This document shows, piece by piece, positions 1 through 64,000 of a stretch of DNA of 64,000 nucleotides; position 1 is the first letter of the stretch; every line of letters starts with the position of its first letter. Below the pieces are notes generated by a model. It was not told the DNA's origin, did not search any database, and saw nothing but the letters and a program-made list of their open reading frames with translations. Location: positions 1 to 64,000 of the IMG/VR virus record IMGVR_UViG_3300042549_005931. The stretch is one strand, 5' to 3'. Made by a program: the position numbers and the translations under genes.

Positions 1-67
1 ATAATCTCTGTGGCGTAACAAATCTTTGTTCCAACACAATATACACATTTTCTTTGATATTTTCCAT
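1..67 (-). CDS. 5' end of a hypothetical gene running off the window (MENIKENVYIVLEQRFVTPQRL...)
   Basis: ATG at 67 just after the NlpC/P60 stop, same strand, frame open to the window edge. Confidence 0.4.
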   Translation of the reverse strand, partial: MENIKENVYIVLEQRFVTPQRL

Positions 68-79
68 ATATGGTTAAAT

Positions 80-544
80 TTATATACTAATATAAGAATA
101 AAATTTAATTCTACCAGCTCCTTTAAAATGTTTATCGTATTTTGGTTCACTAAGATTACTAATCTTCACCCCCTCAACTCGATTGGCTGCATGAACAAAG
201 TTACCATTACCAAGATACAATCCACAGTGCCAACCACTTGGACTTATTCTACTTCTAAAGAATAGAATGTCACCAACTACTAAACTATCCCTTTGTACAC
301 GTTTAGTTTGATTCCATTGTTGTTGACAGTTATTACCAAGCTTAATACCATATACTTCACCGTATAATTTCTTTGTAAATTGTGAACAATCAATACCATT
401 TTTGGTTGAACCACCTAACCTATATCTAACTCCCATCCATTCGTTAATAAATGTTGAAAGTTCTTTTGTTTGACCAACACATGACATCGTAATTAATAAC
501 ATTACAATTATCAGAATGGTTATATCTTTAAATGTTTGTTTCAT
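80..544 (-). CDS. NlpC/P60 peptidoglycan endopeptidase, probable lipoprotein
   Basis: Hydrophobic N-terminus ending LLITMSC (lipobox-like); YRLGG..GIDCSQF catalytic Cys, GDILFF, HCGLYLGNGNFVHA. Confidence 0.9.
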   Translation of the reverse strand: MKQTFKDITILIIVMLLITMSCVGQTKELSTFINEWMGVRYRLGGSTKNGIDCSQFTKKLYGEVYGIKLGNNCQQQWNQTKRVQRDSLVVGDILFFRSRISPSGWHCGLYLGNGNFVHAANRVEGVKISNLSEPKYDKHFKGAGRIKFYSYISI

Positions 545-1052
545 TTGATTTTAATTTATTTATAATCTTATCCTTTAGACCAGATTTCTTTACACCATCA
601 CGGTTTGTGGTAGCAAAGTATTTGTCATCATCACCCGTATGTACCATATACTTACCAATGTTTAAGTCATCGATAACCACGTAGTTTGTTATATTGTGTT
701 CCTTAATATACTCACCAATCTCGGCAGCTCTTGTCATCTCCTGATTACCTGACGCAATGAATACTTCACCCGTTACCGCAATGGGACATTTCTTAACTCT
801 GTTAAACTTGAAAATGGTTTCTAAGTTTGATAGACTAAAATACAATCTCCAATCAGATGACAATACAATCTCTGCACCGGTCTCATCCAATATCTCATTG
901 AATACGTCAACAGCACCTTTGTCCCACGGATATGGGACATCCAGTTCTTCCATCTCAGGATTCTTTCTCCAAAACTTGGCACGGTTCATAAAGAACTGTA
1001 AGTTAGTGGCTAAGACCCCATCAATATCAAGAAATATTACTGCTTTACCCAT
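528..1052 (-). CDS. HAD-superfamily protein (Swiss-army-knife RNA-repair-type HAD domain)
   Basis: FLDIDGVL motif I, IVLSSDWR, YVVIDD. Confidence 0.8.
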   Translation of the reverse strand: MGKAVIFLDIDGVLATNLQFFMNRAKFWRKNPEMEELDVPYPWDKGAVDVFNEILDETGAEIVLSSDWRLYFSLSNLETIFKFNRVKKCPIAVTGEVFIASGNQEMTRAAEIGEYIKEHNITNYVVIDDLNIGKYMVHTGDDDKYFATTNRDGVKKSGLKDKIINKLKSNETNI

Positions 1053-1399
1053 TTTTGTTCACTGTTTAATTTAAATGTCCCCATATGTTCTCGGTTCCAT
1101 TCGGTTGGACCTATCAAAGATAAGAATAAATTTCCATCTTTACCAATGTACAAATGATATGTCTCACCAATCACCGGTTCAAATGAAAAGTTAGAACGAT
1201 AAACCAAATCATTCCATTGGAATTCTTCAATCAGTTTATTATATTCTTCTTTTAATTCATTGAACTTGGTATTCAATTGTTTGTTAACCTTTTGAACCCC
1301 ACGGTTCTTCCACGTTGATACATCTTCAACTTTAATTGCCGGAGCACCAACATTACTACCATAAGGTAAAAGACCAGGATTTTCTGATATATTATCCAT
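1037..1399 (-). CDS. DUF2452-like protein
   Basis: LPYGSNVGAPAI, FEPVIGETYHLY, FLSLIGPTEW; ATG at 1399 preferred over the track's alternative start at 1408. Confidence 0.75.
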   Translation of the reverse strand: MDNISENPGLLPYGSNVGAPAIKVEDVSTWKNRGVQKVNKQLNTKFNELKEEYNKLIEEFQWNDLVYRSNFSFEPVIGETYHLYIGKDGNLFLSLIGPTEWNREHMGTFKLNSEQKWVKQ

Positions 1400-1514
1400 T
1401 GATTCCAAATAATAATCCTATAAGATATTGCCCCAAACGAATTAATAGATATATTGATAAGAGAAAAAAGGTGAATCCAATTAAGAAATCTTTAAAATCG
1501 TCAAACTTATTCAT
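1392..1514 (-). CDS. Small membrane peptide, 40 aa (MNKFDDFKDFLIGFTFFLLSIYLLIRLGQYLIGLLFGING), not in ORF track
   Basis: Fills the gap between DHFR and DUF2452 on the same strand; one hydrophobic helix. Confidence 0.55.
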   Translation of the reverse strand: MNKFDDFKDFLIGFTFFLLSIYLLIRLGQYLIGLLFGING

Positions 1515-1515
1515 A

Positions 1516-1899
1516 TTAATTTGTTTTAAAATAATAATGATATATCCTACATTGAGGATTTAAATTTCTGAAGTCAGGTTCGGGTGTGTCACCATCGGTA
1601 TAGTCATGTATGTGTGAGATGTGTAACTCGGTAAACCTATCACAGAAATGTTCATATGTTGCTTTACCCCCAATACACCAGTCCGCCAAATCATAATTTG
1701 TATCAATGTTATTACGGTCGTGAACAATTATCTCTCTACCGGGTAACTTAGGTAATGTTTGTGACGTTCTATAACCGACTAACAATGAACCACCCATGGT
1801 AAGTTTCTTGAAGTGTTGTAAATCTTCACTTGACCTCCAAGGTAAATCATTATTTAATCCGATGTAACCAGCCTTGTTAATTGCAATTATTCCCTTCAT
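1516..1899 (-). CDS. folA: Dihydrofolate reductase (short form)
   Basis: IGLNNDLPW..EDLQHFKKLT, GYRT, LPGR, IGGK motifs; adjacent to thyA. Confidence 0.9.
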   Translation of the reverse strand: MKGIIAINKAGYIGLNNDLPWRSSEDLQHFKKLTMGGSLLVGYRTSQTLPKLPGREIIVHDRNNIDTNYDLADWCIGGKATYEHFCDRFTELHISHIHDYTDGDTPEPDFRNLNPQCRIYHYYFKTN

Positions 1900-1900
1900 G

Positions 1901-3073
1901 TTAGTTTGATAATGGAGCTTTAATTTTTGGATGTGATTGATAATTCACCAACTCAAAACAATCGGGTCTATATGATAGTATTTTATCATTAAATGATTTT
2001 GGACCCAAATGTTCTTTTACTTTTTCATGCATATACCAATTTCTTTCCGTAATTGTAATAGCCGGTAAATCATATGGTTCTCTACTGATTTGTTCTTTTG
2101 CTTGTTCAATGTGGTTTTTATATAAATGCACATCTCCCAAATTACCAATCAAATCTTCAGGTATCATATTAACTTCTTTTGCTATAATCTCTAATAGTAA
2201 TGCATAAGATGCAATGTTAAATGGTAATCCTAAAAATGTATCTACTGAACGTTGATTCCACATTAATGATATGGTTCTTTTAGGGACAGGATATAATTTA
2301 TCAATTTCGTTATGGTCAACCACATGAAAATCAAAAGGGTCAAACACTTCATATTTTTTAGACGCCAAATCCAATCGTTCCTCTATACTCAGCTCTCTTG
2401 TATAAACTTGGAACCCGTAATGACATGGAGGTAAAACCATTTGGTCTAACTCTGCTACATTCCAAGCATTTACCATCAATCTTCTACTATCAGGATTTGT
2501 TTTTAGGTCATGTACTAATCGTAGTATTTGGTCATACCACAATGAACCTTTCTCATTCTTATCCATATCCATCCACCCTTGCCACTGTCTCCACTGCTTA
2601 CCATAGATTGGTCCTAAATCACCCCATTTCTTTGCAAACTCATTATCGGTTTTTATTTTGTTGATAAACTCTTTTTGTGTTAAAATTATGTAATCATCAC
2701 CATCTTCAGTTTCAATTTTAATCATTTCACCTCTTATGGTTTTGATAATAAAATCATCAATAGGATTCTCCAATTGAAAATCATTAGTGATTTTCTCATA
2801 GTTCTTATAAGTATCACCATCCCAAATGTGGCAATCGTAATCTAATAGGAATTTGATGTTAGTATCTCCTCTTAAAAACCATAAGAGTTCTGTTACAATG
2901 GAGTTCCAATGCATCTTCTTTGTGGTTAGTAATGGAAACCCCTGTGACATCTTATGACGAATCTGTCTACCAAATACTGATATCGTACCGGTACCTGTTC
3001 TATCATCCTTTTCAACTCCGTTATCTAAAATATCTTGTAGGAGTTCTTGGTACTTACTATCGATTGTATTCAT
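1901..3073 (-). CDS. thyA: Thymidylate synthase with insertions
   Basis: DRTGTGT, ELLWFLRG, LGPIYGKQWR, LPPCH (catalytic Cys), QRSVDTFLGLPFN, GDVHLY. Confidence 0.97.
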   Translation of the reverse strand: MNTIDSKYQELLQDILDNGVEKDDRTGTGTISVFGRQIRHKMSQGFPLLTTKKMHWNSIVTELLWFLRGDTNIKFLLDYDCHIWDGDTYKNYEKITNDFQLENPIDDFIIKTIRGEMIKIETEDGDDYIILTQKEFINKIKTDNEFAKKWGDLGPIYGKQWRQWQGWMDMDKNEKGSLWYDQILRLVHDLKTNPDSRRLMVNAWNVAELDQMVLPPCHYGFQVYTRELSIEERLDLASKKYEVFDPFDFHVVDHNEIDKLYPVPKRTISLMWNQRSVDTFLGLPFNIASYALLLEIIAKEVNMIPEDLIGNLGDVHLYKNHIEQAKEQISREPYDLPAITITERNWYMHEKVKEHLGPKSFNDKILSYRPDCFELVNYQSHPKIKAPLSN

Positions 3074-3437
3074 CTTTAATATTTAATCTTTTTTTGTTTT
3101 CTCTTTCATCTTCGTGGCTATAGGATTCCTTGTGTGAAATAATTCTATGAAATTCTTTATAAGCACTTGGATGTGTTTCTCTTATACGGTCGATACCAAA
3201 CTCATATTCAAATAAGACATCTTCGTATCTCCGCTCTTTAGAATCAAAACCATCTTCCAACGTGGTAATGTCAATTTGTAATGATTGAATTACATTCCTC
3301 AATGAATCTTCTTTACACACATGTGCATCGATTGCAACCGGTGCACTACGTTGATTGTAATTTTCGGCGAGTCCCCATGATAGTAAGACCGCTATGGCAA
3401 CGAAACTTATTAATAATACATTGTTTTTATTTTCCAT
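3057..3437 (-). CDS. Hypothetical protein, N-terminal TM helix plus coiled coil
   Basis: Tightly packed ORF; hydrophobic residues 7-24. Confidence 0.6.
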   Translation of the reverse strand: MENKNNVLLISFVAIAVLLSWGLAENYNQRSAPVAIDAHVCKEDSLRNVIQSLQIDITTLEDGFDSKERRYEDVLFEYEFGIDRIRETHPSAYKEFHRIISHKESYSHEDERENKKRLNIKDEYNR

Positions 3438-3645
3438 AATATGGGTTTTTTTGAGATTGAATTCCTATTGTTAATTTTAAAAATTGAAAATATAACCCCC
3501 AACCTGGTGATGTCTCACCGGTCGTCCAAAATTGATATGGGTTATGAAAAAATACTATGGTTGGTAATATAAACCATTCCTTTCTACCCCATCTAATGAA
3601 ATAGTCAGTATATCTTTTTGGTTCTTTATTCGTCATAATTTCCAC
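3427..3645 (-). CDS. Hypothetical small protein
   Basis: Overlaps neighbours on the same strand. Confidence 0.5.
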   Translation of the reverse strand: MEIMTNKEPKRYTDYFIRWGRKEWFILPTIVFFHNPYQFWTTGETSPGWGLYFQFLKLTIGIQSQKNPYYGK

Positions 3646-3928
3646 TTGTTCTTCTCATCAATCTATCAACTTCATCCTCTTTCTCTTTTAGTTCAATGAT
3701 TCTCATGTAATAATTTTTCTTATCTCTATTTGAGTCCACGTTAACATTTTTATCGAACCATTTACTAAACCAAGTACCTTTATAAACTAAAACTTGACAT
3801 CTTTCATCAAACTCATCCGCATCATCCTTTTCCAATAATCCTTCTTGAACTAATTTTGACAATACGAGTTCTTTTACCTTTTGGTAATTCGACATATCTT
3901 GTTCTAAATCTAACAATTGTTGGTCCAT
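3626..3928 (-). CDS. Hypothetical protein
   Basis: Operon packing, plausible composition. Confidence 0.6.
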   Translation of the reverse strand: MDQQLLDLEQDMSNYQKVKELVLSKLVQEGLLEKDDADEFDERCQVLVYKGTWFSKWFDKNVNVDSNRDKKNYYMRIIELKEKEDEVDRLMRRTSGNYDE

Positions 3929-3929
3929 C

Positions 3930-4097
3930 TTATTTCTTTTTTAAGTAATCTAAAACAATGTTAAATGACCCGAGACCAATTGCTCCGAATCCAAAATACT
4001 TATCAAGTTGTGGGTCACCACCACTACCGTACTTCTCAATTAGAATCCCCGTGATTATCATCATCACGTAGACTATTTGTTTCAATGTTATTTTCAT
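3930..4097 (-). CDS. Small membrane protein, 55 aa (MKITLKQIVYVMMIITGILIEKYGSGGDPQLDKYFGFGAIGLGSFNIVLDYLKKK), not in ORF track
   Basis: Fills the 3928-4036 gap; stop 1 nt before the next ATG; two hydrophobic segments. Confidence 0.55.
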   Translation of the reverse strand: MKITLKQIVYVMMIITGILIEKYGSGGDPQLDKYFGFGAIGLGSFNIVLDYLKKK

Positions 4098-4287
4098 TTT
4101 CTTTTAATTTACTGATACACTTATATAAACAAAAAGATTCACTTATTGAATATAAACCATTACTTAATGCATAGTTTATACCAACTTCGATAATCTTAAT
4201 TGCGGATTCTTTATCCAAGGATTCAACAAAATTATCAAAATCCTTTTGAGTGTCAAATTCAATTAATCCTCCAAATATATTTTCCAT
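4036..4287 (-). CDS. Hypothetical protein
   Basis: First gene of the leftward operon; AT-rich upstream region. Confidence 0.6.
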   Translation of the reverse strand: MENIFGGLIEFDTQKDFDNFVESLDKESAIKIIEVGINYALSNGLYSISESFCLYKCISKLKENENNIETNSLRDDDNHGDSN

Positions 4288-4334
4288 ATGACAATAATAA
4301 AAAAATATTTTGATAAAACCAAATAATTATAGTT

Positions 4335-4700
4335 ATGTCAGTACACATCAACAACAAAACATTCCCTGCAGAATACTTATCAAGTCCCGAAGATATCCGT
4401 CAAGGTATGATGGGTCGTACTTCATTAGATGGTTGTATGGTATTTAAAATGGGAAAAGGTCACCATTCATTTTGGATGAAAAAATGCCTAATCCCATTAG
4501 ATATTGTTTTTGTTCTTAATAATCGTATCAACCGTATCCATTCAAACTGTGAAGTACCCGATTCTCATACAATGAATCCACCAAGATATACAGGTATTGG
4601 TGACCATGTTATTGAGTTTCCTGCCGGTACTGCCAACGATTGGAGAGTTGGTGACCGTGTTGCTATGTATTTGGGAACTCCTCAGAATCCTGTTCGATAG
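4335..4700 (+). CDS. DUF192 family protein
   Basis: RQGMMGR, MVF, FWMKKCLIPLDIVF, VIEFPAG. Confidence 0.85.
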   Translation: MSVHINNKTFPAEYLSSPEDIRQGMMGRTSLDGCMVFKMGKGHHSFWMKKCLIPLDIVFVLNNRINRIHSNCEVPDSHTMNPPRYTGIGDHVIEFPAGTANDWRVGDRVAMYLGTPQNPVR

Positions 4701-5373
4701 TTACCTCTTCAGAGTACGGCTCAATGTTTGAGAAATCATATTTTACTTTTGGTTTAGTCTTTTGGAATACCCAAAAATAAGAATGGTATTTACGAGCGTG
4801 TTCTTGTTTAGTCCACTTAGTACCAAAACTATTTATACGTAAATTGGCCACCAAAATAAAAAGGTCTTTAGGATAGAAACCTAACTCCATGGCCATATTC
4901 ATTACCATTGAGTGCGTAAAGTGATTACGTCCACCTGATACTGTATCTTGACACTTGAATACAACAAATCCGTTCTTATCTGTGATTCGATACAATTCTT
5001 TTAAGGTATTGTAATAGTTTCTCATCAAATGTCCGTAACTTTCATATCCCTCGTATCTTTTTGCTATGATAGAACTACCTTCAGCATTATCACGATATGA
5101 CTTACCCGCAATAACAAACGGAGGGTCGTACATAACAGACTTCATTGAATTATCATCAAATGGTAAGTTCTCGGAACTCGCTTCAATGATACTGTCGTTT
5201 TTGGGGAACAAATCCGACTTAAGTTTTGGTTCGGGTAAGTTTTTCCAAAAGTTACCTGTTGAATATGTACAGTCGAGGTCAAATTGTTCAATCCCATACA
5301 ATTCCATGATACTTTTAATAACTTCATCATTAGTGTTATAAACACTTTTAATCGGTTTAAAGTCTTTTTCCAT
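4663..5373 (-). CDS. Putative amino (N6-A/N4-C) DNA methyltransferase
   Basis: LDCTYSTGNFW SAM-binding region, DPPF catalytic motif, QEHARKYHSYFWVF tail. Confidence 0.7.
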   Translation of the reverse strand: MEKDFKPIKSVYNTNDEVIKSIMELYGIEQFDLDCTYSTGNFWKNLPEPKLKSDLFPKNDSIIEASSENLPFDDNSMKSVMYDPPFVIAGKSYRDNAEGSSIIAKRYEGYESYGHLMRNYYNTLKELYRITDKNGFVVFKCQDTVSGGRNHFTHSMVMNMAMELGFYPKDLFILVANLRINSFGTKWTKQEHARKYHSYFWVFQKTKPKVKYDFSNIEPYSEEVTIEQDSEEFPNT

Positions 5374-5438
5374 TGATTTTTAAATATTTTTTTCGTATAC
5401 TTTTTACAAATATAACCAATAAAAACAATAAACCAAAA

Positions 5439-5446
5439 TATTTATA
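5439..5446 (+). promoter_or_regulatory. TATTTATA motif, putative phage promoter
   Basis: 16 nt upstream of ATG 5463; recurs upstream of other gene starts in sense orientation. Confidence 0.45.
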
Positions 5447-5462
5447 AAAAAACAATACTACT

Positions 5463-5576
5463 ATGGCTTGTGGATGTAAAAAAAGAAATGAACAACCGGT
5501 ACAACCAATATCGATTCAAGTAAACGAAATTAAAACTCCGGCACCGACTTCAATACCGTCGGCACCTCAACAATAA
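5463..5576 (+). CDS. Small protein, 37 aa (MACGCKKRNEQPVQPISIQVNEIKTPAPTSIPSAPQQ), not in ORF track
   Basis: Preceded by TATTTATA and followed directly by a terminator-like hairpin. Confidence 0.6.
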   Translation: MACGCKKRNEQPVQPISIQVNEIKTPAPTSIPSAPQQ

Positions 5577-5577
5577 G

Positions 5578-5606
5578 ATATATCGGGTAACCCCCGATAT
5601 ATTTTT
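5578..5606 (+). terminator. Intrinsic terminator-like hairpin
   Basis: Stem ATATATCGGG (5578-5587) / CCCGATATAT (5593-5602), 5-nt loop, followed by a T run. Confidence 0.6.
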
Positions 5607-5633
5607 AACAAAAGATTATATAAATATATACAT

Positions 5634-5831
5634 ATGAAAAATGTAACAAAATTAACGAGTGTAAATGTTCTTGAGGACGTTTACAATAAATTTAAAGTTA
5701 AGGCTGTAAACAGTGAAATCAATTTACAAAAGTTAGTCAATAGGTCATTAGACTTATATAATAATGACCAAACTTACAGAGATAAGATAAATAATCACGA
5801 TAACTTAACTGCTACGGGTACCAAATTTTAA
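5634..5831 (+). CDS. Small putative ribbon-helix-helix DNA-binding protein
   Basis: KLTSVNV strand followed by two helices; heads the GT operon. Confidence 0.5.
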   Translation: MKNVTKLTSVNVLEDVYNKFKVKAVNSEINLQKLVNRSLDLYNNDQTYRDKINNHDNLTATGTKF

Positions 5832-5834
5832 TTT

Positions 5835-7190
5835 ATGAAGAAAAAGATATTACTATTATCTGACGACTTAAGGTCAACATCGGGTATTGCTACAATGTCA
5901 AAGGAATTTGTGTTGGGTACGGTGGATAAATACGATTGGGTCCAATTGGGTGCCATGATAAAACATCAAGATATTGGTAAAACCATTGACGTTAGTGAGG
6001 ATGTAAGAAATAAAACGGGGGTAAAAGATGCAAATGTAAAATTATATCCCAATAATGGTTATGGTGATATATTCACATTGAGGAGATTAATTGATATTGA
6101 AAAACCAGACGCCATTCTTCACTTTACAGACCCACACTATTGGCAATGGTTATACGATAATGAACAAGAAATTAGACAAAAATGTCCAATTTTGTTCTAT
6201 CATATATGGGATAATTTGCCTGACCCAAAATACAATAGAGATTATTATGAAAGTTGTGATTGGTTGGGTTGTATTTCCAAACAAACATACGGTATTGTTC
6301 ATCGTGTAGGTAAAATGAATAATGAATCAACATATAAACCATTAGAGGATTGGCAAATAAGTTATGTACCTCACGGTATTAATCAAAATGTTTTCAAACC
6401 AATTAAAAAAGTATCGGAAGATATTAGTAACTTTGTATATGGTGATAAAAAATATGATTTCATTTTGTTCTATAACAATCGAAACATTAGAAGAAAACAA
6501 CCAAGTGATGTAATCGCGTCATATAAATTATTCTGTGATAGTTTACCTAAGGACAAATCAAGTAAGTGTTTGTTATTAATGCACACACAACCAGTTGATG
6601 AGAATGGTACGGATTTAATTGCTGTAAAGAATAGTATATGTCCTGAATATGATGTGAAATTCACTAACTTTAAGTTGGAAGCCGATAAATTAAATGAGTT
6701 ATATAATTTAGTCGATTGTACAATTAATATTGCAAACAACGAGGGGTTTGGATTGGCTACGGCAGAGAGTATTATGACCGGCACACCTATTATTGTTAAT
6801 GTAACCGGTGGATTACAAGACCAATGTGGGTTTGATTTTAGTGCAGATGATTATATTTCAATTGGTTCTTTACATAATAAAGGTGAGAGGTCACAAACAA
6901 AACATGGTGAGTGGGTGATACCTGTATGGTCATCATCACAGAACTTAAATGGTTCAGTACTTACCCCATACATCTATGAAGATAGAGTTAATCTACAGGA
7001 TGTGGCAGACGCTATTAATAAAATGTATGAGTTGGGTAACAAGAAAAGAAAAGCTAATGGACAAAAAGGAAGAGAATGGGCAATTAAAAACCTATCTTCC
7101 AAAGTAATGTGTGATTCAATGTCTGAAGGTATTGATACAGCATTAAAGAACTATAAACCAAAGAGTAAATTTAAATTATACAAATTATAA
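5835..7190 (+). CDS. GT4-like (GT-B) glycosyltransferase
   Basis: VPHGIN, NRNIRRKQ, NEGFGLATAES (ExFG..E) motif. Confidence 0.9.
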   Translation: MKKKILLLSDDLRSTSGIATMSKEFVLGTVDKYDWVQLGAMIKHQDIGKTIDVSEDVRNKTGVKDANVKLYPNNGYGDIFTLRRLIDIEKPDAILHFTDPHYWQWLYDNEQEIRQKCPILFYHIWDNLPDPKYNRDYYESCDWLGCISKQTYGIVHRVGKMNNESTYKPLEDWQISYVPHGINQNVFKPIKKVSEDISNFVYGDKKYDFILFYNNRNIRRKQPSDVIASYKLFCDSLPKDKSSKCLLLMHTQPVDENGTDLIAVKNSICPEYDVKFTNFKLEADKLNELYNLVDCTINIANNEGFGLATAESIMTGTPIIVNVTGGLQDQCGFDFSADDYISIGSLHNKGERSQTKHGEWVIPVWSSSQNLNGSVLTPYIYEDRVNLQDVADAINKMYELGNKKRKANGQKGREWAIKNLSSKVMCDSMSEGIDTALKNYKPKSKFKLYKL

Positions 7191-8437
7191 TGAATAGACC
7201 AATATTATTATTTAGAGGACCGGTTGAAACACGGTCGGGATATGGAAGTCATGCAAGGGATGTGTTAGAATCTTTATATAAAATGGATATGTTCGATATT
7301 AGTATTGATAGTTGTAATTGGGGTGTCACTCCAATGAATGCGTTGGAAGATGGTAATGAATTTCATCAATGGATTAAAGAACACAAAGTTGCATCAATAA
7401 GTGGACAACCTGACATTTATGTGTCGGTTACAATATCAAATGAATTCAGAAGAATTGGTAAATTTAATGTTGGTGTTACTGCAGGCGTTGAGACTACAGT
7501 TGTGGGTAAAGATTTAATTGACGGGTGCAATGAGATGGATTTAATTATTGTTCCATCTACATTTACAAGAGACTCATATTACAACACCGTTTATAATGAA
7601 ACTGAACAATCAACCAATAGATTGATTAAACAATTTAGAGTTAATAAAACTATTGAAGTTTTATTTGAAGGTATTAATACAAACATATATAATGATGTTG
7701 TAGACGAATCTTTTGATTTGGATATTAAAGAGGATTTTGCGTTTCTATTTGTTGGTCATTGGTTAAAAGGTGACCTTGGTCAAGATAGAAAGGATGTGGG
7801 AATGTTAATTAAAACATTTGTTGAAACATATAAAGATGTTGAGGATAAACCCGCATTGGTATTAAAAACATCATCAGGTGCGTTTTCTGTTAAAGATAGA
7901 GAACTAATTGCTCAAAAAATTAAACACATCGTTGGTGGTTCAAATGTACCCGTTTATCTTTTGTATGGTGATTTAAGTGATAATGAGATGAATTCATTAT
8001 ATAATCACCCTAAAATTAAATCTATGATTAGTTTAACCAAGGGTGAAGGTTTTGGTAGACCATTATTGGAATTCTCAATGACCGGTAAACCTATCATTGC
8101 TTCCAATTGGTCGGGACATAAAGATTTTTTACCAATGGATAAGGCTATTATGATTGGTGGTTCATTAAATGATGTTCATGATAGTGCGGTTGATAAGTTC
8201 ATATTAAAGGGTGCCAAATGGTTTACTGCAAACTATGGTGAGGCTGCTTCCATTTTAAAATTGGTGAGGGATGAATATGATACCTTTAAAACAAAGTCAG
8301 AAGAATTAAAAGAGATTAATAGACGTGATTTTAGTTTGGAAATGATGACTAAGAAGTTTGAAACTATCTTGACACCATATATTCAAAGACCTGAACGTGT
8401 TGACCTAAAATTACCGAAGTTAAATAAGATTGGATAA
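7190..8437 (+). CDS. GT4-like (GT-B) glycosyltransferase
   Basis: SGYGSHAR, GEGFGRPLLEF, ASNWSGHKDF. Confidence 0.9.
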   Translation: MNRPILLFRGPVETRSGYGSHARDVLESLYKMDMFDISIDSCNWGVTPMNALEDGNEFHQWIKEHKVASISGQPDIYVSVTISNEFRRIGKFNVGVTAGVETTVVGKDLIDGCNEMDLIIVPSTFTRDSYYNTVYNETEQSTNRLIKQFRVNKTIEVLFEGINTNIYNDVVDESFDLDIKEDFAFLFVGHWLKGDLGQDRKDVGMLIKTFVETYKDVEDKPALVLKTSSGAFSVKDRELIAQKIKHIVGGSNVPVYLLYGDLSDNEMNSLYNHPKIKSMISLTKGEGFGRPLLEFSMTGKPIIASNWSGHKDFLPMDKAIMIGGSLNDVHDSAVDKFILKGAKWFTANYGEAASILKLVRDEYDTFKTKSEELKEINRRDFSLEMMTKKFETILTPYIQRPERVDLKLPKLNKIG

Positions 8438-8685
8438 TGAAAGAATTCAAATTTTTTAAAGAGAACGATACTCGATTATGTTTGGAGAATAGTTTTTTGA
8501 CCTTTCCTTCCCAAATAAGATATGATAACGTTGAGTTTTGTTTTCAATTTGATGATGATGAACCCACCGTTTTTGCAAACGGTACCGAAGAAATTAGTAT
8601 TATAATAGAACCAACGAATGGTGGTAATATCACATTTACTACCAATGATAAACAGTTTACAATATTTGCAAGAGAAAGACAATGA
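8437..8685 (+). CDS. Hypothetical protein starting MKEFKFFK
   Basis: Translationally coupled to neighbours. Confidence 0.6.
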   Translation: MKEFKFFKENDTRLCLENSFLTFPSQIRYDNVEFCFQFDDDEPTVFANGTEEISIIIEPTNGGNITFTTNDKQFTIFARERQ

Positions 8686-9068
8686 GAGAGTTTAAATTTT
8701 TCCGTGGTATTATAAGTCCACGTAAAATAAGAGTTACTTGGTCTCCTGAAATGGAACAAGATTTACAATCACACCATGGTATTGACGTTGAATCTGAATT
8801 AGCTTCATTGTTATCTGAAGAAATTGCTAGAGAAGTTGACAACGAAATATTAAGAAATCTAACAGGAACATTTCCATTTCCATTAACAGGAACCGGAACA
8901 ATAACTACTAATGGTGGTTACGCATTGACGACAACAAACACAGGTACTGCTAATTACACCACATTAACTGCAACAAACATCGCTAATACCAATTATACTA
9001 CAACAGCATCTGATAATTTACGTTACTTAAATCATTATATTAATATGGAGGGAGGTAATCGTGCATAG
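8682..9068 (+). CDS. Small protein containing a T4 Gp23 major-capsid-like fragment
   Basis: RKIRVTWSPEMEQDLQSHHGIDVESELASLLSEEIAREVDNEILRNL resembles the Gp23 core RxLKAxYSxELAQDLxAxHGxDAxAELxxILxxEIxxEINRE. Confidence 0.7.
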   Translation: MREFKFFRGIISPRKIRVTWSPEMEQDLQSHHGIDVESELASLLSEEIAREVDNEILRNLTGTFPFPLTGTGTITTNGGYALTTTNTGTANYTTLTATNIANTNYTTTASDNLRYLNHYINMEGGNRA

Positions 9069-9154
9069 ATGTGATTGGCATATATGGCAACCAGAAGGAT
9101 GGGAATTCTGTTGGAGATGTGAAGAATTAACTAGAGAACATAACAAAAAAAAAT

Positions 9155-9775
9155 ATGAAAATAAGTTTCGCAATAACAGTTTGCAACGAGTTGGAGGAAA
9201 TCAAGAAGTTGGTTCCGTTCTTACTGGAAAACAAGAGAGTTCAGGACGAGATAGTAGTTCTTTATGACAATAAGAATGGTAATCCTGAGGTGTTAGATTT
9301 CTTATTACCTTATAACAAATTACCAAATGTCCAAACATGGAGAGGGTTTGATTTTGAGGATAACTTTGCAGATTGGAAGAACAAACTAAATGAATACTGC
9401 ACAGGAGATTACATCGTTCAAATCGACGCTGATGAAATGATTAGTAAGTACATGATTCAAAATATCAATGTTATTATTGGTATGAATCCTGATGTTGATT
9501 TATATTATCTACCAAGAATTAATACGGTTGATGGTTTAACTCCCGAACATATTGATAAATGGAAGTGGAGTATTGATGAAAAAGGGTGGGTTAATTTTCC
9601 GGATTATCAAGGAAGAGTTTATAAATCTGATTTAAAATGGTCAGGTAAGGTTCATGAAAGTATTATCGGGTCTAAAAAGTATTCACTTTTACCTGAAGAT
9701 TTTGTATATTGCATTCAACATCATAAAACAATTGAACGTCAAGAAAAACAAAATAATTACTATAATACACTATGA
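9155..9775 (+). CDS. GT2-like glycosyltransferase
   Basis: ISFAITVCNE, IDADE (DxD), FPDYQGR, KVHE. Confidence 0.85.
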   Translation: MKISFAITVCNELEEIKKLVPFLLENKRVQDEIVVLYDNKNGNPEVLDFLLPYNKLPNVQTWRGFDFEDNFADWKNKLNEYCTGDYIVQIDADEMISKYMIQNINVIIGMNPDVDLYYLPRINTVDGLTPEHIDKWKWSIDEKGWVNFPDYQGRVYKSDLKWSGKVHESIIGSKKYSLLPEDFVYCIQHHKTIERQEKQNNYYNTL

Positions 9776-10359
9776 GTAAGATAGAATTTATAATCCCAAC
9801 CTATAATCGACCCGATTTATTAATGTGTACAATCAACTCGATTGTTGCACAAAGAAGTGATAAATGGAAAATACATGTAGTTGCCGATTGTCCACCTGAA
9901 GGTACATTAGATAAGATAATGAAATATTTTGAGGGTGATGAGAGGATTAAATTTACAATATTACCCGAAAGATATAATGATTGGGGACATACACCAAGAA
10001 ATTACGGTATGGAACATGCAACGGAAGATTGGGTGGTTATGACAGGTGAGGATAACTATTACGTGCCAGTGTTTGTTGACCATTTTTTAGGTGCAGTTAG
10101 TGGTAAGCGAAATGTTCATTTTGTTTTTTGTAATATGGTACATAATTGGACCAATTTTCAATATTATGCAATTGATTGTTCACCAAAAAAAGATGAAATT
10201 GATATTGGTAATTTTATGGTTAGAAGAAAATTTGGTAATAAAATTAAATTAAATGTAACAAGGGCGGCCGCCGATGGGGAATATGTTGAGGAGTATTTAA
10301 AACAATATCCTATGGGTGTTACTTTAAAAATTAATAAAATATTATACGTACACAATTAA
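9772..10359 (+). CDS. GT2-like glycosyltransferase
   Basis: IIPTYNRP, WGHTPRN, GEDNYY, C-terminal YVHN. Confidence 0.85.
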   Translation: MSKIEFIIPTYNRPDLLMCTINSIVAQRSDKWKIHVVADCPPEGTLDKIMKYFEGDERIKFTILPERYNDWGHTPRNYGMEHATEDWVVMTGEDNYYVPVFVDHFLGAVSGKRNVHFVFCNMVHNWTNFQYYAIDCSPKKDEIDIGNFMVRRKFGNKIKLNVTRAAADGEYVEEYLKQYPMGVTLKINKILYVHN

Positions 10360-10411
10360 TATGATTAAAATTACAGTTACAACTAAATAACTTTTATAAA
10401 AAAAAATTAAA

Positions 10412-11593
10412 ATGAAAAAAGAGATACCGTTATTTAAGGTTTTTATGGCAAACACCGCCGCAGATAAAGTTGCTAAAGTATTAAACAGTGGATTCATCGG
10501 TCAAGGACCTGTTGTAGATGAATTCGAAAATACCCTTAGTCAATATTTTCAACATCCTTACATTTCAACATTAAACGCAGCAACATCTGCCGAACATTTG
10601 GCATTACATTTAATTAAAAAACCATTCACATTCACAAAGGCGGATGGATATGGTATTAGAGAAAATGTTTGGGATGGTATGAAAGATGGTGATGAGGTTT
10701 TGACAACAGCATTAACATGTACAGCAACAAACTGGCCAATACTTGCAAATAACTTCAAGATTAAATGGGTTGATATTGACCCTAAAACTTTGAATATGGA
10801 TTTGGATGATTTGGAAAGAAAAATCGGTCCTAAAACAAGAGCCATTATGGTCGTTCATTGGGGTGGGTATCCGGTAGATTTGGATAGACTTAGACAAATT
10901 CAAGAGAAGTCATTACGTATGTACGGTTTCAAACCAGCAGTTATTGAAGATTGTGCACACGCAATGGGTAGTAAGTATAAAGGTAAATTGATTGGTACAC
11001 ATGGTAACATATGTACATTCTCATTACAGGCAATTAAACACATTACATCAGTTGATGGTGGGTTATTATTCTTACCTCATGAAGAACTAAACAGACGAGC
11101 TCGTTTATTGAGATGGTATGGTATCGATAGAGATTCACCAAGAAAAGATTTTAGATGTGAAGCTGACATTGAAGAGTGGGGTTTTAAATTCCATATGAAT
11201 GATGTTAATGCGGCCATTGGTGTAGAAAATTTCAAACACGTAGATGAAATTGTTGGTAAACATAAATCAAACGCTAAGTACTATGATGATAATTTAAAGT
11301 TTGTATCAGGTGTAACTTTATTAGAAAGAAATCCAGATATGGAAAGTGCCTTTTGGATTTATTCATTATTAGTTGAAAGAAAAGGTGACTTCATGAAATA
11401 TATGAAAGAATGTGGAATTGCTGTTTCACAAGTTCATGAAAGAAATGATATTCATACTTGCGTAAAAGACTATCGTGCGATGTTGCCTAACTTAGATAGA
11501 ACCATCGGTAGTGTTATCTCAATTCCAATTGGTTGGTGGGTAACAGAAGAAGATAGAAAATATATTGTAGATTGTATTAAAAAAGGTTGGTAA
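10412..11593 (+). CDS. DegT/DnrJ/EryC1/StrS PLP-dependent sugar aminotransferase
   Basis: GPVVDEFE, VHWGG, IEDCAHAMG, FSLQAIKHIT (PLP Lys), DGG. Confidence 0.93.
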   Translation: MKKEIPLFKVFMANTAADKVAKVLNSGFIGQGPVVDEFENTLSQYFQHPYISTLNAATSAEHLALHLIKKPFTFTKADGYGIRENVWDGMKDGDEVLTTALTCTATNWPILANNFKIKWVDIDPKTLNMDLDDLERKIGPKTRAIMVVHWGGYPVDLDRLRQIQEKSLRMYGFKPAVIEDCAHAMGSKYKGKLIGTHGNICTFSLQAIKHITSVDGGLLFLPHEELNRRARLLRWYGIDRDSPRKDFRCEADIEEWGFKFHMNDVNAAIGVENFKHVDEIVGKHKSNAKYYDDNLKFVSGVTLLERNPDMESAFWIYSLLVERKGDFMKYMKECGIAVSQVHERNDIHTCVKDYRAMLPNLDRTIGSVISIPIGWWVTEEDRKYIVDCIKKGW

Positions 11594-12558
11594 TGGAGAG
11601 AATAATTGATGACTCGTTTTTAAAATCTGATGTAACGGAGTTTGCATTAGGTTATGATAAAGTTAAGAATCATACTTGGTATGATAACTTAAATTATATG
11701 GTTGATTTATCTAAAAAATATTTCAATGAGGATAACTTCATTATGGATTATTCTTGTGGTACCGGCATTTTTTGTGAGAGATTATTAAAATCTACAATTG
11801 ATTGTCCAAGAATTTTAATGATGGACTCCTCACCAAAATATTTGAAGTTATCTCATGATAAATTCGGTAGAAATTATAAGTTTCATTTTAGGGTTATTAA
11901 CTATCTTAAAAATGAGGGTAGGTTACAAACAATATCCGAAACTTTAGGTGAAGATTATAAAGAACTATTAGATGGGATTGTTTGTACAAACGCAATTCAT
12001 TTATACCCAACAATCGATGATACAATTAAATCTTGGAATGATATTTTAGTTAAGGGTGGTAAATTATTAATAAATTCGGGTAACATATACAACCCATTAA
12101 TGGGTGAAGAAACGAAGTTGATTGACCAGACAGTAGAGGAGATTTCTAAAATGTCATATGACATTGTAAAAGGTGATTCTAAATATTCCAAATATGTTGA
12201 TTTAATTGACAATTTCGACTATATTGAAAAACATAATGTACTTAGAGATAAATACTTTTTACCTATTCGACCGATTAATTTCTACACAGATGAATTAATT
12301 AAAAATGGGTTTAAAATTGTGGAAGTTAAAACTATTGATGTCGATGCTAAAGTTGACGAGTGGTTTGATTTCTTAAAAGTATATCACGAAGGTATTATTG
12401 GTTGGATTGGTGGTTCTAAAAAAATTACCGGTGTTGAACCAAGTGAAGATGAAGTTAATGATAGAGTCGAAATTATAAAATTGGCGCTAACAAAAATGTT
12501 TAATAACCAAAACGATTTTAAAGCGTGTTGGAACTATATAATTTGTGAAAAAATATAA
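11587..12558 (+). CDS. Class I SAM-dependent methyltransferase
   Basis: MDYSCGTG, NAIHL, LVKGGKLLI; likely ATG at 11593. Confidence 0.8.
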   Translation: MVMERIIDDSFLKSDVTEFALGYDKVKNHTWYDNLNYMVDLSKKYFNEDNFIMDYSCGTGIFCERLLKSTIDCPRILMMDSSPKYLKLSHDKFGRNYKFHFRVINYLKNEGRLQTISETLGEDYKELLDGIVCTNAIHLYPTIDDTIKSWNDILVKGGKLLINSGNIYNPLMGEETKLIDQTVEEISKMSYDIVKGDSKYSKYVDLIDNFDYIEKHNVLRDKYFLPIRPINFYTDELIKNGFKIVEVKTIDVDAKVDEWFDFLKVYHEGIIGWIGGSKKITGVEPSEDEVNDRVEIIKLALTKMFNNQNDFKACWNYIICEKI

Positions 12559-13237
12559 AAACATTATGAATCATTGGGATGAGTATTGGGTTAACGTTAA
12601 ATGGAGTCCTTTATTAAAAAATCCGTCTCCTAAGATGTATGGTGGAACAAATTACGAACCATTAGCAACTATTGGTATGACCGCATTTCTTGATGCGGTT
12701 AAAGATAAATTTGTAGAAAATTTTTCAATATTAGATTATGGTTGTGGTGCAGGTATATTGATTAATCCAATAAGTGAAAGACTTGCTAATTTTACATATT
12801 ATGGGTTAGAACCAATAAATGGGGATGGTCCATCAAGAATAGAATTGGGTAAAGAATCTTTTAATGATTCAAGAGTAAAATTTGGATTCATTGAAAGTGA
12901 TTATGATGATGTAATTAAAAATAAATTAGATTGTGTAATTTTAATATCAATTTTTACACATTTAACAATTGAGGACATTTATTTAACGTTAGACAAATTA
13001 ATTAAAGTTTTTGAGGTTAGTCCTAATTCCTCCATTGTTTTTTCTTGTTTTATTTCGAATAAGAGAGTATTGGTAAACCATCTCCCAAATATATGGGAAA
13101 GATTTTACGGTGAAAGTCATATAATGATAGATGATTTAGTAACATATTGCAATAAAAATAATTTAAAATTAATTAAACATATGGATTTTATCGCAGCCGG
13201 GGGATATAATCATCAAATATTTAAAATCGAAAAATAA
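12545..13237 (+). CDS. Class I SAM-dependent methyltransferase
   Basis: ILDYGCGAG, SIFTHL. Confidence 0.85.
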   Translation: MKKYKNIMNHWDEYWVNVKWSPLLKNPSPKMYGGTNYEPLATIGMTAFLDAVKDKFVENFSILDYGCGAGILINPISERLANFTYYGLEPINGDGPSRIELGKESFNDSRVKFGFIESDYDDVIKNKLDCVILISIFTHLTIEDIYLTLDKLIKVFEVSPNSSIVFSCFISNKRVLVNHLPNIWERFYGESHIMIDDLVTYCNKNNLKLIKHMDFIAAGGYNHQIFKIEK

Positions 13238-13803
13238 TGGTAGGTTGGAACGAAGAAATTAAAAAAGAATTGGGTTACTGTGGTGACAATGTCTTTATAG
13301 GTCATAATGTTGTTTTTACCAATCCTAAAAATGTTATATTAGGTGATAACGTTAGAATTGACCCGTTTTGTTTGATAACAACGGCATTAGAAGTTGATAA
13401 ATATACTCAAATATGTTCACACGCAGTTTTAGGTGGTGGAGTACAACATAAAATTACATTAGGTAAATGGAATTTTATTGGTTATGGGTCTAAATTATTT
13501 TGTGCATCCGAAGATTATAGCGGTGAGTTTGGTCCCGTAAATGAATATTGGGGTAACAATAAAATTTTTAGAGGTGATATCACTTTTAAAGACTATTCAG
13601 GAATCGCGTCCGATGTAATGGTTTTACCGGGTGTCACATTTCCCGAAGGTTGTACTATTGGTGCTAAAAGTTTTGTTTATTCAAAATCGAAACTAAATGA
13701 ATGGTCAATTTATTTGGGTAACCCATTAGTATTTCATAAAGAAAGAAATAAAGATAATGTGATTAGTTTATCTAATGACCCAAATTTCCTTAAGAATAAA
13801 TGA
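13237..13803 (+). CDS. Left-handed beta-helix sugar acyltransferase (VioB-like)
   Basis: Hexapeptide repeats GDNVFIG/GDNVRID, ASEDYSG, VLPGVT..IGAKS..GNP. Confidence 0.85.
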   Translation: MVGWNEEIKKELGYCGDNVFIGHNVVFTNPKNVILGDNVRIDPFCLITTALEVDKYTQICSHAVLGGGVQHKITLGKWNFIGYGSKLFCASEDYSGEFGPVNEYWGNNKIFRGDITFKDYSGIASDVMVLPGVTFPEGCTIGAKSFVYSKSKLNEWSIYLGNPLVFHKERNKDNVISLSNDPNFLKNK

Positions 13804-14531
13804 GTAAGTGTTTAAAAATAATATGTTGTTACTTGGGTCGGAGGAATGGTACACACAATACTCCTACCAATATTTTACCATTTATTAATCAATCAATAGA
13901 AAATGAAATTGAAATTGAAAATGGTTTTGATACTGATGTTATTTTTGTTGTAAATGAAAGCTCAAACATGAGTGGATTTGAATGTATTTTGGAACAAAAT
14001 GGTAAACAAACAAAAAACGGTAAGATAATAATAGAAACAAGACCCAATATAAATGGTTCATTTGGTGCATATTATGATATGTTTAGAAAATACATAAATG
14101 CTTACGATTATTTCTTTTTTTGTGAAGATGATGTTTTAATATATAAAGAAAATTATATTAAGGATTTTATTGAATTTTGTGATAGTGACGATTCTGTTGG
14201 ATTTGTATCTTTAGCCCCTATACACGATGGTAAAAATTATGCTATACATTCAGGAGGTGGTTGTGGTCTTACAAGTAAAGAAAAATTTTTATCCGCAAAT
14301 ACAATGAATGAAATTGATAATTTTAATAATAACGGTATTAATGTTCCGTATTCAAATTTACTTTTAATGGAAGTTTCATTTACAAATAAATTCGTAATAT
14401 GTGGATTATCGTTAAAAAATCACCCTAAATTTAATCCATTATGTGATAATTATGAAAAACATATTGGTCATAGAAACAATTTTAAACCCGAATATTTGGG
14501 TTTAGAATTTATATACAAAGTTGGAAATTAA
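13800..14531 (+). CDS. Putative GT-A fold glycosyltransferase-like protein
   Basis: RPNINGSFGAY, YFFFCEDD. Confidence 0.5.
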   Translation: MSKCLKIICCYLGRRNGTHNTPTNILPFINQSIENEIEIENGFDTDVIFVVNESSNMSGFECILEQNGKQTKNGKIIIETRPNINGSFGAYYDMFRKYINAYDYFFFCEDDVLIYKENYIKDFIEFCDSDDSVGFVSLAPIHDGKNYAIHSGGGCGLTSKEKFLSANTMNEIDNFNNNGINVPYSNLLLMEVSFTNKFVICGLSLKNHPKFNPLCDNYEKHIGHRNNFKPEYLGLEFIYKVGN

Positions 14532-14545
14532 AAATATTTAATATT

Positions 14546-15427
14546 ATGAGAAATTTTAAACAGAATCATAAGGAAATGAATTGGCCGTGGGTTGAGTCCC
14601 CCTTCTTCAATGAATTAATTAAACATCAAGAATTAACTAATGAACAAAGAGATTTAGCCATAAAATTAAATAAAGATGGATATGTCATTTTAGATTTAGG
14701 TTTAACCGATGAACAAATTGATGCGTTTAAAACTGAGATTGATACCTTAAATGATAGAGATACTGTCGTTACTCAAGCCGATGGATATCATTATTCAAAA
14801 GGTAAGAGAATATTCGAGGGTTGGAAAGATAGTGAGATGTTACAATCTCTTTCTTTAAATCCTGTGGTTATGGATGCATTAAGATTACTTTACAAGAGAG
14901 AACCATATCCATTTCAAACAATTACATTTAATTATGGTTCTAATCAACCATTACATAGTGACTTAATTCACTTCGATTCAATACCACACAGATGGTTAAC
15001 CGCGGTATGGGTGGCGTTAGAAGATATGACCAACCAGAATGGTTCATTGTTATATGTTCCAGGTTCCCATAAACTACCCATATTTGACTTCTACGACCTT
15101 AAAGTTAAAGTTCCTGAGTATGGTAAACAATTTGATAGTTATGCAGAATATGAGGAGTTTATTAGACAACTGGTGGAAGTACAAGAATTAGAAGTAAAAC
15201 CATTAATATGTAAGAAGGGTCAAGCACTTGTTTGGTCTGCCAATTTAATACATGGTGGTGACATTATCAGAGACCCGAATAGTACACGTTATTCACAAGT
15301 AACCCATTACTATTACGACGATTGTGAAGTTTACTATTCACCTATGTTCTCAGAATCATGGAAGGGTGACTTCAAAACAAAAGATTTAACCGGTAAAAAT
15401 ATTAGAGAATTTAAACATACAAAATAA
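14546..15427 (+). CDS. PhyH-family 2OG-Fe(II) dioxygenase
   Basis: HSD (HxD), WVALED..NGSLLYVPGSH, HGG, R.SQVTHY. Confidence 0.9.
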   Translation: MRNFKQNHKEMNWPWVESPFFNELIKHQELTNEQRDLAIKLNKDGYVILDLGLTDEQIDAFKTEIDTLNDRDTVVTQADGYHYSKGKRIFEGWKDSEMLQSLSLNPVVMDALRLLYKREPYPFQTITFNYGSNQPLHSDLIHFDSIPHRWLTAVWVALEDMTNQNGSLLYVPGSHKLPIFDFYDLKVKVPEYGKQFDSYAEYEEFIRQLVEVQELEVKPLICKKGQALVWSANLIHGGDIIRDPNSTRYSQVTHYYYDDCEVYYSPMFSESWKGDFKTKDLTGKNIREFKHTK

Positions 15428-16356
15428 TGAGTGTAAAAATAGTTGGGATTGGAGCGTATGTTCCTGAAAAAAAATTAACAAATAAAGATATTGAAAAAAT
15501 GGTCGATACTGATGACCAATGGATTCAAGATAATTTAGGGATTAGGGAAAGAAGAATTAGTGATGATAATCAGTTAAGTTCTGATTTAGCAGTTAAATCA
15601 AGTATATCGGCTATTCATGATGCAAATTTAACTGTTAATGATATTGACTTTATAATCTTGGCAACCTCTTCACCAGATAGGATTAGTCCATCGACGGCCT
15701 GTTTATTACAAGAAAAAATTGGAGCCGTTAATGCCGCCTGTGTTGATATTAATGCAGTTTGTCCGGGATTTTTATATGGTTTACAAATTGCTAAAGGGTT
15801 ATTATCAATTGGTCAATATAAGAACATATTACTTGTTGCATCGGAAACTTATTCTAAATTAACTGATTGGTCAAGACGTGATTGTGTATTCTTTGGTGAT
15901 GGTTCGGGTGCTGTGGTTCTTCAAAGAGATGAAACAAATTATTGTGAAATTGATTTATATGCGGATGGTACCGGAAAAGAAGCGTTTACTGTTCATCACA
16001 ATGAATATTTTTCAATGATTGGTAAAGAGATTTATAAAGGTGGAACCACTAAATTACCATCGTCAATACAATCATTGTTAGAAAGAACCGGTGTTGATAA
16101 AAATGATATCACACATGTGGTACCACATCAACCAAGTATTAATATTTTAAAGAAAACTGCGGAGATATTAGACGTTGATTTTTCTAAATTTGCATTATCA
16201 ATGGGTGAATATGCAAACACCGCAGGTGCATCTATCCCAATTACACTTAACAAACTTTACGAACAAAACAAATTAAAGAAAAATGATTTATTACTACTAA
16301 CAACAATAGGTTCTGGTTGGGTTTGGGGTAGTGGATTGATTAAATGGACAAAATAA
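15427..16356 (+). CDS. fabH: 3-oxoacyl-ACP synthase III
   Basis: GIRERR, AVCPGFLY (Cys), FGDG, PHQPS (His), ANTAGAS (Asn) catalytic triad. Confidence 0.93.
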   Translation: MSVKIVGIGAYVPEKKLTNKDIEKMVDTDDQWIQDNLGIRERRISDDNQLSSDLAVKSSISAIHDANLTVNDIDFIILATSSPDRISPSTACLLQEKIGAVNAACVDINAVCPGFLYGLQIAKGLLSIGQYKNILLVASETYSKLTDWSRRDCVFFGDGSGAVVLQRDETNYCEIDLYADGTGKEAFTVHHNEYFSMIGKEIYKGGTTKLPSSIQSLLERTGVDKNDITHVVPHQPSINILKKTAEILDVDFSKFALSMGEYANTAGASIPITLNKLYEQNKLKKNDLLLLTTIGSGWVWGSGLIKWTK

Positions 16357-17000
16357 TGAAAAAGATATTACTGGTTGGTGGTACTGGAGGGTTGGGAAAT
16401 CAATTAACTGAACATTTAAGTTTAAGTTATACATGTTTTTCTGTCGGGTCTAAGATGTTAGACGTTACTAATGAAGAACAAGTAAAAGAATTTTTAGATG
16501 AAAACGATTATGATATTATCATTTATCTTTCAGTAAAGAATATCGATGGTTTAATACACAAACAAACAAAAGAAACAACTGAATCCCAATTAAATGTAAA
16601 TCTATTTGGATTCTTAAATGTTCTTCGTCATTCTACGAATAAACTTAGAGAAAAAGGTTATGGTAGAATCATATACATATCATCTGTATTATCTAAGAAA
16701 CCAATTAGAGGTACCGGTATTTATTCAGCGAGTAAAGCATTTTGTGATAATATAATTAAAACATATTCATTAGAAAATTCAAAGTATGGAATTACATCCA
16801 ATTCTATTCAATTAGGATATTTTGAAGGTGGTTTAACTGATAAAGTTCCCATAGACATTTTACAAAATGTAAAAAATAGTATATCTTTAAAAAGATTAGG
16901 TAAAGTAGAAGAAATGTCTAACTTAATTAAAACAATAATAGAGACTGAATATATTAACGGTACAAATATTTCGATTACAGGTGGTTATGAAAATGAATAA
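16344..17000 (+). CDS. SDR oxidoreductase (FabG-like)
   Basis: GGTGGLG, ISS, YSASK, NGTNISITGG. Confidence 0.85.
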   Translation: MDKIMKKILLVGGTGGLGNQLTEHLSLSYTCFSVGSKMLDVTNEEQVKEFLDENDYDIIIYLSVKNIDGLIHKQTKETTESQLNVNLFGFLNVLRHSTNKLREKGYGRIIYISSVLSKKPIRGTGIYSASKAFCDNIIKTYSLENSKYGITSNSIQLGYFEGGLTDKVPIDILQNVKNSISLKRLGKVEEMSNLIKTIIETEYINGTNISITGGYENE

Positions 17001-17724
17001 ATTTTTAATTATTTTGGCATATTATGAAAGGTCAAAAATTGTGCAAAATGCATTAAATTCTATATTGGATATATCATATCCAGAATTTGAGGTTCATTTT
17101 ATTGATGATGGGTCAACAACTAAAGGAGAACCGATTGTTAGAGAAATGTGTTCATCCATAATTGATAAATTTACATTTCATTATATTGACAACACCGTAG
17201 AACAAAAAAAAGCTCAGGGTGGTAGTATACATGGACAATATCTTAACCTTGCAATAGAACAAAGCGATGCTGACCATGTTATTATTTTGTGTGATGATGA
17301 TGCAATATTTCCACATTTCTTAACCAAACTAAATATTTTTTTAAATAAAACAGAAAACTTAGATAAAAAATATTTTTATCACAATATTCTTACATACAAT
17401 TCAATTATAGAACCATATACTGTGGGTGTTGAAAGGATGGATATGAGTTATCATACAAATCATCACACACAACCAATTCATTGTTCTTGTCAGGTGGATT
17501 CAACACAAGTTACTTATTCACGTAAATTTTTTATGGATGATGGTTTAAAATATCCATCACCACAAACATCGATGTTGGATTTAGTCATTTATAGACAAAT
17601 GTTTAATGCTTGGGGTCCGGCTTATTATAGTGGATTAATTTCACAAGTTAAATCTAATAATGAAGATAATTTAATTTTTAAGGATAAAACAGATAAAATG
17701 TTTATTACAAATGACATGAAATAA
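16981..17724 (+). CDS. GT2-like glycosyltransferase
   Basis: FIDDGS, LCDDD; likely ATG near 16993. Confidence 0.8.
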   Translation: MVMKMNKFLIILAYYERSKIVQNALNSILDISYPEFEVHFIDDGSTTKGEPIVREMCSSIIDKFTFHYIDNTVEQKKAQGGSIHGQYLNLAIEQSDADHVIILCDDDAIFPHFLTKLNIFLNKTENLDKKYFYHNILTYNSIIEPYTVGVERMDMSYHTNHHTQPIHCSCQVDSTQVTYSRKFFMDDGLKYPSPQTSMLDLVIYRQMFNAWGPAYYSGLISQVKSNNEDNLIFKDKTDKMFITNDMK

Positions 17725-17823
17725 AAAAACTTTTAGTACCGGTGTAAATCTTTGTAAAAAAATAAAAGAAGAAGAGTGTCTTGTAATAAGTGTTAAAACC
17801 TACATTAAAAATTATTTAAGTAA

Positions 17824-18927
17824 ATGAATATAACATTAGTATTGGCTGTTTACAATAACCTATCATTAACCAAAGAATGTTATAGACACATTCGTGGTTT
17901 GTATAATGATGCACCAATTGTTATTAGTAGTGGTGGGTCCGATGATGGTACATTCGAATGGTTAGAACAAACATCTGAGAATGATACACATTTTTCTTTT
18001 GTTCACGAATCTGAAAAGATAAACTTCTCGGAAAATTATAACCAAGGAATTAAACTTGTCGATACAGATAAGTTAGTTCTTATTCATAATGATATGGTTA
18101 TCGGTAAGGGTTTCTTAGAATCACTTGACAAACAACTAACTGAGAACATGTTATTATGTTACACCACTGTTGAACCACCAATCTTTAAAGGTCATAATAG
18201 ACCGGGTAAGTTCATATTGGATTGTGGAACATCATTCAATAACTTCAATATGAATTTGTTCAACCAATATATTGATAGTGTACCAAAAACTGGTAATCTA
18301 TATGATGGTGGTTCATTCTTTATGTCAGGATACAAATCATTATTTGAAGATGTAAACTATTTCGACGGGTTTAGTTTCTTTCCTTGTTTTTGTGAGGATG
18401 ATGACTTCTTAATAAGAACTAAACTTAAAGGTTACGACATCAAGACAACCGAAGAAGCAATAACGTATCATTTCGTTTCTAAGACCTCCAGATTTAGTGA
18501 TGAGTACAAAGACACCACAAAACAAAATGAACTCAACAGCAACCGAAATTTCATACGAAAATGGGGTATTCCATCTCATTTATTTACCATGATTAGGTAT
18601 TGGGAGGATGATGACTTCAAATATAAGAATTATGATATGGGTTTAACATTAGTAAACTCATCTCAATTAGAAATATTGGAACCATTTTTTGATAAGATAT
18701 CAATTGATAAGGTACCAGAAGATTACATAGTTTCCGAACAGAAAAAAACTAATTATGATTTAAGAAGTAAATTCACATTCATAGATAATGTTGATGTAAT
18801 GATTTACATTGATGGTAATATTTCTGAGATTGAGTTTGATGTTATTCAAAAACTAAGATTAAGTTTACCGGATTACGAACCGGGTATATACGAGAGTGGT
18901 AGATTAAAGATTGAGATTAAATCCTAA
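17824..18927 (+). CDS. GT2-like glycosyltransferase with C-terminal extension
   Basis: GSDDGT, IHNDM, CEDDDF, YHFVSKTSR. Confidence 0.85.
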   Translation: MNITLVLAVYNNLSLTKECYRHIRGLYNDAPIVISSGGSDDGTFEWLEQTSENDTHFSFVHESEKINFSENYNQGIKLVDTDKLVLIHNDMVIGKGFLESLDKQLTENMLLCYTTVEPPIFKGHNRPGKFILDCGTSFNNFNMNLFNQYIDSVPKTGNLYDGGSFFMSGYKSLFEDVNYFDGFSFFPCFCEDDDFLIRTKLKGYDIKTTEEAITYHFVSKTSRFSDEYKDTTKQNELNSNRNFIRKWGIPSHLFTMIRYWEDDDFKYKNYDMGLTLVNSSQLEILEPFFDKISIDKVPEDYIVSEQKKTNYDLRSKFTFIDNVDVMIYIDGNISEIEFDVIQKLRLSLPDYEPGIYESGRLKIEIKS

Positions 18928-19323
18928 TTTTTTAAATACGTTAATTGATTTTTTATTCCATTCATCAACGAATGATTTGACCGGTCCATTTGTGTGATTT
19001 TTAATCACAAGATATAACATATCTGTTGCACCGTAGTTTCTTTCACCGACATGTTGTTTAGAGAACACATTGTATATAACATCATCATCTAACCAGCAAT
19101 ACCCATAAATCTTTTTTTCATGATATGCAACAAAGAATTTATGACCATTTAAAATTCTGTCTTGTGCATCATCTAAATTAAACATTAAGTCCCAATTAAG
19201 TTCATTGTTAAACATCTTTATACAATGTTTAATAATTTGGTAGTCATATGTTTCTTGGATTTCAATTTCTTCTGATATATTTCTATCAATTAAATCATTT
19301 GAATTAAGAATATAATTAATCAT
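18904..19323 (-). CDS. GNAT-like acetyltransferase
   Basis: IYGYCW, YNVFS, VDEWNKKSINVFKKLGF (motif B N..S..F.KLGF). Confidence 0.65.
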   Translation of the reverse strand: MINYILNSNDLIDRNISEEIEIQETYDYQIIKHCIKMFNNELNWDLMFNLDDAQDRILNGHKFFVAYHEKKIYGYCWLDDDVIYNVFSKQHVGERNYGATDMLYLVIKNHTNGPVKSFVDEWNKKSINVFKKLGFNLNL

Positions 19324-20027
19324 ATTAATACGTTTCTTTTTTGGAATTGTTTTTCAAACTTATCCCAAACCCATTGTTTTAATTCATCATTTATCACAAT
19401 TTTACTACTTACTTTACTACTATGATTTAATTTTTCAATGTTTAGTCTTTCTCCAAACTGATTATAAATGAAATCTGAAAATTTATCAATTTCAGATATA
19501 TCAAATTCATAATCTGCCGGTTCATTTTCTTTAATCCAATTTTGAGATAGTAGAACCGATAATATACCATTATAATGTCTAACGACGAATCCATTAATAA
19601 GATGAATATCTTTTAGTTCTTTTTCTTTTATCAATCTTAAATGAATACTATCCCATTCAGAATTATCAGTAGAGTATAATGTATTCACAAACTCAAAATC
19701 AAATGTTTTAAAAATAAAATCATTATCAACATCTTCCCATTTTATAATTGGTGTGTATAATTTTGATTTTTCCGTTATATGAAAAAAATATTGTAGACCT
19801 GACAACCACTTATCAAACCAATCTCTTTTTATACAGATAGTTTTCCGTATTCCAAACTCTTCATATAATATAGATTTTTTAAAATGAGTATGTTCATTTG
19901 GGTATTCTAAATCCAAATCTAAACGTTTTATATTTAAATTTGAAGTTAATAAAGCTTTTTCTATTGAAACGGATGCACATCTTGGAATTGATAACCAAAT
20001 CAATTCATTATTTATCAGTAACCCCAT
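19320..20027 (-). CDS. Sulfotransferase-like protein
   Basis: LSIPRCASVSI resembles the 5'-PSB loop (HIPKxAxTS); KRDWFDKWLSG resembles the 3'-PB motif. Confidence 0.6.
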   Translation of the reverse strand: MGLLINNELIWLSIPRCASVSIEKALLTSNLNIKRLDLDLEYPNEHTHFKKSILYEEFGIRKTICIKRDWFDKWLSGLQYFFHITEKSKLYTPIIKWEDVDNDFIFKTFDFEFVNTLYSTDNSEWDSIHLRLIKEKELKDIHLINGFVVRHYNGILSVLLSQNWIKENEPADYEFDISEIDKFSDFIYNQFGERLNIEKLNHSSKVSSKIVINDELKQWVWDKFEKQFQKRNVLI

Positions 20028-20042
20028 TGAATAAATTTATAT

Positions 20043-20135
20043 TTACGAATTTTCAACAATAATTAAAGAGCCAATTGTTGCCATTGTTTCATTTAAAACT
20101 TGTATCTGTTCGTTTGTTAATTTTGTATATTCCAT
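20043..20135 (-). CDS. 30-aa ORF (MEYTKLTNEQIQVLNETMATIGSLIIVENS), not in ORF track
   Basis: Fills the gap between the Hint fusion and the sulfotransferase-like gene on the same strand; A-rich upstream. Confidence 0.55.
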   Translation of the reverse strand: MEYTKLTNEQIQVLNETMATIGSLIIVENS

Positions 20136-20154
20136 TATATTTTTTATTTAATAA

Positions 20155-21663
20155 TTAGCAACCACCCGTACAATAACCATTATAACCCCCAAATTCGGTT
20201 GCATAGGTACCAATACATCTAAAACCTTTACCACAGGTGGCATTGTTACATTCGGAACATGGGTCATTATAATATCCACCACAAAAACAAGCTGAACCTT
20301 CACTGTTGTGTTCTATGGCAACATACGATGTTGTATTATTCTCATCCGATTTTGTTAAAAATAAATGTTGTCTTTCAACCGTTAATACCCACCCCTCAAA
20401 TATACTATGTGTTCTTTCTATTGTACTTACTATTTTTTGAACAAAAGATAATTCTGATGTTGAAGTATCGATTAACATAACAATGTCACCCGGTTTAAGA
20501 ATACCTATCCTAATAAATCTAATAACATCATCTCTTTCAACCAAATATCTTGATTCCGATACATCACTCCATGTACTACCATCTTGGAATCCTATTGTTA
20601 TAGAATTTGTTTTTCTGTGAATTCTAACCTTGTTAGTGATTTTATTTGTAGAATAGGTTGAACCCGTAATTAATTGGTTTATATCTATTTCATAATTTAC
20701 ATCTTCATCTATAACATCTACATTATTAGGGTTGGGTATGTCTATAGTTTTTAAATCGTCGCCAATTTCTAAATCTAACGCCGTTTTAAAACTACCATCG
20801 GCCATTTCAACTAAATCAGTATCTTCTAATTTTGGTGTCCAATCACTCTTAATTGTTGTTAAATAACGGGCTCTATCGCCTAAATAACTAAAATTAATTT
20901 CATCGTATTCTGGTTGTTCATCTATGGTATCAAAACATATTTTATGATATTGACCAATTTGTAATGATTCTAAATTGGGTGGAAATAATAAATTTAAACT
21001 TCTTACAACTTGTATATGGTTGTTATATAATTTATTAGAATTATAATAATATGGCATTAAAAAATATTCACCATTAACTTCATTAAGTATTGTATTTAAT
21101 TCTTCTTGAGTTGATACTTTAAATAATTTCGGGTATTGTGATTTATTATAATGTGGACCCGAAGTTTTTAGTATAAAATTTGGGTGGTTACCGTTATCAA
21201 GTATGTTTGTTATTGAATTTACCAAGGTACCATCACCTAAACGGTATGCAAATTCGGAACCAAATGATTGATTTTTTATTAGATTTAAAAAATTAACTTT
21301 ATTAGAACAATATTCATCATCAACAATCGCTGTTGTATCATACGCACTTCGTATAATTAATGTGGTATCATTATCTTCTATATATGGTATTGTTAATGAA
21401 CTATATACTGTATGCATATTACATTCAATATCTACAGATTTAGAAAGTTCATCATAAAAACCAGGTATAGCTCCAATGTATTCAATTTTAGTGAAACCGT
21501 TGTCACTGATAAATTGTAGTAAACTTGTTAGATTAAGTGATTCCTCATTTGATTCAATTCTTGTAGTAAGATTGTCCCATCCAACATTTGTATTGATTTC
21601 AATTGGGACTAAATCCCCATTTGAATTATACATAAAATCGCTACCAATTAAAACTGTCCTCAT
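20155..21663 (-). CDS. Circularly permuted ATP-grasp domain, Hint domain and Cys-rich C-terminal peptide fusion
   Basis: N-terminal GSDF..GDLVPIEINTNVG (D..ExN), PNFILK, YFLMPYY, VVRS; Hint from about K278 (LEDTDLVEMADGSFKTALDLEIGD) to WVLTVERQHLFL..AIEHN453; then a 49-aa, 8-Cys peptide. Confidence 0.75.
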   Translation of the reverse strand: MRTVLIGSDFMYNSNGDLVPIEINTNVGWDNLTTRIESNEESLNLTSLLQFISDNGFTKIEYIGAIPGFYDELSKSVDIECNMHTVYSSLTIPYIEDNDTTLIIRSAYDTTAIVDDEYCSNKVNFLNLIKNQSFGSEFAYRLGDGTLVNSITNILDNGNHPNFILKTSGPHYNKSQYPKLFKVSTQEELNTILNEVNGEYFLMPYYYNSNKLYNNHIQVVRSLNLLFPPNLESLQIGQYHKICFDTIDEQPEYDEINFSYLGDRARYLTTIKSDWTPKLEDTDLVEMADGSFKTALDLEIGDDLKTIDIPNPNNVDVIDEDVNYEIDINQLITGSTYSTNKITNKVRIHRKTNSITIGFQDGSTWSDVSESRYLVERDDVIRFIRIGILKPGDIVMLIDTSTSELSFVQKIVSTIERTHSIFEGWVLTVERQHLFLTKSDENNTTSYVAIEHNSEGSACFCGGYYNDPCSECNNATCGKGFRCIGTYATEFGGYNGYCTGGC

Positions 21664-21935
21664 TATATTATTGTTTTATTGTATTTTTTTGTGGACACAT
21701 CCACCTCGTCAACTTTATCCCAATGACCTAATCTACACGCACCTTTAATTGGTGAGAAAATTTTTTTACCGATTGGACATCCACACTCACCACATTTGGT
21801 TTCAAATAAATAAGAATTTCTTATCCAATCACATTTTAAACAAATCTCATGTCGCTTTAGTGCCAGTTCTTGTTCTTCTTCTGTTGGATTAGCCGCAGTT
21901 ACCCAAGATTTAAATATTTCAGTGGCCTTGTTCAT
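21663..21935 (-). CDS. Small Cys-rich, putative metal-binding protein
   Basis: RHEICLKC..KCGECGC..KIFSP..AC.LGHW pattern. Confidence 0.7.
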   Translation of the reverse strand: MNKATEIFKSWVTAANPTEEEQELALKRHEICLKCDWIRNSYLFETKCGECGCPIGKKIFSPIKGACRLGHWDKVDEVDVSTKKYNKTII

Positions 21936-21939
21936 TTAA

Positions 21940-21947
21940 TATAAATA
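21940..21947 (-). promoter_or_regulatory. TATTTATA motif upstream of the Cys-protein/ATP-grasp-Hint unit
   Basis: TATAAATA on + strand, 4 nt from ATG 21935. Confidence 0.4.
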
Positions 21948-21953
21948 GTTTGT

Positions 21954-22067
21954 TTAATGTTTGTAAATAAATGGGTCTCGTTTTCTTAACTCCTTCAATT
22001 TTTTCTTAAATTTCCTGTTACGTCTCCATTCTTTGAAGATACGTATTAACCAATTAATGAATAACAT
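21954..22067 (-). CDS. 37-aa basic peptide (MLFINWLIRIFKEWRRNRKFKKKLKELRKRDPFIYKH), not in ORF track
   Basis: Directly downstream of the carbamoyltransferase; ends in DPFIY. Confidence 0.7.
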   Translation of the reverse strand: MLFINWLIRIFKEWRRNRKFKKKLKELRKRDPFIYKH

Positions 22068-22073
22068 ATTATC

Positions 22074-23744
22074 TTATTTATATACAATATAGTTATTTAA
22101 TACCAAAATATCAAGTTCGGTATCGTAAAACGTTTTTAATGCATCTTGTGGTGTTAATACCATTGTTTTATCTTTCACATTGAATGATGTGTTTAATAAA
22201 ATTGGGTATCCTGTTAATTTTTCAAATTCTCGGAGTATATTATAAAATAACGTTCCTCTATATACTGTTTGAACTCTGGCACTACCATCTATGTGTGTCA
22301 CTGCCGGTAATTCATCTCTATGTGATTGTCTCACTTGAACCACTTGATTCATGTAAGGTATATCATTTGTCATCATAAAATAATCGTGTTGTCTTTCCAT
22401 TGTTACCGCCGGTGCAAATGGTCTGAAAGATTCACGCTTTTTAATGACACTATTAATCCTATCCTTCATGTTAGGTAACAATGGACTTGCTAAGATGGAA
22501 CGATTACCTAACGCTCTTGAACCAAATTCACATTTACCGTTAAAACATCCAACCACTTTACCATCTTTAATTTTCTTTGCAATCCAAATCGCTAATTGTT
22601 CGTCATTAGGAAATTTAAAATGTTTAGGATTTTTACCAATAGCATCCACAATATCTTTATTAGAATATGATGGACCCAAAAATGGGTTATTAGTTATTTT
22701 CTTTTTTAATTTATTGTTCTTGACCAAGTAATGAATACATGCTCCGATTGCTGAACCAGCATCTGATGGTGCCGGTGGTATCCATAAATTTTTAAAATTT
22801 GTATTGTTAATTATTTTACCATTTGCAGTACCGTTATATGCACAACCACCAGCTAATGATAGGTCGGTATTATCAAGAAATGTGGATATATAATTGAGAA
22901 CCTCAAATAAAATTTCTTCGTATACTCGTTGTACTGATGCAGCCAAATCATTATGATATGGTTCAATACCTGTACCGGGTATTCTTGGTTCTAATTCCAA
23001 TAACTCAATAAGATTTTCATTAAACATGAGTGTGTTGGAGGTGTTCCAAGTAAACACATCCATGTTACATTTTAATTCATTATCTTCATACGTTATTAAT
23101 TTCCTAACTTTATTGATGTATGTGTTTGGATTACCGTAAGAAGCTAATCCCATCACCTTATATTCACCTTCATTTGGTCTAAACCCAAGGAATGATGTCA
23201 TTGCAGAATAGAACAATCCAAGTGAATGTGGATATTGTGCAAGACTATCATAAACCATATTCCCACCATAATCAATAAACCCAAGTGACATGGTATCTAA
23301 TTCACCAACACCATCGATTGATAATGTTGTGGATTTATTAAATGGTGATGTGTAATGTGAATAGTATATGTGCGATTCGTGATGTGTTGAATAATGTACG
23401 TTATTTGAATATAACGGTAACATCTTATTCAATTCACTAATGTTCTTTTTAATTCTTAAATACGATTTGATAGAATATATTGGATTCTTAAAAAACTGTG
23501 GTTTAATGTTATCGATAACCCTTTTTAATTTTAATTTAGGGTCTTCATAATAACAAACAGTTTCAATTTTATCACGAGTTAAATTATATTTTTTAAAAAT
23601 ATATTCAAGTGTATTAACCGGAAACGAACTATCGTGTTTGATACCCGTGAACTTTTCTTCTTCACATGCAAAAATTAATTCCCCGTTCTTGAATAAACAA
23701 GCCGATGAATCATGATAATAAGCCGAAATTCCGATTATGTACAT
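22074..23744 (-). CDS. NodU/CmcH-family carbamoyltransferase
   Basis: HDSSA..EEKF..KH, HHESH, IDGVGE, EYKVMGLASYG, AGGCAYNGTANG, EFGSRALGNRSIL, RPFAP, THIDGSARVQT, LLNTSFN. Confidence 0.95.
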   Translation of the reverse strand: MYIIGISAYYHDSSACLFKNGELIFACEEEKFTGIKHDSSFPVNTLEYIFKKYNLTRDKIETVCYYEDPKLKLKRVIDNIKPQFFKNPIYSIKSYLRIKKNISELNKMLPLYSNNVHYSTHHESHIYYSHYTSPFNKSTTLSIDGVGELDTMSLGFIDYGGNMVYDSLAQYPHSLGLFYSAMTSFLGFRPNEGEYKVMGLASYGNPNTYINKVRKLITYEDNELKCNMDVFTWNTSNTLMFNENLIELLELEPRIPGTGIEPYHNDLAASVQRVYEEILFEVLNYISTFLDNTDLSLAGGCAYNGTANGKIINNTNFKNLWIPPAPSDAGSAIGACIHYLVKNNKLKKKITNNPFLGPSYSNKDIVDAIGKNPKHFKFPNDEQLAIWIAKKIKDGKVVGCFNGKCEFGSRALGNRSILASPLLPNMKDRINSVIKKRESFRPFAPAVTMERQHDYFMMTNDIPYMNQVVQVRQSHRDELPAVTHIDGSARVQTVYRGTLFYNILREFEKLTGYPILLNTSFNVKDKTMVLTPQDALKTFYDTELDILVLNNYIVYK

Positions 23745-23749
23745 TTTTA

Positions 23750-24427
23750 TTAAAGTTTACTATAATAAGTGTAGTTATAATAATTGGTGCTAAGTAATTC
23801 AAATTCCAAATTAAATTTTTCTAAAACATAAGATAAAGCAATACCCTCACTACTACCATATGCTGAATATCCGTTATTACCAACAATACTCATATATTCA
23901 AATATTGGTTTGATTTTTTCAATTTCATAAATAATTTTAGAAATTTCATCGGTATATGGGAAATAAAAAAAACATTCTCTTATAGTTTTAAATTTATCAT
24001 AATTATAATTATTCGTTTCCCAATATTTTATTATTGGATTAAAATATTCGGTATTATAATCGGTTAAATAAGTCCAGTTTTCCCAATCCGTTCCATTCCA
24101 ATATTTCCAACCTTCAGGATATAAACATTTTGTATGACCATTAAAATTATCAATAAAGTCATCTGTTAAATACTTTAACCAATCGTGGTCGGAATACACA
24201 ATATCCGTTTTATACTTTTCCATCAATCTTAATGGAAATAATATTTTATCAATATATGAAAATATTTTATTTTGATAATAGTATGTTTCACCAATTGAAA
24301 ATGGGTCAATATTATCCGTTAATATTTTTATATCCCATTTTTTATTATCAAATCTTTGTAATTGATTAATAATTTTTGATGGTTCATCTTTGTAATTTTC
24401 ACCAACACATATTATACTTAAAATCAT
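23750..24427 (-). CDS. Putative glycosyltransferase-like protein (paralogue of 35432..36157)
   Basis: ILTD, YIDK, YSDHD, GSSEGIALS. Confidence 0.5.
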   Translation of the reverse strand: MILSIICVGENYKDEPSKIINQLQRFDNKKWDIKILTDNIDPFSIGETYYYQNKIFSYIDKILFPLRLMEKYKTDIVYSDHDWLKYLTDDFIDNFNGHTKCLYPEGWKYWNGTDWENWTYLTDYNTEYFNPIIKYWETNNYNYDKFKTIRECFFYFPYTDEISKIIYEIEKIKPIFEYMSIVGNNGYSAYGSSEGIALSYVLEKFNLEFELLSTNYYNYTYYSKL

Positions 24428-24445
24428 AATAAATATTTTTTAATA

Positions 24446-25444
24446 TTATTCAATTTTATAATCCATCCATTTAAAATAACCAAAAGTATCTACAACTTTA
24501 TTTAGTATATCCGAATCTAATTCTTTTAATAAAGAACAAATTAAAATTTTATAATATAATGTCCATCTCATTCCGGATAAATGAACAGCTTTTGATTCCA
24601 AAAAATGTAATTTTAATTTATTGAATATGATAGATTCCAATAATTCATAATCATTACAAGTTCTAATTTTACTATCATATTCAGGTATCATCAAATAACC
24701 GGTTTTTAAATTATCATCAAATGTATGAATATCGGTATAAAATGATTTCTCTTCCAATAAAAATGAAAATTGATAATATTGTTCTAATGCTAAATTTATA
24801 TCTTTTACTTTGAGTAATTTTTCATTATTATTTATAAAAAACTCCCAAGTTCTTTTAAATGATTTACATAATGAAGTATCATCGCATCCAAATAATGAAC
24901 AATTGGCAGCATTATTACTATTAAAATTTCCCAATTGATTCCATTCCGATTCATCCAATACACTTATTGTTTTTTTAAATGCATTAAAATATAATTCATA
25001 GTATCCATCCTTTTCAGTAGGAGAATCATTTGTCATTACATTTTCAATAAAAGAAAATATTACAGATTTTGTAACATCCAAAAAAAAGTTTTTATCGTTT
25101 ATAACCAAATCAGCATCTATATGGATAAATGGTTCTGTCTGTTCCGCAGCAGCAATTATTTTAAAAATTGTGTGTTTAGCACAGATACCCTGTATTTGAT
25201 TTTTTATATGTTCTTTATTATCTTCGATGTCATAAACTTCATCAAAATAATCGTTAGTATCAAAAAACTTTTTTAACTCTGTTGATGTGTAAAGTTTTAA
25301 TTTTTTATATTTAAACTTATTTTTAAATAACCTAACAGAATAAACCATACAAATTAAATCAATTAGATAATAATCACGATTACACTCCCAGTCAATTTCG
25401 GGTGGTACATAAGTGTAGATAATATTTTTATTAAAAGTTTCCAT
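24446..25444 (-). CDS. Putative nucleotide-sugar transferase-like protein
   Basis: EPFIHIDADL (DxD), LEQ, HLSG. Confidence 0.5.
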   Translation of the reverse strand: METFNKNIIYTYVPPEIDWECNRDYYLIDLICMVYSVRLFKNKFKYKKLKLYTSTELKKFFDTNDYFDEVYDIEDNKEHIKNQIQGICAKHTIFKIIAAAEQTEPFIHIDADLVINDKNFFLDVTKSVIFSFIENVMTNDSPTEKDGYYELYFNAFKKTISVLDESEWNQLGNFNSNNAANCSLFGCDDTSLCKSFKRTWEFFINNNEKLLKVKDINLALEQYYQFSFLLEEKSFYTDIHTFDDNLKTGYLMIPEYDSKIRTCNDYELLESIIFNKLKLHFLESKAVHLSGMRWTLYYKILICSLLKELDSDILNKVVDTFGYFKWMDYKIE

Positions 25445-26194
25445 TTATATTATATTATTTTTTATGTGTGGTATTACTAACTCCTCACTAAATTTTTTAT
25501 GACCAAATTCTGTTGGGTGTATACCTATAAATCCAAAATTATCTGGACTATTAAATCCTCCAGTTTTACCATAATTTTCATTTACCCATTCGTGACACCC
25601 ACCAATTGGTAAAAACTTTGTTCTATCAACCATTTTAAACCAATGTTGGACTTCAGGTTCATTAATTCTATTTGTGGTTTTTGGGAAAAATATATCGGTA
25701 TATGTTGTCATAAAATACTTTACTCCCTTTTTTTCTAAATACCATTGTGTCAATAAAATATTTTGAATTGTTAATATCATTGCCGAAATGTCATTATGAA
25801 ATAAACGATAATATGTTGGTGAATTGGCAACTTCCCAATGTGGGTTAGTTATAATCCAATTTCTATATAAGTTGTCATTGTGTGGGATTACACTTGTAGG
25901 ATTTTCAACCCAACCGTCAGTGTTATTTAATTGGTTAGTGTTTTCACTGTAGAATTCATGTCTATCAACACCGCTCCACATAACCCCAACCAAAATATCG
26001 TCAGGATTTTTACCTTCATTTAATAACGTATCAACAGCATAAATTAATTTTTTTGAAATTAATCCATTACCTTGACTTGCCATACCAACATTTTTTAAAT
26101 CATAATTAATACCTTCCGCAACAAATGTTGGCCAATTCCATGGTTCAAATGTAAAACTACATCCACTGGTCACCAGTATTTTTTTATTATCCAT
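25445..26194 (-). CDS. SGNH-hydrolase-like protein
   Basis: GCSFT, GNGLI, MWSGVDR, HPTEFGH. Confidence 0.65.
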   Translation of the reverse strand: MDNKKILVTSGCSFTFEPWNWPTFVAEGINYDLKNVGMASQGNGLISKKLIYAVDTLLNEGKNPDDILVGVMWSGVDRHEFYSENTNQLNNTDGWVENPTSVIPHNDNLYRNWIITNPHWEVANSPTYYRLFHNDISAMILTIQNILLTQWYLEKKGVKYFMTTYTDIFFPKTTNRINEPEVQHWFKMVDRTKFLPIGGCHEWVNENYGKTGGFNSPDNFGFIGIHPTEFGHKKFSEELVIPHIKNNII

Positions 26195-27332
26195 AGTAAT
26201 ATACTTTTATATTTTTATTTTTATATTCTCTCCAAACATCCAATATAATACTATTTTTAGGAAAATCAATATTATAAAACTCACCCCTATGACCTAACAA
26301 ATAAATTGCCGGTTTATCTATAATGTCGAAATCGACATCTTTACCCATTTCTTTTACATAGTAACTTGTAAGTATGGTTGTGGAACCTTCAACATAATCG
26401 ACACCAGGTTTATATGATTTACCTAAAATTACTATTGGTAGATTATATGAATTTGATAAATTTACCAATTTTTTTGCAATGTTATATGCTTGCTTTTCTC
26501 GTGCTAACATTATTGAATCGAATAAATCATAACCTAAATCGTACTTATTTGCCATCCATCTTAGTGCTATATTGTCACGTGGATGACACCCTCCCCCATC
26601 TCCCATACCTGCCTTCATGTAAGATTTACTGACAATTCGTTTTGTACTTCGTTCTAATGCTTGGGTTACCACATCTGTATTAATATTACCATTTTTCTCA
26701 GCAACATCTTGAATCATATTAACAAGTGCCACCTTAGTTGAAATGAAGGTGTTATAAAAAATCTTAATAGCTTCCGCCTCATCCCACGTTCCTATTTCAA
26801 AACGAGTATCTTTGTTAACAAATGTCCTATAAAAATCAACCAATAACTTTGCATCACCGGTCTCAGTTCCATCTTCTGTTCCAATGATAATCATCTCAGG
26901 ATTTACCATATCTTCTTTTACGGTCCCCATTGCTATTAAATAGGGGTTGTATATAAATCTATAGTTTCTAACCAATTGTATTAGACTATCACTTATTGTA
27001 CCGGGTAAAACCGTTGAAATTAAAACAACTAGTTGATTGATATTTGTCCATTCATTTATTTGATATAATATTGTTTTAACTATTTCATAATCAAAATCTT
27101 TTGGTTCTAAATGCGATGTTGGATATCTACCATCGTAATCAGGATGATGTGGTGTTGGTAGAGCAATAAAAATAATATCTTTATTTTTACAAACATCTTG
27201 AATGGTGTCCACCATTTTAAAATTTATTGGGTTAACTTTATTAATATCGTAACCCTCGACATAATGATTTTCTGCCATTACTTCGGCGGCATCTTTTCCC
27301 AATTTACCAACCCCTATAAATCCAATTTTCAT
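26187..27332 (-). CDS. UDP-glucose/GDP-mannose dehydrogenase family protein
   Basis: GVGKLG, LPTP, STVLPGT, AEAIKIFYN, GGGCHPRD, GKSYKP. Confidence 0.9.
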   Translation of the reverse strand: MKIGFIGVGKLGKDAAEVMAENHYVEGYDINKVNPINFKMVDTIQDVCKNKDIIFIALPTPHHPDYDGRYPTSHLEPKDFDYEIVKTILYQINEWTNINQLVVLISTVLPGTISDSLIQLVRNYRFIYNPYLIAMGTVKEDMVNPEMIIIGTEDGTETGDAKLLVDFYRTFVNKDTRFEIGTWDEAEAIKIFYNTFISTKVALVNMIQDVAEKNGNINTDVVTQALERSTKRIVSKSYMKAGMGDGGGCHPRDNIALRWMANKYDLGYDLFDSIMLAREKQAYNIAKKLVNLSNSYNLPIVILGKSYKPGVDYVEGSTTILTSYYVKEMGKDVDFDIIDKPAIYLLGHRGEFYNIDFPKNSIILDVWREYKNKNIKVYYYG

Positions 27333-28777
27333 ATTAACTTTTTATTTTTATTATTATTGATATTTTCATCTTTAAACGAAAGAAAATATAAAACATCATC
27401 AATATCTTTATCTGAAATAAATTTAAAAAAATTGTTTGTTAAAACTTCTTCCATTTCTTGCGTAACCCTAAAACATTTATCCATATCCCATTTTGAAATT
27501 TCTTCCAAAACATCGATGATTTTTTCCATTCTTTTAATAAAATTTATCTCATCGTCATAACTTTCATCCCACCATCTATCAAAAGTCATATAACCCAATT
27601 CTTTTAATTTTTTTAATGAATGTGGATTACCACACATGATAAAAGGTTGACAAGCTAATATTGGTTTAAATGTTTTTTCTGAGAAAAAAATAGTGGTATT
27701 ATCCACCATTGATTCACTAATTATATTTAAAAAACTACGACCGTGTGCCTCTTTATTAAAAATACCAGCTTTATTATTCTCTAAGTCTTCCACATCATAA
27801 GTTGAGTGTTTTTTTGAGTCATATGTTTTATAGAATTCAAATAATTTTTCTTTTGAATGTTTATATTCATTTGGAATATTAACACTAATTATTTTAGAGT
27901 ATTCATCGGAATCCATCTCGGGTGTACCTCCCAATGTTGTTATTGATTTACCTTTTAAATTTTCATTTAAATTTAACTCGGCAAATAATAATAATCTATG
28001 TAATTTTGGTACCCTATTGAAATTTAAAAAATGAATATTTTTTTTAATAGTCTTATTATTTTGGAGCATATTATAAAATATGTTACTTAAAGAATTTTTT
28101 GTAAAAATATTTAATTTTTTACCATAATGAAACCATATATTATGTTCAAAATATGAATATGGGTATACCGTAAAATTATCTTCAATTATTCCTCTTGATA
28201 TAAGTTCATATTGTCTGTCCTTCGCCTGCATATTTGCAGTTATCATAATCACATCGTCACTATTTAATGAATATTTTTTAGATAATTTATTGAGCCAAAT
28301 AAATTCATTATCATTCATACCAAAAAATCCTTCAGTAGGTTGTATAAAAACTAATTTAGCCATTTTATTTTTAATAGATTCAATAACCATATCGTTTAAA
28401 TTCATAGTCTCATATCTTATGAATAAATCATTGTTATATAAAACCACCGGATAAATAAATTTTTGATTATTGTCATAAAAATGCTTGACGGTATTTTTTA
28501 CCATATTTTCATAAGTGTTATCTAGTATATTTTCCAAATTTTGACTGGCAAATTGAAATAATTCATGTTTTAATTGAACGTCATCGTTATTTTTTAAAAA
28601 ATATGGAAATTTAATGCCTAATTCTTCTTCAACAACAGATAGTGGTTTATGGGTAATTGTATGCCAAGGATGTATATCATAATGAGCGACATTTGAGGTA
28701 CCGTACAATGGTTTACCATTTTCATCGTACACTAATATATTATCGTAAGCCACATTAATTTTTAAATTTCTTATCAT
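27329..28777 (-). CDS. Hypothetical protein, possibly GT-B-like
   Basis: FNRVPKLHR, IISES..FFSEKTFKPI..QPF..LKELGY.TF..WWDESYD. Confidence 0.5.
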   Translation of the reverse strand: MIRNLKINVAYDNILVYDENGKPLYGTSNVAHYDIHPWHTITHKPLSVVEEELGIKFPYFLKNNDDVQLKHELFQFASQNLENILDNTYENMVKNTVKHFYDNNQKFIYPVVLYNNDLFIRYETMNLNDMVIESIKNKMAKLVFIQPTEGFFGMNDNEFIWLNKLSKKYSLNSDDVIMITANMQAKDRQYELISRGIIEDNFTVYPYSYFEHNIWFHYGKKLNIFTKNSLSNIFYNMLQNNKTIKKNIHFLNFNRVPKLHRLLLFAELNLNENLKGKSITTLGGTPEMDSDEYSKIISVNIPNEYKHSKEKLFEFYKTYDSKKHSTYDVEDLENNKAGIFNKEAHGRSFLNIISESMVDNTTIFFSEKTFKPILACQPFIMCGNPHSLKKLKELGYMTFDRWWDESYDDEINFIKRMEKIIDVLEEISKWDMDKCFRVTQEMEEVLTNNFFKFISDKDIDDVLYFLSFKDENINNNKNKKLI

Positions 28778-29505
28778 GTTCTATTTTTTTCTATGTATAT
28801 GTGATTGTTATTACCTGTAAAATCAAATATTTTAAATTTAGTTAATTCTTTAAAATCATATAATCCCAATAAACCATATCTTTCTGAATTTACATATTCG
28901 TTATATTGATTTAAATTATTCACATAATCTGTTTTTATTAATTTAATTTCAGAATCTGTTAAATTATTTTTAGATAATAACAAATATTTGAAATCGATAC
29001 AATATGTTGGTTCATTATCGAATTTATCGTTACCTAACAAAATTTGTGGATTTTCATGTTGACTAAAAATGTTATCACCCACTTCAATCTCAAATATGAA
29101 CTCATAATCAATATAATATTTTATTTTTTTATCTTTTACTGAATAATTTACAGTGAATTCATAATTTTTATTGAATTCAAAATTAAAATTTAAACCTTTT
29201 CTTGTGATGTCTTCTTTATCGTTGATATTGAAAGAACAATTAGTAAAAAATAAATTGGAATAGATTGTTTGACCGTCCGAATCTTGGTAGGTGTGTGGAT
29301 TTATACCAATTGAAAAAATAAAGGGTACTTTCCAAAATATTGCAATTGGTTCATTAGTGTAATTCTCTTTTTTATCAACAGAAAATTCAACATGTACCGT
29401 AAAATCGTTATCATTAAAAACATTTTTACAAATTTCACCTTTTTCTAAGTTATATGTTTTTAATGATGGCCACAAAATTAATGTCTGGTCTTTTTCTACC
29501 CTCAT
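28774..29505 (-). CDS. Divergent LamG/ConA-like domain protein
   Basis: Beta-rich; ends LLGLYDF..IFDFTGNNNH like the LamG inserts in the neighbouring GT7s. Confidence 0.5.
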   Translation of the reverse strand: MRVEKDQTLILWPSLKTYNLEKGEICKNVFNDNDFTVHVEFSVDKKENYTNEPIAIFWKVPFIFSIGINPHTYQDSDGQTIYSNLFFTNCSFNINDKEDITRKGLNFNFEFNKNYEFTVNYSVKDKKIKYYIDYEFIFEIEVGDNIFSQHENPQILLGNDKFDNEPTYCIDFKYLLLSKNNLTDSEIKLIKTDYVNNLNQYNEYVNSERYGLLGLYDFKELTKFKIFDFTGNNNHIYIEKNRT

Positions 29506-30884
29506 ATTTTATTTTTTATTTTATGATAAAATTCTTCCATCTCGGGAAATGTTTTTAAAAAATTAGTACCTCTTCTTAAATCATGTTCATCAACAAATTT
29601 AACAAAATCAATTCGATTTTGGTTTAAATCTTCATCTTCGGATAATGACCAATCATATATTCTTTTAATTTTTTGAACTTCAATATCATTAAATCCCATA
29701 GTATTACCGTCATAATTTTCAACTGAATTGTACACCACAAATTCTGCTTGTTTTCTTATCAATTCTTTATGTTCCGGTTCTAATATTTTAACTGTCTGAT
29801 GTGGTGGGTATCTTAAATAAGATGCATCGACCGGTGCCGTTGTTAACCAATATCTATGAAAATTTTTGTGTTGTTTTCTTAAATCCAATACATTCTTTAA
29901 AAAAGTCCTAAAAGAAAAAACACTTAATGCGTTATATGTTGTCATAAACACAATAGTCACTTTTGGTACTTTTTCTAAAATCTTATTTACATTGTCCCAA
30001 AAACTATTAAATTCTAATCCATGTCTAATATATTCGGCCTGTGCTCCCCACCCATCTAATGATGTGTATATTATCATTTCGTTTACCAAATCTTTATCGG
30101 TAATAATTTGTAATTTTTGAATTAATCTATCAATTAAATTGTTAGGTACACCTAAATTTGAATTTATGGATAAGTTTAACTTAGTATTTGGGGATGGATG
30201 TTCTATAATATAATCCAATACGTTCCAAGTATCTTTACTTAATAATGGTTCCCCACCAGTTATCCTAAATGTATGTAAATCTTTATATAAATCCGGCCAC
30301 CAATCCCAAAATGCCTCCACATATGGATTATGTTCAGAATGTTTATATGGCATTTTACCTCCGGATTTAATCCAACTTAATTCACCAAAATCGTTGGATG
30401 TTGGGTATTTTCCATATCTTTCAATCTCTTCCATCCATTTAGATGAAAACATTGGTCCGCAATATGAACATTTAAAATTACAAGTATTTGAAAAAGATAC
30501 TTCCACGTATTTTGGATTATAGTTTTCCCTCCAACTTAAATTTTTAATTTCATCAAAATATTGTTGTGACCATGGTTCTTCGGATTTAAAAACTCTATCT
30601 GATAACATATCTGAATTATCCTCAACATCCCAACAGTACTTACATTCTTTTGGTCTTTCACCATTTAACATTTGTTTTCTTGCTTCTTTTTTTTCCTTAG
30701 TGTTATGTAAGGCGGTAGGATTCCTTGATAATTCAGATAGTGGTATTTTATGTGGTGTTGGATGATGACACGAATGTGTTAATCCATTATGTAAATGCAT
30801 AGTAACTTGTGTCCATTTAGCCAAACAAAATCCACACCCAACAGAGTCTAACTTATTTTTTATTTGATTATGAACATCACTCAT
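29502..30884 (-). CDS. Radical SAM protein with an N-terminal Cys-rich (twitch/SPASM-like) region
   Basis: CNFKCSYC, ITGGEPLL, N-terminal CLAKW..SCHH..ECKYCW. Confidence 0.9.
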   Translation of the reverse strand: MSDVHNQIKNKLDSVGCGFCLAKWTQVTMHLHNGLTHSCHHPTPHKIPLSELSRNPTALHNTKEKKEARKQMLNGERPKECKYCWDVEDNSDMLSDRVFKSEEPWSQQYFDEIKNLSWRENYNPKYVEVSFSNTCNFKCSYCGPMFSSKWMEEIERYGKYPTSNDFGELSWIKSGGKMPYKHSEHNPYVEAFWDWWPDLYKDLHTFRITGGEPLLSKDTWNVLDYIIEHPSPNTKLNLSINSNLGVPNNLIDRLIQKLQIITDKDLVNEMIIYTSLDGWGAQAEYIRHGLEFNSFWDNVNKILEKVPKVTIVFMTTYNALSVFSFRTFLKNVLDLRKQHKNFHRYWLTTAPVDASYLRYPPHQTVKILEPEHKELIRKQAEFVVYNSVENYDGNTMGFNDIEVQKIKRIYDWSLSEDEDLNQNRIDFVKFVDEHDLRRGTNFLKTFPEMEEFYHKIKNKI

Positions 30885-32251
30885 AGTTCTACATTTATAA
30901 TTTTAGTGTTATTGTTGTAATATACGTCTTTTAAGTTATATTTTAAACTATTCATCCCATCATTTTTATAGTTGATTTTCCCTTGTTGCATCTCTGTAAC
31001 AAATCTTCTTTCGTTCTTTGCCGTTGTCTCACCTTTGGCCCATTTACCATTAACAAATCCTTCATCAATGTGTGGTAAACATTCAAACTTTCCTTCTCGT
31101 CTAAATGGTAGAACATCTTTCATTACTTTAATATTTTCTTTACCGGAAATTACATTATTATACACCACACCTTCAAATTTTTCTGATGAATTAAAATGTA
31201 AAATTGGTGATTCATGTATCTCATCAATTGAGGTGTCATAAATTTTAACTTCAGATATCTTACCCTTAAATCTTGTATTGGTGTGATTACAGAAACCAAG
31301 TAAGAATGGTTTAATTGAATCGTGTAACCTTAATTTAGTGGTTAATATTCTTGGCGTATTGTATTTTGCACCCATGTAATTTAAAATCAAATCATCGTTA
31401 ACATACATACTATATTCGTCAGTATCTTTCTTATATGAAACAGTAAACCATGTCCAAAGATTCTCAAATCGTTTTGACCACGTATAGTAATGGTTGTTCG
31501 ACCTATCAATAACCATTGAATTAACCGTTCTTGAATTATTAAACGATAAACCCCAAGTCCAACTACCATCTTTTCTTAATAATGGGTACTCAATAAATTT
31601 TCTTTCGGTATCTCCAACCAACCAAATGGGTACTTTATCTTGCTGTTGTTCTGCGGTGAATAAAATTGATATGGTATGGTCATTGTGTAAACAAGAACTG
31701 ATTTCTCTATTGGTTGGTATTTCAATATGTGAATCGATACCATTAAATTCATAATAATCTTTGTCCTCATATTGATTAACCACTTCACCGGTTGTGTATC
31801 CTTCGTAATAACATCTCCAAAACAAATCATCGTCCTCTTGACCCCAATCCCAATATTCATTTGAATAACCATTAGTTCTTTCTACCTGTTCTTTGGTGAA
31901 CAAAATAACACCACCAAAATACTGGTCATAGTTTATACCATAATCATATTTTGATAGTTGTGTTGCTATATGAATAGGGTTATTTTCAGGATATGAATAG
32001 TCAACATTTTCATCCGGTATCATATCAACATCATGCCAGGCAATATAGTCACATCCGTCATTGAACGCATATTGTGCGGCAATGTTTTTCATCGCACCCC
32101 TATTAAATAGTTTATCATCAACTTGATGTCCAACATAAAATTCATGGTCGATACCTTTACCGGTTAATAGTTTACCAAGTTTATCAACAAGTTCATCTAA
32201 ATGATTTTTTCTGTCTCTGTACGGTATACAAATACCTAATTTATGACTCAT
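30881..32251 (-). CDS. GT7 (beta-1,4-galactosyltransferase-like) with inserted LamG domain
   Basis: IPYRDR, FNRGAMKN, HDVD, YFGGV, NGYSNEYWDWGQEDDD, LamG insert, C-terminal DGMNSLKY. Confidence 0.88.
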   Translation of the reverse strand: MSHKLGICIPYRDRKNHLDELVDKLGKLLTGKGIDHEFYVGHQVDDKLFNRGAMKNIAAQYAFNDGCDYIAWHDVDMIPDENVDYSYPENNPIHIATQLSKYDYGINYDQYFGGVILFTKEQVERTNGYSNEYWDWGQEDDDLFWRCYYEGYTTGEVVNQYEDKDYYEFNGIDSHIEIPTNREISSCLHNDHTISILFTAEQQQDKVPIWLVGDTERKFIEYPLLRKDGSWTWGLSFNNSRTVNSMVIDRSNNHYYTWSKRFENLWTWFTVSYKKDTDEYSMYVNDDLILNYMGAKYNTPRILTTKLRLHDSIKPFLLGFCNHTNTRFKGKISEVKIYDTSIDEIHESPILHFNSSEKFEGVVYNNVISGKENIKVMKDVLPFRREGKFECLPHIDEGFVNGKWAKGETTAKNERRFVTEMQQGKINYKNDGMNSLKYNLKDVYYNNNTKIINVEL

Positions 32252-33672
32252 ATTCCTACATTAATTTCTGTTATTTTTTTATCTTTTGTTTTACCATATT
32301 CGATAAACTCTAATGTATTTAACCCATCTTCATTAGTTAAATCGGTATTAATTGATATTTCATTGTGGTATCTTAACTGATTCCATCTTGTCGATTGGTC
32401 TTTCCATTTATTATCCAAAAATCCATTTTCATTATGCTTTAAAGATTTAAAAAGTGATTTTCTTCTATATGGTATTTTCACTTCTTTATATTCTGGTAAA
32501 TTTAAATTAACAATTTCACATTTTTCTATTTGTCCATTATTTTTATTACCCGAAAGGTCAATTAATTGGTAATTTTTAATAAAATTTGCATTATAATAAA
32601 TTTTTAAATCAGATGGTGACCTATGTATATTAAAATTTTCAGTTAATAACCCGGTTCTATTAATTGATATTTCTTCAACTTCTTTTTCGGTTAATGCAAT
32701 GTCATAATAGGCAAATTCATCAATATGACCCCTAAAATAATTAGGTATTAATTCTCTATCGGGTTTACCCACACCCAAATAAAAATATGGTTCCGTTCTA
32801 TAAGACCTTAGTTTTTTAAAATGTTCTGTTTGACCTATAAAAATACCGTCTTGATATACTTTTAAGGTTTTTTCAAACATGTCTAACACAATCACTATGT
32901 TAGTTTTATAGTTTGTTTTAATATTTGAATTGACGTAAAGTGCATTGTTAAAATTATCAAACGCACAAAAATTGTATCTTGAAAATGAATTATAACAAAC
33001 GGCAAAATCCCATCCTGGAATACTAAAAACGGTAAACTCGTCAGATTCTTTTTCATGATTTAATATTAAATTTTCAGGTAAAAACGAAATGAATATCGTG
33101 GCATTTGAATTAATATTAATCGTGTTATTACATTTTATTAATGAATCTATACCGTTAAACTTTAATGCCTTAGTTTTAATATTAAAATTTTTTAATTTTA
33201 ACGTGTTTAGATTAACATCATTTTTTCTACATCTCAATAATAAATCATCATCCTCAAACCCCCACGCCCAATACTTGTTTGAGTACCCGTTAATTTTTTT
33301 AAATGTCTCAACAGGGAACATAGTCACACCACCAAAATACTCATCAAATAACTCTCTCGTCTTCCCATTCTCGTCGGGTAAGAAATCGGTTGCAAGGTGT
33401 AACGGTACTTCAGAATATGAATAATCAACATCAATAGGTAACATATCCACATCGTGAAAAACAACGTAGTCACATTCCATTTTTAGTGCGTAATTAAACC
33501 CTATGTTTAATAACATACCTCTATTGAATTGTTTTGCATTATCTTGATTGACTATAATTAATTCATACCGAATATTACGTCCATCTAAATAATCGGTGAT
33601 ATGTTTTTTAAATAAATCTAAATGCTCAAATCTATCTCTATAAGGGACAATTACACCTAATTTTTTATCCAT
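32248..33672 (-). CDS. GT7 (beta-1,4-galactosyltransferase-like) with inserted LamG domain
   Basis: VPYRDR, FNRGMLLNIG, FHDVD, YFGGV, NGYSNKYWAWGFEDDD, ALKFNG..FRGHIDEFAYYDIAL, C-terminal DGLNTL. Confidence 0.9.
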   Translation of the reverse strand: MDKKLGVIVPYRDRFEHLDLFKKHITDYLDGRNIRYELIIVNQDNAKQFNRGMLLNIGFNYALKMECDYVVFHDVDMLPIDVDYSYSEVPLHLATDFLPDENGKTRELFDEYFGGVTMFPVETFKKINGYSNKYWAWGFEDDDLLLRCRKNDVNLNTLKLKNFNIKTKALKFNGIDSLIKCNNTININSNATIFISFLPENLILNHEKESDEFTVFSIPGWDFAVCYNSFSRYNFCAFDNFNNALYVNSNIKTNYKTNIVIVLDMFEKTLKVYQDGIFIGQTEHFKKLRSYRTEPYFYLGVGKPDRELIPNYFRGHIDEFAYYDIALTEKEVEEISINRTGLLTENFNIHRSPSDLKIYYNANFIKNYQLIDLSGNKNNGQIEKCEIVNLNLPEYKEVKIPYRRKSLFKSLKHNENGFLDNKWKDQSTRWNQLRYHNEISINTDLTNEDGLNTLEFIEYGKTKDKKITEINVGI

Positions 33673-33862
33673 TTATTGTTGGGTCTTTTGGTTTGGTGGT
33701 CTTGTGCCACTCCGATAAGTAATATTGGATTCTTTCACTCCATTCATTCTTATCAACTTCTTCAAACCAAACGGTTAACGCATCTAGTGAATTTGCTATC
33801 TTCTCTAATGCCTTTACTTTTCTTTGTTCAATTAATAATTGTTCTTTTTCTAATTCCGTCAT
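33665..33862 (-). CDS. Small hypothetical protein
   Basis: Coupled to neighbours; helical composition. Confidence 0.6.
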   Translation of the reverse strand: MTELEKEQLLIEQRKVKALEKIANSLDALTVWFEEVDKNEWSERIQYYLSEWHKTTKPKDPTING

Positions 33863-34710
33863 ATCGATATAATTTTTTTACTTAGTAATCCCCATTTTTT
33901 AAAGTTATTGTAATCTGGTGTGGTTAAATCCATTTCAAACATAAAGTCAGGTCTTTTTAAATCAATTTTAAAATTACTTTTTCTCAATACATTAAACATT
34001 AATTCATACTCATTTGAAAATGCGTATTCTTCTTTAATATTTGCCACGTCTTGTATTCTTTGAATTGCGGTATCATCCCATTTAAAATGATGTACTTGGA
34101 CATATCCGTGTGGATAAATTAATGGGTGATTCCATCCTTGCCATTTCCAAGTTGTGTGACCATCATTATCAACATAGTGTTGACCAGATGTCAATTGTAT
34201 AAAACCTTTTTTAATACAAATTTTATTTGGGTTAGCTCCACTCATGGGATGTCTGAAGAATCCGGCATTTGGAAACTGTTCCCAAATTGATATTTTAGAT
34301 TTTAAATTTGTAAACTCTCCGTTAGTACCAATTCTATCAATAAATCCACCTCTAACAATTGCATAATTATTTTCTTCACAATAATTGATAATTTTATTTA
34401 TGTCGTTGTCAGGATATAAATGGAACTCATCAATATCTGCAATGACCCACCAATCATTTGGTTCTTTGTTTGTTATGTAGTTATATAACATTGTAACTTT
34501 GTTCCAATCAAAAACTCTATCTTGATGAACCCTTACAATCTTTACATTATTATAATGTTGAGTCACACCCATAACATCCTTATTTAAGGAAGAGTACATT
34601 TCAGATTCATAAACTACGATGTTTATCTCATCAACATAGTTTTGATAATGATTAATGAAATGTGGTAATAATTTGACTCCGTGTCCGATAACCGTTAATA
34701 ATCTTGTCAT
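33859..34710 (-). CDS. GT2-related glycosyltransferase
   Basis: LLPHFINHY, WWVIADIDEF, GGFIDR, HHFKW. Confidence 0.75.
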   Translation of the reverse strand: MTRLLTVIGHGVKLLPHFINHYQNYVDEINIVVYESEMYSSLNKDVMGVTQHYNNVKIVRVHQDRVFDWNKVTMLYNYITNKEPNDWWVIADIDEFHLYPDNDINKIINYCEENNYAIVRGGFIDRIGTNGEFTNLKSKISIWEQFPNAGFFRHPMSGANPNKICIKKGFIQLTSGQHYVDNDGHTTWKWQGWNHPLIYPHGYVQVHHFKWDDTAIQRIQDVANIKEEYAFSNEYELMFNVLRKSNFKIDLKRPDFMFEMDLTTPDYNNFKKWGLLSKKIISI

Positions 34711-35432
34711 TTTCTATTAATAATGGTAATACCACTTGAGGATGGTTTATCCATTAATATACGAAAATTGAATAGATTAATCAAGTTCCATTCAGGATTA
34801 TCTTGTAATTCTTTGACTAACTTGGATGGTCCATCAAACCGGTGGTGGTCTTTTTTTGCATCTTCTGAAACTATAAATGTTTCTTCATATTCTCCATCAG
34901 TATCGTGTAACATAATGATACCTTTTTCGGATAAGATTGTTGAATATAATTCGAAATCTTTTTTTACTCCTTCATATGAATGGTCTCCATCGATAAATAA
35001 AAAATCTATTTTAATATCTTGTCTAATAAAAAAATCATAAAACGCGTCGACAGAAGTCGATTTGATAAAACGAGGAACAAATACCTTACGAAGGAATGAG
35101 TGTTCGTTTTCCAAGTCGTTATACCCACCAACCCCATTACAAGCGTCAACGACATAAGTAGTCCCAATGTCGCCCCAATTAAAATCATTGTTTCCATTGA
35201 ATATATTTTGTTTATGTAAATCTACTCTGGCCTGTGTTATTATTCTTGGTATATAACCACCACCAGAACCAATACAAACACAATTCTTGGCCCTCATGTG
35301 TTGAATTGTTGAATAAACCATGATACCATCACCCATATGTTCACTAGTTGCTCCGTGGGACCATAAGTATGGAACCATTTCTCCACCATTTGATGTGATG
35401 TTATTTGTTATAAAATCTTGATTGGTAATCAT
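34707..35432 (-). CDS. SAM-dependent methyltransferase (Methyltransf_24-like)
   Basis: IGSGGG, FIDGDHSYEGVKKDF, IMLHD. Confidence 0.85.
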   Translation of the reverse strand: MITNQDFITNNITSNGGEMVPYLWSHGATSEHMGDGIMVYSTIQHMRAKNCVCIGSGGGYIPRIITQARVDLHKQNIFNGNNDFNWGDIGTTYVVDACNGVGGYNDLENEHSFLRKVFVPRFIKSTSVDAFYDFFIRQDIKIDFLFIDGDHSYEGVKKDFELYSTILSEKGIIMLHDTDGEYEETFIVSEDAKKDHHRFDGPSKLVKELQDNPEWNLINLFNFRILMDKPSSSGITIINRK

Positions 35433-36157
35433 TATCTTATTTTAGATGTTAAATGTGTCGGAACGTGTCTTTTACTATCACCATCGGTATATTTTTTCAT
35501 TAAATTGTATAAATCCATATCTCTCTGTATTGGTGTTTGAGATAATAATGCAGATATTGCTGTTGATATTCCTTCACCGGCACCATTTACTTTTTTATTA
35601 AATTGTAAATCAGAAAAATCTTTGGTTAATTGTAACTTTTCATAAAAATTATAAAATTCATAATGGTTAAATCCATTATTATTAATCACCATAAAGTATT
35701 CCCAAATGGTTTCTAAATCACCATAGTTTGGATAAATTTGTTCGGCATATTTTATATAAGGTCCCCACTGGTCTTCTTTCAAATGAAAATCCTTAACAAA
35801 CTCTTTTTTCGCACTATGGTTTAACAATGTATCAATATACGAAATTCCTGGCTTAAATTCAAATGTCTTGAGGTCCCTTAAAAACGAATAGTCTTTTATT
35901 TTAACATCCGCGTCTAATATGATAGCAATATCGTGGTCTTGTAGAATATATTTTGGAAGAATTAGTTTATCGTGATATGATTTGTATGATTTATAGTATG
36001 GAATTGTTTTAGCGTATTTGTTATAAATTAAATTTGGCGTGTCGGTAAGAACGTAACAACTAAAACCAAAATTTAATATTTCATTTATCTTATCATTTGT
36101 TCCTTGATAAAAATAATCATCACCAAAACACATTATACCAAACCCAATATTATTCAT
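35432..36157 (-). CDS. Putative glycosyltransferase-like protein (paralogue of 23750..24427)
   Basis: VLTD, YHDK, ILDAD, GAGEGIS. Confidence 0.5.
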   Translation of the reverse strand: MNNIGFGIMCFGDDYFYQGTNDKINEILNFGFSCYVLTDTPNLIYNKYAKTIPYYKSYKSYHDKLILPKYILQDHDIAIILDADVKIKDYSFLRDLKTFEFKPGISYIDTLLNHSAKKEFVKDFHLKEDQWGPYIKYAEQIYPNYGDLETIWEYFMVINNNGFNHYEFYNFYEKLQLTKDFSDLQFNKKVNGAGEGISTAISALLSQTPIQRDMDLYNLMKKYTDGDSKRHVPTHLTSKIR

Positions 36158-36197
36158 ACGAAACCGTTTTTTAATATTTCATTATAATATAAATACC

Positions 36198-36653
36198 TTA
36201 GACTTTTTTAACAAGTTCATTATCCATAATAGTCTCAATTGTTTCATAAACTGTTCTGTTTGTGGTGTCTATATCAATAAAATTATCTGTTGGTTCTTGA
36301 TAATTTTCAACATGAAATTGTTCTCTACCCCTAATATCTGAGGTGTGAACAAATATTTCAACTACATTTTCTTTTAATTCTTTTTTAAAATTATCCCTCA
36401 AATCTTTAAACGGTGACACTATTGACATGACAACATTTTTACCATCATTAAACGAAAGTTTTGCCATGTTTTGTGCAAGTTCAATATTTGTTCTTCTCCC
36501 ATTTTCAGAATAATCTTTGTTTTGTGTTAAATTACGCAAGTCGTCACCGTCAATGTGATGTACGTTTGTCAATTTATGTTCACACAGATATTTTGCTAAT
36601 GTTGTTTTACCGGCACCAGGTTGTCCAATAAAATAAAAAATCTTCTTACTCAT
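36198..36653 (-). CDS. cysC: Adenylyl-sulfate (APS) kinase, compact form
   Basis: GQPGAGKTT P-loop, IDGDDLR, YSENGRRTNI, SPFKDLR, YQEP. Confidence 0.85.
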   Translation of the reverse strand: MSKKIFYFIGQPGAGKTTLAKYLCEHKLTNVHHIDGDDLRNLTQNKDYSENGRRTNIELAQNMAKLSFNDGKNVVMSIVSPFKDLRDNFKKELKENVVEIFVHTSDIRGREQFHVENYQEPTDNFIDIDTTNRTVYETIETIMDNELVKKV

Positions 36654-38445
36654 TGTAAATTTTATTTACATATCTCTCATGTACCCCAAATCTTGACTCA
36701 ACACTCAATGGGTCATCTTTATTCTCATCGTAACAATAGTCTTCAAATCCCAATTGTTTAAATCTTTCATTAATTCTTTCATTATAATGATACATAATGG
36801 TTCTAACCCTTCTCTGAATGTCTTTTCTTGATAAATCATGTGAGTTACTACTATGAATGTATTGTAGATACAACATTTTAGGTATTCTCATCATAATCGT
36901 ATGTAAGAATGTACGAATAATTAATTCATAATCATCCGCAATTGCTAAGTGTCTGTTATGACCCCCGATTTGGTGGTATACTTCCCTTCTCCACGTTCTA
37001 ATATGATTTGGGACTCCAACTATATGTCGAATGGTTTTAGGGTTTATATTGACAGCAATGCAACTTTGGTAGAGTTTATCATTCCAATAGTAATCTTCAT
37101 AATGACCATACCCCATTGCAAATCCCGGTTCGTATGTTAATGAGTTGTGTTCGTTATCTATTTCGGCATTGTCTGAATAAAAGAAACCAACCTCAGGATG
37201 TTTTTGTGAAGCATCATATAATGATTGGGTACAATCTTCCGTAATAATGTCATCGTGGTCTAATTCACATAATAGATATCCATTACACAACATAGCCGCA
37301 CGATATTTGGTTTCACCAATAATTCCATTTGACTTTTCCCTGAAATCATACACCTTAACTCTTGTGTCTTGTGACGCAATACTTTCAGCAATCTTCAATG
37401 TTTTACCATTATCACTTGAGTCGTTTACCATTACCCATTCCCAATTGGTATATGTTTGGTTTCTTAATGACTCGTAAGTTCTGTAAAGTACGTCGCCGGT
37501 ATTGTAGATTGGTGTGAAATAAGATATTAAAAGACTTGTGTCATTTACCAATATGTTATTCATCGCACAGTGATATGCATGTTCACCAGTCCATTCATTT
37601 ACCTCAGGTAAGGTAATCCATTTGTTACGAATTTGTAATGGTTGATTTGCAAGATTGGGGAAATTTTTCCAATCATCACTTATCGTAATAATCGAATCGG
37701 GTTTAAATTTTATCAATGCTTCCTCAATGTTAACATCGGTAGGTAATGTTAATGTTTCTAAACTGTCATCTTCATAATCTGCGGCTTTATATGATTTTAA
37801 TTCCCTATCTAATTTATCAATCAATAGTATTTTGGGTACCTTAGGTTTTTTGGGATTTTCAAAATAGTTATAATAACTTAAAACTTCATTAATCCAAAAG
37901 AAAACGTCTGGTTTATCACCATAAATTTTATCAATTAAAAATCCATCACCGGCATAATGACCGGTAAATTGATACTCTTTAAACACACTATGATGAAAAA
38001 GTATTTGTCCCACATCAACACCTTGATATTTCGTATTTTCTGGTTTTGCATCTCTAATATCCAATCCCGTAAAGTCTTTTCCATCGACCCTTTGGGAAAC
38101 AATGAATATCTCCTTATTTGGATTATCCTCAATAGACTTTTCGAGTTTTGAACAGAAATCTTCGTGAATAATATTATCATCATCCAACAGATAAATCCAA
38201 CCATCTAATTTAGACGCGAGTTCACCGCATTGTGGATATAAGTAATCATCACCATTACCATTAACAAAGTGTAATTTTATTTTATCACTTTGTAAGTTTT
38301 GTAATAGGTCTACAGGTATTTCTTTTAAACGACTTGTATCGAATAAAAGGTGCCATGTTATATCAAATTCATTAAACAAGATGGAATCTCGAATAAAAAT
38401 TAGATTTTGGAATCGGGTACATCTTGTTAATATGTGTAATTTCAT
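36646..38445 (-). CDS. Two-domain GT2-like glycosyltransferase
   Basis: N-domain YLLDDDN; C-domain TPIYNT, VNDSSD, ELDHDD, ADDYEL. Confidence 0.85.
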   Translation of the reverse strand: MKLHILTRCTRFQNLIFIRDSILFNEFDITWHLLFDTSRLKEIPVDLLQNLQSDKIKLHFVNGNGDDYLYPQCGELASKLDGWIYLLDDDNIIHEDFCSKLEKSIEDNPNKEIFIVSQRVDGKDFTGLDIRDAKPENTKYQGVDVGQILFHHSVFKEYQFTGHYAGDGFLIDKIYGDKPDVFFWINEVLSYYNYFENPKKPKVPKILLIDKLDRELKSYKAADYEDDSLETLTLPTDVNIEEALIKFKPDSIITISDDWKNFPNLANQPLQIRNKWITLPEVNEWTGEHAYHCAMNNILVNDTSLLISYFTPIYNTGDVLYRTYESLRNQTYTNWEWVMVNDSSDNGKTLKIAESIASQDTRVKVYDFREKSNGIIGETKYRAAMLCNGYLLCELDHDDIITEDCTQSLYDASQKHPEVGFFYSDNAEIDNEHNSLTYEPGFAMGYGHYEDYYWNDKLYQSCIAVNINPKTIRHIVGVPNHIRTWRREVYHQIGGHNRHLAIADDYELIIRTFLHTIMMRIPKMLYLQYIHSSNSHDLSRKDIQRRVRTIMYHYNERINERFKQLGFEDYCYDENKDDPLSVESRFGVHERYVNKIYNE

Positions 38446-39359
38446 TCTACGTCAAAGAAAAATAATTGGAAAAATCTTGAATTGTTTATTGTGTCACCAA
38501 AATAGTCGGAGGCTGAATGTATTGCTTTAGCATCCCAAATCACTAATCTATTATATACATTTGCAACGTTATCAACGGTTTCAAATTGTGTTTTATCATA
38601 GTAATTATAATCTTGACTAATTCCTCTGAATGTTTCTTCAACACCCTCTTCAAATGAATCTTCAAAACGTTTTTTACCTGTAACTTTACTACGATATGTT
38701 TTAGTACCGGTTTCTAATGGTGCATCGGGTGTTAGATAAACAACACCGGCATATTGTTGAACATCGGCGTGGATAACTATTGGGTCGTAAGATGTACAAT
38801 ATTGGAATATACCATTTGAATAATCCTCACTTTCCCAATTTGTTATTCTTCTCCCCATTATATTTTCTATCTTTTCTTTTGTTCCATCAACAAAAAATCT
38901 TTCCATACTTCTTTTACCTCTTGATGAGGATGTTGATTGAAAAGTTAGATTATTCATTGCGTAGTCTCTAATTAGGTCGGGATTTTTATAGAAATTATCA
39001 ACAACAATTAAATTCTTATGACCTTCACTAAATTCAGCACGAAACGCAATAAACTTATACACACTTTCAATTTCCATTGTTGTGTTATCCATCAATCTAA
39101 TTGTTAATGGTAAATCAATTTGTGATTGGTTTAATGTTATTTCAAAACCAATCTTATCGACATCACCAGCATGTGGGTATATCTCTTTCACATCTTTTCT
39201 TGTAAACCTATATGTGATTAAATCAACACCACCAATTTCAATTGATTTAATGTCTTGATTTGTGTGTAGCATCCATCCATTTAATATATATAACCCAAAA
39301 GAATGGGTTACACTATCAACATACCATAGAATTGCCGGTTGTTTTGAAATATGATTCAT
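38442..39359 (-). CDS. 2OG-Fe(II) oxygenase-like protein with an extra N-terminal domain
   Basis: VVDNFYKNPD, IHAD, AGVVYLTP, YNRLVI..IHSA, SRFFQLFFF. Confidence 0.75.
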   Translation of the reverse strand: MNHISKQPAILWYVDSVTHSFGLYILNGWMLHTNQDIKSIEIGGVDLITYRFTRKDVKEIYPHAGDVDKIGFEITLNQSQIDLPLTIRLMDNTTMEIESVYKFIAFRAEFSEGHKNLIVVDNFYKNPDLIRDYAMNNLTFQSTSSSRGKRSMERFFVDGTKEKIENIMGRRITNWESEDYSNGIFQYCTSYDPIVIHADVQQYAGVVYLTPDAPLETGTKTYRSKVTGKKRFEDSFEEGVEETFRGISQDYNYYDKTQFETVDNVANVYNRLVIWDAKAIHSASDYFGDTINNSRFFQLFFFDVE

Positions 39360-39913
39360 AATTTATTTTTTAGTAATTTTTTATAGTACTCCTTTTCACT
39401 TTCTAATCGTTCCATCATGATTTGATATTCATTTGGATAAGTTTTACTTACATATTCCTCAACCTCTTCTTTTGTTTTCCATACATCAAAATAATTCCAA
39501 TCGTATTCGTTTTTATCATATGGAACATCGTAACCCTTTTCTTTAACTAAAGATGTTAATTCACTTAAATCGATAATCTTTGCAAATCTATCGGTATTTT
39601 CCCAATATTCATAAATCCATCTATATAAATTTAAAGAATAATGACCACTACCGTTTGTTGTTATATTTTTAATGATTTCTTGTTCAGTCATCCCCGGCCA
39701 ATAATCATTCCATATGTGTAATAAATCGGTATGTAATGCCGTTATCAAATGACCGTATGGTTCTCTTACAACAATATATTCGGTTTTTAATGTTTGTTTC
39801 GGTAATTCAATAGCACCAATAGTCAAATCATTTTGAAAAATTGAATTCAAATAACGTGAACCACATTTACCTGAACACATAATAAAATCACCGTAAACAT
39901 TTAAAATTATCAT
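39356..39913 (-). CDS. Sulfotransferase-like protein
   Basis: SGKCGSRYL (PSB-like), VVREPYGHLITAL (3'-PB-like). Confidence 0.5.
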   Translation of the reverse strand: MIILNVYGDFIMCSGKCGSRYLNSIFQNDLTIGAIELPKQTLKTEYIVVREPYGHLITALHTDLLHIWNDYWPGMTEQEIIKNITTNGSGHYSLNLYRWIYEYWENTDRFAKIIDLSELTSLVKEKGYDVPYDKNEYDWNYFDVWKTKEEVEEYVSKTYPNEYQIMMERLESEKEYYKKLLKNKL

Positions 39914-39914
39914 A

Positions 39915-40946
39915 TTATTTATTTAGAACTTTATCAATATATTCATCAATATCAATCGGTGGTACATCAATATTTTTGGATAGTACTTCTTTTAATTCTT
40001 CTTTAGAACAATTTGACCACAATGCTTCATGTATACTACGCTCATAAAACCAATTGTGTTCTTCTAAATCAGTATAGTCTTTGGATTTTCTACAACCCAA
40101 ACAAAAATCTTCGTTTGGATACATGTAACCGTATTTACAATTTACCAATGAGTTTGTTTTAAAACCACAACCTTTAATGTCTCTTGATGCGGTTTCAAAA
40201 TCATCATCATAATCCCAATGGTCACAATGAACAAAGTTACCAAATTTTAGATATGCGGTACCCAAGTGTTTGTTACCAATTCTTGATGCAATGATTTCAG
40301 CTTGACCCCATAATGGTTTACCTTTCAATTCTTCCGGTTCACCATCCTCACCAATAAACTCTTGCAAGGGGAATATACCACAATCATAGTATTTTTGGTT
40401 TCTTCTAATCGTTGGGTTATTGTTGTATTCTCTATTGTTTAGATAAATGAATTTTTCATCTTCATTCTTTATATTATTTTTTCTCATCCAGTAACCATAC
40501 CCAAATTGTCTATCATCCACATCATGTTGAAATTTTCTTAAATGTATTTGGTCAATTTCTTGATTTGTTTGTAATAGATTTAGACATTCATCTAACCAAT
40601 TTTTATCTATACCACTTAATTGTTCCGGTAATGTAATCCAATCACCTTCTAAAAATAATGAGAACTCAGATAATTTTAACCATTCATTTAAACGATTAAT
40701 ACCATAACCGACACCCATGTTTTTACCTTCACAGAATAAATGAAAGTTAACTTTGTGTGACCATTTTTCAATTACTTCACGCATAGCACCAATAACGGGA
40801 CTATCATAATCACCATTAACATAGATAAACCAATTGGTACCTTCGGGAACATTAGTATTTTCCATAAAGGTATTAATTGTTAATTTCAAAAATTTATCAC
40901 GATTTGGTGCGTCGTGTGTTAATGTTCCAATATTAAAATTATTCAT
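39915..40946 (-). CDS. Putative glycosyltransferase-like protein
   Basis: NMGVGYGIN, LFLEGDW, Cys-rich tail; ATG at 40946 preferred. Confidence 0.55.
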   Translation of the reverse strand: MNNFNIGTLTHDAPNRDKFLKLTINTFMENTNVPEGTNWFIYVNGDYDSPVIGAMREVIEKWSHKVNFHLFCEGKNMGVGYGINRLNEWLKLSEFSLFLEGDWITLPEQLSGIDKNWLDECLNLLQTNQEIDQIHLRKFQHDVDDRQFGYGYWMRKNNIKNEDEKFIYLNNREYNNNPTIRRNQKYYDCGIFPLQEFIGEDGEPEELKGKPLWGQAEIIASRIGNKHLGTAYLKFGNFVHCDHWDYDDDFETASRDIKGCGFKTNSLVNCKYGYMYPNEDFCLGCRKSKDYTDLEEHNWFYERSIHEALWSNCSKEELKEVLSKNIDVPPIDIDEYIDKVLNK

Positions 40947-40950
40947 TTTA

Positions 40951-41535
40951 CTATCTAAATGTAGAACCGCCAACCCACAAGACTAAACTTTTACGAACGC
41001 CTTGGGTCACCGGTGTTATTCTATGTAACATATAACTTGGAAATAAAATTGCACATCCTTTATGTTTTTCTACGTTTTGGATACCTGCACCTGTCCACAA
41101 TTCTAACTCACCACCTTCATAATCCTCGGGATTCGATAGCTGAATGGTTATACTTACTTTTCTATGGTTAATAGGATGTGGACCAATGTCCATATGCCAT
41201 CCATAATGTCCACCATCATCATAATATTCGGTATATTGTATTGAGTCAACTATTGAATGTAAATCAAATTTCCAAACATTATTTGCTTCCAAAATAAACG
41301 ATTGTATTTTATCATATACCCAATGTGATTTATCATCAATATGAATCCATTTAACTTTTGATTTACGAACATTTTTTACTTCATCACCTCCTACAACGGT
41401 AGCTTCTTCATATGGATATAATTCTTTAAGATTATCTATCCATTCCAATTCTTGCTCAGAAAATCCTTCTTTAAAGCAATAGTAATTTGATTGGTCAATC
41501 GTTGAGTCTGTATTGAAAATTGGTTTAATTTGCAT
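40951..41535 (-). CDS. 2OG-Fe(II) oxygenase (PKHD/prolyl-hydroxylase-like)
   Basis: WHMD, RKVSITIQLS..YEGGEL, FPSYMLHRITPVT.G.RKSLVLW. Confidence 0.9.
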   Translation of the reverse strand: MQIKPIFNTDSTIDQSNYYCFKEGFSEQELEWIDNLKELYPYEEATVVGGDEVKNVRKSKVKWIHIDDKSHWVYDKIQSFILEANNVWKFDLHSIVDSIQYTEYYDDGGHYGWHMDIGPHPINHRKVSITIQLSNPEDYEGGELELWTGAGIQNVEKHKGCAILFPSYMLHRITPVTQGVRKSLVLWVGGSTFR

Positions 41536-42172
41536 GATTTATTAATTTTTTTACCACATCTTGAAACGTATCGGATTCTAATTGCATCACATGTTCATAA
41601 TCTTTACTTGTAACACTCAATTCACCAACTGCCTTAAAATTAGTTATGTTATATATTTTTCTTTTATGATAATCTTTATTCCACCAATATAATAAGTCAT
41701 CACCAAAAAATACTTTTAATCCTTTGTCGATAACAATGTAGTTTGATTTTTTGATTATCATCATACAACCAAAACCTAAACTTCTACACGGTGCTTCTTC
41801 AAAAATATAATCATCATTATCGTTATTGTGTTCTTCATAAAAGTTTGCATTTGCATCAAACCCAATAACACCAAAATCTAAATCATTGATTCTTGATAAG
41901 TTGTGATGTAAATTTTTAAAATTAAAACTTATATCATCATTCAATATACATAAAATTTCGTTAGTTGCATACTCAAAACCTAAATTCCACGCAGGATTTA
42001 CAAAAATGTTCTCATCTTGTTTGAATACTTTTATTTGTGGGTCATTAAATGATGAATCTGTGTTATCGATAACAATAAATTCTGAATTTGGAATGTTGGC
42101 TTCTTTAAATAATTCGATATTGTCCAATATCTTATCCGATTTCCACAAAGTTGGGGTTATAAATGTTATCAT
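41525..42172 (-). CDS. GT2-like glycosyltransferase
   Basis: VIDN, VNPAWNLG, ILNDD, FGC, FFGDD. Confidence 0.75.
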   Translation of the reverse strand: MITFITPTLWKSDKILDNIELFKEANIPNSEFIVIDNTDSSFNDPQIKVFKQDENIFVNPAWNLGFEYATNEILCILNDDISFNFKNLHHNLSRINDLDFGVIGFDANANFYEEHNNDNDDYIFEEAPCRSLGFGCMMIIKKSNYIVIDKGLKVFFGDDLLYWWNKDYHKRKIYNITNFKAVGELSVTSKDYEHVMQLESDTFQDVVKKLINHAN

Positions 42173-42229
42173 ATTATCTAATATATAAATTTTATTAATA
42201 ATAAGGTATATTATAACTTAATTATTGTG

Positions 42230-42736
42230 TTAAAAAAATGATTGAAGGGTGATACGTAAATTAGCGTCTAAATTAACTGTGGATACTGAATGGTGTACAC
42301 CACCTGTTTGAATTACACCTAAGTTTCTTTCGGGTTTAATGGCTCTAATTTCATTATTTAACTTATACATAAAATAACCACCCCAATCTGGGTCCCAATA
42401 ATCATTTAAGTATATAGTCAATGCAGATTCTACATGTGAATCATCGTGCCATGGTATATAACTTAATTTAGTCCAAATATATAACATTAATTGTTCAACA
42501 TTTAGTCCTGTTTTAGCATCTATTTCAGCCTTTAATTTGTTATGTAAAGGACTATTCTCATCTATGTCTATTATTAAAACCGGTGTAGTTTGGTTTCTTA
42601 TTTCATCTGGCCAACAGAAATTAGTTCTTCCCAAATATGGATTAGGACTTTTTATAGTTTTTTCCGCAAATGTTTGTACTTCATCAAACAAATCGTTTGA
42701 TAGGAATTCATCATATACTATTATGTTCTTATTCAT
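42230..42736 (-). CDS. 2OG-Fe(II) oxygenase
   Basis: WHDD, TIYLN..WGG, HSVS, RITLQ. Confidence 0.88.
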   Translation of the reverse strand: MNKNIIVYDEFLSNDLFDEVQTFAEKTIKSPNPYLGRTNFCWPDEIRNQTTPVLIIDIDENSPLHNKLKAEIDAKTGLNVEQLMLYIWTKLSYIPWHDDSHVESALTIYLNDYWDPDWGGYFMYKLNNEIRAIKPERNLGVIQTGGVHHSVSTVNLDANLRITLQSFF

Positions 42737-42739
42737 AAT

Positions 42740-43381
42740 TTATGGTTTAGGGGGGTGAAAAAGGAATGGTTTAGGGGTGACAAATAAAAATTTACTTATA
42801 GCATATCTACCATACCCAGAAAATGGTGTGTTGTTTTGTATCATTTTTATAGGATTTACTGAGTGTAGATTATGAGATGGGAATATTACTAATCTATTAT
42901 TTTTATATTCTATTTCTGTTCTTTCATCACCCAACATTAAATTACCACCTTCAAATGATTGTGGAGTTTTATTACACCAATATATACAGGATAAAATGGC
43001 TTGGTCCTTGTGAGGTTTATAATAATCACTATCTTGATAGTAACTAATAAATGTTCGGTCATGTCCCACAAATTTAAAATATTTAAATTCATTGGGTAAA
43101 TCGTCTATAATATCGGATACTTCCTCATTATATATTTTTTCAAAATTATTTAATATGGTTGATGTTTCTCTTTTTTGGTATAAATCATCTAAAAATAAAA
43201 CATTATTTTTCTTTAATGGTATTTTTGTTTCGAGGTCTATTGCACCATTAGATTTTTCAGGAGGTAACATAATTTCCTCTTTAGTTAAAAAATCTAACTC
43301 TAACCAATTCTTTTTTAATTCGTCATCATTAAAAAAATCATCAATAATTAAATAATTGTAAGAACTACTTGTAACTTTCAT
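42740..43381 (-). CDS. 2OG-Fe(II) oxygenase
   Basis: PHKD, FEGGNL, NNRLVIFPS..HSV, GRYAI. Confidence 0.88.
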   Translation of the reverse strand: MKVTSSSYNYLIIDDFFNDDELKKNWLELDFLTKEEIMLPPEKSNGAIDLETKIPLKKNNVLFLDDLYQKRETSTILNNFEKIYNEEVSDIIDDLPNEFKYFKFVGHDRTFISYYQDSDYYKPHKDQAILSCIYWCNKTPQSFEGGNLMLGDERTEIEYKNNRLVIFPSHNLHSVNPIKMIQNNTPFSGYGRYAISKFLFVTPKPFLFHPPKP

Positions 43382-43386
43382 TTTAT

Positions 43387-43950
43387 TTATTTTTTATAAC
43401 AATACCATCCGGTTAGTATGTATTTTGTTTCTGTATTTGAAATAACTCCTCTATGGGTGTGAGTAAAATCGGCTGGCCATATTAGTAATTTACCCACTTC
43501 CGCCTTTTCAATGTGATTTTGATATAAAAACTCGGTACCGCCATCTTTAACATCATTTAAATAAATCATCCACACTAATAATCTATCGATATATTCCTTA
43601 TCTCCATTTCTTTCACAATGCCACCCATAAAATCCTTCTCCTGGTTCGTATTTTTGAAGATTGAATGTTGATAATGAAAATGGATTCATGTGTTTTAAAG
43701 CAGAATACTTTTCTACATATTCGTCTATTCCAATGTTTACTGATTTGACTAATTCATCAAATAAATCATACCATTCAATATAATTTTTTTCACTTTCTAA
43801 TATACCCGGATAAAATAAAATTTCACTCGCTCTTTTAAAGTCTTCAGGTAATTCAGATGATTGTTTTAAATCAGAATGTTCAAATGTGGTGATAAATTCT
43901 TCACATATCTCTTTAGATAAAACATTAGGTTTAGAATATATAAAATCCAT
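43387..43950 (-). CDS. 2OG-Fe(II) oxygenase (HxE type)
   Basis: QKYEPGEGFYGWHCE, YLNDV..GGTEF, WPA.FTHTHRG, KYILTGW. Confidence 0.88.
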   Translation of the reverse strand: MDFIYSKPNVLSKEICEEFITTFEHSDLKQSSELPEDFKRASEILFYPGILESEKNYIEWYDLFDELVKSVNIGIDEYVEKYSALKHMNPFSLSTFNLQKYEPGEGFYGWHCERNGDKEYIDRLLVWMIYLNDVKDGGTEFLYQNHIEKAEVGKLLIWPADFTHTHRGVISNTETKYILTGWYCYKK

Positions 43951-43951
43951 A

Positions 43952-44539
43952 TTATACTTTTAAAGAGTACCAACCCGTTATAATATATTTAGTTTTAGTG
44001 TTACTTATTTGTCCTCGATGATAGTGAGTCCAATCTGTTGGCCATATAAGTAACTTACCAGTTTCCGCCTTTTCAGTATGGTTTTGATACATAAATTCTG
44101 TACCCCCATCATCTAAATCATTTAAATAAACCATAAAAACTAACATTCTAGGTAATGTGGAGACATGTGCTCTCTCACAGTGCCATTGATGAAACCCTTC
44201 ACTAGGTTTGTATTTCTGTATATTATACCCATCTAAAACAAATTTAGACATGTTTTCTAAAGGTTCATAACGTTCAACATAATTATCAATTTCGAATTGT
44301 AATTTGTTTTGAAATTTATTAACTAAACTACCCCATTCTTTTTTATTTTCTTCCTTATCCAAAAAATTGGGCCAAAATGTAACGTCAGTAGACTGTTTTA
44401 TATAATCTACTTCTACAGCTTCACCATATTTTCCGGCAATACATCCTCTAGCACGTAATGGTGATGACTCAAATTTATTGATTAAATCCGCACACATTTC
44501 AGAAGATAAAAAATTGTTTTTTCTATATATAAAATCCAT
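43952..44539 (-). CDS. 2OG-Fe(II) oxygenase (HxE type), paralogue of 43387..43950
   Basis: QKYKPSEGFHQWHCE, YLND..GGTEF, THYHRG, KYIITGW. Confidence 0.88.
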   Translation of the reverse strand: MDFIYRKNNFLSSEMCADLINKFESSPLRARGCIAGKYGEAVEVDYIKQSTDVTFWPNFLDKEENKKEWGSLVNKFQNKLQFEIDNYVERYEPLENMSKFVLDGYNIQKYKPSEGFHQWHCERAHVSTLPRMLVFMVYLNDLDDGGTEFMYQNHTEKAETGKLLIWPTDWTHYHRGQISNTKTKYIITGWYSLKV

Positions 44540-44540
44540 A

Positions 44541-45128
44541 TTATTTAAAAACAGTACCTCCTACCCACAATACTAAACTTTTACGAATACCCTTTGTTAC
44601 TGGTGTTACCCTATGTAAAATATAACTAGGAAATAACACCGCACACCCTTTTTCTTTAGGCATCTTACTTACTTTATTTCCCATCATCAACTCTAAATCA
44701 CCACCCTCATATTCATCGGGGTCAGATAATTGAACTGTTATACTAATTTTTCTTGTATTATAAGGATGTGGTCCAGTATCTACGTGCCAATCATAATGAC
44801 CACCATTTTCGTAGTATTGTGTGTATTGTACTGTATCTAAAATTGATGGTATATCGAATTGCCACATTTCTTTATTGGCCATCATAACAATATTGGATAA
44901 ACGACTATACACCCAATCTGTCTTTTCATCATGGGTTAACCATTTTACATCTGATTTTCGCATCGTATTCTCATCTTCAAACGCACCTGTGGATGCTTTT
45001 TGTATATCGTATAATTTTTGTAAATTATTTAACCATCCTAATTCTTCTTCGGAAAACGAATCGTAATAAGGATAAAACCCCATTGGGTTACTTTGACTAT
45101 GAACGGGAAATACCGGTTTTAAATCCAT
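44541..45128 (-). CDS. 2OG-Fe(II) oxygenase (PKHD-like), paralogue of 40951..41535
   Basis: WHVD, RKISITVQLS..YEGGDL, HRVTPVTKGIRKSLVLW; ATG at 45128 aligns with the paralogue's start. Confidence 0.9.
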   Translation of the reverse strand: MDLKPVFPVHSQSNPMGFYPYYDSFSEEELGWLNNLQKLYDIQKASTGAFEDENTMRKSDVKWLTHDEKTDWVYSRLSNIVMMANKEMWQFDIPSILDTVQYTQYYENGGHYDWHVDTGPHPYNTRKISITVQLSDPDEYEGGDLELMMGNKVSKMPKEKGCAVLFPSYILHRVTPVTKGIRKSLVLWVGGTVFK

Positions 45129-45138
45129 AACTTTTTTT

Positions 45139-45681
45139 TTATAATTCAAACGAAAAACCATATGACAAATTAATTCTTAATTTATCACCTTTAACTACTT
45201 CTGAAGAATGTTCCACTATACCAGCATCACACCTCCATAACATTTTTTCTTCAACTGGAAGTAATTCACCACCATATATTGGTTTACCTCCACCATCGGG
45301 AAACGAAATTAATAAATTATATCTAACAGTATAATATTCACGAAAACTATCATCAATGTGTGGTTCAACATATGAGTCTTCCCCAACAATCCCTATCCAA
45401 TCATAATTTACAGGTGCGTGTAAGGGATTTGTAATGTTTTCTAAATCTAATATTTTATTTCTTATTGCATAAAATATATTTGGTTTTTCATCATTGGGAT
45501 ATAATATTCTAAAATGACGTTTTAATCCTGATTTATATTGGTCTTTTTCTGAATTTACGGGTTGGGAAAAACTCATACCTGTTTGTTCGGATAATACCCA
45601 ATCTCTTAACTCCGATTGTTCATCATCATTAATAAAATCTCTATAACCATAGGTTCCGCCAAAATATACTTTTTCAAACAT
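45139..45681 (-). CDS. 2OG-Fe(II) oxygenase-like protein
   Basis: PHID, YNLLISFPDGGG, EHSS, RINLSYGF. Confidence 0.7.
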   Translation of the reverse strand: MFEKVYFGGTYGYRDFINDDEQSELRDWVLSEQTGMSFSQPVNSEKDQYKSGLKRHFRILYPNDEKPNIFYAIRNKILDLENITNPLHAPVNYDWIGIVGEDSYVEPHIDDSFREYYTVRYNLLISFPDGGGKPIYGGELLPVEEKMLWRCDAGIVEHSSEVVKGDKLRINLSYGFSFEL

Positions 45682-45687
45682 AATTTA

Positions 45688-47310
45688 TTATTTCAAATAT
45701 ATTAAAAAATCTGCGTGGTCTTGTAATATTTTTAAATTTAATAACATATTTCTTTTAAATTTCTCATCGAAAGTAAAAAAATGTTCTCTACGAACGTCAC
45801 TATTAGTGGCTCCATAAAGTTCAAACGCTCTTTCTCTATTAAATAAATGTAACCCATTAGTTATCGCATAAAAACTAGATACATCATACGCGTCATTAAT
45901 TGTTTTTATAAATTTACGTTCCGGCATAGTAATAGAACATTGTTCTAAGTATTTTTCTATGTTTTCTGTAATTTTATTTTTATCTCTAAATGTTTTCCAA
46001 AATTCAGAATCACTACGTTTTGTTAAATAATGTAGGTAAATAAAATCTTTAGTATCATCGTGAAATTTGTTCACTCTCTCATTATATCTATTAATATAAA
46101 ACTCATTGTTTGAAATAGCACCTAAATTATTGGAGATATACTCATTTAATGATGTAGTGATTGTCCAAATTGATGTTGCTTCTAACGGTTCGATAAAACC
46201 GGAAGACAAACCAATAGCTATACAGTTTTTAATCCACGTTTGTTTGTATCGTCCGGCATCATATGTAAATGGATTACCAAATTCGATATCGTTTCCAAAT
46301 CGTTCTTTGATTTCTTCCTTTGCTTGTTCATCTGAAATAAAATCTGAATCAAACACATAACCACAACCAAATCTACCTTCAACCGGTATCTTCCACATCC
46401 ATCCATATTTTAAAGCAATTGATTCTGTATATGGTGGTACATCATTACTTTCATTAGGGATTACAAATGGGATTGCTCGTTTCATTGGTAAACTATCTGA
46501 ATATGATTCCCATTCACCCTTAAAATGTTTACCGATAATTAATCTATTGAACCCACTACAATCAAACACAAAATTACAAGGTAATTTATCACCCCGTTTA
46601 GTTGTAATTTCTTTTATAGAACCATCATTTTCATTACTTATAATTTCATTGAGTTCGGATTCAACATACCTAACTCCACGGTACATAGCATTCTTTTTTA
46701 AAAACTTGGCCAATAATCTAGCGTCAAAATGCATACCAAAACTAGATAATGAATTAAAATGTGTAATTGGGTTTTGGTCTTTATTATCTATATTTACAGA
46801 TGGAATAAAGTTAACTAAATTTCTTTTTGATGCATTAGCACTAAATGAAATATCATCCAATGATTCTCCTTTAGCAATTGAATTTAAAACTAAAGTAGAA
46901 ATCCCACCACCATTTGTTGCATCATTAGTTTCGAATGAATTTACATTTGTGTTTTCAAAAAATGGGTGAAAATATGACGTATCATCACCATTCCAATCGG
47001 TAAATTTAATACCACTTTTGATTGTTCCTTTCGCATATTTTACAATATCTGAAACGGAAATTCCTACACTGTCCATAAAATGAACAAAATGTGGTGTTGT
47101 TCCTTCACCAGCACCTAAAATACCAATTTCAGCACTTGCCAATACGGTAATATTAATCCATGGATAGTTTTTCTTTAAAAATAAAGCAGTCATCCATCCG
47201 GCAGTTCCACCACCTACAATGACAAAATTGAATTTATTTTCTATAACCTTGTCTAACGATTGGTCCATAGGGCCAATAGGACCGATTGGTCCAATTTGTT
47301 CTTCTTCCAT
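45688..47310 (-). CDS. Flavin-dependent halogenase (tryptophan-halogenase family)
   Basis: GGGTAGW, GAGEGT, TIKSGIKF (catalytic Lys position), DCSGF, GWMWKIP, FIEPLEATSI. Confidence 0.9.
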   Translation of the reverse strand: MEEEQIGPIGPIGPMDQSLDKVIENKFNFVIVGGGTAGWMTALFLKKNYPWINITVLASAEIGILGAGEGTTPHFVHFMDSVGISVSDIVKYAKGTIKSGIKFTDWNGDDTSYFHPFFENTNVNSFETNDATNGGGISTLVLNSIAKGESLDDISFSANASKRNLVNFIPSVNIDNKDQNPITHFNSLSSFGMHFDARLLAKFLKKNAMYRGVRYVESELNEIISNENDGSIKEITTKRGDKLPCNFVFDCSGFNRLIIGKHFKGEWESYSDSLPMKRAIPFVIPNESNDVPPYTESIALKYGWMWKIPVEGRFGCGYVFDSDFISDEQAKEEIKERFGNDIEFGNPFTYDAGRYKQTWIKNCIAIGLSSGFIEPLEATSIWTITTSLNEYISNNLGAISNNEFYINRYNERVNKFHDDTKDFIYLHYLTKRSDSEFWKTFRDKNKITENIEKYLEQCSITMPERKFIKTINDAYDVSSFYAITNGLHLFNRERAFELYGATNSDVRREHFFTFDEKFKRNMLLNLKILQDHADFLIYLK

Positions 47311-47326
47311 AATTTTATTTTATTTT

Positions 47327-47860
47327 TTAATTGTTTTCTTGATTATTTTCTTGTTCCAACTGTTGTTTGTATTTTCTATCTAATTCGGTCAAAATTTCGG
47401 GATTATTTTCAACATCTAATATTGTGATTGATGGTGGTGTTTCTTGTAAAACCCATTTGAGTTCGGATTCGTTCCAAATATAAACATAATTATCGGATTC
47501 TAATCCTTCAGGTAATTCTGTTGGCATTGGAACTGGTGGTTTCCATGTAAATGTATCGGGGTCCAATATAAATGATGCGTACGAAACAGGTTTGGCACCA
47601 TAAAAAGCGTCTGCCACCGGGTCATAATATCCACCTATTTTTGCGTAATTTTTTCTAAACGCGGGTTTACCACTTGGAACAAACGTGCCATAGTGATAAT
47701 GAGTACCAGCTCTTGTGTTACACGATGTTTGAATCCACGTTCCCCCTAATCCACAGTCTTCAGCTAAATATTCTTGTCCTCTGTGTTCTTGTTCATCAGG
47801 TACAACTAGTACATTTAATACCTGATTTGTTTCTTCGTCAATTTCTGCAAAATGTGCCAT
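47327..47860 (-). CDS. Phage protein of the type found next to Gly-rich fibre genes
   Basis: MAHFAEID..V..V.VV, WIQTS.NT, FRKNYA.IG..YD...DAF, W.PPVPMP. Confidence 0.7.
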   Translation of the reverse strand: MAHFAEIDEETNQVLNVLVVPDEQEHRGQEYLAEDCGLGGTWIQTSCNTRAGTHYHYGTFVPSGKPAFRKNYAKIGGYYDPVADAFYGAKPVSYASFILDPDTFTWKPPVPMPTELPEGLESDNYVYIWNESELKWVLQETPPSITILDVENNPEILTELDRKYKQQLEQENNQENN

Positions 47861-47864
47861 AATA

Positions 47865-48860
47865 TTATCCTGCGTAAGTTGTAAAGTTAGTTGTTTGATT
47901 TACTTCATGATAGAAATAACCATCCCCACCATTCCATCCACTTCCAGCGTTAAGTCTTTGTGGATTTGGATATCTAAGTCGGATTTGTCCGTTACCTCCT
48001 TTTGACCCATATGCGTAAGTCGAACTGGTTGTTGGGGTTGGGAATCCCCACGCTACGGCCTGTCCTCCACCTCCACCACCGGCACCTTCAGAATCGGCAC
48101 CTTGAGTAGAGAATTGACGACAACATGGGTCACGTCCGTCACCACCTCTACCTCCACCATTTTCACCACCATTAGCACCAGGGTCACCAGACCACGTTCC
48201 ACCACCTCCACCGGCACCATAGGTTCTACCTAAAGCGTTCGCACCATTACCTCCTTTTGTTGGTAATCCCCAACTATTAGTTTGACCAGCTTGACCCATT
48301 CCTCCCCCAGAACCACCAAAGAAATAAAATGCGGTAGTACCACCGTATCCTTGGTTACCGGAACCTCCTGGCATTTCATTATTCGGTGCCCCTGACCCAC
48401 CACCACCACAACCTCCGGGTTGTCCTGAATTGCAAGGGCTAGAATCCGCATTAAGTCCTGAAACACGGCTACCACCGCCTCCTCCACCTTGTCCTGTGTA
48501 TCCTAAAGCATTTGAGTTTCCACCTTGTCCACCATTTCCACCATAATCACTATCACCCGCACCACCACCACCTACGGTAAATGTGTAGTTAACGTTACGA
48601 TACATAGTTACGTTTGTTTGGCCAATCATACCGCCTCCGCCGCCGCCTCCACCATTATAGTATCCACCGCCACCACCTCCACCGACCATAGCCACTTGAG
48701 ATGTCCAATAAAATTGGTATCCATAAAATTCACTGAAAGAATCGGGAGTTCCTTTTCCCGCTGTTGAGCTTAAAGAACGTAATGAATATGAACCATTTAT
48801 TGCAGACAATTCATTACGAATTTGAGATAAGCTGATTGCACCTGAACCTTGTAATGTCAT
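47865..48860 (-). CDS. Glycine-rich putative tail-fibre adhesin
   Basis: N-terminal MTLQGSGAISLSQIRNEL, many polyGly runs, GGNGQIRLRY. Confidence 0.7.
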   Translation of the reverse strand: MTLQGSGAISLSQIRNELSAINGSYSLRSLSSTAGKGTPDSFSEFYGYQFYWTSQVAMVGGGGGGGYYNGGGGGGGGMIGQTNVTMYRNVNYTFTVGGGGAGDSDYGGNGGQGGNSNALGYTGQGGGGGGSRVSGLNADSSPCNSGQPGGCGGGGSGAPNNEMPGGSGNQGYGGTTAFYFFGGSGGGMGQAGQTNSWGLPTKGGNGANALGRTYGAGGGGGTWSGDPGANGGENGGGRGGDGRDPCCRQFSTQGADSEGAGGGGGGQAVAWGFPTPTTSSTYAYGSKGGNGQIRLRYPNPQRLNAGSGWNGGDGYFYHEVNQTTNFTTYAG

Positions 48861-48887
48861 AATTAAAAATTGTTATATAAATCTACA

Positions 48888-48895
48888 TATAAATA
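48888..48895 (-). promoter_or_regulatory. TATTTATA motif upstream of the Gly-rich gene
   Basis: TATAAATA on + strand, 27 nt from ATG 48860. Confidence 0.45.
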
Positions 48896-48909
48896 CAAAG
48901 TTAATAAAA

Positions 48910-50445
48910 TTATTGAACATTTTTTATCATCTCAATTAATTTTTTATTATCTATTGATGTTTTCATTGCTTGTTCTACGTTATATCTATATGTTTCCATC
49001 CACATCGAAAAATCACCATCTAATAGGTACGTTTCATTTTCTTTTTTAAATGTTTCTTTTGGTATTAAAGTTTCACAAAGCCCAACACCGACCTCAATAT
49101 AACTAATAATTGGGAATGTATCAACTTTATTTCTATCAAAAATGTTGGGTGTACGTTCTTTCCATGTTTTTAATTTTTTTTCTAATGTTTTAGGTATGAT
49201 TGTACGTTCTTTATACTCTTTCCAAAATGGAGTATCATTTCTTTCAGTTAAATAATGGTAATATAAAAAATCTAAAACACTATCATTAAAATTGTTGAAA
49301 TACTCATTATATTCTTCTCTAAATAAATCAGAGGGATGTGTAAAGTTCATTTTGGTAAGATATGTTAATTGAGATATGGCAATCCATATTGATGTGGCCT
49401 CAATTGGTTCTGTAAATCCCGCACTTAAACCAACAGATATACAATTTTTAACCCACACATCTTTAAATCTACCCGCATTAAAATCAATTACTTTATTAAT
49501 CTTAATTTCTTTACCAACCATTTCTTCCACTTCTTTCTTAGCTTCATCTACACTGATATAATTTTTATCAAAAATATAACCGCAACCATATCTACTTTGT
49601 AAAGGTATTTTCCACATCCAACCATATTTCATGGCAATTGCATCTGTATGTGGTTGTATAATGTCATCTTCTTTATCTAAAAAGAATGGTATCGCACAAT
49701 TGACTTTAAGTTGATTCTCATATGAAATCCACTCACTTTCATAATGCTTACCTATAATTAATCTTTTAAACCCACTACAATCAAAAACAAAATCAATATT
49801 AGATACTGTTATATCCTCAGTTAAGTTGATTGAACATATATTTCCGTTTTTATCATTTTGAATATCTTTTACAGTACCTTCAATTCTTTTTATACCTCTT
49901 TCTTCAGCCTTTTTTCTTAAAAATTTTGCCATTAAAGAAGCATCAAAATGATATGAATAACTTACAACTTTTTTAAATGTGTCATCGATATATAGATAAG
50001 GAGATTTATTATTATATGATAATAAATGAGTGATTAATGTGTTATCTAAATTTTCGTCGTTTGCAATTAAATTTGTAATGGTATAATTTGTTGCGTTAGG
50101 TGTTAAACCAACTGAAATAACATTTCCAGATTTAACAATCTCTTCAAAATTTAATGATTTATCTTCCACACTGAAACCATGCATATATTTTGTACCATCA
50201 CCTCTCCAATTTTCAAAATTAATTCCTAATTTAAATGTGGCATCCGTTTCTTTAATTATTTCTTCTTCACTTATACCCAAGTTATATAGAAAATATGGGA
50301 ATATCGGTACAGAACCTTCACCAGCACCCAAAATACCTATTTCCTCACTTTCAATAAGTGTGATATTATAATCAGGTGCAATTTTGTTTAAATAAAGAGC
50401 GGTTAACCAACCTGCAGTACCACCACCTACTATTACTAATTTCAT
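48910..50445 (-). CDS. Flavin-dependent halogenase (tryptophan-halogenase family)
   Basis: GGGTAGW, GAGEGS, TFKLGINF (catalytic Lys position), DCSGF, GWMWKIP, FTEPIEATSI. Confidence 0.9.
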   Translation of the reverse strand: MKLVIVGGGTAGWLTALYLNKIAPDYNITLIESEEIGILGAGEGSVPIFPYFLYNLGISEEEIIKETDATFKLGINFENWRGDGTKYMHGFSVEDKSLNFEEIVKSGNVISVGLTPNATNYTITNLIANDENLDNTLITHLLSYNNKSPYLYIDDTFKKVVSYSYHFDASLMAKFLRKKAEERGIKRIEGTVKDIQNDKNGNICSINLTEDITVSNIDFVFDCSGFKRLIIGKHYESEWISYENQLKVNCAIPFFLDKEDDIIQPHTDAIAMKYGWMWKIPLQSRYGCGYIFDKNYISVDEAKKEVEEMVGKEIKINKVIDFNAGRFKDVWVKNCISVGLSAGFTEPIEATSIWIAISQLTYLTKMNFTHPSDLFREEYNEYFNNFNDSVLDFLYYHYLTERNDTPFWKEYKERTIIPKTLEKKLKTWKERTPNIFDRNKVDTFPIISYIEVGVGLCETLIPKETFKKENETYLLDGDFSMWMETYRYNVEQAMKTSIDNKKLIEMIKNVQ

Positions 50446-50482
50446 ATGATAAATTATTTACATAATTTAACAAAAAAAATCG

Positions 50483-50836
50483 TTAAATGGAAGGGGTGTT
50501 AGGTGTTGTTGCAGTGGCCCACGGTAATGGTAAATTATATTTACCAATTAATTGTGATTCACTATCTATATTATTTTGTATTTGGGTTTTAAATTCTTCA
50601 ACATTAAGATTATTTTCCAACCATAATATGATAGTTTCTCGAGTTATCCCTGAATAATTAATAAATGTTCCACTATTTGGTGATGGTAAATCTAATTTAC
50701 CCGAAATAAATAAGTCAACACCATCTTCTCTTGTACCTCTATACACATATGTTATTGCACTAATTACATCATTTAAACCATCTAATGATTTTTTTGGATG
50801 TAAATTCATAATTTCCCATTGATATACCATTTCCAT
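50483..50836 (-). CDS. Putative tail-fibre-associated protein
   Basis: Follows the fibre gene; YQWEI..DVI..I.Y, FINYSGIT..II.W, LPLPW. Confidence 0.55.
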   Translation of the reverse strand: MEMVYQWEIMNLHPKKSLDGLNDVISAITYVYRGTREDGVDLFISGKLDLPSPNSGTFINYSGITRETIILWLENNLNVEEFKTQIQNNIDSESQLIGKYNLPLPWATATTPNTPSI

Positions 50837-50837
50837 A

Positions 50838-53800
50838 TTAATCTAAACCTACGTGTTTTTTAATTTTATTTACTTCTTCGGTTAATTCTTTAATTGCCTC
50901 AATTAACAATGGTACAATTTTATCATATTTTACCGTTAAATAGTTTTCACCTGATTTTGATTCCGTTTTCCCATCATCCGTTGTTCCAAAGTCAAACGGC
51001 GCCAAAGTGACAACTTCAGGTAGTACAGATTGTATTTCTTGTGCCGAAACTCCGACTTGTAATTTAGAATCGTTATAACCAAAACTTTTGGCCAAATCAT
51101 TATTAACATAATAGAAACCATTTAATTTGGATACTTTATCCAATGGATTTTCTATCGGTCCTAAATTTTCTTTTAATCTTTCATCTGAATAATACGCAGT
51201 AATATCACTTGTTGCAGCAATTTGATTGGGAACATAAAACGCTTTACCATTATAAACCCTAACCCACGTATTATCTTCCATAAAGATACCACCACCATAT
51301 GTTCCACTAAACCATCCCGAACTACCTTGACTTCTAAACCAGTTTGGTGTATAAACCGTATCAAATGTTGGACCATTGTTGGTATTAACATATTGGTTCA
51401 TGGCAGACGCATAAACGTTTGATGTACCTGAAGGACCTGTTGGCCCTTGAGGACCTGTGTTACCATTAGTACCATTAGTACCTGAAGGTCCTTGTCTACC
51501 TTGTGGACCTACGGGACCTATTGGACCTATCGGTCCTTGTGGACCTGCTCCACCAACGTTACCTGTTGGACCTGTATTTCCTTGATTACCCTGTGGACCA
51601 GCTGGCCCTGTGTTACCTATATTACCCTGTGGACCTACGGGACCTATTGGACCTTGTGGTCCCGTATTTCCATTATTACCCGCAGGTCCTGTATTTCCTT
51701 GATTACCTTGAGGACCAATGTTACCTTGTGGTCCCGTATTTCCATTATTACCCGCAGGTCCTGTATTTCCTTGATTACCTTGTGGCCCGATGTTACCATT
51801 GTTACCAGCAGGTCCCGTATTTCCTTGGTTACCTTGGGGTCCTATGTTACCATTTGTTCCGTTATTACCTGAAGGACCTTGTCTACCTTGCGGACCTACG
51901 GGTCCAATTGGTCCTATATTACCTTGTGGACCTATGTTACCCTGAGGTCCAATTGGTCCAGTGTTTCCTTGATTTCCTTGAGGTCCTGTAGCACCATTGT
52001 TACCATTGTTACCTGCAGGTCCTGTGTTACCTTGATTACCTTGAGGGCCTGTTGGTCCTGTGTTACCCTGATTACCCTGAGCACCATTATTACCATTATT
52101 ACCTGAAGGACCTTGTCTACCTTGAGGGCCTACGGGACCAATTTGGCCAGTATTTCCTTGATTACCCTGTGGACCAGTTGGACCTGTATTTCCTTGGTTA
52201 CCTTGAGCACCGTTGTTACCATTATTACCTGATGGTCCTTGTCTACCTTGAGGGCCTACGGGACCAATTGGGCCAGTATTTCCTTGATTACCTTGAGGAC
52301 CGGTTGGACCTGTATTTCCCTGATTACCTTGTGGGCCAGTTGCACCCGTATTTCCTTGATTACCCTGTGGGCCAGTTGCACCCGTATTTCCTTGATTACC
52401 CTGTGGGCCAGTTGCACCCGTATTTCCTTGATTACCCTGTGGACCTGTAGCACCCGTATTTCCTTGGTTACCTTGGGGTCCTGTTGGTCCTGTATTTCCT
52501 TGGTTACCTTGAGCACCGTTGTTACCATTATTACCTGATGGTCCTTGTCTACCTTGTGGACCGACAGGTCCGATTGGGCCAGTATTTCCCTGATTACCTT
52601 GTGGACCTGTCGGTCCTGTATTTCCTTGGTTACCTTGAGGACCTGTTGGTCCAACATTACCTTGAGAACCCACGTTACCCTGAGCACCAGTATTTCCTTG
52701 ATTTCCTTGTGGACCTAAGTTACCAAATGCACCTTGATTTCCTTGCGGACCTGTTAGTCCTGTATTTCCTTGGTTACCCTGAGGACCTGTTGGTCCGACA
52801 TTACCTTGCGGACCTGTGGCTCCTTGATTACCTTGTGTACCCACATTACCTTGAGGACCAAGATTACCAAACGCACCTTGATTTCCTTGCGGGCCTGTTG
52901 GTCCTGTATTTCCTTGGTTACCCTGAGGACCAGTTGGTCCAACATTACCTTGAGGCCCACTATTTCCTTGATTACCTTGCGGTCCTGATGGACCTGTGTT
53001 TCCTATTGGACCTGTGTTACCCTGATTACCTTGAGGACCTGTTGGTCCTGTGTTACCCTGATTACCTTGTGGACCAGTTGGTCCTGTGTTTCCTTGATTT
53101 CCTTGTGGTCCTATAACACCCTGAGGGCCCGTTGGTCCTTGTGGTCCTGATACATTTGAAGAACCACCAGCAGGACCGGTAGCTCCTTGATTACCTTGAA
53201 AACCTTGAGGACCGGTTGGTCCTGTACCACCTTGATTTCCTTGAAAACCTTGAGGACCAACATTACCATTTAAACCATTATTACCTGCAGGTCCTGTGTT
53301 TCCTTGGTTACCTTGAGGACCGGTTGGTCCTGTTACACCTGTGTTACCCTGATTTCCTTGTGGACCAGTTGGTCCCACGTTACCTTGGGGACCAGTAGCA
53401 CCTTGATTGCCTTGAGTTCCCGCAGGTCCTGTGTTACCTTGATTACCCTGAGGTCCGGTTAAACCAGTATTACCTTGATTACCTTGTGGACCAGTTGGTC
53501 CAACATTACCTTGTGGGCCGACATTTCCTTGATTTCCTTGTGGTCCTGTTAAACCAGTATTTCCTTGATTACCTTGAGCACCTGTTGCACCCACATTACC
53601 CTGATTACCTTGTGGGCCTGTTGGTCCCACGTTACCTTGGGGTCCTGTTGGTCCTTGTGGACCACCCACTAATAAATTTGTGGCAACACCTGCAGCAGTT
53701 TCAGTTAAATCAATATACGCACCTCGAGCGGAACCTCCTTGTTCAAAAATTCTTATTTTATTTTGGTAAGAGTCGATTGTTATACCACTACCTGTAAGTG

Positions 53801-53966
53801 TGGTATTTGTCTCAGGTTTACCTAATAATAATTCTCCACCTTCGTCACCCCCAATTGCGTCTAGTGTTAATTTTCCACCAGCACCACCACCAACCGATAA
53901 AGAACCGGTAATTACAGAATTATTTTTAGCAATGACACCATTGCGTGCCACAAATTCATTTGCCAT
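50838..53966 (-). CDS. Collagen-like fibre protein with C-terminal intramolecular chaperone (peptidase S74)
   Basis: About 250 G-X-Y triplets; WFRSQG..W....YGGGIFM.D.TWVR head motif; YSDERLKEN..GVSAQE..PEVV..YDKIVPLLIEAIKEL. Confidence 0.92.
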   Translation of the reverse strand: MANEFVARNGVIAKNNSVITGSLSVGGGAGGKLTLDAIGGDEGGELLLGKPETNTTLTGSGITIDSYQNKIRIFEQGGSARGAYIDLTETAAGVATNLLVGGPQGPTGPQGNVGPTGPQGNQGNVGATGAQGNQGNTGLTGPQGNQGNVGPQGNVGPTGPQGNQGNTGLTGPQGNQGNTGPAGTQGNQGATGPQGNVGPTGPQGNQGNTGVTGPTGPQGNQGNTGPAGNNGLNGNVGPQGFQGNQGGTGPTGPQGFQGNQGATGPAGGSSNVSGPQGPTGPQGVIGPQGNQGNTGPTGPQGNQGNTGPTGPQGNQGNTGPIGNTGPSGPQGNQGNSGPQGNVGPTGPQGNQGNTGPTGPQGNQGAFGNLGPQGNVGTQGNQGATGPQGNVGPTGPQGNQGNTGLTGPQGNQGAFGNLGPQGNQGNTGAQGNVGSQGNVGPTGPQGNQGNTGPTGPQGNQGNTGPIGPVGPQGRQGPSGNNGNNGAQGNQGNTGPTGPQGNQGNTGATGPQGNQGNTGATGPQGNQGNTGATGPQGNQGNTGATGPQGNQGNTGPTGPQGNQGNTGPIGPVGPQGRQGPSGNNGNNGAQGNQGNTGPTGPQGNQGNTGQIGPVGPQGRQGPSGNNGNNGAQGNQGNTGPTGPQGNQGNTGPAGNNGNNGATGPQGNQGNTGPIGPQGNIGPQGNIGPIGPVGPQGRQGPSGNNGTNGNIGPQGNQGNTGPAGNNGNIGPQGNQGNTGPAGNNGNTGPQGNIGPQGNQGNTGPAGNNGNTGPQGPIGPVGPQGNIGNTGPAGPQGNQGNTGPTGNVGGAGPQGPIGPIGPVGPQGRQGPSGTNGTNGNTGPQGPTGPSGTSNVYASAMNQYVNTNNGPTFDTVYTPNWFRSQGSSGWFSGTYGGGIFMEDNTWVRVYNGKAFYVPNQIAATSDITAYYSDERLKENLGPIENPLDKVSKLNGFYYVNNDLAKSFGYNDSKLQVGVSAQEIQSVLPEVVTLAPFDFGTTDDGKTESKSGENYLTVKYDKIVPLLIEAIKELTEEVNKIKKHVGLD
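51424..53664 (-). repeat. Collagen G-X-Y coding repeat (dominant 36-bp unit encoding GPQGNQGNTGPT/GAT)
   Basis: 9/36-bp periodicity with synonymous variation; one interruption (GGSSNVS) near 53150-53170. Confidence 0.95.
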
Positions 53967-53974
53967 ATATTGTT

Positions 53975-53998
53975 ACTTTAGTTCACTGTCCCTAAAGT
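53975..53998 (-). promoter_or_regulatory. Leader hairpin upstream of the collagen fibre gene
   Basis: 7-bp stem ACTTTAG/CTAAAGT, sense loop GGACAGTGAA, ending 8 nt before ATG 53966. Confidence 0.4.
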
Positions 53999-54054
53999 GA
54001 GGGTTTATTAATTAATAAATATCGGAAAATACATAATTATCTTAATTCAAAATA

Positions 54055-54306
54055 TTAAATGTTATCTATTGATGATGTCCATTCTTCAGTTGATAGTATC
54101 TCTAATATTTCTTCATGTGTATATGGTCCTTCTGTATTCTCTAAAGTAGACATAAATGAAGGTTGTTCACCCGACCATTTTACAAATGTTTTTGAATTAT
54201 CAACTGATTTTCTTACAGTTTCTTCTGAGGTTTCTAATACTTGACTAAAATCAACTTTAGAAAGTTCTGTGATTGGAAAAATGAGGTATTCTCTTGTGCT
54301 GTACAT
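54055..54306 (-). CDS. Small acidic phage protein following the LamG genes
   Basis: VDFSQVLETSEETVRKSVD..KTFVKW..PYTHEEILEIL..EEW. Confidence 0.7.
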   Translation of the reverse strand: MYSTREYLIFPITELSKVDFSQVLETSEETVRKSVDNSKTFVKWSGEQPSFMSTLENTEGPYTHEEILEILSTEEWTSSIDNI

Positions 54307-54307
54307 A

Positions 54308-54985
54308 TTATATTAAATTAAATCTTGATTTTAATGCGTTATAGTTTTGAAGTTGTTCCTCTGCAGATAATTGTCTATTATACATATAAACCGATACCAA
54401 TTTTCCTTGAAATCCTCTACCTGGATATCCACTTGCACCTAAATGATATGCAAAGTTAACAGGAAAATTTACACCTTGATTTGTTCTATATCCACCAAAG
54501 ATATTCCAACCTGAAACTAATGTATTTGAAACTGTTCCATTTCTATAATATGTTGTAGCAGTTCCACTTGCCCAGTTATTTTGGTCTCCAGGATTTGATA
54601 TATTCCAAGGACCGATACCATTTATATTACCAAATCTTAAACTATTATCTTGTGAAACACTATTAGGGGTATCCGCAATTAATCCAGATATACCATTAGC
54701 TTGAGAATGAGTAAAATCCGGTTGAAATACTATGGTAACATCTAAATAATTTTGACTAATTGTAGAAGAAATATAGTTTCCATCACCCGCCGTGGCAAAA
54801 TTAAAATAACTTTTTGGACCATCATTTACAAAAGCCACACTTCCATTTATGGTTCCGTGTGCATTATTTCCTGATAAATCGTACCATGTTGTTCCATTAC
54901 CTGGGTATGAATTTTTATCAGTAGCATCTAACGCTAATATTAACCCATTCGTTACTATTTTTCCATTTGCATATTGTACTGCCAT
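54308..54985 (-). CDS. LamG/ConA-like putative virion protein
   Basis: IVTNGLILALDA..SYPG.GTTWYDLSGN; YNRQLS..E..QNYNALKSRF. Confidence 0.85.
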   Translation of the reverse strand: MAVQYANGKIVTNGLILALDATDKNSYPGNGTTWYDLSGNNAHGTINGSVAFVNDGPKSYFNFATAGDGNYISSTISQNYLDVTIVFQPDFTHSQANGISGLIADTPNSVSQDNSLRFGNINGIGPWNISNPGDQNNWASGTATTYYRNGTVSNTLVSGWNIFGGYRTNQGVNFPVNFAYHLGASGYPGRGFQGKLVSVYMYNRQLSAEEQLQNYNALKSRFNLI

Positions 54986-54991
54986 ATATTT

Positions 54992-55687
54992 TTATCTTAA
55001 TCCAAATCTTGATTTTAATGCGTTATAGTTTTGTTGTACTTCTGTTGCAGATAGTGTTTTGTTGTAAACTTTTGCAGATGCCATTGAGCCAGAAAACCAA
55101 CCACTGCCGAAGTTACTTCGACCCATATTTAAACTAGCCGAAGTTACTAAAGGTGATAGGGCCATTGACCCCGCACCCATTAATACACCATTCACATAAA
55201 CACTTGAGGTTTGGTTAGTATAGTTAAAAGTATTAACAAAATGATACCATGAACCAGTAGTAATTGTTCCTCCACCGATGTCAGTATATGTTGGTGTCCC
55301 ATAAAATGAAGCGTAAATGTTATTTCCTCTAACAGTTATTGAATATGAACCTCCATTGATTGCGGATTGTGCAGAATTAATTAAGGTTCCATTTGAACCT
55401 GTGGTAAAATTTGCCCAAAATTCGGTAGTAAAACTACTACTAATTAAACTAAAATTTGAATTGGGTAAAGTGTTCAACGTAACATAATCATTTGTTCCGT
55501 CAAATACTATTGAACCTCCTTTAGTTGAGTTATAGGTTGGTCCATTGGTCAATGTCCCATTATTTACCTTCCCACTAACGTCTTTCCATGTTAAACTACC
55601 ACTGATATAACTATTTTGGTCACTAGCATCTAAATCTAACACTAAACTTGAATCTCTTACAATGTTTGGTCCTGCAGATATTCCCAT
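54992..55687 (-). CDS. LamG/ConA-like putative virion protein
   Basis: LVLDLDAS..SY, FDGTNDYV, WYHFV, YVNGV, YNKTLS..QNYNALKSRF. Confidence 0.88.
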   Translation of the reverse strand: MGISAGPNIVRDSSLVLDLDASDQNSYISGSLTWKDVSGKVNNGTLTNGPTYNSTKGGSIVFDGTNDYVTLNTLPNSNFSLISSSFTTEFWANFTTGSNGTLINSAQSAINGGSYSITVRGNNIYASFYGTPTYTDIGGGTITTGSWYHFVNTFNYTNQTSSVYVNGVLMGAGSMALSPLVTSASLNMGRSNFGSGWFSGSMASAKVYNKTLSATEVQQNYNALKSRFGLR

Positions 55688-55688
55688 A

Positions 55689-56384
55689 TTATTTTAAATT
55701 AAATCTTGATTTTAATGCGTTATAGTTTTGTTGTATTTCTAATGGTGTGAGCGCCCTATTAAATGTTAAAACATTACCAATATACCCTGCAAATCCGTTC
55801 TGATATCCATATCCAATATTTAATGTATTAGACGTATCTCTAATTCCTGCAGTAGAAAATGTTGTACTTGCAACAGATACTCCATTAACCCAAAGATTAG
55901 ATGCTGTACCGTCAATTGTTAAACCAATTTGTGTCCAAACACCAATTAACCCACCCGGTACAACATATCCACCAACAGCCGACGCAGTTCCCGCCGCATT
56001 TTTTTTATATCCCACAATTGCCGTGGAGTTTGAAGTAACATATAACATATAGTCATAATCGGCGGCTGCATAATTTCCTTTATGTACAATACCCACCGAA
56101 TTACGAGCCGAGGTGGCGTTAATCCACGTCAAAATAGTTAATGAATTTGTCATTGAAACAGAGGTGTTATCCGCAACAGTAACTACGTCATTACTTCCAT
56201 CAAATAATATACTACCACCATTTGTTGAACTATAAGTTGGCCCATTTGTTAATGTACCGGTATTTCCATTACCACTCAAATCGTTCCATACCGTTCCGGT
56301 ACCAGAATAACTATTTCTATCCACAGCATCTAATGATAATATTAAACCACTTGTTACAATTTTAGGACCATTTCCAAATGCCAT
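55689..56384 (-). CDS. LamG/ConA-like putative virion protein
   Basis: Start MAFGNGPKIVTSGLILSLDA (ATG 56384 overlaps the upstream stop); FDGSND, FNRALT..QNYNALKSRF. Confidence 0.88.
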   Translation of the reverse strand: MAFGNGPKIVTSGLILSLDAVDRNSYSGTGTVWNDLSGNGNTGTLTNGPTYSSTNGGSILFDGSNDVVTVADNTSVSMTNSLTILTWINATSARNSVGIVHKGNYAAADYDYMLYVTSNSTAIVGYKKNAAGTASAVGGYVVPGGLIGVWTQIGLTIDGTASNLWVNGVSVASTTFSTAGIRDTSNTLNIGYGYQNGFAGYIGNVLTFNRALTPLEIQQNYNALKSRFNLK

Positions 56385-59300
56385 TATAATAGATTTACAA
56401 AACTTTTTATTGTCCAACCAGTGGTTGGTAACACAGTAGATAATACAACATTTCCCGTACTTAGTGAAGCGGTTAATGCAACGTTGCCTGTTGTTCCAAT
56501 ATCAGTTGTTGAATTTTCTGTATACGTTATTGAATTTCCGTTCCAAACGGCTATTAATTGGCCAGCTCTAGCGTTAGAACCTGATGCCAATGTATAATTG
56601 TAAAATACCGATGTAAATGAACTTGTTGCGTTGGTTGATATTGTTTGGGTACCTGAAGCCAATGACGCAATATTTTGATTTACTAATTGAGATGAACTAA
56701 GAATTATTTGATTAGTTACTCTCAAACTACCACTAATATCCGCCTTATATATTGGTGTTTCTGTACCAAAACCAACCATTGATTGTGAAACAAATAACGC
56801 CTTTTGACCAAATTGTCCTATACGTACTGTATTATCTGAGAATCCTTCCATTAATGGTAGACCCGCAGCAGTATTAACTGAGAATAATGAACCTGATAAT
56901 GAATCATCTATTTGGAATAGACGACCTGAAGTTCCATCCACTGTGAATACACCTGAACCACTACCAATTAACGATGCCGCAACTCCTGAACTTGATACAA
57001 ACAATGAACCTGTTATTGCTTCACTACCACTAATGTTAAGTGAACCTGTAACTTTGTGAATGTCAGTAGAAATGTTACCAATTGTAACACCGGTTTGATT
57101 CACTTGTAATTCGGTAGAACCACCAATTGATACTGCTAAAACACCATTTAATGTTTGACTACCCGATATATTTAAAGAACCTGTAATTTTGTGAGTGTCA
57201 GTAGAAATGTTACCAATTGTAACACCTGTTTGATTAACTTGTAATTCGGTAGAACCGCCAATTGTGACATTTAAATTACCAATTAACGTTTGACTACCTG
57301 AAATATTAACCGAACCCGTGAATTGATGAGTATCATCTATAGTATCACCAAATTTAGTTGAACCTGATGAGAATGATGTGGTTAAATATGTGACAGAAGA
57401 TGAGACAATAAATTGTTGTGCAATTAAATTACCTTGAACGGTTAAATCTCCCGTTATTGTACCACTACCTATAACATTTAATGAACCTGTAAGTGATGAT
57501 GAACCACTTACGTTTAATGAACCGGTAACAGTTTGATTACCGACGAATATATTTGACCCTGTTGTTGCAAACCCAAAGTTACTTATTTGTGAACTACCAC
57601 TTACAATACCTGATGGTATACCTGTTAACCCACTATATATAACTTGTGAAGAACCTGATATTACACCGTCAGAATTTAATTTATTTTTAATAGTCGTATT
57701 GATAGAACTACTAAATGTATTTAAACTACTTGTTACACCTTCAATTGAATCTAATCTATTGTTTTGTCCTAAATTGGTTGATGCCACTGATGATGATAAT
57801 TCACCTATACTTGAACTTAATGAACTACTAAATGTTGAGTATCCTGTTGTTCCTGTAATTTCAATTTGTGAAGAACCTGATACCAATGGTGTTGTTTCCG
57901 AAACTATGGTTCCCGTAACTATTAAAGAACCAGTAATAACTTGAGATTGTTTAAAGTGGTTTGAACCTGTTGTTGCATAACTACCTGTAACACCTTCAAT
58001 TGAATTTAGTCTATTGTTTTGTGCTAAATTGATTGATGCTACTGATGATGATAATTCACCAATACTTGAACTTAACGAACTACTAAATGTTGAATAACCT
58101 GTGGTTCCTGTAATCAATATTTGTGAAGAACCTGATACTAATGTGGGTGTATTTTTAACATTACTAAAATCTATTGAACCGGTAAATGCGTTAGCTACTA
58201 CAGTGCCGCCATTTATTGTAATTACCGTTCCCGACTCACTTATTATCGAATTATCTAAGTGGTCACCACCGACAGATTTTGGAATTCTACCACTAGTCAA
58301 ACTTAGTTCGTCACCCAAAGAACCAGTATTTCTTGGTCCCGCAAGTAACATACCACCTGAATAAGAGCTACCGCTCGCGTTTTGATACACCCAGTGATTA
58401 CGTAAACTATCCCAAGCTAAAGATGCTGTCGCCAAATGTGATAATGAACCCGAATCATAGACTTTTATACCACCAAATCTTTCTGCCGGTTCAAACACAT
58501 TAAGTGATAAAAATGATGAACTAAGTGCAATTTGTGATGAGGTTACAATTAATAAAGACGACGAGCCTAATACTGTTAAATTTTGTGATATTACCAAACT
58601 ACCTGTAATTGTTTGGTCACCAAAAAATGAATTGGAACCCGTTGTAGCATATGGTAAGTCAGTTAATAAATGTCCATTACCTTTAAACGTACCACTAATG
58701 ATACCACCATCATAAACGTATAGATTACTACCACTGTTTAAGATTAATGAACTATTTTCAGTTAATGCCAATGTCGCATCAAATGTTGCAGAACCTGAAG
58801 AAACAATTAATGAACCTGTAATTTGGGTATTTGAATTAATACTTACAGTCGTTCCATCATCACTTATGTTTGAATCAATTATATGATGTTCGTCATCCGC
58901 TTTTGGAATACTATTTGTCGTTAATCCATATTCTTGACCTAAAGACCCCGTATTTCTAGGACCCATGATAAATAACGAAGAACTATATGTATCATGATTT
59001 GGTACAACTTCCACCCATCTATCTTCTAATGTATCCCACGCTAACGATGCGGTTTCATTTACACCCTCATAATCTAAAACTTTTATACCACCAAATCTAC
59101 CTAAAGAACTTGTGGTTGTTACTGTAATCCAGTTATCGTTTACCAATAATGTGGACGCTGTTACATAATTATAATACGCAGTACCTGAAACGGTTAAGTC
59201 ACCCACAATAGTTGCCTCACCTGTAACTTTTAATGTACCGGTAATTTCTGTATTAGTGTTAATTCTTAAACCTTCAGTATTTGAAATAGAAGCAGTTGCA

Positions 59301-60493
59301 TTACCATCCGCAATTCTTGCCGTATTTAACCCCGTAACACCACTTATTGGTATATTATAAAGTCCTGCACCATTTCCTGTAAATGAACCCGATACGGTAT
59401 TTCCTACTATTGCTCCATTTACTTTTAATCCGGCATTATCACCAATAACTTCAACCCCACCATAACCAGGTTGAAGAACTATTGCACCGTCAAGTGATTG
59501 TATATATGTTTGACCAAAACTATTACCAACTATATTAAATTTGGTTGCTTCACTTGCCAAAGATATACTACCAGTGAATTGGTGTGTGTCGTCATTTGAG
59601 TTACCAAATTTAGTGGAACCAGATTGAAATAAAACAGACGATGTAACATAATCTGTATGTATTTCTTTTGCGGTGATTGTTCCATCAATATAAACATCGG
59701 TGTTTACTCTAAATCCATTGGCTTGAGATATTGATGCACTAACATTACCATCATAAATTTTATTTAAGTTAGTTATACCTGATATTGGTATGTTAGTTAA
59801 TCCACTACCATCACCACTAAATAAACCGGTTAAAGAACCTGTAAATGAACCCGTAAAAGAACCTGTTGAGTATGATGATGTAAATGAATTAAAATTACTT
59901 CTTATACTACCACTTTCAGTTTCTAAAGACCCTAATCTACTATCAATTGATGATGAAACTGATGTTAAATTTGTTACACCATCTATTGGTATATTTGTTA
60001 AAGCGATACCATCACCATTAAATGAACCAGTAAAGGAACCTGTAAATGAGCCAGTGGTATACGATGATGTGAATGAGTTAAAATTGCCTCTTATACTACC
60101 ACTTTCATCTTCTAAAGCGTCCAATTGTATACTAACAGAACTCGAATAAAACGCTAATCCTGTTACACCACTAAATGGTACGTTATATAACTGACTACCA
60201 TCACCTTTGAATGAACCGGTAAATGATGCGGATTCAAAGTTAGATGCATAAGAACCCGATAATTGAAGAAAACTTGATGATAAATCGGTATAACTTGAAC
60301 TAAAATTATCATATCCTGTTGTACCTGTTAAGAATACTTGTTCCGAACCCGATATTAAATTACCACTATTAAATAGACTTGATGAACTAATTGTTTCCCA
60401 CAATTTTGTATCTCCATCAAAAATTGGTAGATAACCATTTAATGGTGAATTTAAATTAATCTCTACAGGTTTTCTACTTACTAATCTTCCCAT
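56384..60493 (-). CDS. Very large Ser/Thr/Gly-rich repetitive putative virion fibre protein
   Basis: Many TGS/SGS repeats; several internally duplicated modules (RFGGIKV..ASLAWD..GPRNTGSLG x2; SGSTKFG..DDTHQFTGS x2; IGGSTELQVNQTGVTIGN x2). Confidence 0.75.
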   Translation of the reverse strand: MGRLVSRKPVEINLNSPLNGYLPIFDGDTKLWETISSSSLFNSGNLISGSEQVFLTGTTGYDNFSSSYTDLSSSFLQLSGSYASNFESASFTGSFKGDGSQLYNVPFSGVTGLAFYSSSVSIQLDALEDESGSIRGNFNSFTSSYTTGSFTGSFTGSFNGDGIALTNIPIDGVTNLTSVSSSIDSRLGSLETESGSIRSNFNSFTSSYSTGSFTGSFTGSLTGLFSGDGSGLTNIPISGITNLNKIYDGNVSASISQANGFRVNTDVYIDGTITAKEIHTDYVTSSVLFQSGSTKFGNSNDDTHQFTGSISLASEATKFNIVGNSFGQTYIQSLDGAIVLQPGYGGVEVIGDNAGLKVNGAIVGNTVSGSFTGNGAGLYNIPISGVTGLNTARIADGNATASISNTEGLRINTNTEITGTLKVTGEATIVGDLTVSGTAYYNYVTASTLLVNDNWITVTTTSSLGRFGGIKVLDYEGVNETASLAWDTLEDRWVEVVPNHDTYSSSLFIMGPRNTGSLGQEYGLTTNSIPKADDEHHIIDSNISDDGTTVSINSNTQITGSLIVSSGSATFDATLALTENSSLILNSGSNLYVYDGGIISGTFKGNGHLLTDLPYATTGSNSFFGDQTITGSLVISQNLTVLGSSSLLIVTSSQIALSSSFLSLNVFEPAERFGGIKVYDSGSLSHLATASLAWDSLRNHWVYQNASGSSYSGGMLLAGPRNTGSLGDELSLTSGRIPKSVGGDHLDNSIISESGTVITINGGTVVANAFTGSIDFSNVKNTPTLVSGSSQILITGTTGYSTFSSSLSSSIGELSSSVASINLAQNNRLNSIEGVTGSYATTGSNHFKQSQVITGSLIVTGTIVSETTPLVSGSSQIEITGTTGYSTFSSSLSSSIGELSSSVASTNLGQNNRLDSIEGVTSSLNTFSSSINTTIKNKLNSDGVISGSSQVIYSGLTGIPSGIVSGSSQISNFGFATTGSNIFVGNQTVTGSLNVSGSSSLTGSLNVIGSGTITGDLTVQGNLIAQQFIVSSSVTYLTTSFSSGSTKFGDTIDDTHQFTGSVNISGSQTLIGNLNVTIGGSTELQVNQTGVTIGNISTDTHKITGSLNISGSQTLNGVLAVSIGGSTELQVNQTGVTIGNISTDIHKVTGSLNISGSEAITGSLFVSSSGVAASLIGSGSGVFTVDGTSGRLFQIDDSLSGSLFSVNTAAGLPLMEGFSDNTVRIGQFGQKALFVSQSMVGFGTETPIYKADISGSLRVTNQIILSSSQLVNQNIASLASGTQTISTNATSSFTSVFYNYTLASGSNARAGQLIAVWNGNSITYTENSTTDIGTTGNVALTASLSTGNVVLSTVLPTTGWTIKSFVNLL

Positions 60494-60495
60494 TT

Positions 60496-60849
60496 TTAGT
60501 TATTTGCGTTTTCAAGCACGGATAATACTACATCTAAAACTCCAGATTCGTTGGTTGTCATTACTAATTTATCATTTCTTTCCAATACAAGTTTACCACC
60601 AAAAGGATTTAACGATTCTTCAGTTGGTATCGCACCATTGTTAAGTAATGTAACTGTGGTTCCCGTATATCCACTTTTTATTATCCCAACACTAACTCTT
60701 TTAGTGGTGGCAGACATATTTGTAACCTGTGCAGATAAAACAATTGTTGAAATGTCCAAATCTTCTTGGTATATGTCATTACTACCACTTGTTAATGTTG
60801 TGGTAATTAATCGGAATTTATTTAAAGGTAATGAACTAGTAACTGCCAT
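60496..60849 (-). CDS. Hypothetical putative virion protein
   Basis: Between two large fibre genes; beta-rich. Confidence 0.65.
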   Translation of the reverse strand: MAVTSSLPLNKFRLITTTLTSGSNDIYQEDLDISTIVLSAQVTNMSATTKRVSVGIIKSGYTGTTVTLLNNGAIPTEESLNPFGGKLVLERNDKLVMTTNESGVLDVVLSVLENANN

Positions 60850-60875
60850 ATTTTTATTTATTTAAAATTTTTATT

Positions 60876-63047
60876 TTAGGTCTCAAGTGCTAAATTTATT
60901 GGTGTTATTTGTGCAGAAATCGCTTTATTAAACGTTCTACCTTCAATCGTACCCGTTTGTTGTCTAATAACAAAGTCGTTACCTTGATATTGGTCACCCG
61001 TTTCATCACCACCTGTGTAATAAACACGACCACCACTCTCTTGGAATACTCTGATTGTTAAATTAGTTTCTCCAACACCACCTTGGTTAATTGGTAGTCC
61101 TAAAAAGTTAACACCTGAACCCGCATATGAGAAATCATGTGACGTTGATGTAATTAGTGAACCAAATTCGACTAACAAATCTCCACCCGCCTCGTCAATA
61201 ATTACTCTCTGTATGGTATCTTCAACAACATCTAATAATTGACTCACTTTGGTAATTGTCGAAGCACTTATTGAACCAAATAAATTATCAGGGTCATCTA
61301 CAAAATATTCTCTAATGTATTGGTATGCCCTAACAAAGTCATCCGCAATACCCGTATTTCCCGATGTAATTGGGAAAGAAACGACTGCACCCTGTGTAAA
61401 ACCACTCTGAACAGGTAATGTTTGCGTCTGACCCGTTGTTGTGTCTTGACCAACAAAGAATCCAGACGCTATTTGTGAAACACGTGCAACTACGGGTGAT
61501 AATAAATCATCACAGATGGCATCGATTAACAATCCTGAATCCTTAATTGTTGACGCATATATTGTGGAACCGGTATTACTATACGATGCCGCATATGTAC
61601 CATACAATGCCAATTGTGAAATCATATATGTTTGAATATCGGTTTTCTTTGTTGCAATGTATGCCGAAGCAACTGAATCAACGGTGGTACCCGTAACTAA
61701 TGTAATATCCGGTTTTACTAATATTCTTAACCCTTTTGAACGTAAACCATAATCACCAAATGTTGTATTTGAGTTTAACAATGAAGCGTGTCCACCATCA
61801 ATACAATAAACACCAACTCTACTAAAGTTAGTAAAGAATGATACCATTTGACCGTATCCTCGACCTCTGGCACACATACCAATACCATTAAAAGCAACCT
61901 GAGTATATGAATCCACAATCATTGATTTAAGTGGACTGTATGGGTCTAAAACGGAGTCATCTATTAACATTCCACCCGGTCCATTACCCACCAACGGATT
62001 TGCGTTATCAAAATCTAATGGAGTGTAGAACTTATTGAATGGTGTATTAATTGCTGAACAGTTTTGTACATATGGTGATGTTGAAATGTATGCACCGGGT
62101 GCAAATGCGAAGAAGAAACCACTTCTTGGGTCTTCTAAATCATCAATTTCACAACCTTCCAATCTTAATCCTTGTGCATAACAACCATTATTCATTAAAA
62201 ATAGATTATTACCTTTTGTTCCATTAGTAGGTCGTACAACTACAGACCTTAAATCATCACCTAAAAGTGAAACATTACTTACTAATGTAATTGGTGCCTC
62301 TTCAACATAGTATCCACTTTTAACACGGATACTTGTTCTGTAAGGATAAGGATTTGGTGGATTTAATGCGAGTGATGCGGAAGCCGCTTGTGCCGCCACT
62401 TTAATTGTTCTAAATGGTGTCGATAATGTTTTTCCATCATTTGAATCACTACCATCTTCACTAACATAAAATACTTTTTCAGTATAACCTACGTTAGTTA
62501 AATTACTTCCATCACCATAAATTGAACCTGATACCTTTAACGAACCCGTAATTTCTGTTTTAGTGTTTATTCTTAAACCTTCGGTATTTGATATTGAAGC
62601 CGTTGCGTTACCATCGGCAATTCTTGTTGTATTTAATCCGGTAACTCCACTTATTGGTATATTAATTAATTGACTACCGTCACCTCTAAATGAACCACTA
62701 ATGTATCCTGTATCTTGTACGTGTAGATTACTACCACTTGTTAATATTAAATCACTATTTTGTGCAATTAAACCAGTATCAATATAACCAATTCCATCGG
62801 TAACTATCAATGAACCTGTTATTCTTTGAGTACCTTCTAATCTAATACTACCACTAAGATTTATAGAACCCGTATTCGATGCGTTGGTGATAATTAGTTC
62901 TTCAATCGATGTTCCTAATGAACCCGATTTTGCCATGAACGCCTTACCGTCAGTTGTGTTTAATGCTAATTCACCTAATTCAAGATTTGAATTTGTTGGT
63001 TTTTGACCTGATACACTACTCCTACGCAGTCTAATGATTTGTGCCAT
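60876..63047 (-). CDS. Putative tail/fibre protein with Mtd-N-like N-terminus and beta-helix-like domain
   Basis: IRLRRS..G.KP..L.LGELALNT.DGK; FYVSEDGSDSNDG..PFRTI..A; GDDLRSVVVRP; SPYVQNCS. Confidence 0.7.
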   Translation of the reverse strand: MAQIIRLRRSSVSGQKPTNSNLELGELALNTTDGKAFMAKSGSLGTSIEELIITNASNTGSINLSGSIRLEGTQRITGSLIVTDGIGYIDTGLIAQNSDLILTSGSNLHVQDTGYISGSFRGDGSQLINIPISGVTGLNTTRIADGNATASISNTEGLRINTKTEITGSLKVSGSIYGDGSNLTNVGYTEKVFYVSEDGSDSNDGKTLSTPFRTIKVAAQAASASLALNPPNPYPYRTSIRVKSGYYVEEAPITLVSNVSLLGDDLRSVVVRPTNGTKGNNLFLMNNGCYAQGLRLEGCEIDDLEDPRSGFFFAFAPGAYISTSPYVQNCSAINTPFNKFYTPLDFDNANPLVGNGPGGMLIDDSVLDPYSPLKSMIVDSYTQVAFNGIGMCARGRGYGQMVSFFTNFSRVGVYCIDGGHASLLNSNTTFGDYGLRSKGLRILVKPDITLVTGTTVDSVASAYIATKKTDIQTYMISQLALYGTYAASYSNTGSTIYASTIKDSGLLIDAICDDLLSPVVARVSQIASGFFVGQDTTTGQTQTLPVQSGFTQGAVVSFPITSGNTGIADDFVRAYQYIREYFVDDPDNLFGSISASTITKVSQLLDVVEDTIQRVIIDEAGGDLLVEFGSLITSTSHDFSYAGSGVNFLGLPINQGGVGETNLTIRVFQESGGRVYYTGGDETGDQYQGNDFVIRQQTGTIEGRTFNKAISAQITPINLALET

Positions 63048-63075
63048 ATATATGGTTCTATTTTATATAAAATCT

Positions 63076-63125
63076 TGTGATATATATCACATTTAATTTG
63101 ACCTATATAGGTCTCTATATAAATA
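63076..63125 (-). promoter_or_regulatory. Leader with two perfect palindromes and a TATTTATA motif
   Basis: TGTGATATATATCACA (63076-63091), GACCTATATAGGTC (63100-63113), TATAAATA on + strand (63118-63125). Confidence 0.45.
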
Positions 63126-63164
63126 CACAAAATTTCTATTTAAATAAATAAAATGTGAAAAAAA

Positions 63165-64000
63165 TTATAAACCGTATTTAGATTTTGTAACGTTAAAATT
63201 ATTTGTTACATCCAACGCACTTAATCCTTTGGTGTAAAAATAAGCGGCTCCTATTTTACCATCTAAGAATGTGGAACTAATTCCAGTTCCAATGTATCCT
63301 AAATATAATGGATTGGTTTCACCATATCCGTCACTACCATGTGCGGTTGAAGATACTTCAGTTGTATTAATGTAAACTTTTGTAGTATTTACGGTTGCGG
63401 TTATTTGTGATATAAATGTATATAAATACCACGTATTAACAGATACTGGATTAGTGGTGGAATCGGTTATCTTTTGAACTCCAGTTCCATTTGTTACGAT
63501 TCTTGTCTTACCGGCATTTGAAAACAACCCACCCCAATACCCATCAAATCCAAACGAAGATGATAACTTTCCAAACACGGGTTGTCCTTGTGTATTTAGT
63601 GCGGGTAATGTATCAAACTTAACCCAAACTTGAATAGTTCTTTGAGTTGATGTGTTTAGTGAAAAATTTGATTTATGTGGAATTTGAATAGTATCGTTTA
63701 CACCATCTAAATCAAATATACCACCATTGTCACTCAACCAAGTTGCACCATTTATAGTTGCATTATTTCCATTAACCGTTCTATCATTCCAATTACCCGA
63801 TATATAATCCGTAGCATTCAATTCCATGAATAATCCATCAGTTATAAGTGTTGAAGTAACCGTTGTTGGCGTTATACTTGGTGTAACACTATTTGTTGGT
63901 GTTATTGTTGTAGTAACACTTGGAGTTGGTGTAACACTGTTTGTTGGTGTTATTGTTGTAGTAACACTTGGAGTTGGGGTAACAGTGTTTGTGGGTGTAA
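63165..64000 (-). CDS. 3' part of a larger protein: Thr/Pro-rich repeats followed by a LamG domain (start lies beyond the window)
   Basis: Frame of track ORF 63165..63827 stays open to 64000 (..TPTNSVTPTPSVTTTI..TLITDGLFMELNA..); LamG motifs WVKF, WYLYT, LDGKIG. Confidence 0.8.
   Translation of the reverse strand, partial: TPTNTVTPTPSVTTTITPTNSVTPTPSVTTTITPTNSVTPSITPTTVTSTLITDGLFMELNATDYISGNWNDRTVNGNNATINGATWLSDNGGIFDLDGVNDTIQIPHKSNFSLNTSTQRTIQVWVKFDTLPALNTQGQPVFGKLSSSFGFDGYWGGLFSNAGKTRIVTNGTGVQKITDSTTNPVSVNTWYLYTFISQITATVNTTKVYINTTEVSSTAHGSDGYGETNPLYLGYIGTGISSTFLDGKIGAAYFYTKGLSALDVTNNFNVTKSKYGL
63880..64000 (-). repeat. 48-bp tandem repeat encoding TPTNSVTPTPSVTTTI
   Basis: Units start at 63880, 63928 and 63976 (last one partial). 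Confidence 0.85.

What the first reader, a model, noticed from the sequence alone, without database searches (positions are those of the whole stretch)
45688..50445. Two flavin-dependent halogenases bracketing a Gly-rich adhesin gene pair, next to the collagen fibre
Both keep GxGxxG, the PrnA-type catalytic Lys position and WxWxIP, so they look like real halogenases. Viral members of the family are known (cyanophage VirX1), but their natural substrates are not. Here they flank a Trp/Tyr-containing Gly-rich protein within the fibre module, which suggests halogenation of virion proteins rather than free tryptophan (inference). No flavin reductase gene was seen in the window.
Basis: partly seen in the sequence, partly recalled or inferred. 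Interest (0 to 1): 0.6.

Follow-up and report, generated by a model that had tools for sequence, protein, structure and literature searches.

The report
Phage halogenases inside a tail-fibre module
A large marine phage carries two intact flavin-dependent halogenase genes on either side of a glycine-rich tail-fibre gene and its chaperone; the same pairing recurs in many other phages, including the genome that encodes the studied enzyme VirX1, so the fibre is a testable candidate for the unknown natural target of viral halogenases.

Summary
Genes at 45688-47310 and 48910-50445 (minus strand) are full-length flavin-dependent halogenases. They score Pfam Trp_halogenase at 1e-104 and 4e-112, are 40% identical to each other, and keep GxGxxG, WxWxIP, the catalytic Lys and the partner Glu.

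The two genes between them are not an adhesin pair. They are a tail fibre (Pfam Gly_rich_2; the fold model matches cyanophage Pam3 fibre gp24) and a likely chaperone (best fold match Pam3 gp25). A collagen-like fibre lies upstream. About seven or eight 2OG-Fe(II) oxygenase genes and a roughly 20-kb glycosyl, sulfate and carbamoyl modification island lie downstream. No flavin reductase was found in the 269-kb record.

Gly-rich or collagen-like fibre genes are about 5 times denser within 2.5 kb of a halogenase than 5-10 kb away. The same order (Gly_rich_2 fibres, small gene, two halogenases, 2OG oxygenases) occurs at the VirX1 locus of Syn10, in S-RIM44 and in P-TIM40. Parallel arrangements occur in S-SRM01 and an actinophage.

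The linkage is not universal. A large clade pairs the halogenase with a small membrane protein, an APS kinase and a sulfotransferase instead.

Halogenation of virion proteins is therefore plausible and testable, but unproven.

The parts
45688..47310 (-). halA, flavin-dependent halogenase, 540 aa, with a conserved N-terminal extension of about 25 aa (EEQIGPIGP...)
   Evidence: Pfam PF04820 1.3e-104. Motifs G33xGxxG, K98, W304xW306xI308P309 and E374/E377. The N-terminal extension is conserved in L082-L085.
47327..47860 (-). p177, probable tail-fibre chaperone (PHROG 7759)
   Evidence: PHROG 7759 1.2e-28. AF2 model pLDDT 80. Best of 48,161 PDB chains is 7ypx_a, the Pam3 chaperone gp25: Z 5.5, next best 3.3. 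Homologues always lie just downstream of a Gly-rich fibre gene, also in podophages without halogenase.
47865..48860 (-). Gly_rich_2 tail-fibre protein, 331 aa, 31% Gly
   Evidence: Pfam PF21722 3.3e-13. The model's core matches the Pam3 fibre 7ypx_A (Z 11.6, 195 residues, 29% identity) and the Bxb1 tail tip 9d93_Qa (Z 10.7); the ALK glycine-rich domain scores Z 5. Model confidence is low overall (pLDDT 54).
48910..50445 (-). halB, flavin-dependent halogenase, 511 aa
   Evidence: Pfam PF04820 3.9e-112. Best solved relative Th-Hal 5lv9, 9e-73; VirX1 6qgm, 1.5e-55, aligned over residues 3-492. 40% identical to halA.
50483..50836 (-). DUF7936 protein, 117 aa, between the collagen fibre and halB
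   Evidence: Pfam PF25590 1.8e-13. Kept in L002, L003 and L084 at the same place.
50838..53966 (-). collagen-like tail fibre with a C-terminal Peptidase_S74 intramolecular chaperone domain, 1042 aa
   Evidence: Pfam Collagen 4e-109 and Peptidase_S74 2.7e-12; many tail-fibre PHROGs. G-X-Y triplets with Pro and Asn in the X position.
45139..45681 (-). p180, conserved gene directly downstream of halA; possibly a divergent 2OG-Fe(II) oxygenase
   Evidence: Kept after halA in L082-L085. An HxD...H...R pattern is visible in the translation. The profile comparison with the neighbouring oxygenases is weak (E 0.01, probability 4%), so this is inconclusive.
40951..45161 (-). array of six P4H-type 2OG-Fe(II) oxygenase genes (a seventh hit, 42230-42736, is below the Pfam cut-off) interrupted by a GT2 glycosyltransferase gene (41525-42172)
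   Evidence: Pfam 2OG-FeII_Oxy_3 for 40951-41535, 42740-43381, 43387-43950, 43952-44539 and 44541-45161; weak for 42230-42736. Glycos_transf_2 for 41525-42172.
22074..39359 (-). adjoining modification island: carbamoyltransferase, UDP-glucose dehydrogenase-like, radical-SAM-like, two GT7-LamG fusions, GT2s, methyltransferase, APS kinase, DUF6445
   Evidence: PHROG and Pfam scans.

Best explanation
Shown: two paralogous, apparently active flavin-dependent halogenases sit in one tightly packed, same-strand gene block of a T4-like marine myovirus. The order along the direction of transcription is: collagen-like fibre, DUF7936, halB, Gly_rich_2 fibre (Pam3 gp24-like), fibre chaperone (Pam3 gp25-like), halA, then seven or eight 2OG-Fe(II) oxygenases. 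Inferred: the block is transcribed together with the fibre genes. The halogenases would take FADH2 from a host flavin reductase, form hypohalous acid at the flavin, pass it to the conserved Lys/Glu pair, and halogenate an electron-rich aromatic side chain (Trp or Tyr). The most likely target is the Gly_rich_2 fibre, or another fibre protein, while it is being folded. In this reading the halogenases belong to a wider suite of enzymes that tailor virion surface proteins (hydroxylation, glycosylation, perhaps sulfation). The substrate assignment is the weak step.
For: Enzyme identity and intact catalytic motifs. The Lys, Trp, Pro and Glu positions are invariant in 52 non-redundant viral homologues, which implies purifying selection. 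The middle pair is a fibre plus a chaperone: and PMC9608196. Intergenic gaps are 4-49 nt and no intergenic terminator-like site lies on the coding strand. Both halogenases lie within 1.6 kb of the only two Gly-rich ORFs in 269 kb. Synteny is kept in six relatives down to 48% halogenase identity. The same order is found at the VirX1 locus of Syn10, in S-RIM44 and in P-TIM40. In S-SRM01 the halogenase lies between the tail fibre and the 'adhesin tip' gene. In actinophage DSL-LC01 it follows a protein annotated as ALK (taken here as a glycine-rich-domain giant; not scanned) and two collagen genes. L028, L102, L105, L108, L112/L125, L113 and L135 all have Pfam Gly_rich_2 genes beside the halogenase. 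Fibre-like ORF density is 0.99 per 10 kb within 2.5 kb of a halogenase and 0.17-0.21 at 5-10 kb (48 lineages). Fibre-adjacent halogenases are spread over at least five subfamilies of the tree. HMMER alignments to tryptophan halogenases stop near residue 434, while VirX1 aligns to residue 492. VirX1 has a large open site and no known natural substrate (PMC8407142). Flavin-dependent halogenases can act on peptides and even a folded protein: MibH, SrpI, ChlH (bioRxiv 10.1101/2025.01.12.632611).
Against: There is no direct evidence for any substrate. No Trp is invariant in the Gly-rich protein alignment; only Gly, S116 and Y297 are. The fibre-chaperone module works without halogenases in many phages. 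About half of the lineages with adequate flanks (15 of 29) have no fibre-like gene within 5 kb. These include P-SSM2, S-PM2 and S-SSM7 and the largest clade, where the conserved partners are a 94-aa membrane protein, an APS kinase, DUF2061, a sulfotransferase and a nuclease. The ends of tail-fibre modules are known places where accessory genes accumulate, so adjacency may reflect insertion sites. Lineages are not independent. The Gly-rich model is low confidence (pLDDT 54). Halogenated virion proteins have never been reported: of the papers found by four full-text searches, the seven I read or term-searched report none; a marine-phage virion PTM proteomics paper contains no term beginning 'halogen', 'bromin' or 'chlorin'.
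Confidence: 0.4

Rival explanations
1. Small-molecule auxiliary enzyme. The halogenases act on free indole, tryptophan or another host metabolite during infection, which is the classic 'prnA' reading. Their position beside fibre genes only reflects where accessory genes accumulate in T4-like genomes.
For: The best solved relatives are tryptophan 5-, 6- and 7-halogenases (E 1e-62 to 1e-73). VirX1 halogenates many small aromatics in vitro (PMC8407142). The literature treats prnA as an acquired bacterial metabolic gene (PMC2984593, PMC3037559). In HTVC008M the gene lies between terS and terL. In S-SSM7, P-SSM2 and S-PM2 no Gly-rich gene is near. The largest clade has non-structural neighbours.
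Against: The C-terminal substrate module of the tryptophan-specific enzymes is not alignable. No other small-molecule pathway genes are found beside them. The distance-dependent enrichment is specific to Gly_rich_2 and collagen-type genes, also in an unrelated actinophage. Two or three divergent paralogues per phage are kept next to fibre genes.
Confidence: 0.3
2. Host-surface or receptor remodelling. The halogenases work with the glycosyltransferases, sulfotransferase/APS kinase, carbamoyltransferase and oxygenases on a host envelope component, for example to block superinfection or to stop progeny sticking to debris. They stay linked to receptor-binding fibre genes because the two co-adapt.
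For: The window has a roughly 20-kb sugar, sulfate and carbamoyl island next to the halogenases. APS kinase or sulfotransferase genes recur beside halogenases in other clades. A small Trp-rich membrane protein overlaps the halogenase stop codon in the loci checked (for example L006, L013) and lies within three genes of it in 59 of 85 loci. S-SSM7 has its halogenase inside a heptose and carbamoyltransferase island.
Against: Flavin-dependent halogenases need an electron-rich aromatic or enol substrate, which ordinary envelope glycans lack. No transporter or lipid-carrier genes were seen. This is pure inference.
Confidence: 0.15
3. Relics with no halogenating role: the proteins are inactive or have a different oxidative function.
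For: The FxxPxxSxG motif of VirX1-type enzymes reads FxEPxEATS here (Ser to Ala, Gly to Ser). No flavin reductase is encoded.
Against: The FAD motif, WxWxIP, Lys and Glu are all intact and invariant across 52 homologues. Both reading frames are full length. Paralogues only 40% identical are both retained. The EATS variant is shared by a whole clade including HTVC008M and P-SSM2. From general knowledge: host flavin reductases normally suffice for these enzymes.
Confidence: 0.05

Closest known systems
VirX1 and its tandem partner in cyanophage Syn10/Syn9 (PDB 6QGM)
   Same: Viral flavin-dependent halogenase of the same Pfam family, alignable over nearly the full length (residues 3-492). The catalytic Lys and Glu are shared. 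There are two halogenase genes per phage. The gene order is the same: Gly_rich_2 fibre genes, small gene, halogenases, 2OG oxygenases, PHROG 1644.
   Different: Only about 30% identical. The Syn10 pair forms a separate clade, so the duplications are independent. In Syn10 the two genes are tandem, whereas here they flank the fibre-chaperone pair. VirX1 has FIEPLESTG, the window enzymes FxEPxEATS. Halide preference is untested here.
'prnA' tryptophan-halogenase genes of T4-like cyanomyoviruses and pelagiphage HTVC008M
   Same: HTVC008M is the nearest cultured relative (45% identity). The halogenase is associated with arrays of 2OG-Fe(II) oxygenases near the structural module. The natural function is unknown (PMC2984593).
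   Different: In HTVC008M the halogenase lies between terS and terL, 8 kb from its Gly-rich/p177 pair. The window phage is larger (at least 269 kb), has two copies, and carries no psbA.
Pam3 tail fibre gp24 with chaperone gp25 (PDB 7YPX; PMC9608196)
   Same: The Gly-rich protein and p177 each have their best structural match in the two chains of this one complex. The gene order, fibre then chaperone, is the same. p177 has a beta-rich N-terminal part and a C-terminal helix like gp25.
   Different: Pam3 is not among the halogenase hits in the phage collection, though only 60 of the 82 matching records were listed. The chaperone match is weak (Z 5.5, 58 residues). The fibre model is low confidence.
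Peptide- and protein-modifying flavin-dependent halogenases MibH, SrpI, ChlH
   Same: Same enzyme family (MibH 5uao matched at 9e-45). They show that ribosomally made peptides, and in one case a folded protein, can be substrates (bioRxiv 10.1101/2025.01.12.632611).
   Different: Those enzymes sit in RiPP clusters with a precursor peptide and often their own reductase. No such genes were seen here.

Membership tests
Flavin-dependent halogenase (Pfam PF04820, PrnA/RebH/VirX1 type) | Full-length match to the family profile above the curated cut-off | tested here: met
   351 and 376 bits against a cut-off of 21, covering profile positions 1-446 of 458.
Flavin-dependent halogenase (Pfam PF04820, PrnA/RebH/VirX1 type) | GxGxxG FAD-binding motif and WxWxIP motif | tested here: met
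   GGGTAG and GWMWKIP in both proteins. These columns are conserved in 52 viral homologues.
Flavin-dependent halogenase (Pfam PF04820, PrnA/RebH/VirX1 type) | Catalytic Lys (PrnA/VirX1 K79) and partner Glu (PrnA E346) | tested here: met
   halA K98 and halB K72 align with VirX1 K75, which is K79 in the +4 PDB numbering. halA E374/E377 and halB E346/E349 lie in EPxE. Calling them catalytic rests on published work on the family.
Flavin-dependent halogenase (Pfam PF04820, PrnA/RebH/VirX1 type) | FADH2-, O2- and halide-dependent halogenating activity | not testable with these tools
   Needs an enzyme assay.
Tryptophan halogenase in the strict sense (free L-Trp as substrate) | C-terminal module that binds the amino-acid part of tryptophan | tested here: inconclusive
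   HMMER alignments to Th-Hal, RebH, PrnA, Thal and PyrH end at about residue 417-435 of 511. Only VirX1 and Xcc4156-type chains align to about residue 492. Individual binding residues could not be checked because no reference sequences were available to align.
VirX1-type motif FxxPxxSxG | Ser and Gly of the motif present | tested here: not met
   The window enzymes read F-x-E-P-x-E-A-T-S, while VirX1 reads F-I-E-P-L-E-S-T-G.
Pam3 gp24-like Gly_rich_2 tail fibre with gp25-like chaperone | Glycine-rich domain (PF21722) and fold like the solved fibre | tested here: met
   PF21722 at 50.6 bits against a cut-off of 24.3. 7ypx_A Z 11.6 and 9d93_Qa Z 10.7, well above the next matches at Z 5. Caveat: model pLDDT is 54.
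Pam3 gp24-like Gly_rich_2 tail fibre with gp25-like chaperone | Dedicated chaperone gene directly downstream with a gp25-like fold | tested here: inconclusive
   The top match is the gp25 chain 7ypx_a, but at Z 5.5 over 58 residues. The gene order and the two-part architecture agree.
Pam3 gp24-like Gly_rich_2 tail fibre with gp25-like chaperone | Protein present in the virion and binding the host receptor | not testable with these tools
   Needs virion proteomics and adsorption assays.
RiPP-type peptide halogenase system | Precursor peptide with leader and RiPP maturation enzymes in the neighbourhood | tested here: not met
   The neighbours are fibre genes, 2OG oxygenases and glycosyltransferases. 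No RiPP family appeared in the Pfam scans of 40-56 kb.

The most novel reading that the evidence does not exclude
Viral flavin-dependent halogenases, including VirX1, are enzymes that post-translationally halogenate Trp or Tyr residues of Gly_rich_2 or collagen-type tail-fibre proteins. They would act alongside phage-encoded hydroxylases, glycosyltransferases and sulfotransferases, so that marine phage virions carry halogenated receptor-binding proteins. That would be a virion modification never described before, and it would supply the missing natural substrate of cyanophage 'prnA'.
Probability: 0.3. Interest if true: 0.9.

Novelty: new member of a known kind. Interest (0 to 1): 0.6.

Why it matters
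Halogenase ('prnA') genes have been catalogued in marine T4-like phages since 2005, and one of them, VirX1, is a studied biocatalyst. Their natural substrate and their benefit to the phage are still unknown. This analysis shows that the genes are preferentially embedded next to one particular class of tail-fibre gene, in many lineages and at the VirX1 locus itself. That turns an open question into a concrete experiment on phages that are already in culture: look for Cl, Br or I on fibre peptides. If confirmed, it would add halogenation to the known modifications of virions, with consequences for host recognition and particle stability in halide-rich seawater. It would also give enzymologists a natural protein substrate for this enzyme class.

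Tried and rejected
No result either way.
2. T4-type late promoter TATAAATA: 11 matches against 19 expected by chance, none informative. The sigma-70-like scan was at background (85 against 78.5).
3. megablast of the region against the phage collection found nothing. tblastn of the Gly-rich protein found nothing, probably because of low-complexity filtering.
4. The genome search with PF21722 missed the gene that hmmscan finds, so I did not use it for counting.
I therefore did the reciprocal survey by tblastn of p177.
6. Scan of bacterial genomes for halB relatives: only two MAG contigs, probably phage-derived, so there was no bacterial outgroup and the tree is midpoint-rooted only.
7. I considered whether halA and halB are orthologues of the Syn10 pair and rejected it: the Syn10 and S-RIM44 copies form their own clade.
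8. I considered whether p180 is a flavin reductase and rejected it: no reductase family hit, and it shows an HxD...H...R pattern instead. The profile comparison with the 2OG oxygenases was itself too weak to confirm that reading.
9. The VirX1 paper (PMC6875430) is not held, so I could not check whether its authors discussed the gene neighbourhood.
10. The sequencing-read tools were not used. No alternative genetic code was needed.


Full report
**What is there**

The window is the first 64 kb of a 269,133-bp linear IMG/VR virus record that CheckV estimates to be 81% complete. From about 19 kb to 64 kb nearly every gene is on the minus strand.

In the finding's region the minus-strand ORFs, listed in the direction of transcription, are:
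- a 1042-aa collagen-repeat protein with a C-terminal Peptidase_S74 chaperone domain (50838-53966);
- a DUF7936 protein (50483-50836);
- halB (48910-50445, 511 aa);
- a 331-aa protein with 31% Gly (47865-48860);
- a 177-aa protein, p177 (47327-47860);
- halA (45688-47310, 540 aa);
- a 180-aa protein, p180 (45139-45681);
- an array of P4H-type 2OG-Fe(II) oxygenases with one GT2 gene, down to 40951.

Intergenic gaps are 4-49 nt, and no terminator-like site lies between genes on the coding strand. Co-transcription is likely, but that is an inference.

**The halogenases**

Both proteins match Pfam Trp_halogenase end to end (1.3e-104 and 3.9e-112) and PHROG 2928. They are 40% identical to each other and are the only two copies in the record.

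Their best solved relatives are tryptophan 5-, 6- and 7-halogenases (Th-Hal 5lv9, 9e-73). Those alignments stop near residue 434. VirX1 (6qgm, 1.5e-55) aligns over residues 3-492.

Both proteins carry GxGxxG and WxWxIP, as read from the translations. In an alignment of 52 non-redundant viral homologues, four positions are invariant: the Lys (halA K98, halB K72), the first Trp, the Pro, and the first Glu of EPxE. That Lys shares a column with VirX1 K75, which is K79 in the tagged PDB numbering and is named as the guiding lysine in PMC8407142.

One difference from VirX1: the FxxPxxSxG motif reads FxEPxEATS here, as it does in HTVC008M, P-SSM2 and S-H38.

No flavin reductase family (PF01613, PF03358, PF00175) is present in the 269 kb. 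From general knowledge of this enzyme class, diffusible FADH2 from host reductases normally suffices.

**The gene pair in the middle**

The Gly-rich protein matches Pfam Gly_rich_2 (3.3e-13). Its AlphaFold model is poor overall (pLDDT 54), though the core is at 70-85. Against 48,161 PDB representatives that core finds:
- the cyanophage Pam3 fibre (7ypx_A, Z 11.6, 195 residues, 29% identity);
- a mycobacteriophage Bxb1 tail-tip chain (Z 10.7);
- the ALK glycine-rich domain, well below, at Z 5.

The p177 model is better (pLDDT 80). Its best match is the other chain of the same entry, 7ypx_a: Z 5.5, with the next match at 3.3. PMC9608196 describes that entry as fibre gp24 (helical N-terminus, then TNF-like and glycine-rich receptor-binding domains) embraced by chaperone gp25 (beta-sandwich plus C-terminal helix). 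p177 shares that two-part layout.

p177 homologues (PHROG 7759) occur in 35 phage records. These include small podophages of Pelagibacter and Roseobacter and a Pontimonas phage, and the gene lies in the tail-fibre region. In HTVC025P (G 21%) and Melnitz-2 (G 26%) the gene directly upstream is Gly-rich; in phiPsal1 it is not.

So the 'adhesin pair' is best read as a receptor-binding fibre plus its chaperone.

**Synteny survey**

*Close relatives.* L002, L003 and L082-L085 keep the order collagen fibre, (DUF7936), (halB), Gly-rich fibre, p177, halA, p180 (in L082-L085), 2OG oxygenases. halB is absent from four of them. L003 has three halogenases.

*More distant phages with the same order.* In Syn10, the source of VirX1, the order is a Gly-rich 316-aa gene, a 168-aa gene, two Pfam Gly_rich_2 genes, a 164-aa gene, halogenase 1, VirX1, then 2OG oxygenases and a PHROG 1644 gene. 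S-RIM44 and P-TIM40 are built the same way, directly downstream of a giant tail fibre.

*Parallel arrangements.*
- S-SRM01 has its halogenase between a tail-fibre gene and a gene annotated 'gp37-gp38 adhesin tip complex'.
- Actinophage DSL-LC01, which is not a member of Kyanoviridae, has a giant protein annotated as ALK (taken here as a glycine-rich-domain protein; not scanned), two collagen genes, a 456-aa gene, a halogenase and a glycosyltransferase.
- L006-L008 and L024 resemble DSL-LC01.
- L028, L102, L105, L108, L112/L125, L113 and L135 have Pfam-confirmed Gly_rich_2 genes beside their halogenases.

*Numbers.* I surveyed 150 halogenase loci grouped into 48 lineages (under 60% halogenase identity), one representative each.

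| Distance from halogenase | Gly-rich or collagen-like ORFs per 10 kb |
|---|---|
| 0-2.5 kb | 0.99 |
| 2.5-5 kb | 0.44 |
| 5-7.5 kb | 0.21 |
| 7.5-10 kb | 0.17 |

The window's own genome has 2 such ORFs in 269 kb. Fourteen of the 29 lineages with at least 4 kb of flank on both sides have such an ORF within 5 kb. On a maximum-likelihood tree, fibre-adjacent halogenases fall in at least five subfamilies. halA and halB lie in different subclades, and the Syn10 and S-RIM44 pairs form a clade of their own.

*Counter-evidence.*
- The largest clade (58 loci) pairs the halogenase with a 94-aa Trp-rich membrane protein whose start overlaps the halogenase stop. Its other neighbours are an SNase-type nuclease, an APS kinase, DUF2061, a galactose-3-O-sulfotransferase-like gene and an endolysin. 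It has no convincing fibre gene: 5 of its 58 loci have a composition-flagged ORF within 5 kb, the nearest 2.7 kb away, mostly short opposite-strand ORFs.
- P-SSM2, S-PM2 and S-SSM7 have no Gly-rich gene within 7-10 kb.
- In HTVC008M the fibre-chaperone pair is 8 kb from the halogenase.
- Across the Gly-rich family no Trp is conserved; only Gly, S116 and Y297 are invariant.

**Wider neighbourhood**

The region from 20 to 45 kb is a modification island. It contains:
- a carbamoyltransferase;
- a UDP-glucose dehydrogenase-like gene;
- a radical-SAM-like gene;
- two GT7-Laminin_G fusions and several GT2 genes;
- a methyltransferase and an APS kinase;
- a DUF6445 gene and the 2OG oxygenase array.

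Upstream, from 54 to 64 kb, are ConA-like lectin (Laminin_G_3) proteins, a 1369-aa protein and a 723-aa tail-fibre protein. The halogenases therefore sit exactly at the junction between the fibre genes and the tailoring enzymes. No psbA was found. The nearest cultured relative of the halogenases is pelagiphage HTVC008M, at 45% identity.

**Interpretation**

Shown: the enzymes are bona fide, conserved family members. They flank a fibre-chaperone pair. This kind of pairing recurs far beyond the window's own lineage.

Inferred: they halogenate a fibre protein. I rank the readings as follows:
- 0.4: halogenation of a fibre protein.
- 0.3: the classic small-molecule reading.
- 0.15: host-envelope or receptor remodelling.
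- 0.05: inactivity.

The main confounders are shared ancestry between lineages and the known tendency of accessory genes to collect at the ends of fibre modules.

**Literature**

Cyanophage prnA is long known and has no assigned function (PMC2984593, PMC3037559, PMC10452541). VirX1 is characterised only on non-natural substrates (PMC8407142). Peptide and protein halogenation by this enzyme family has precedent in MibH, SrpI and ChlH (bioRxiv 10.1101/2025.01.12.632611). None of the held papers I read or term-searched mentions fibre linkage or halogenated virions. The VirX1 paper itself was not available.

**Housekeeping**

Noticed in passing
window 20155-21663 (-), especially 20155-20304: A 502-aa protein with no Pfam or PHROG hit ends in a tail of about 50 aa rich in Cys, Gly and Tyr (...CFCGGYYNDPCSECNNATCGKGFRC...GGYNGYCTGGC).
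   Followed up: partly
window 47236-47310 (N-terminus of halA); collagen fibre around residues 811-818: halA and its orthologues in L082-L085 have a conserved N-terminal extension, EEQIGPIGP(IGP), ahead of the FAD-binding fold. The string GPIGPIGP also occurs in the neighbouring collagen-like fibre. No explanation.
   Followed up: partly
L013:11533-11817 and 58 other loci; L083:6735-7073; window 41525-42172: A 94-112-aa Trp-rich membrane protein lies within three genes of the halogenase in 59 of 85 loci; its start overlaps the halogenase stop in the loci checked (for example L006, L013). The window genome lacks it. In close relatives it sits where the window has a GT2 gene.
   Followed up: partly
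L028:9992-12034; L048:6789-7475; L044:5388-6047; L004:4610-5290: One halogenase (680 aa) carries a C-terminal extension of about 230 aa that clustered, by BLAST single linkage, with stand-alone 190-230-aa ORFs next to halogenases in other phages. The extension has no Pfam hit. This could point to a functional partner.
   Followed up: partly
window 36198-36653; L013:7828-9743; L048:7472-8227: APS kinase and sulfotransferase genes recur next to viral halogenases in several clades, and an APS kinase is in the window's island. This hints at coupled sulfation and halogenation.
   Followed up: partly
window 30881-32251 and 32248-33672 (-): Two adjacent genes fuse a GT7 (beta-1,4-galactosyltransferase-like) domain to a Laminin_G_3 / ConA-like lectin domain, which is unusual for a phage.
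   Followed up: no
window 50838-53966 (-): The collagen-like fibre has more than 200 G-X-Y triplets, with Pro and Asn almost only in the X position (GPQ, GPT, GNQ, GNT). About seven P4H-type oxygenase genes lie nearby, yet Pro is not in the Y position that animal prolyl 4-hydroxylases use.
   Followed up: partly
L099 (Actinomycetia phage DSL-LC01) 1-9621: An unrelated actinophage has a giant protein annotated as ALK (taken as glycine-rich-domain; not scanned), two collagen genes, a Tyr-rich 456-aa protein (40 Tyr), a halogenase and a glycosyltransferase in a row. This parallels the window.
   Followed up: partly
whole record G000: the genome search with PF21722 reported no match in the window's own genome, although hmmscan finds the domain at 47865-48860. 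Low-complexity families are missed by that tool's first pass.
   Followed up: yes
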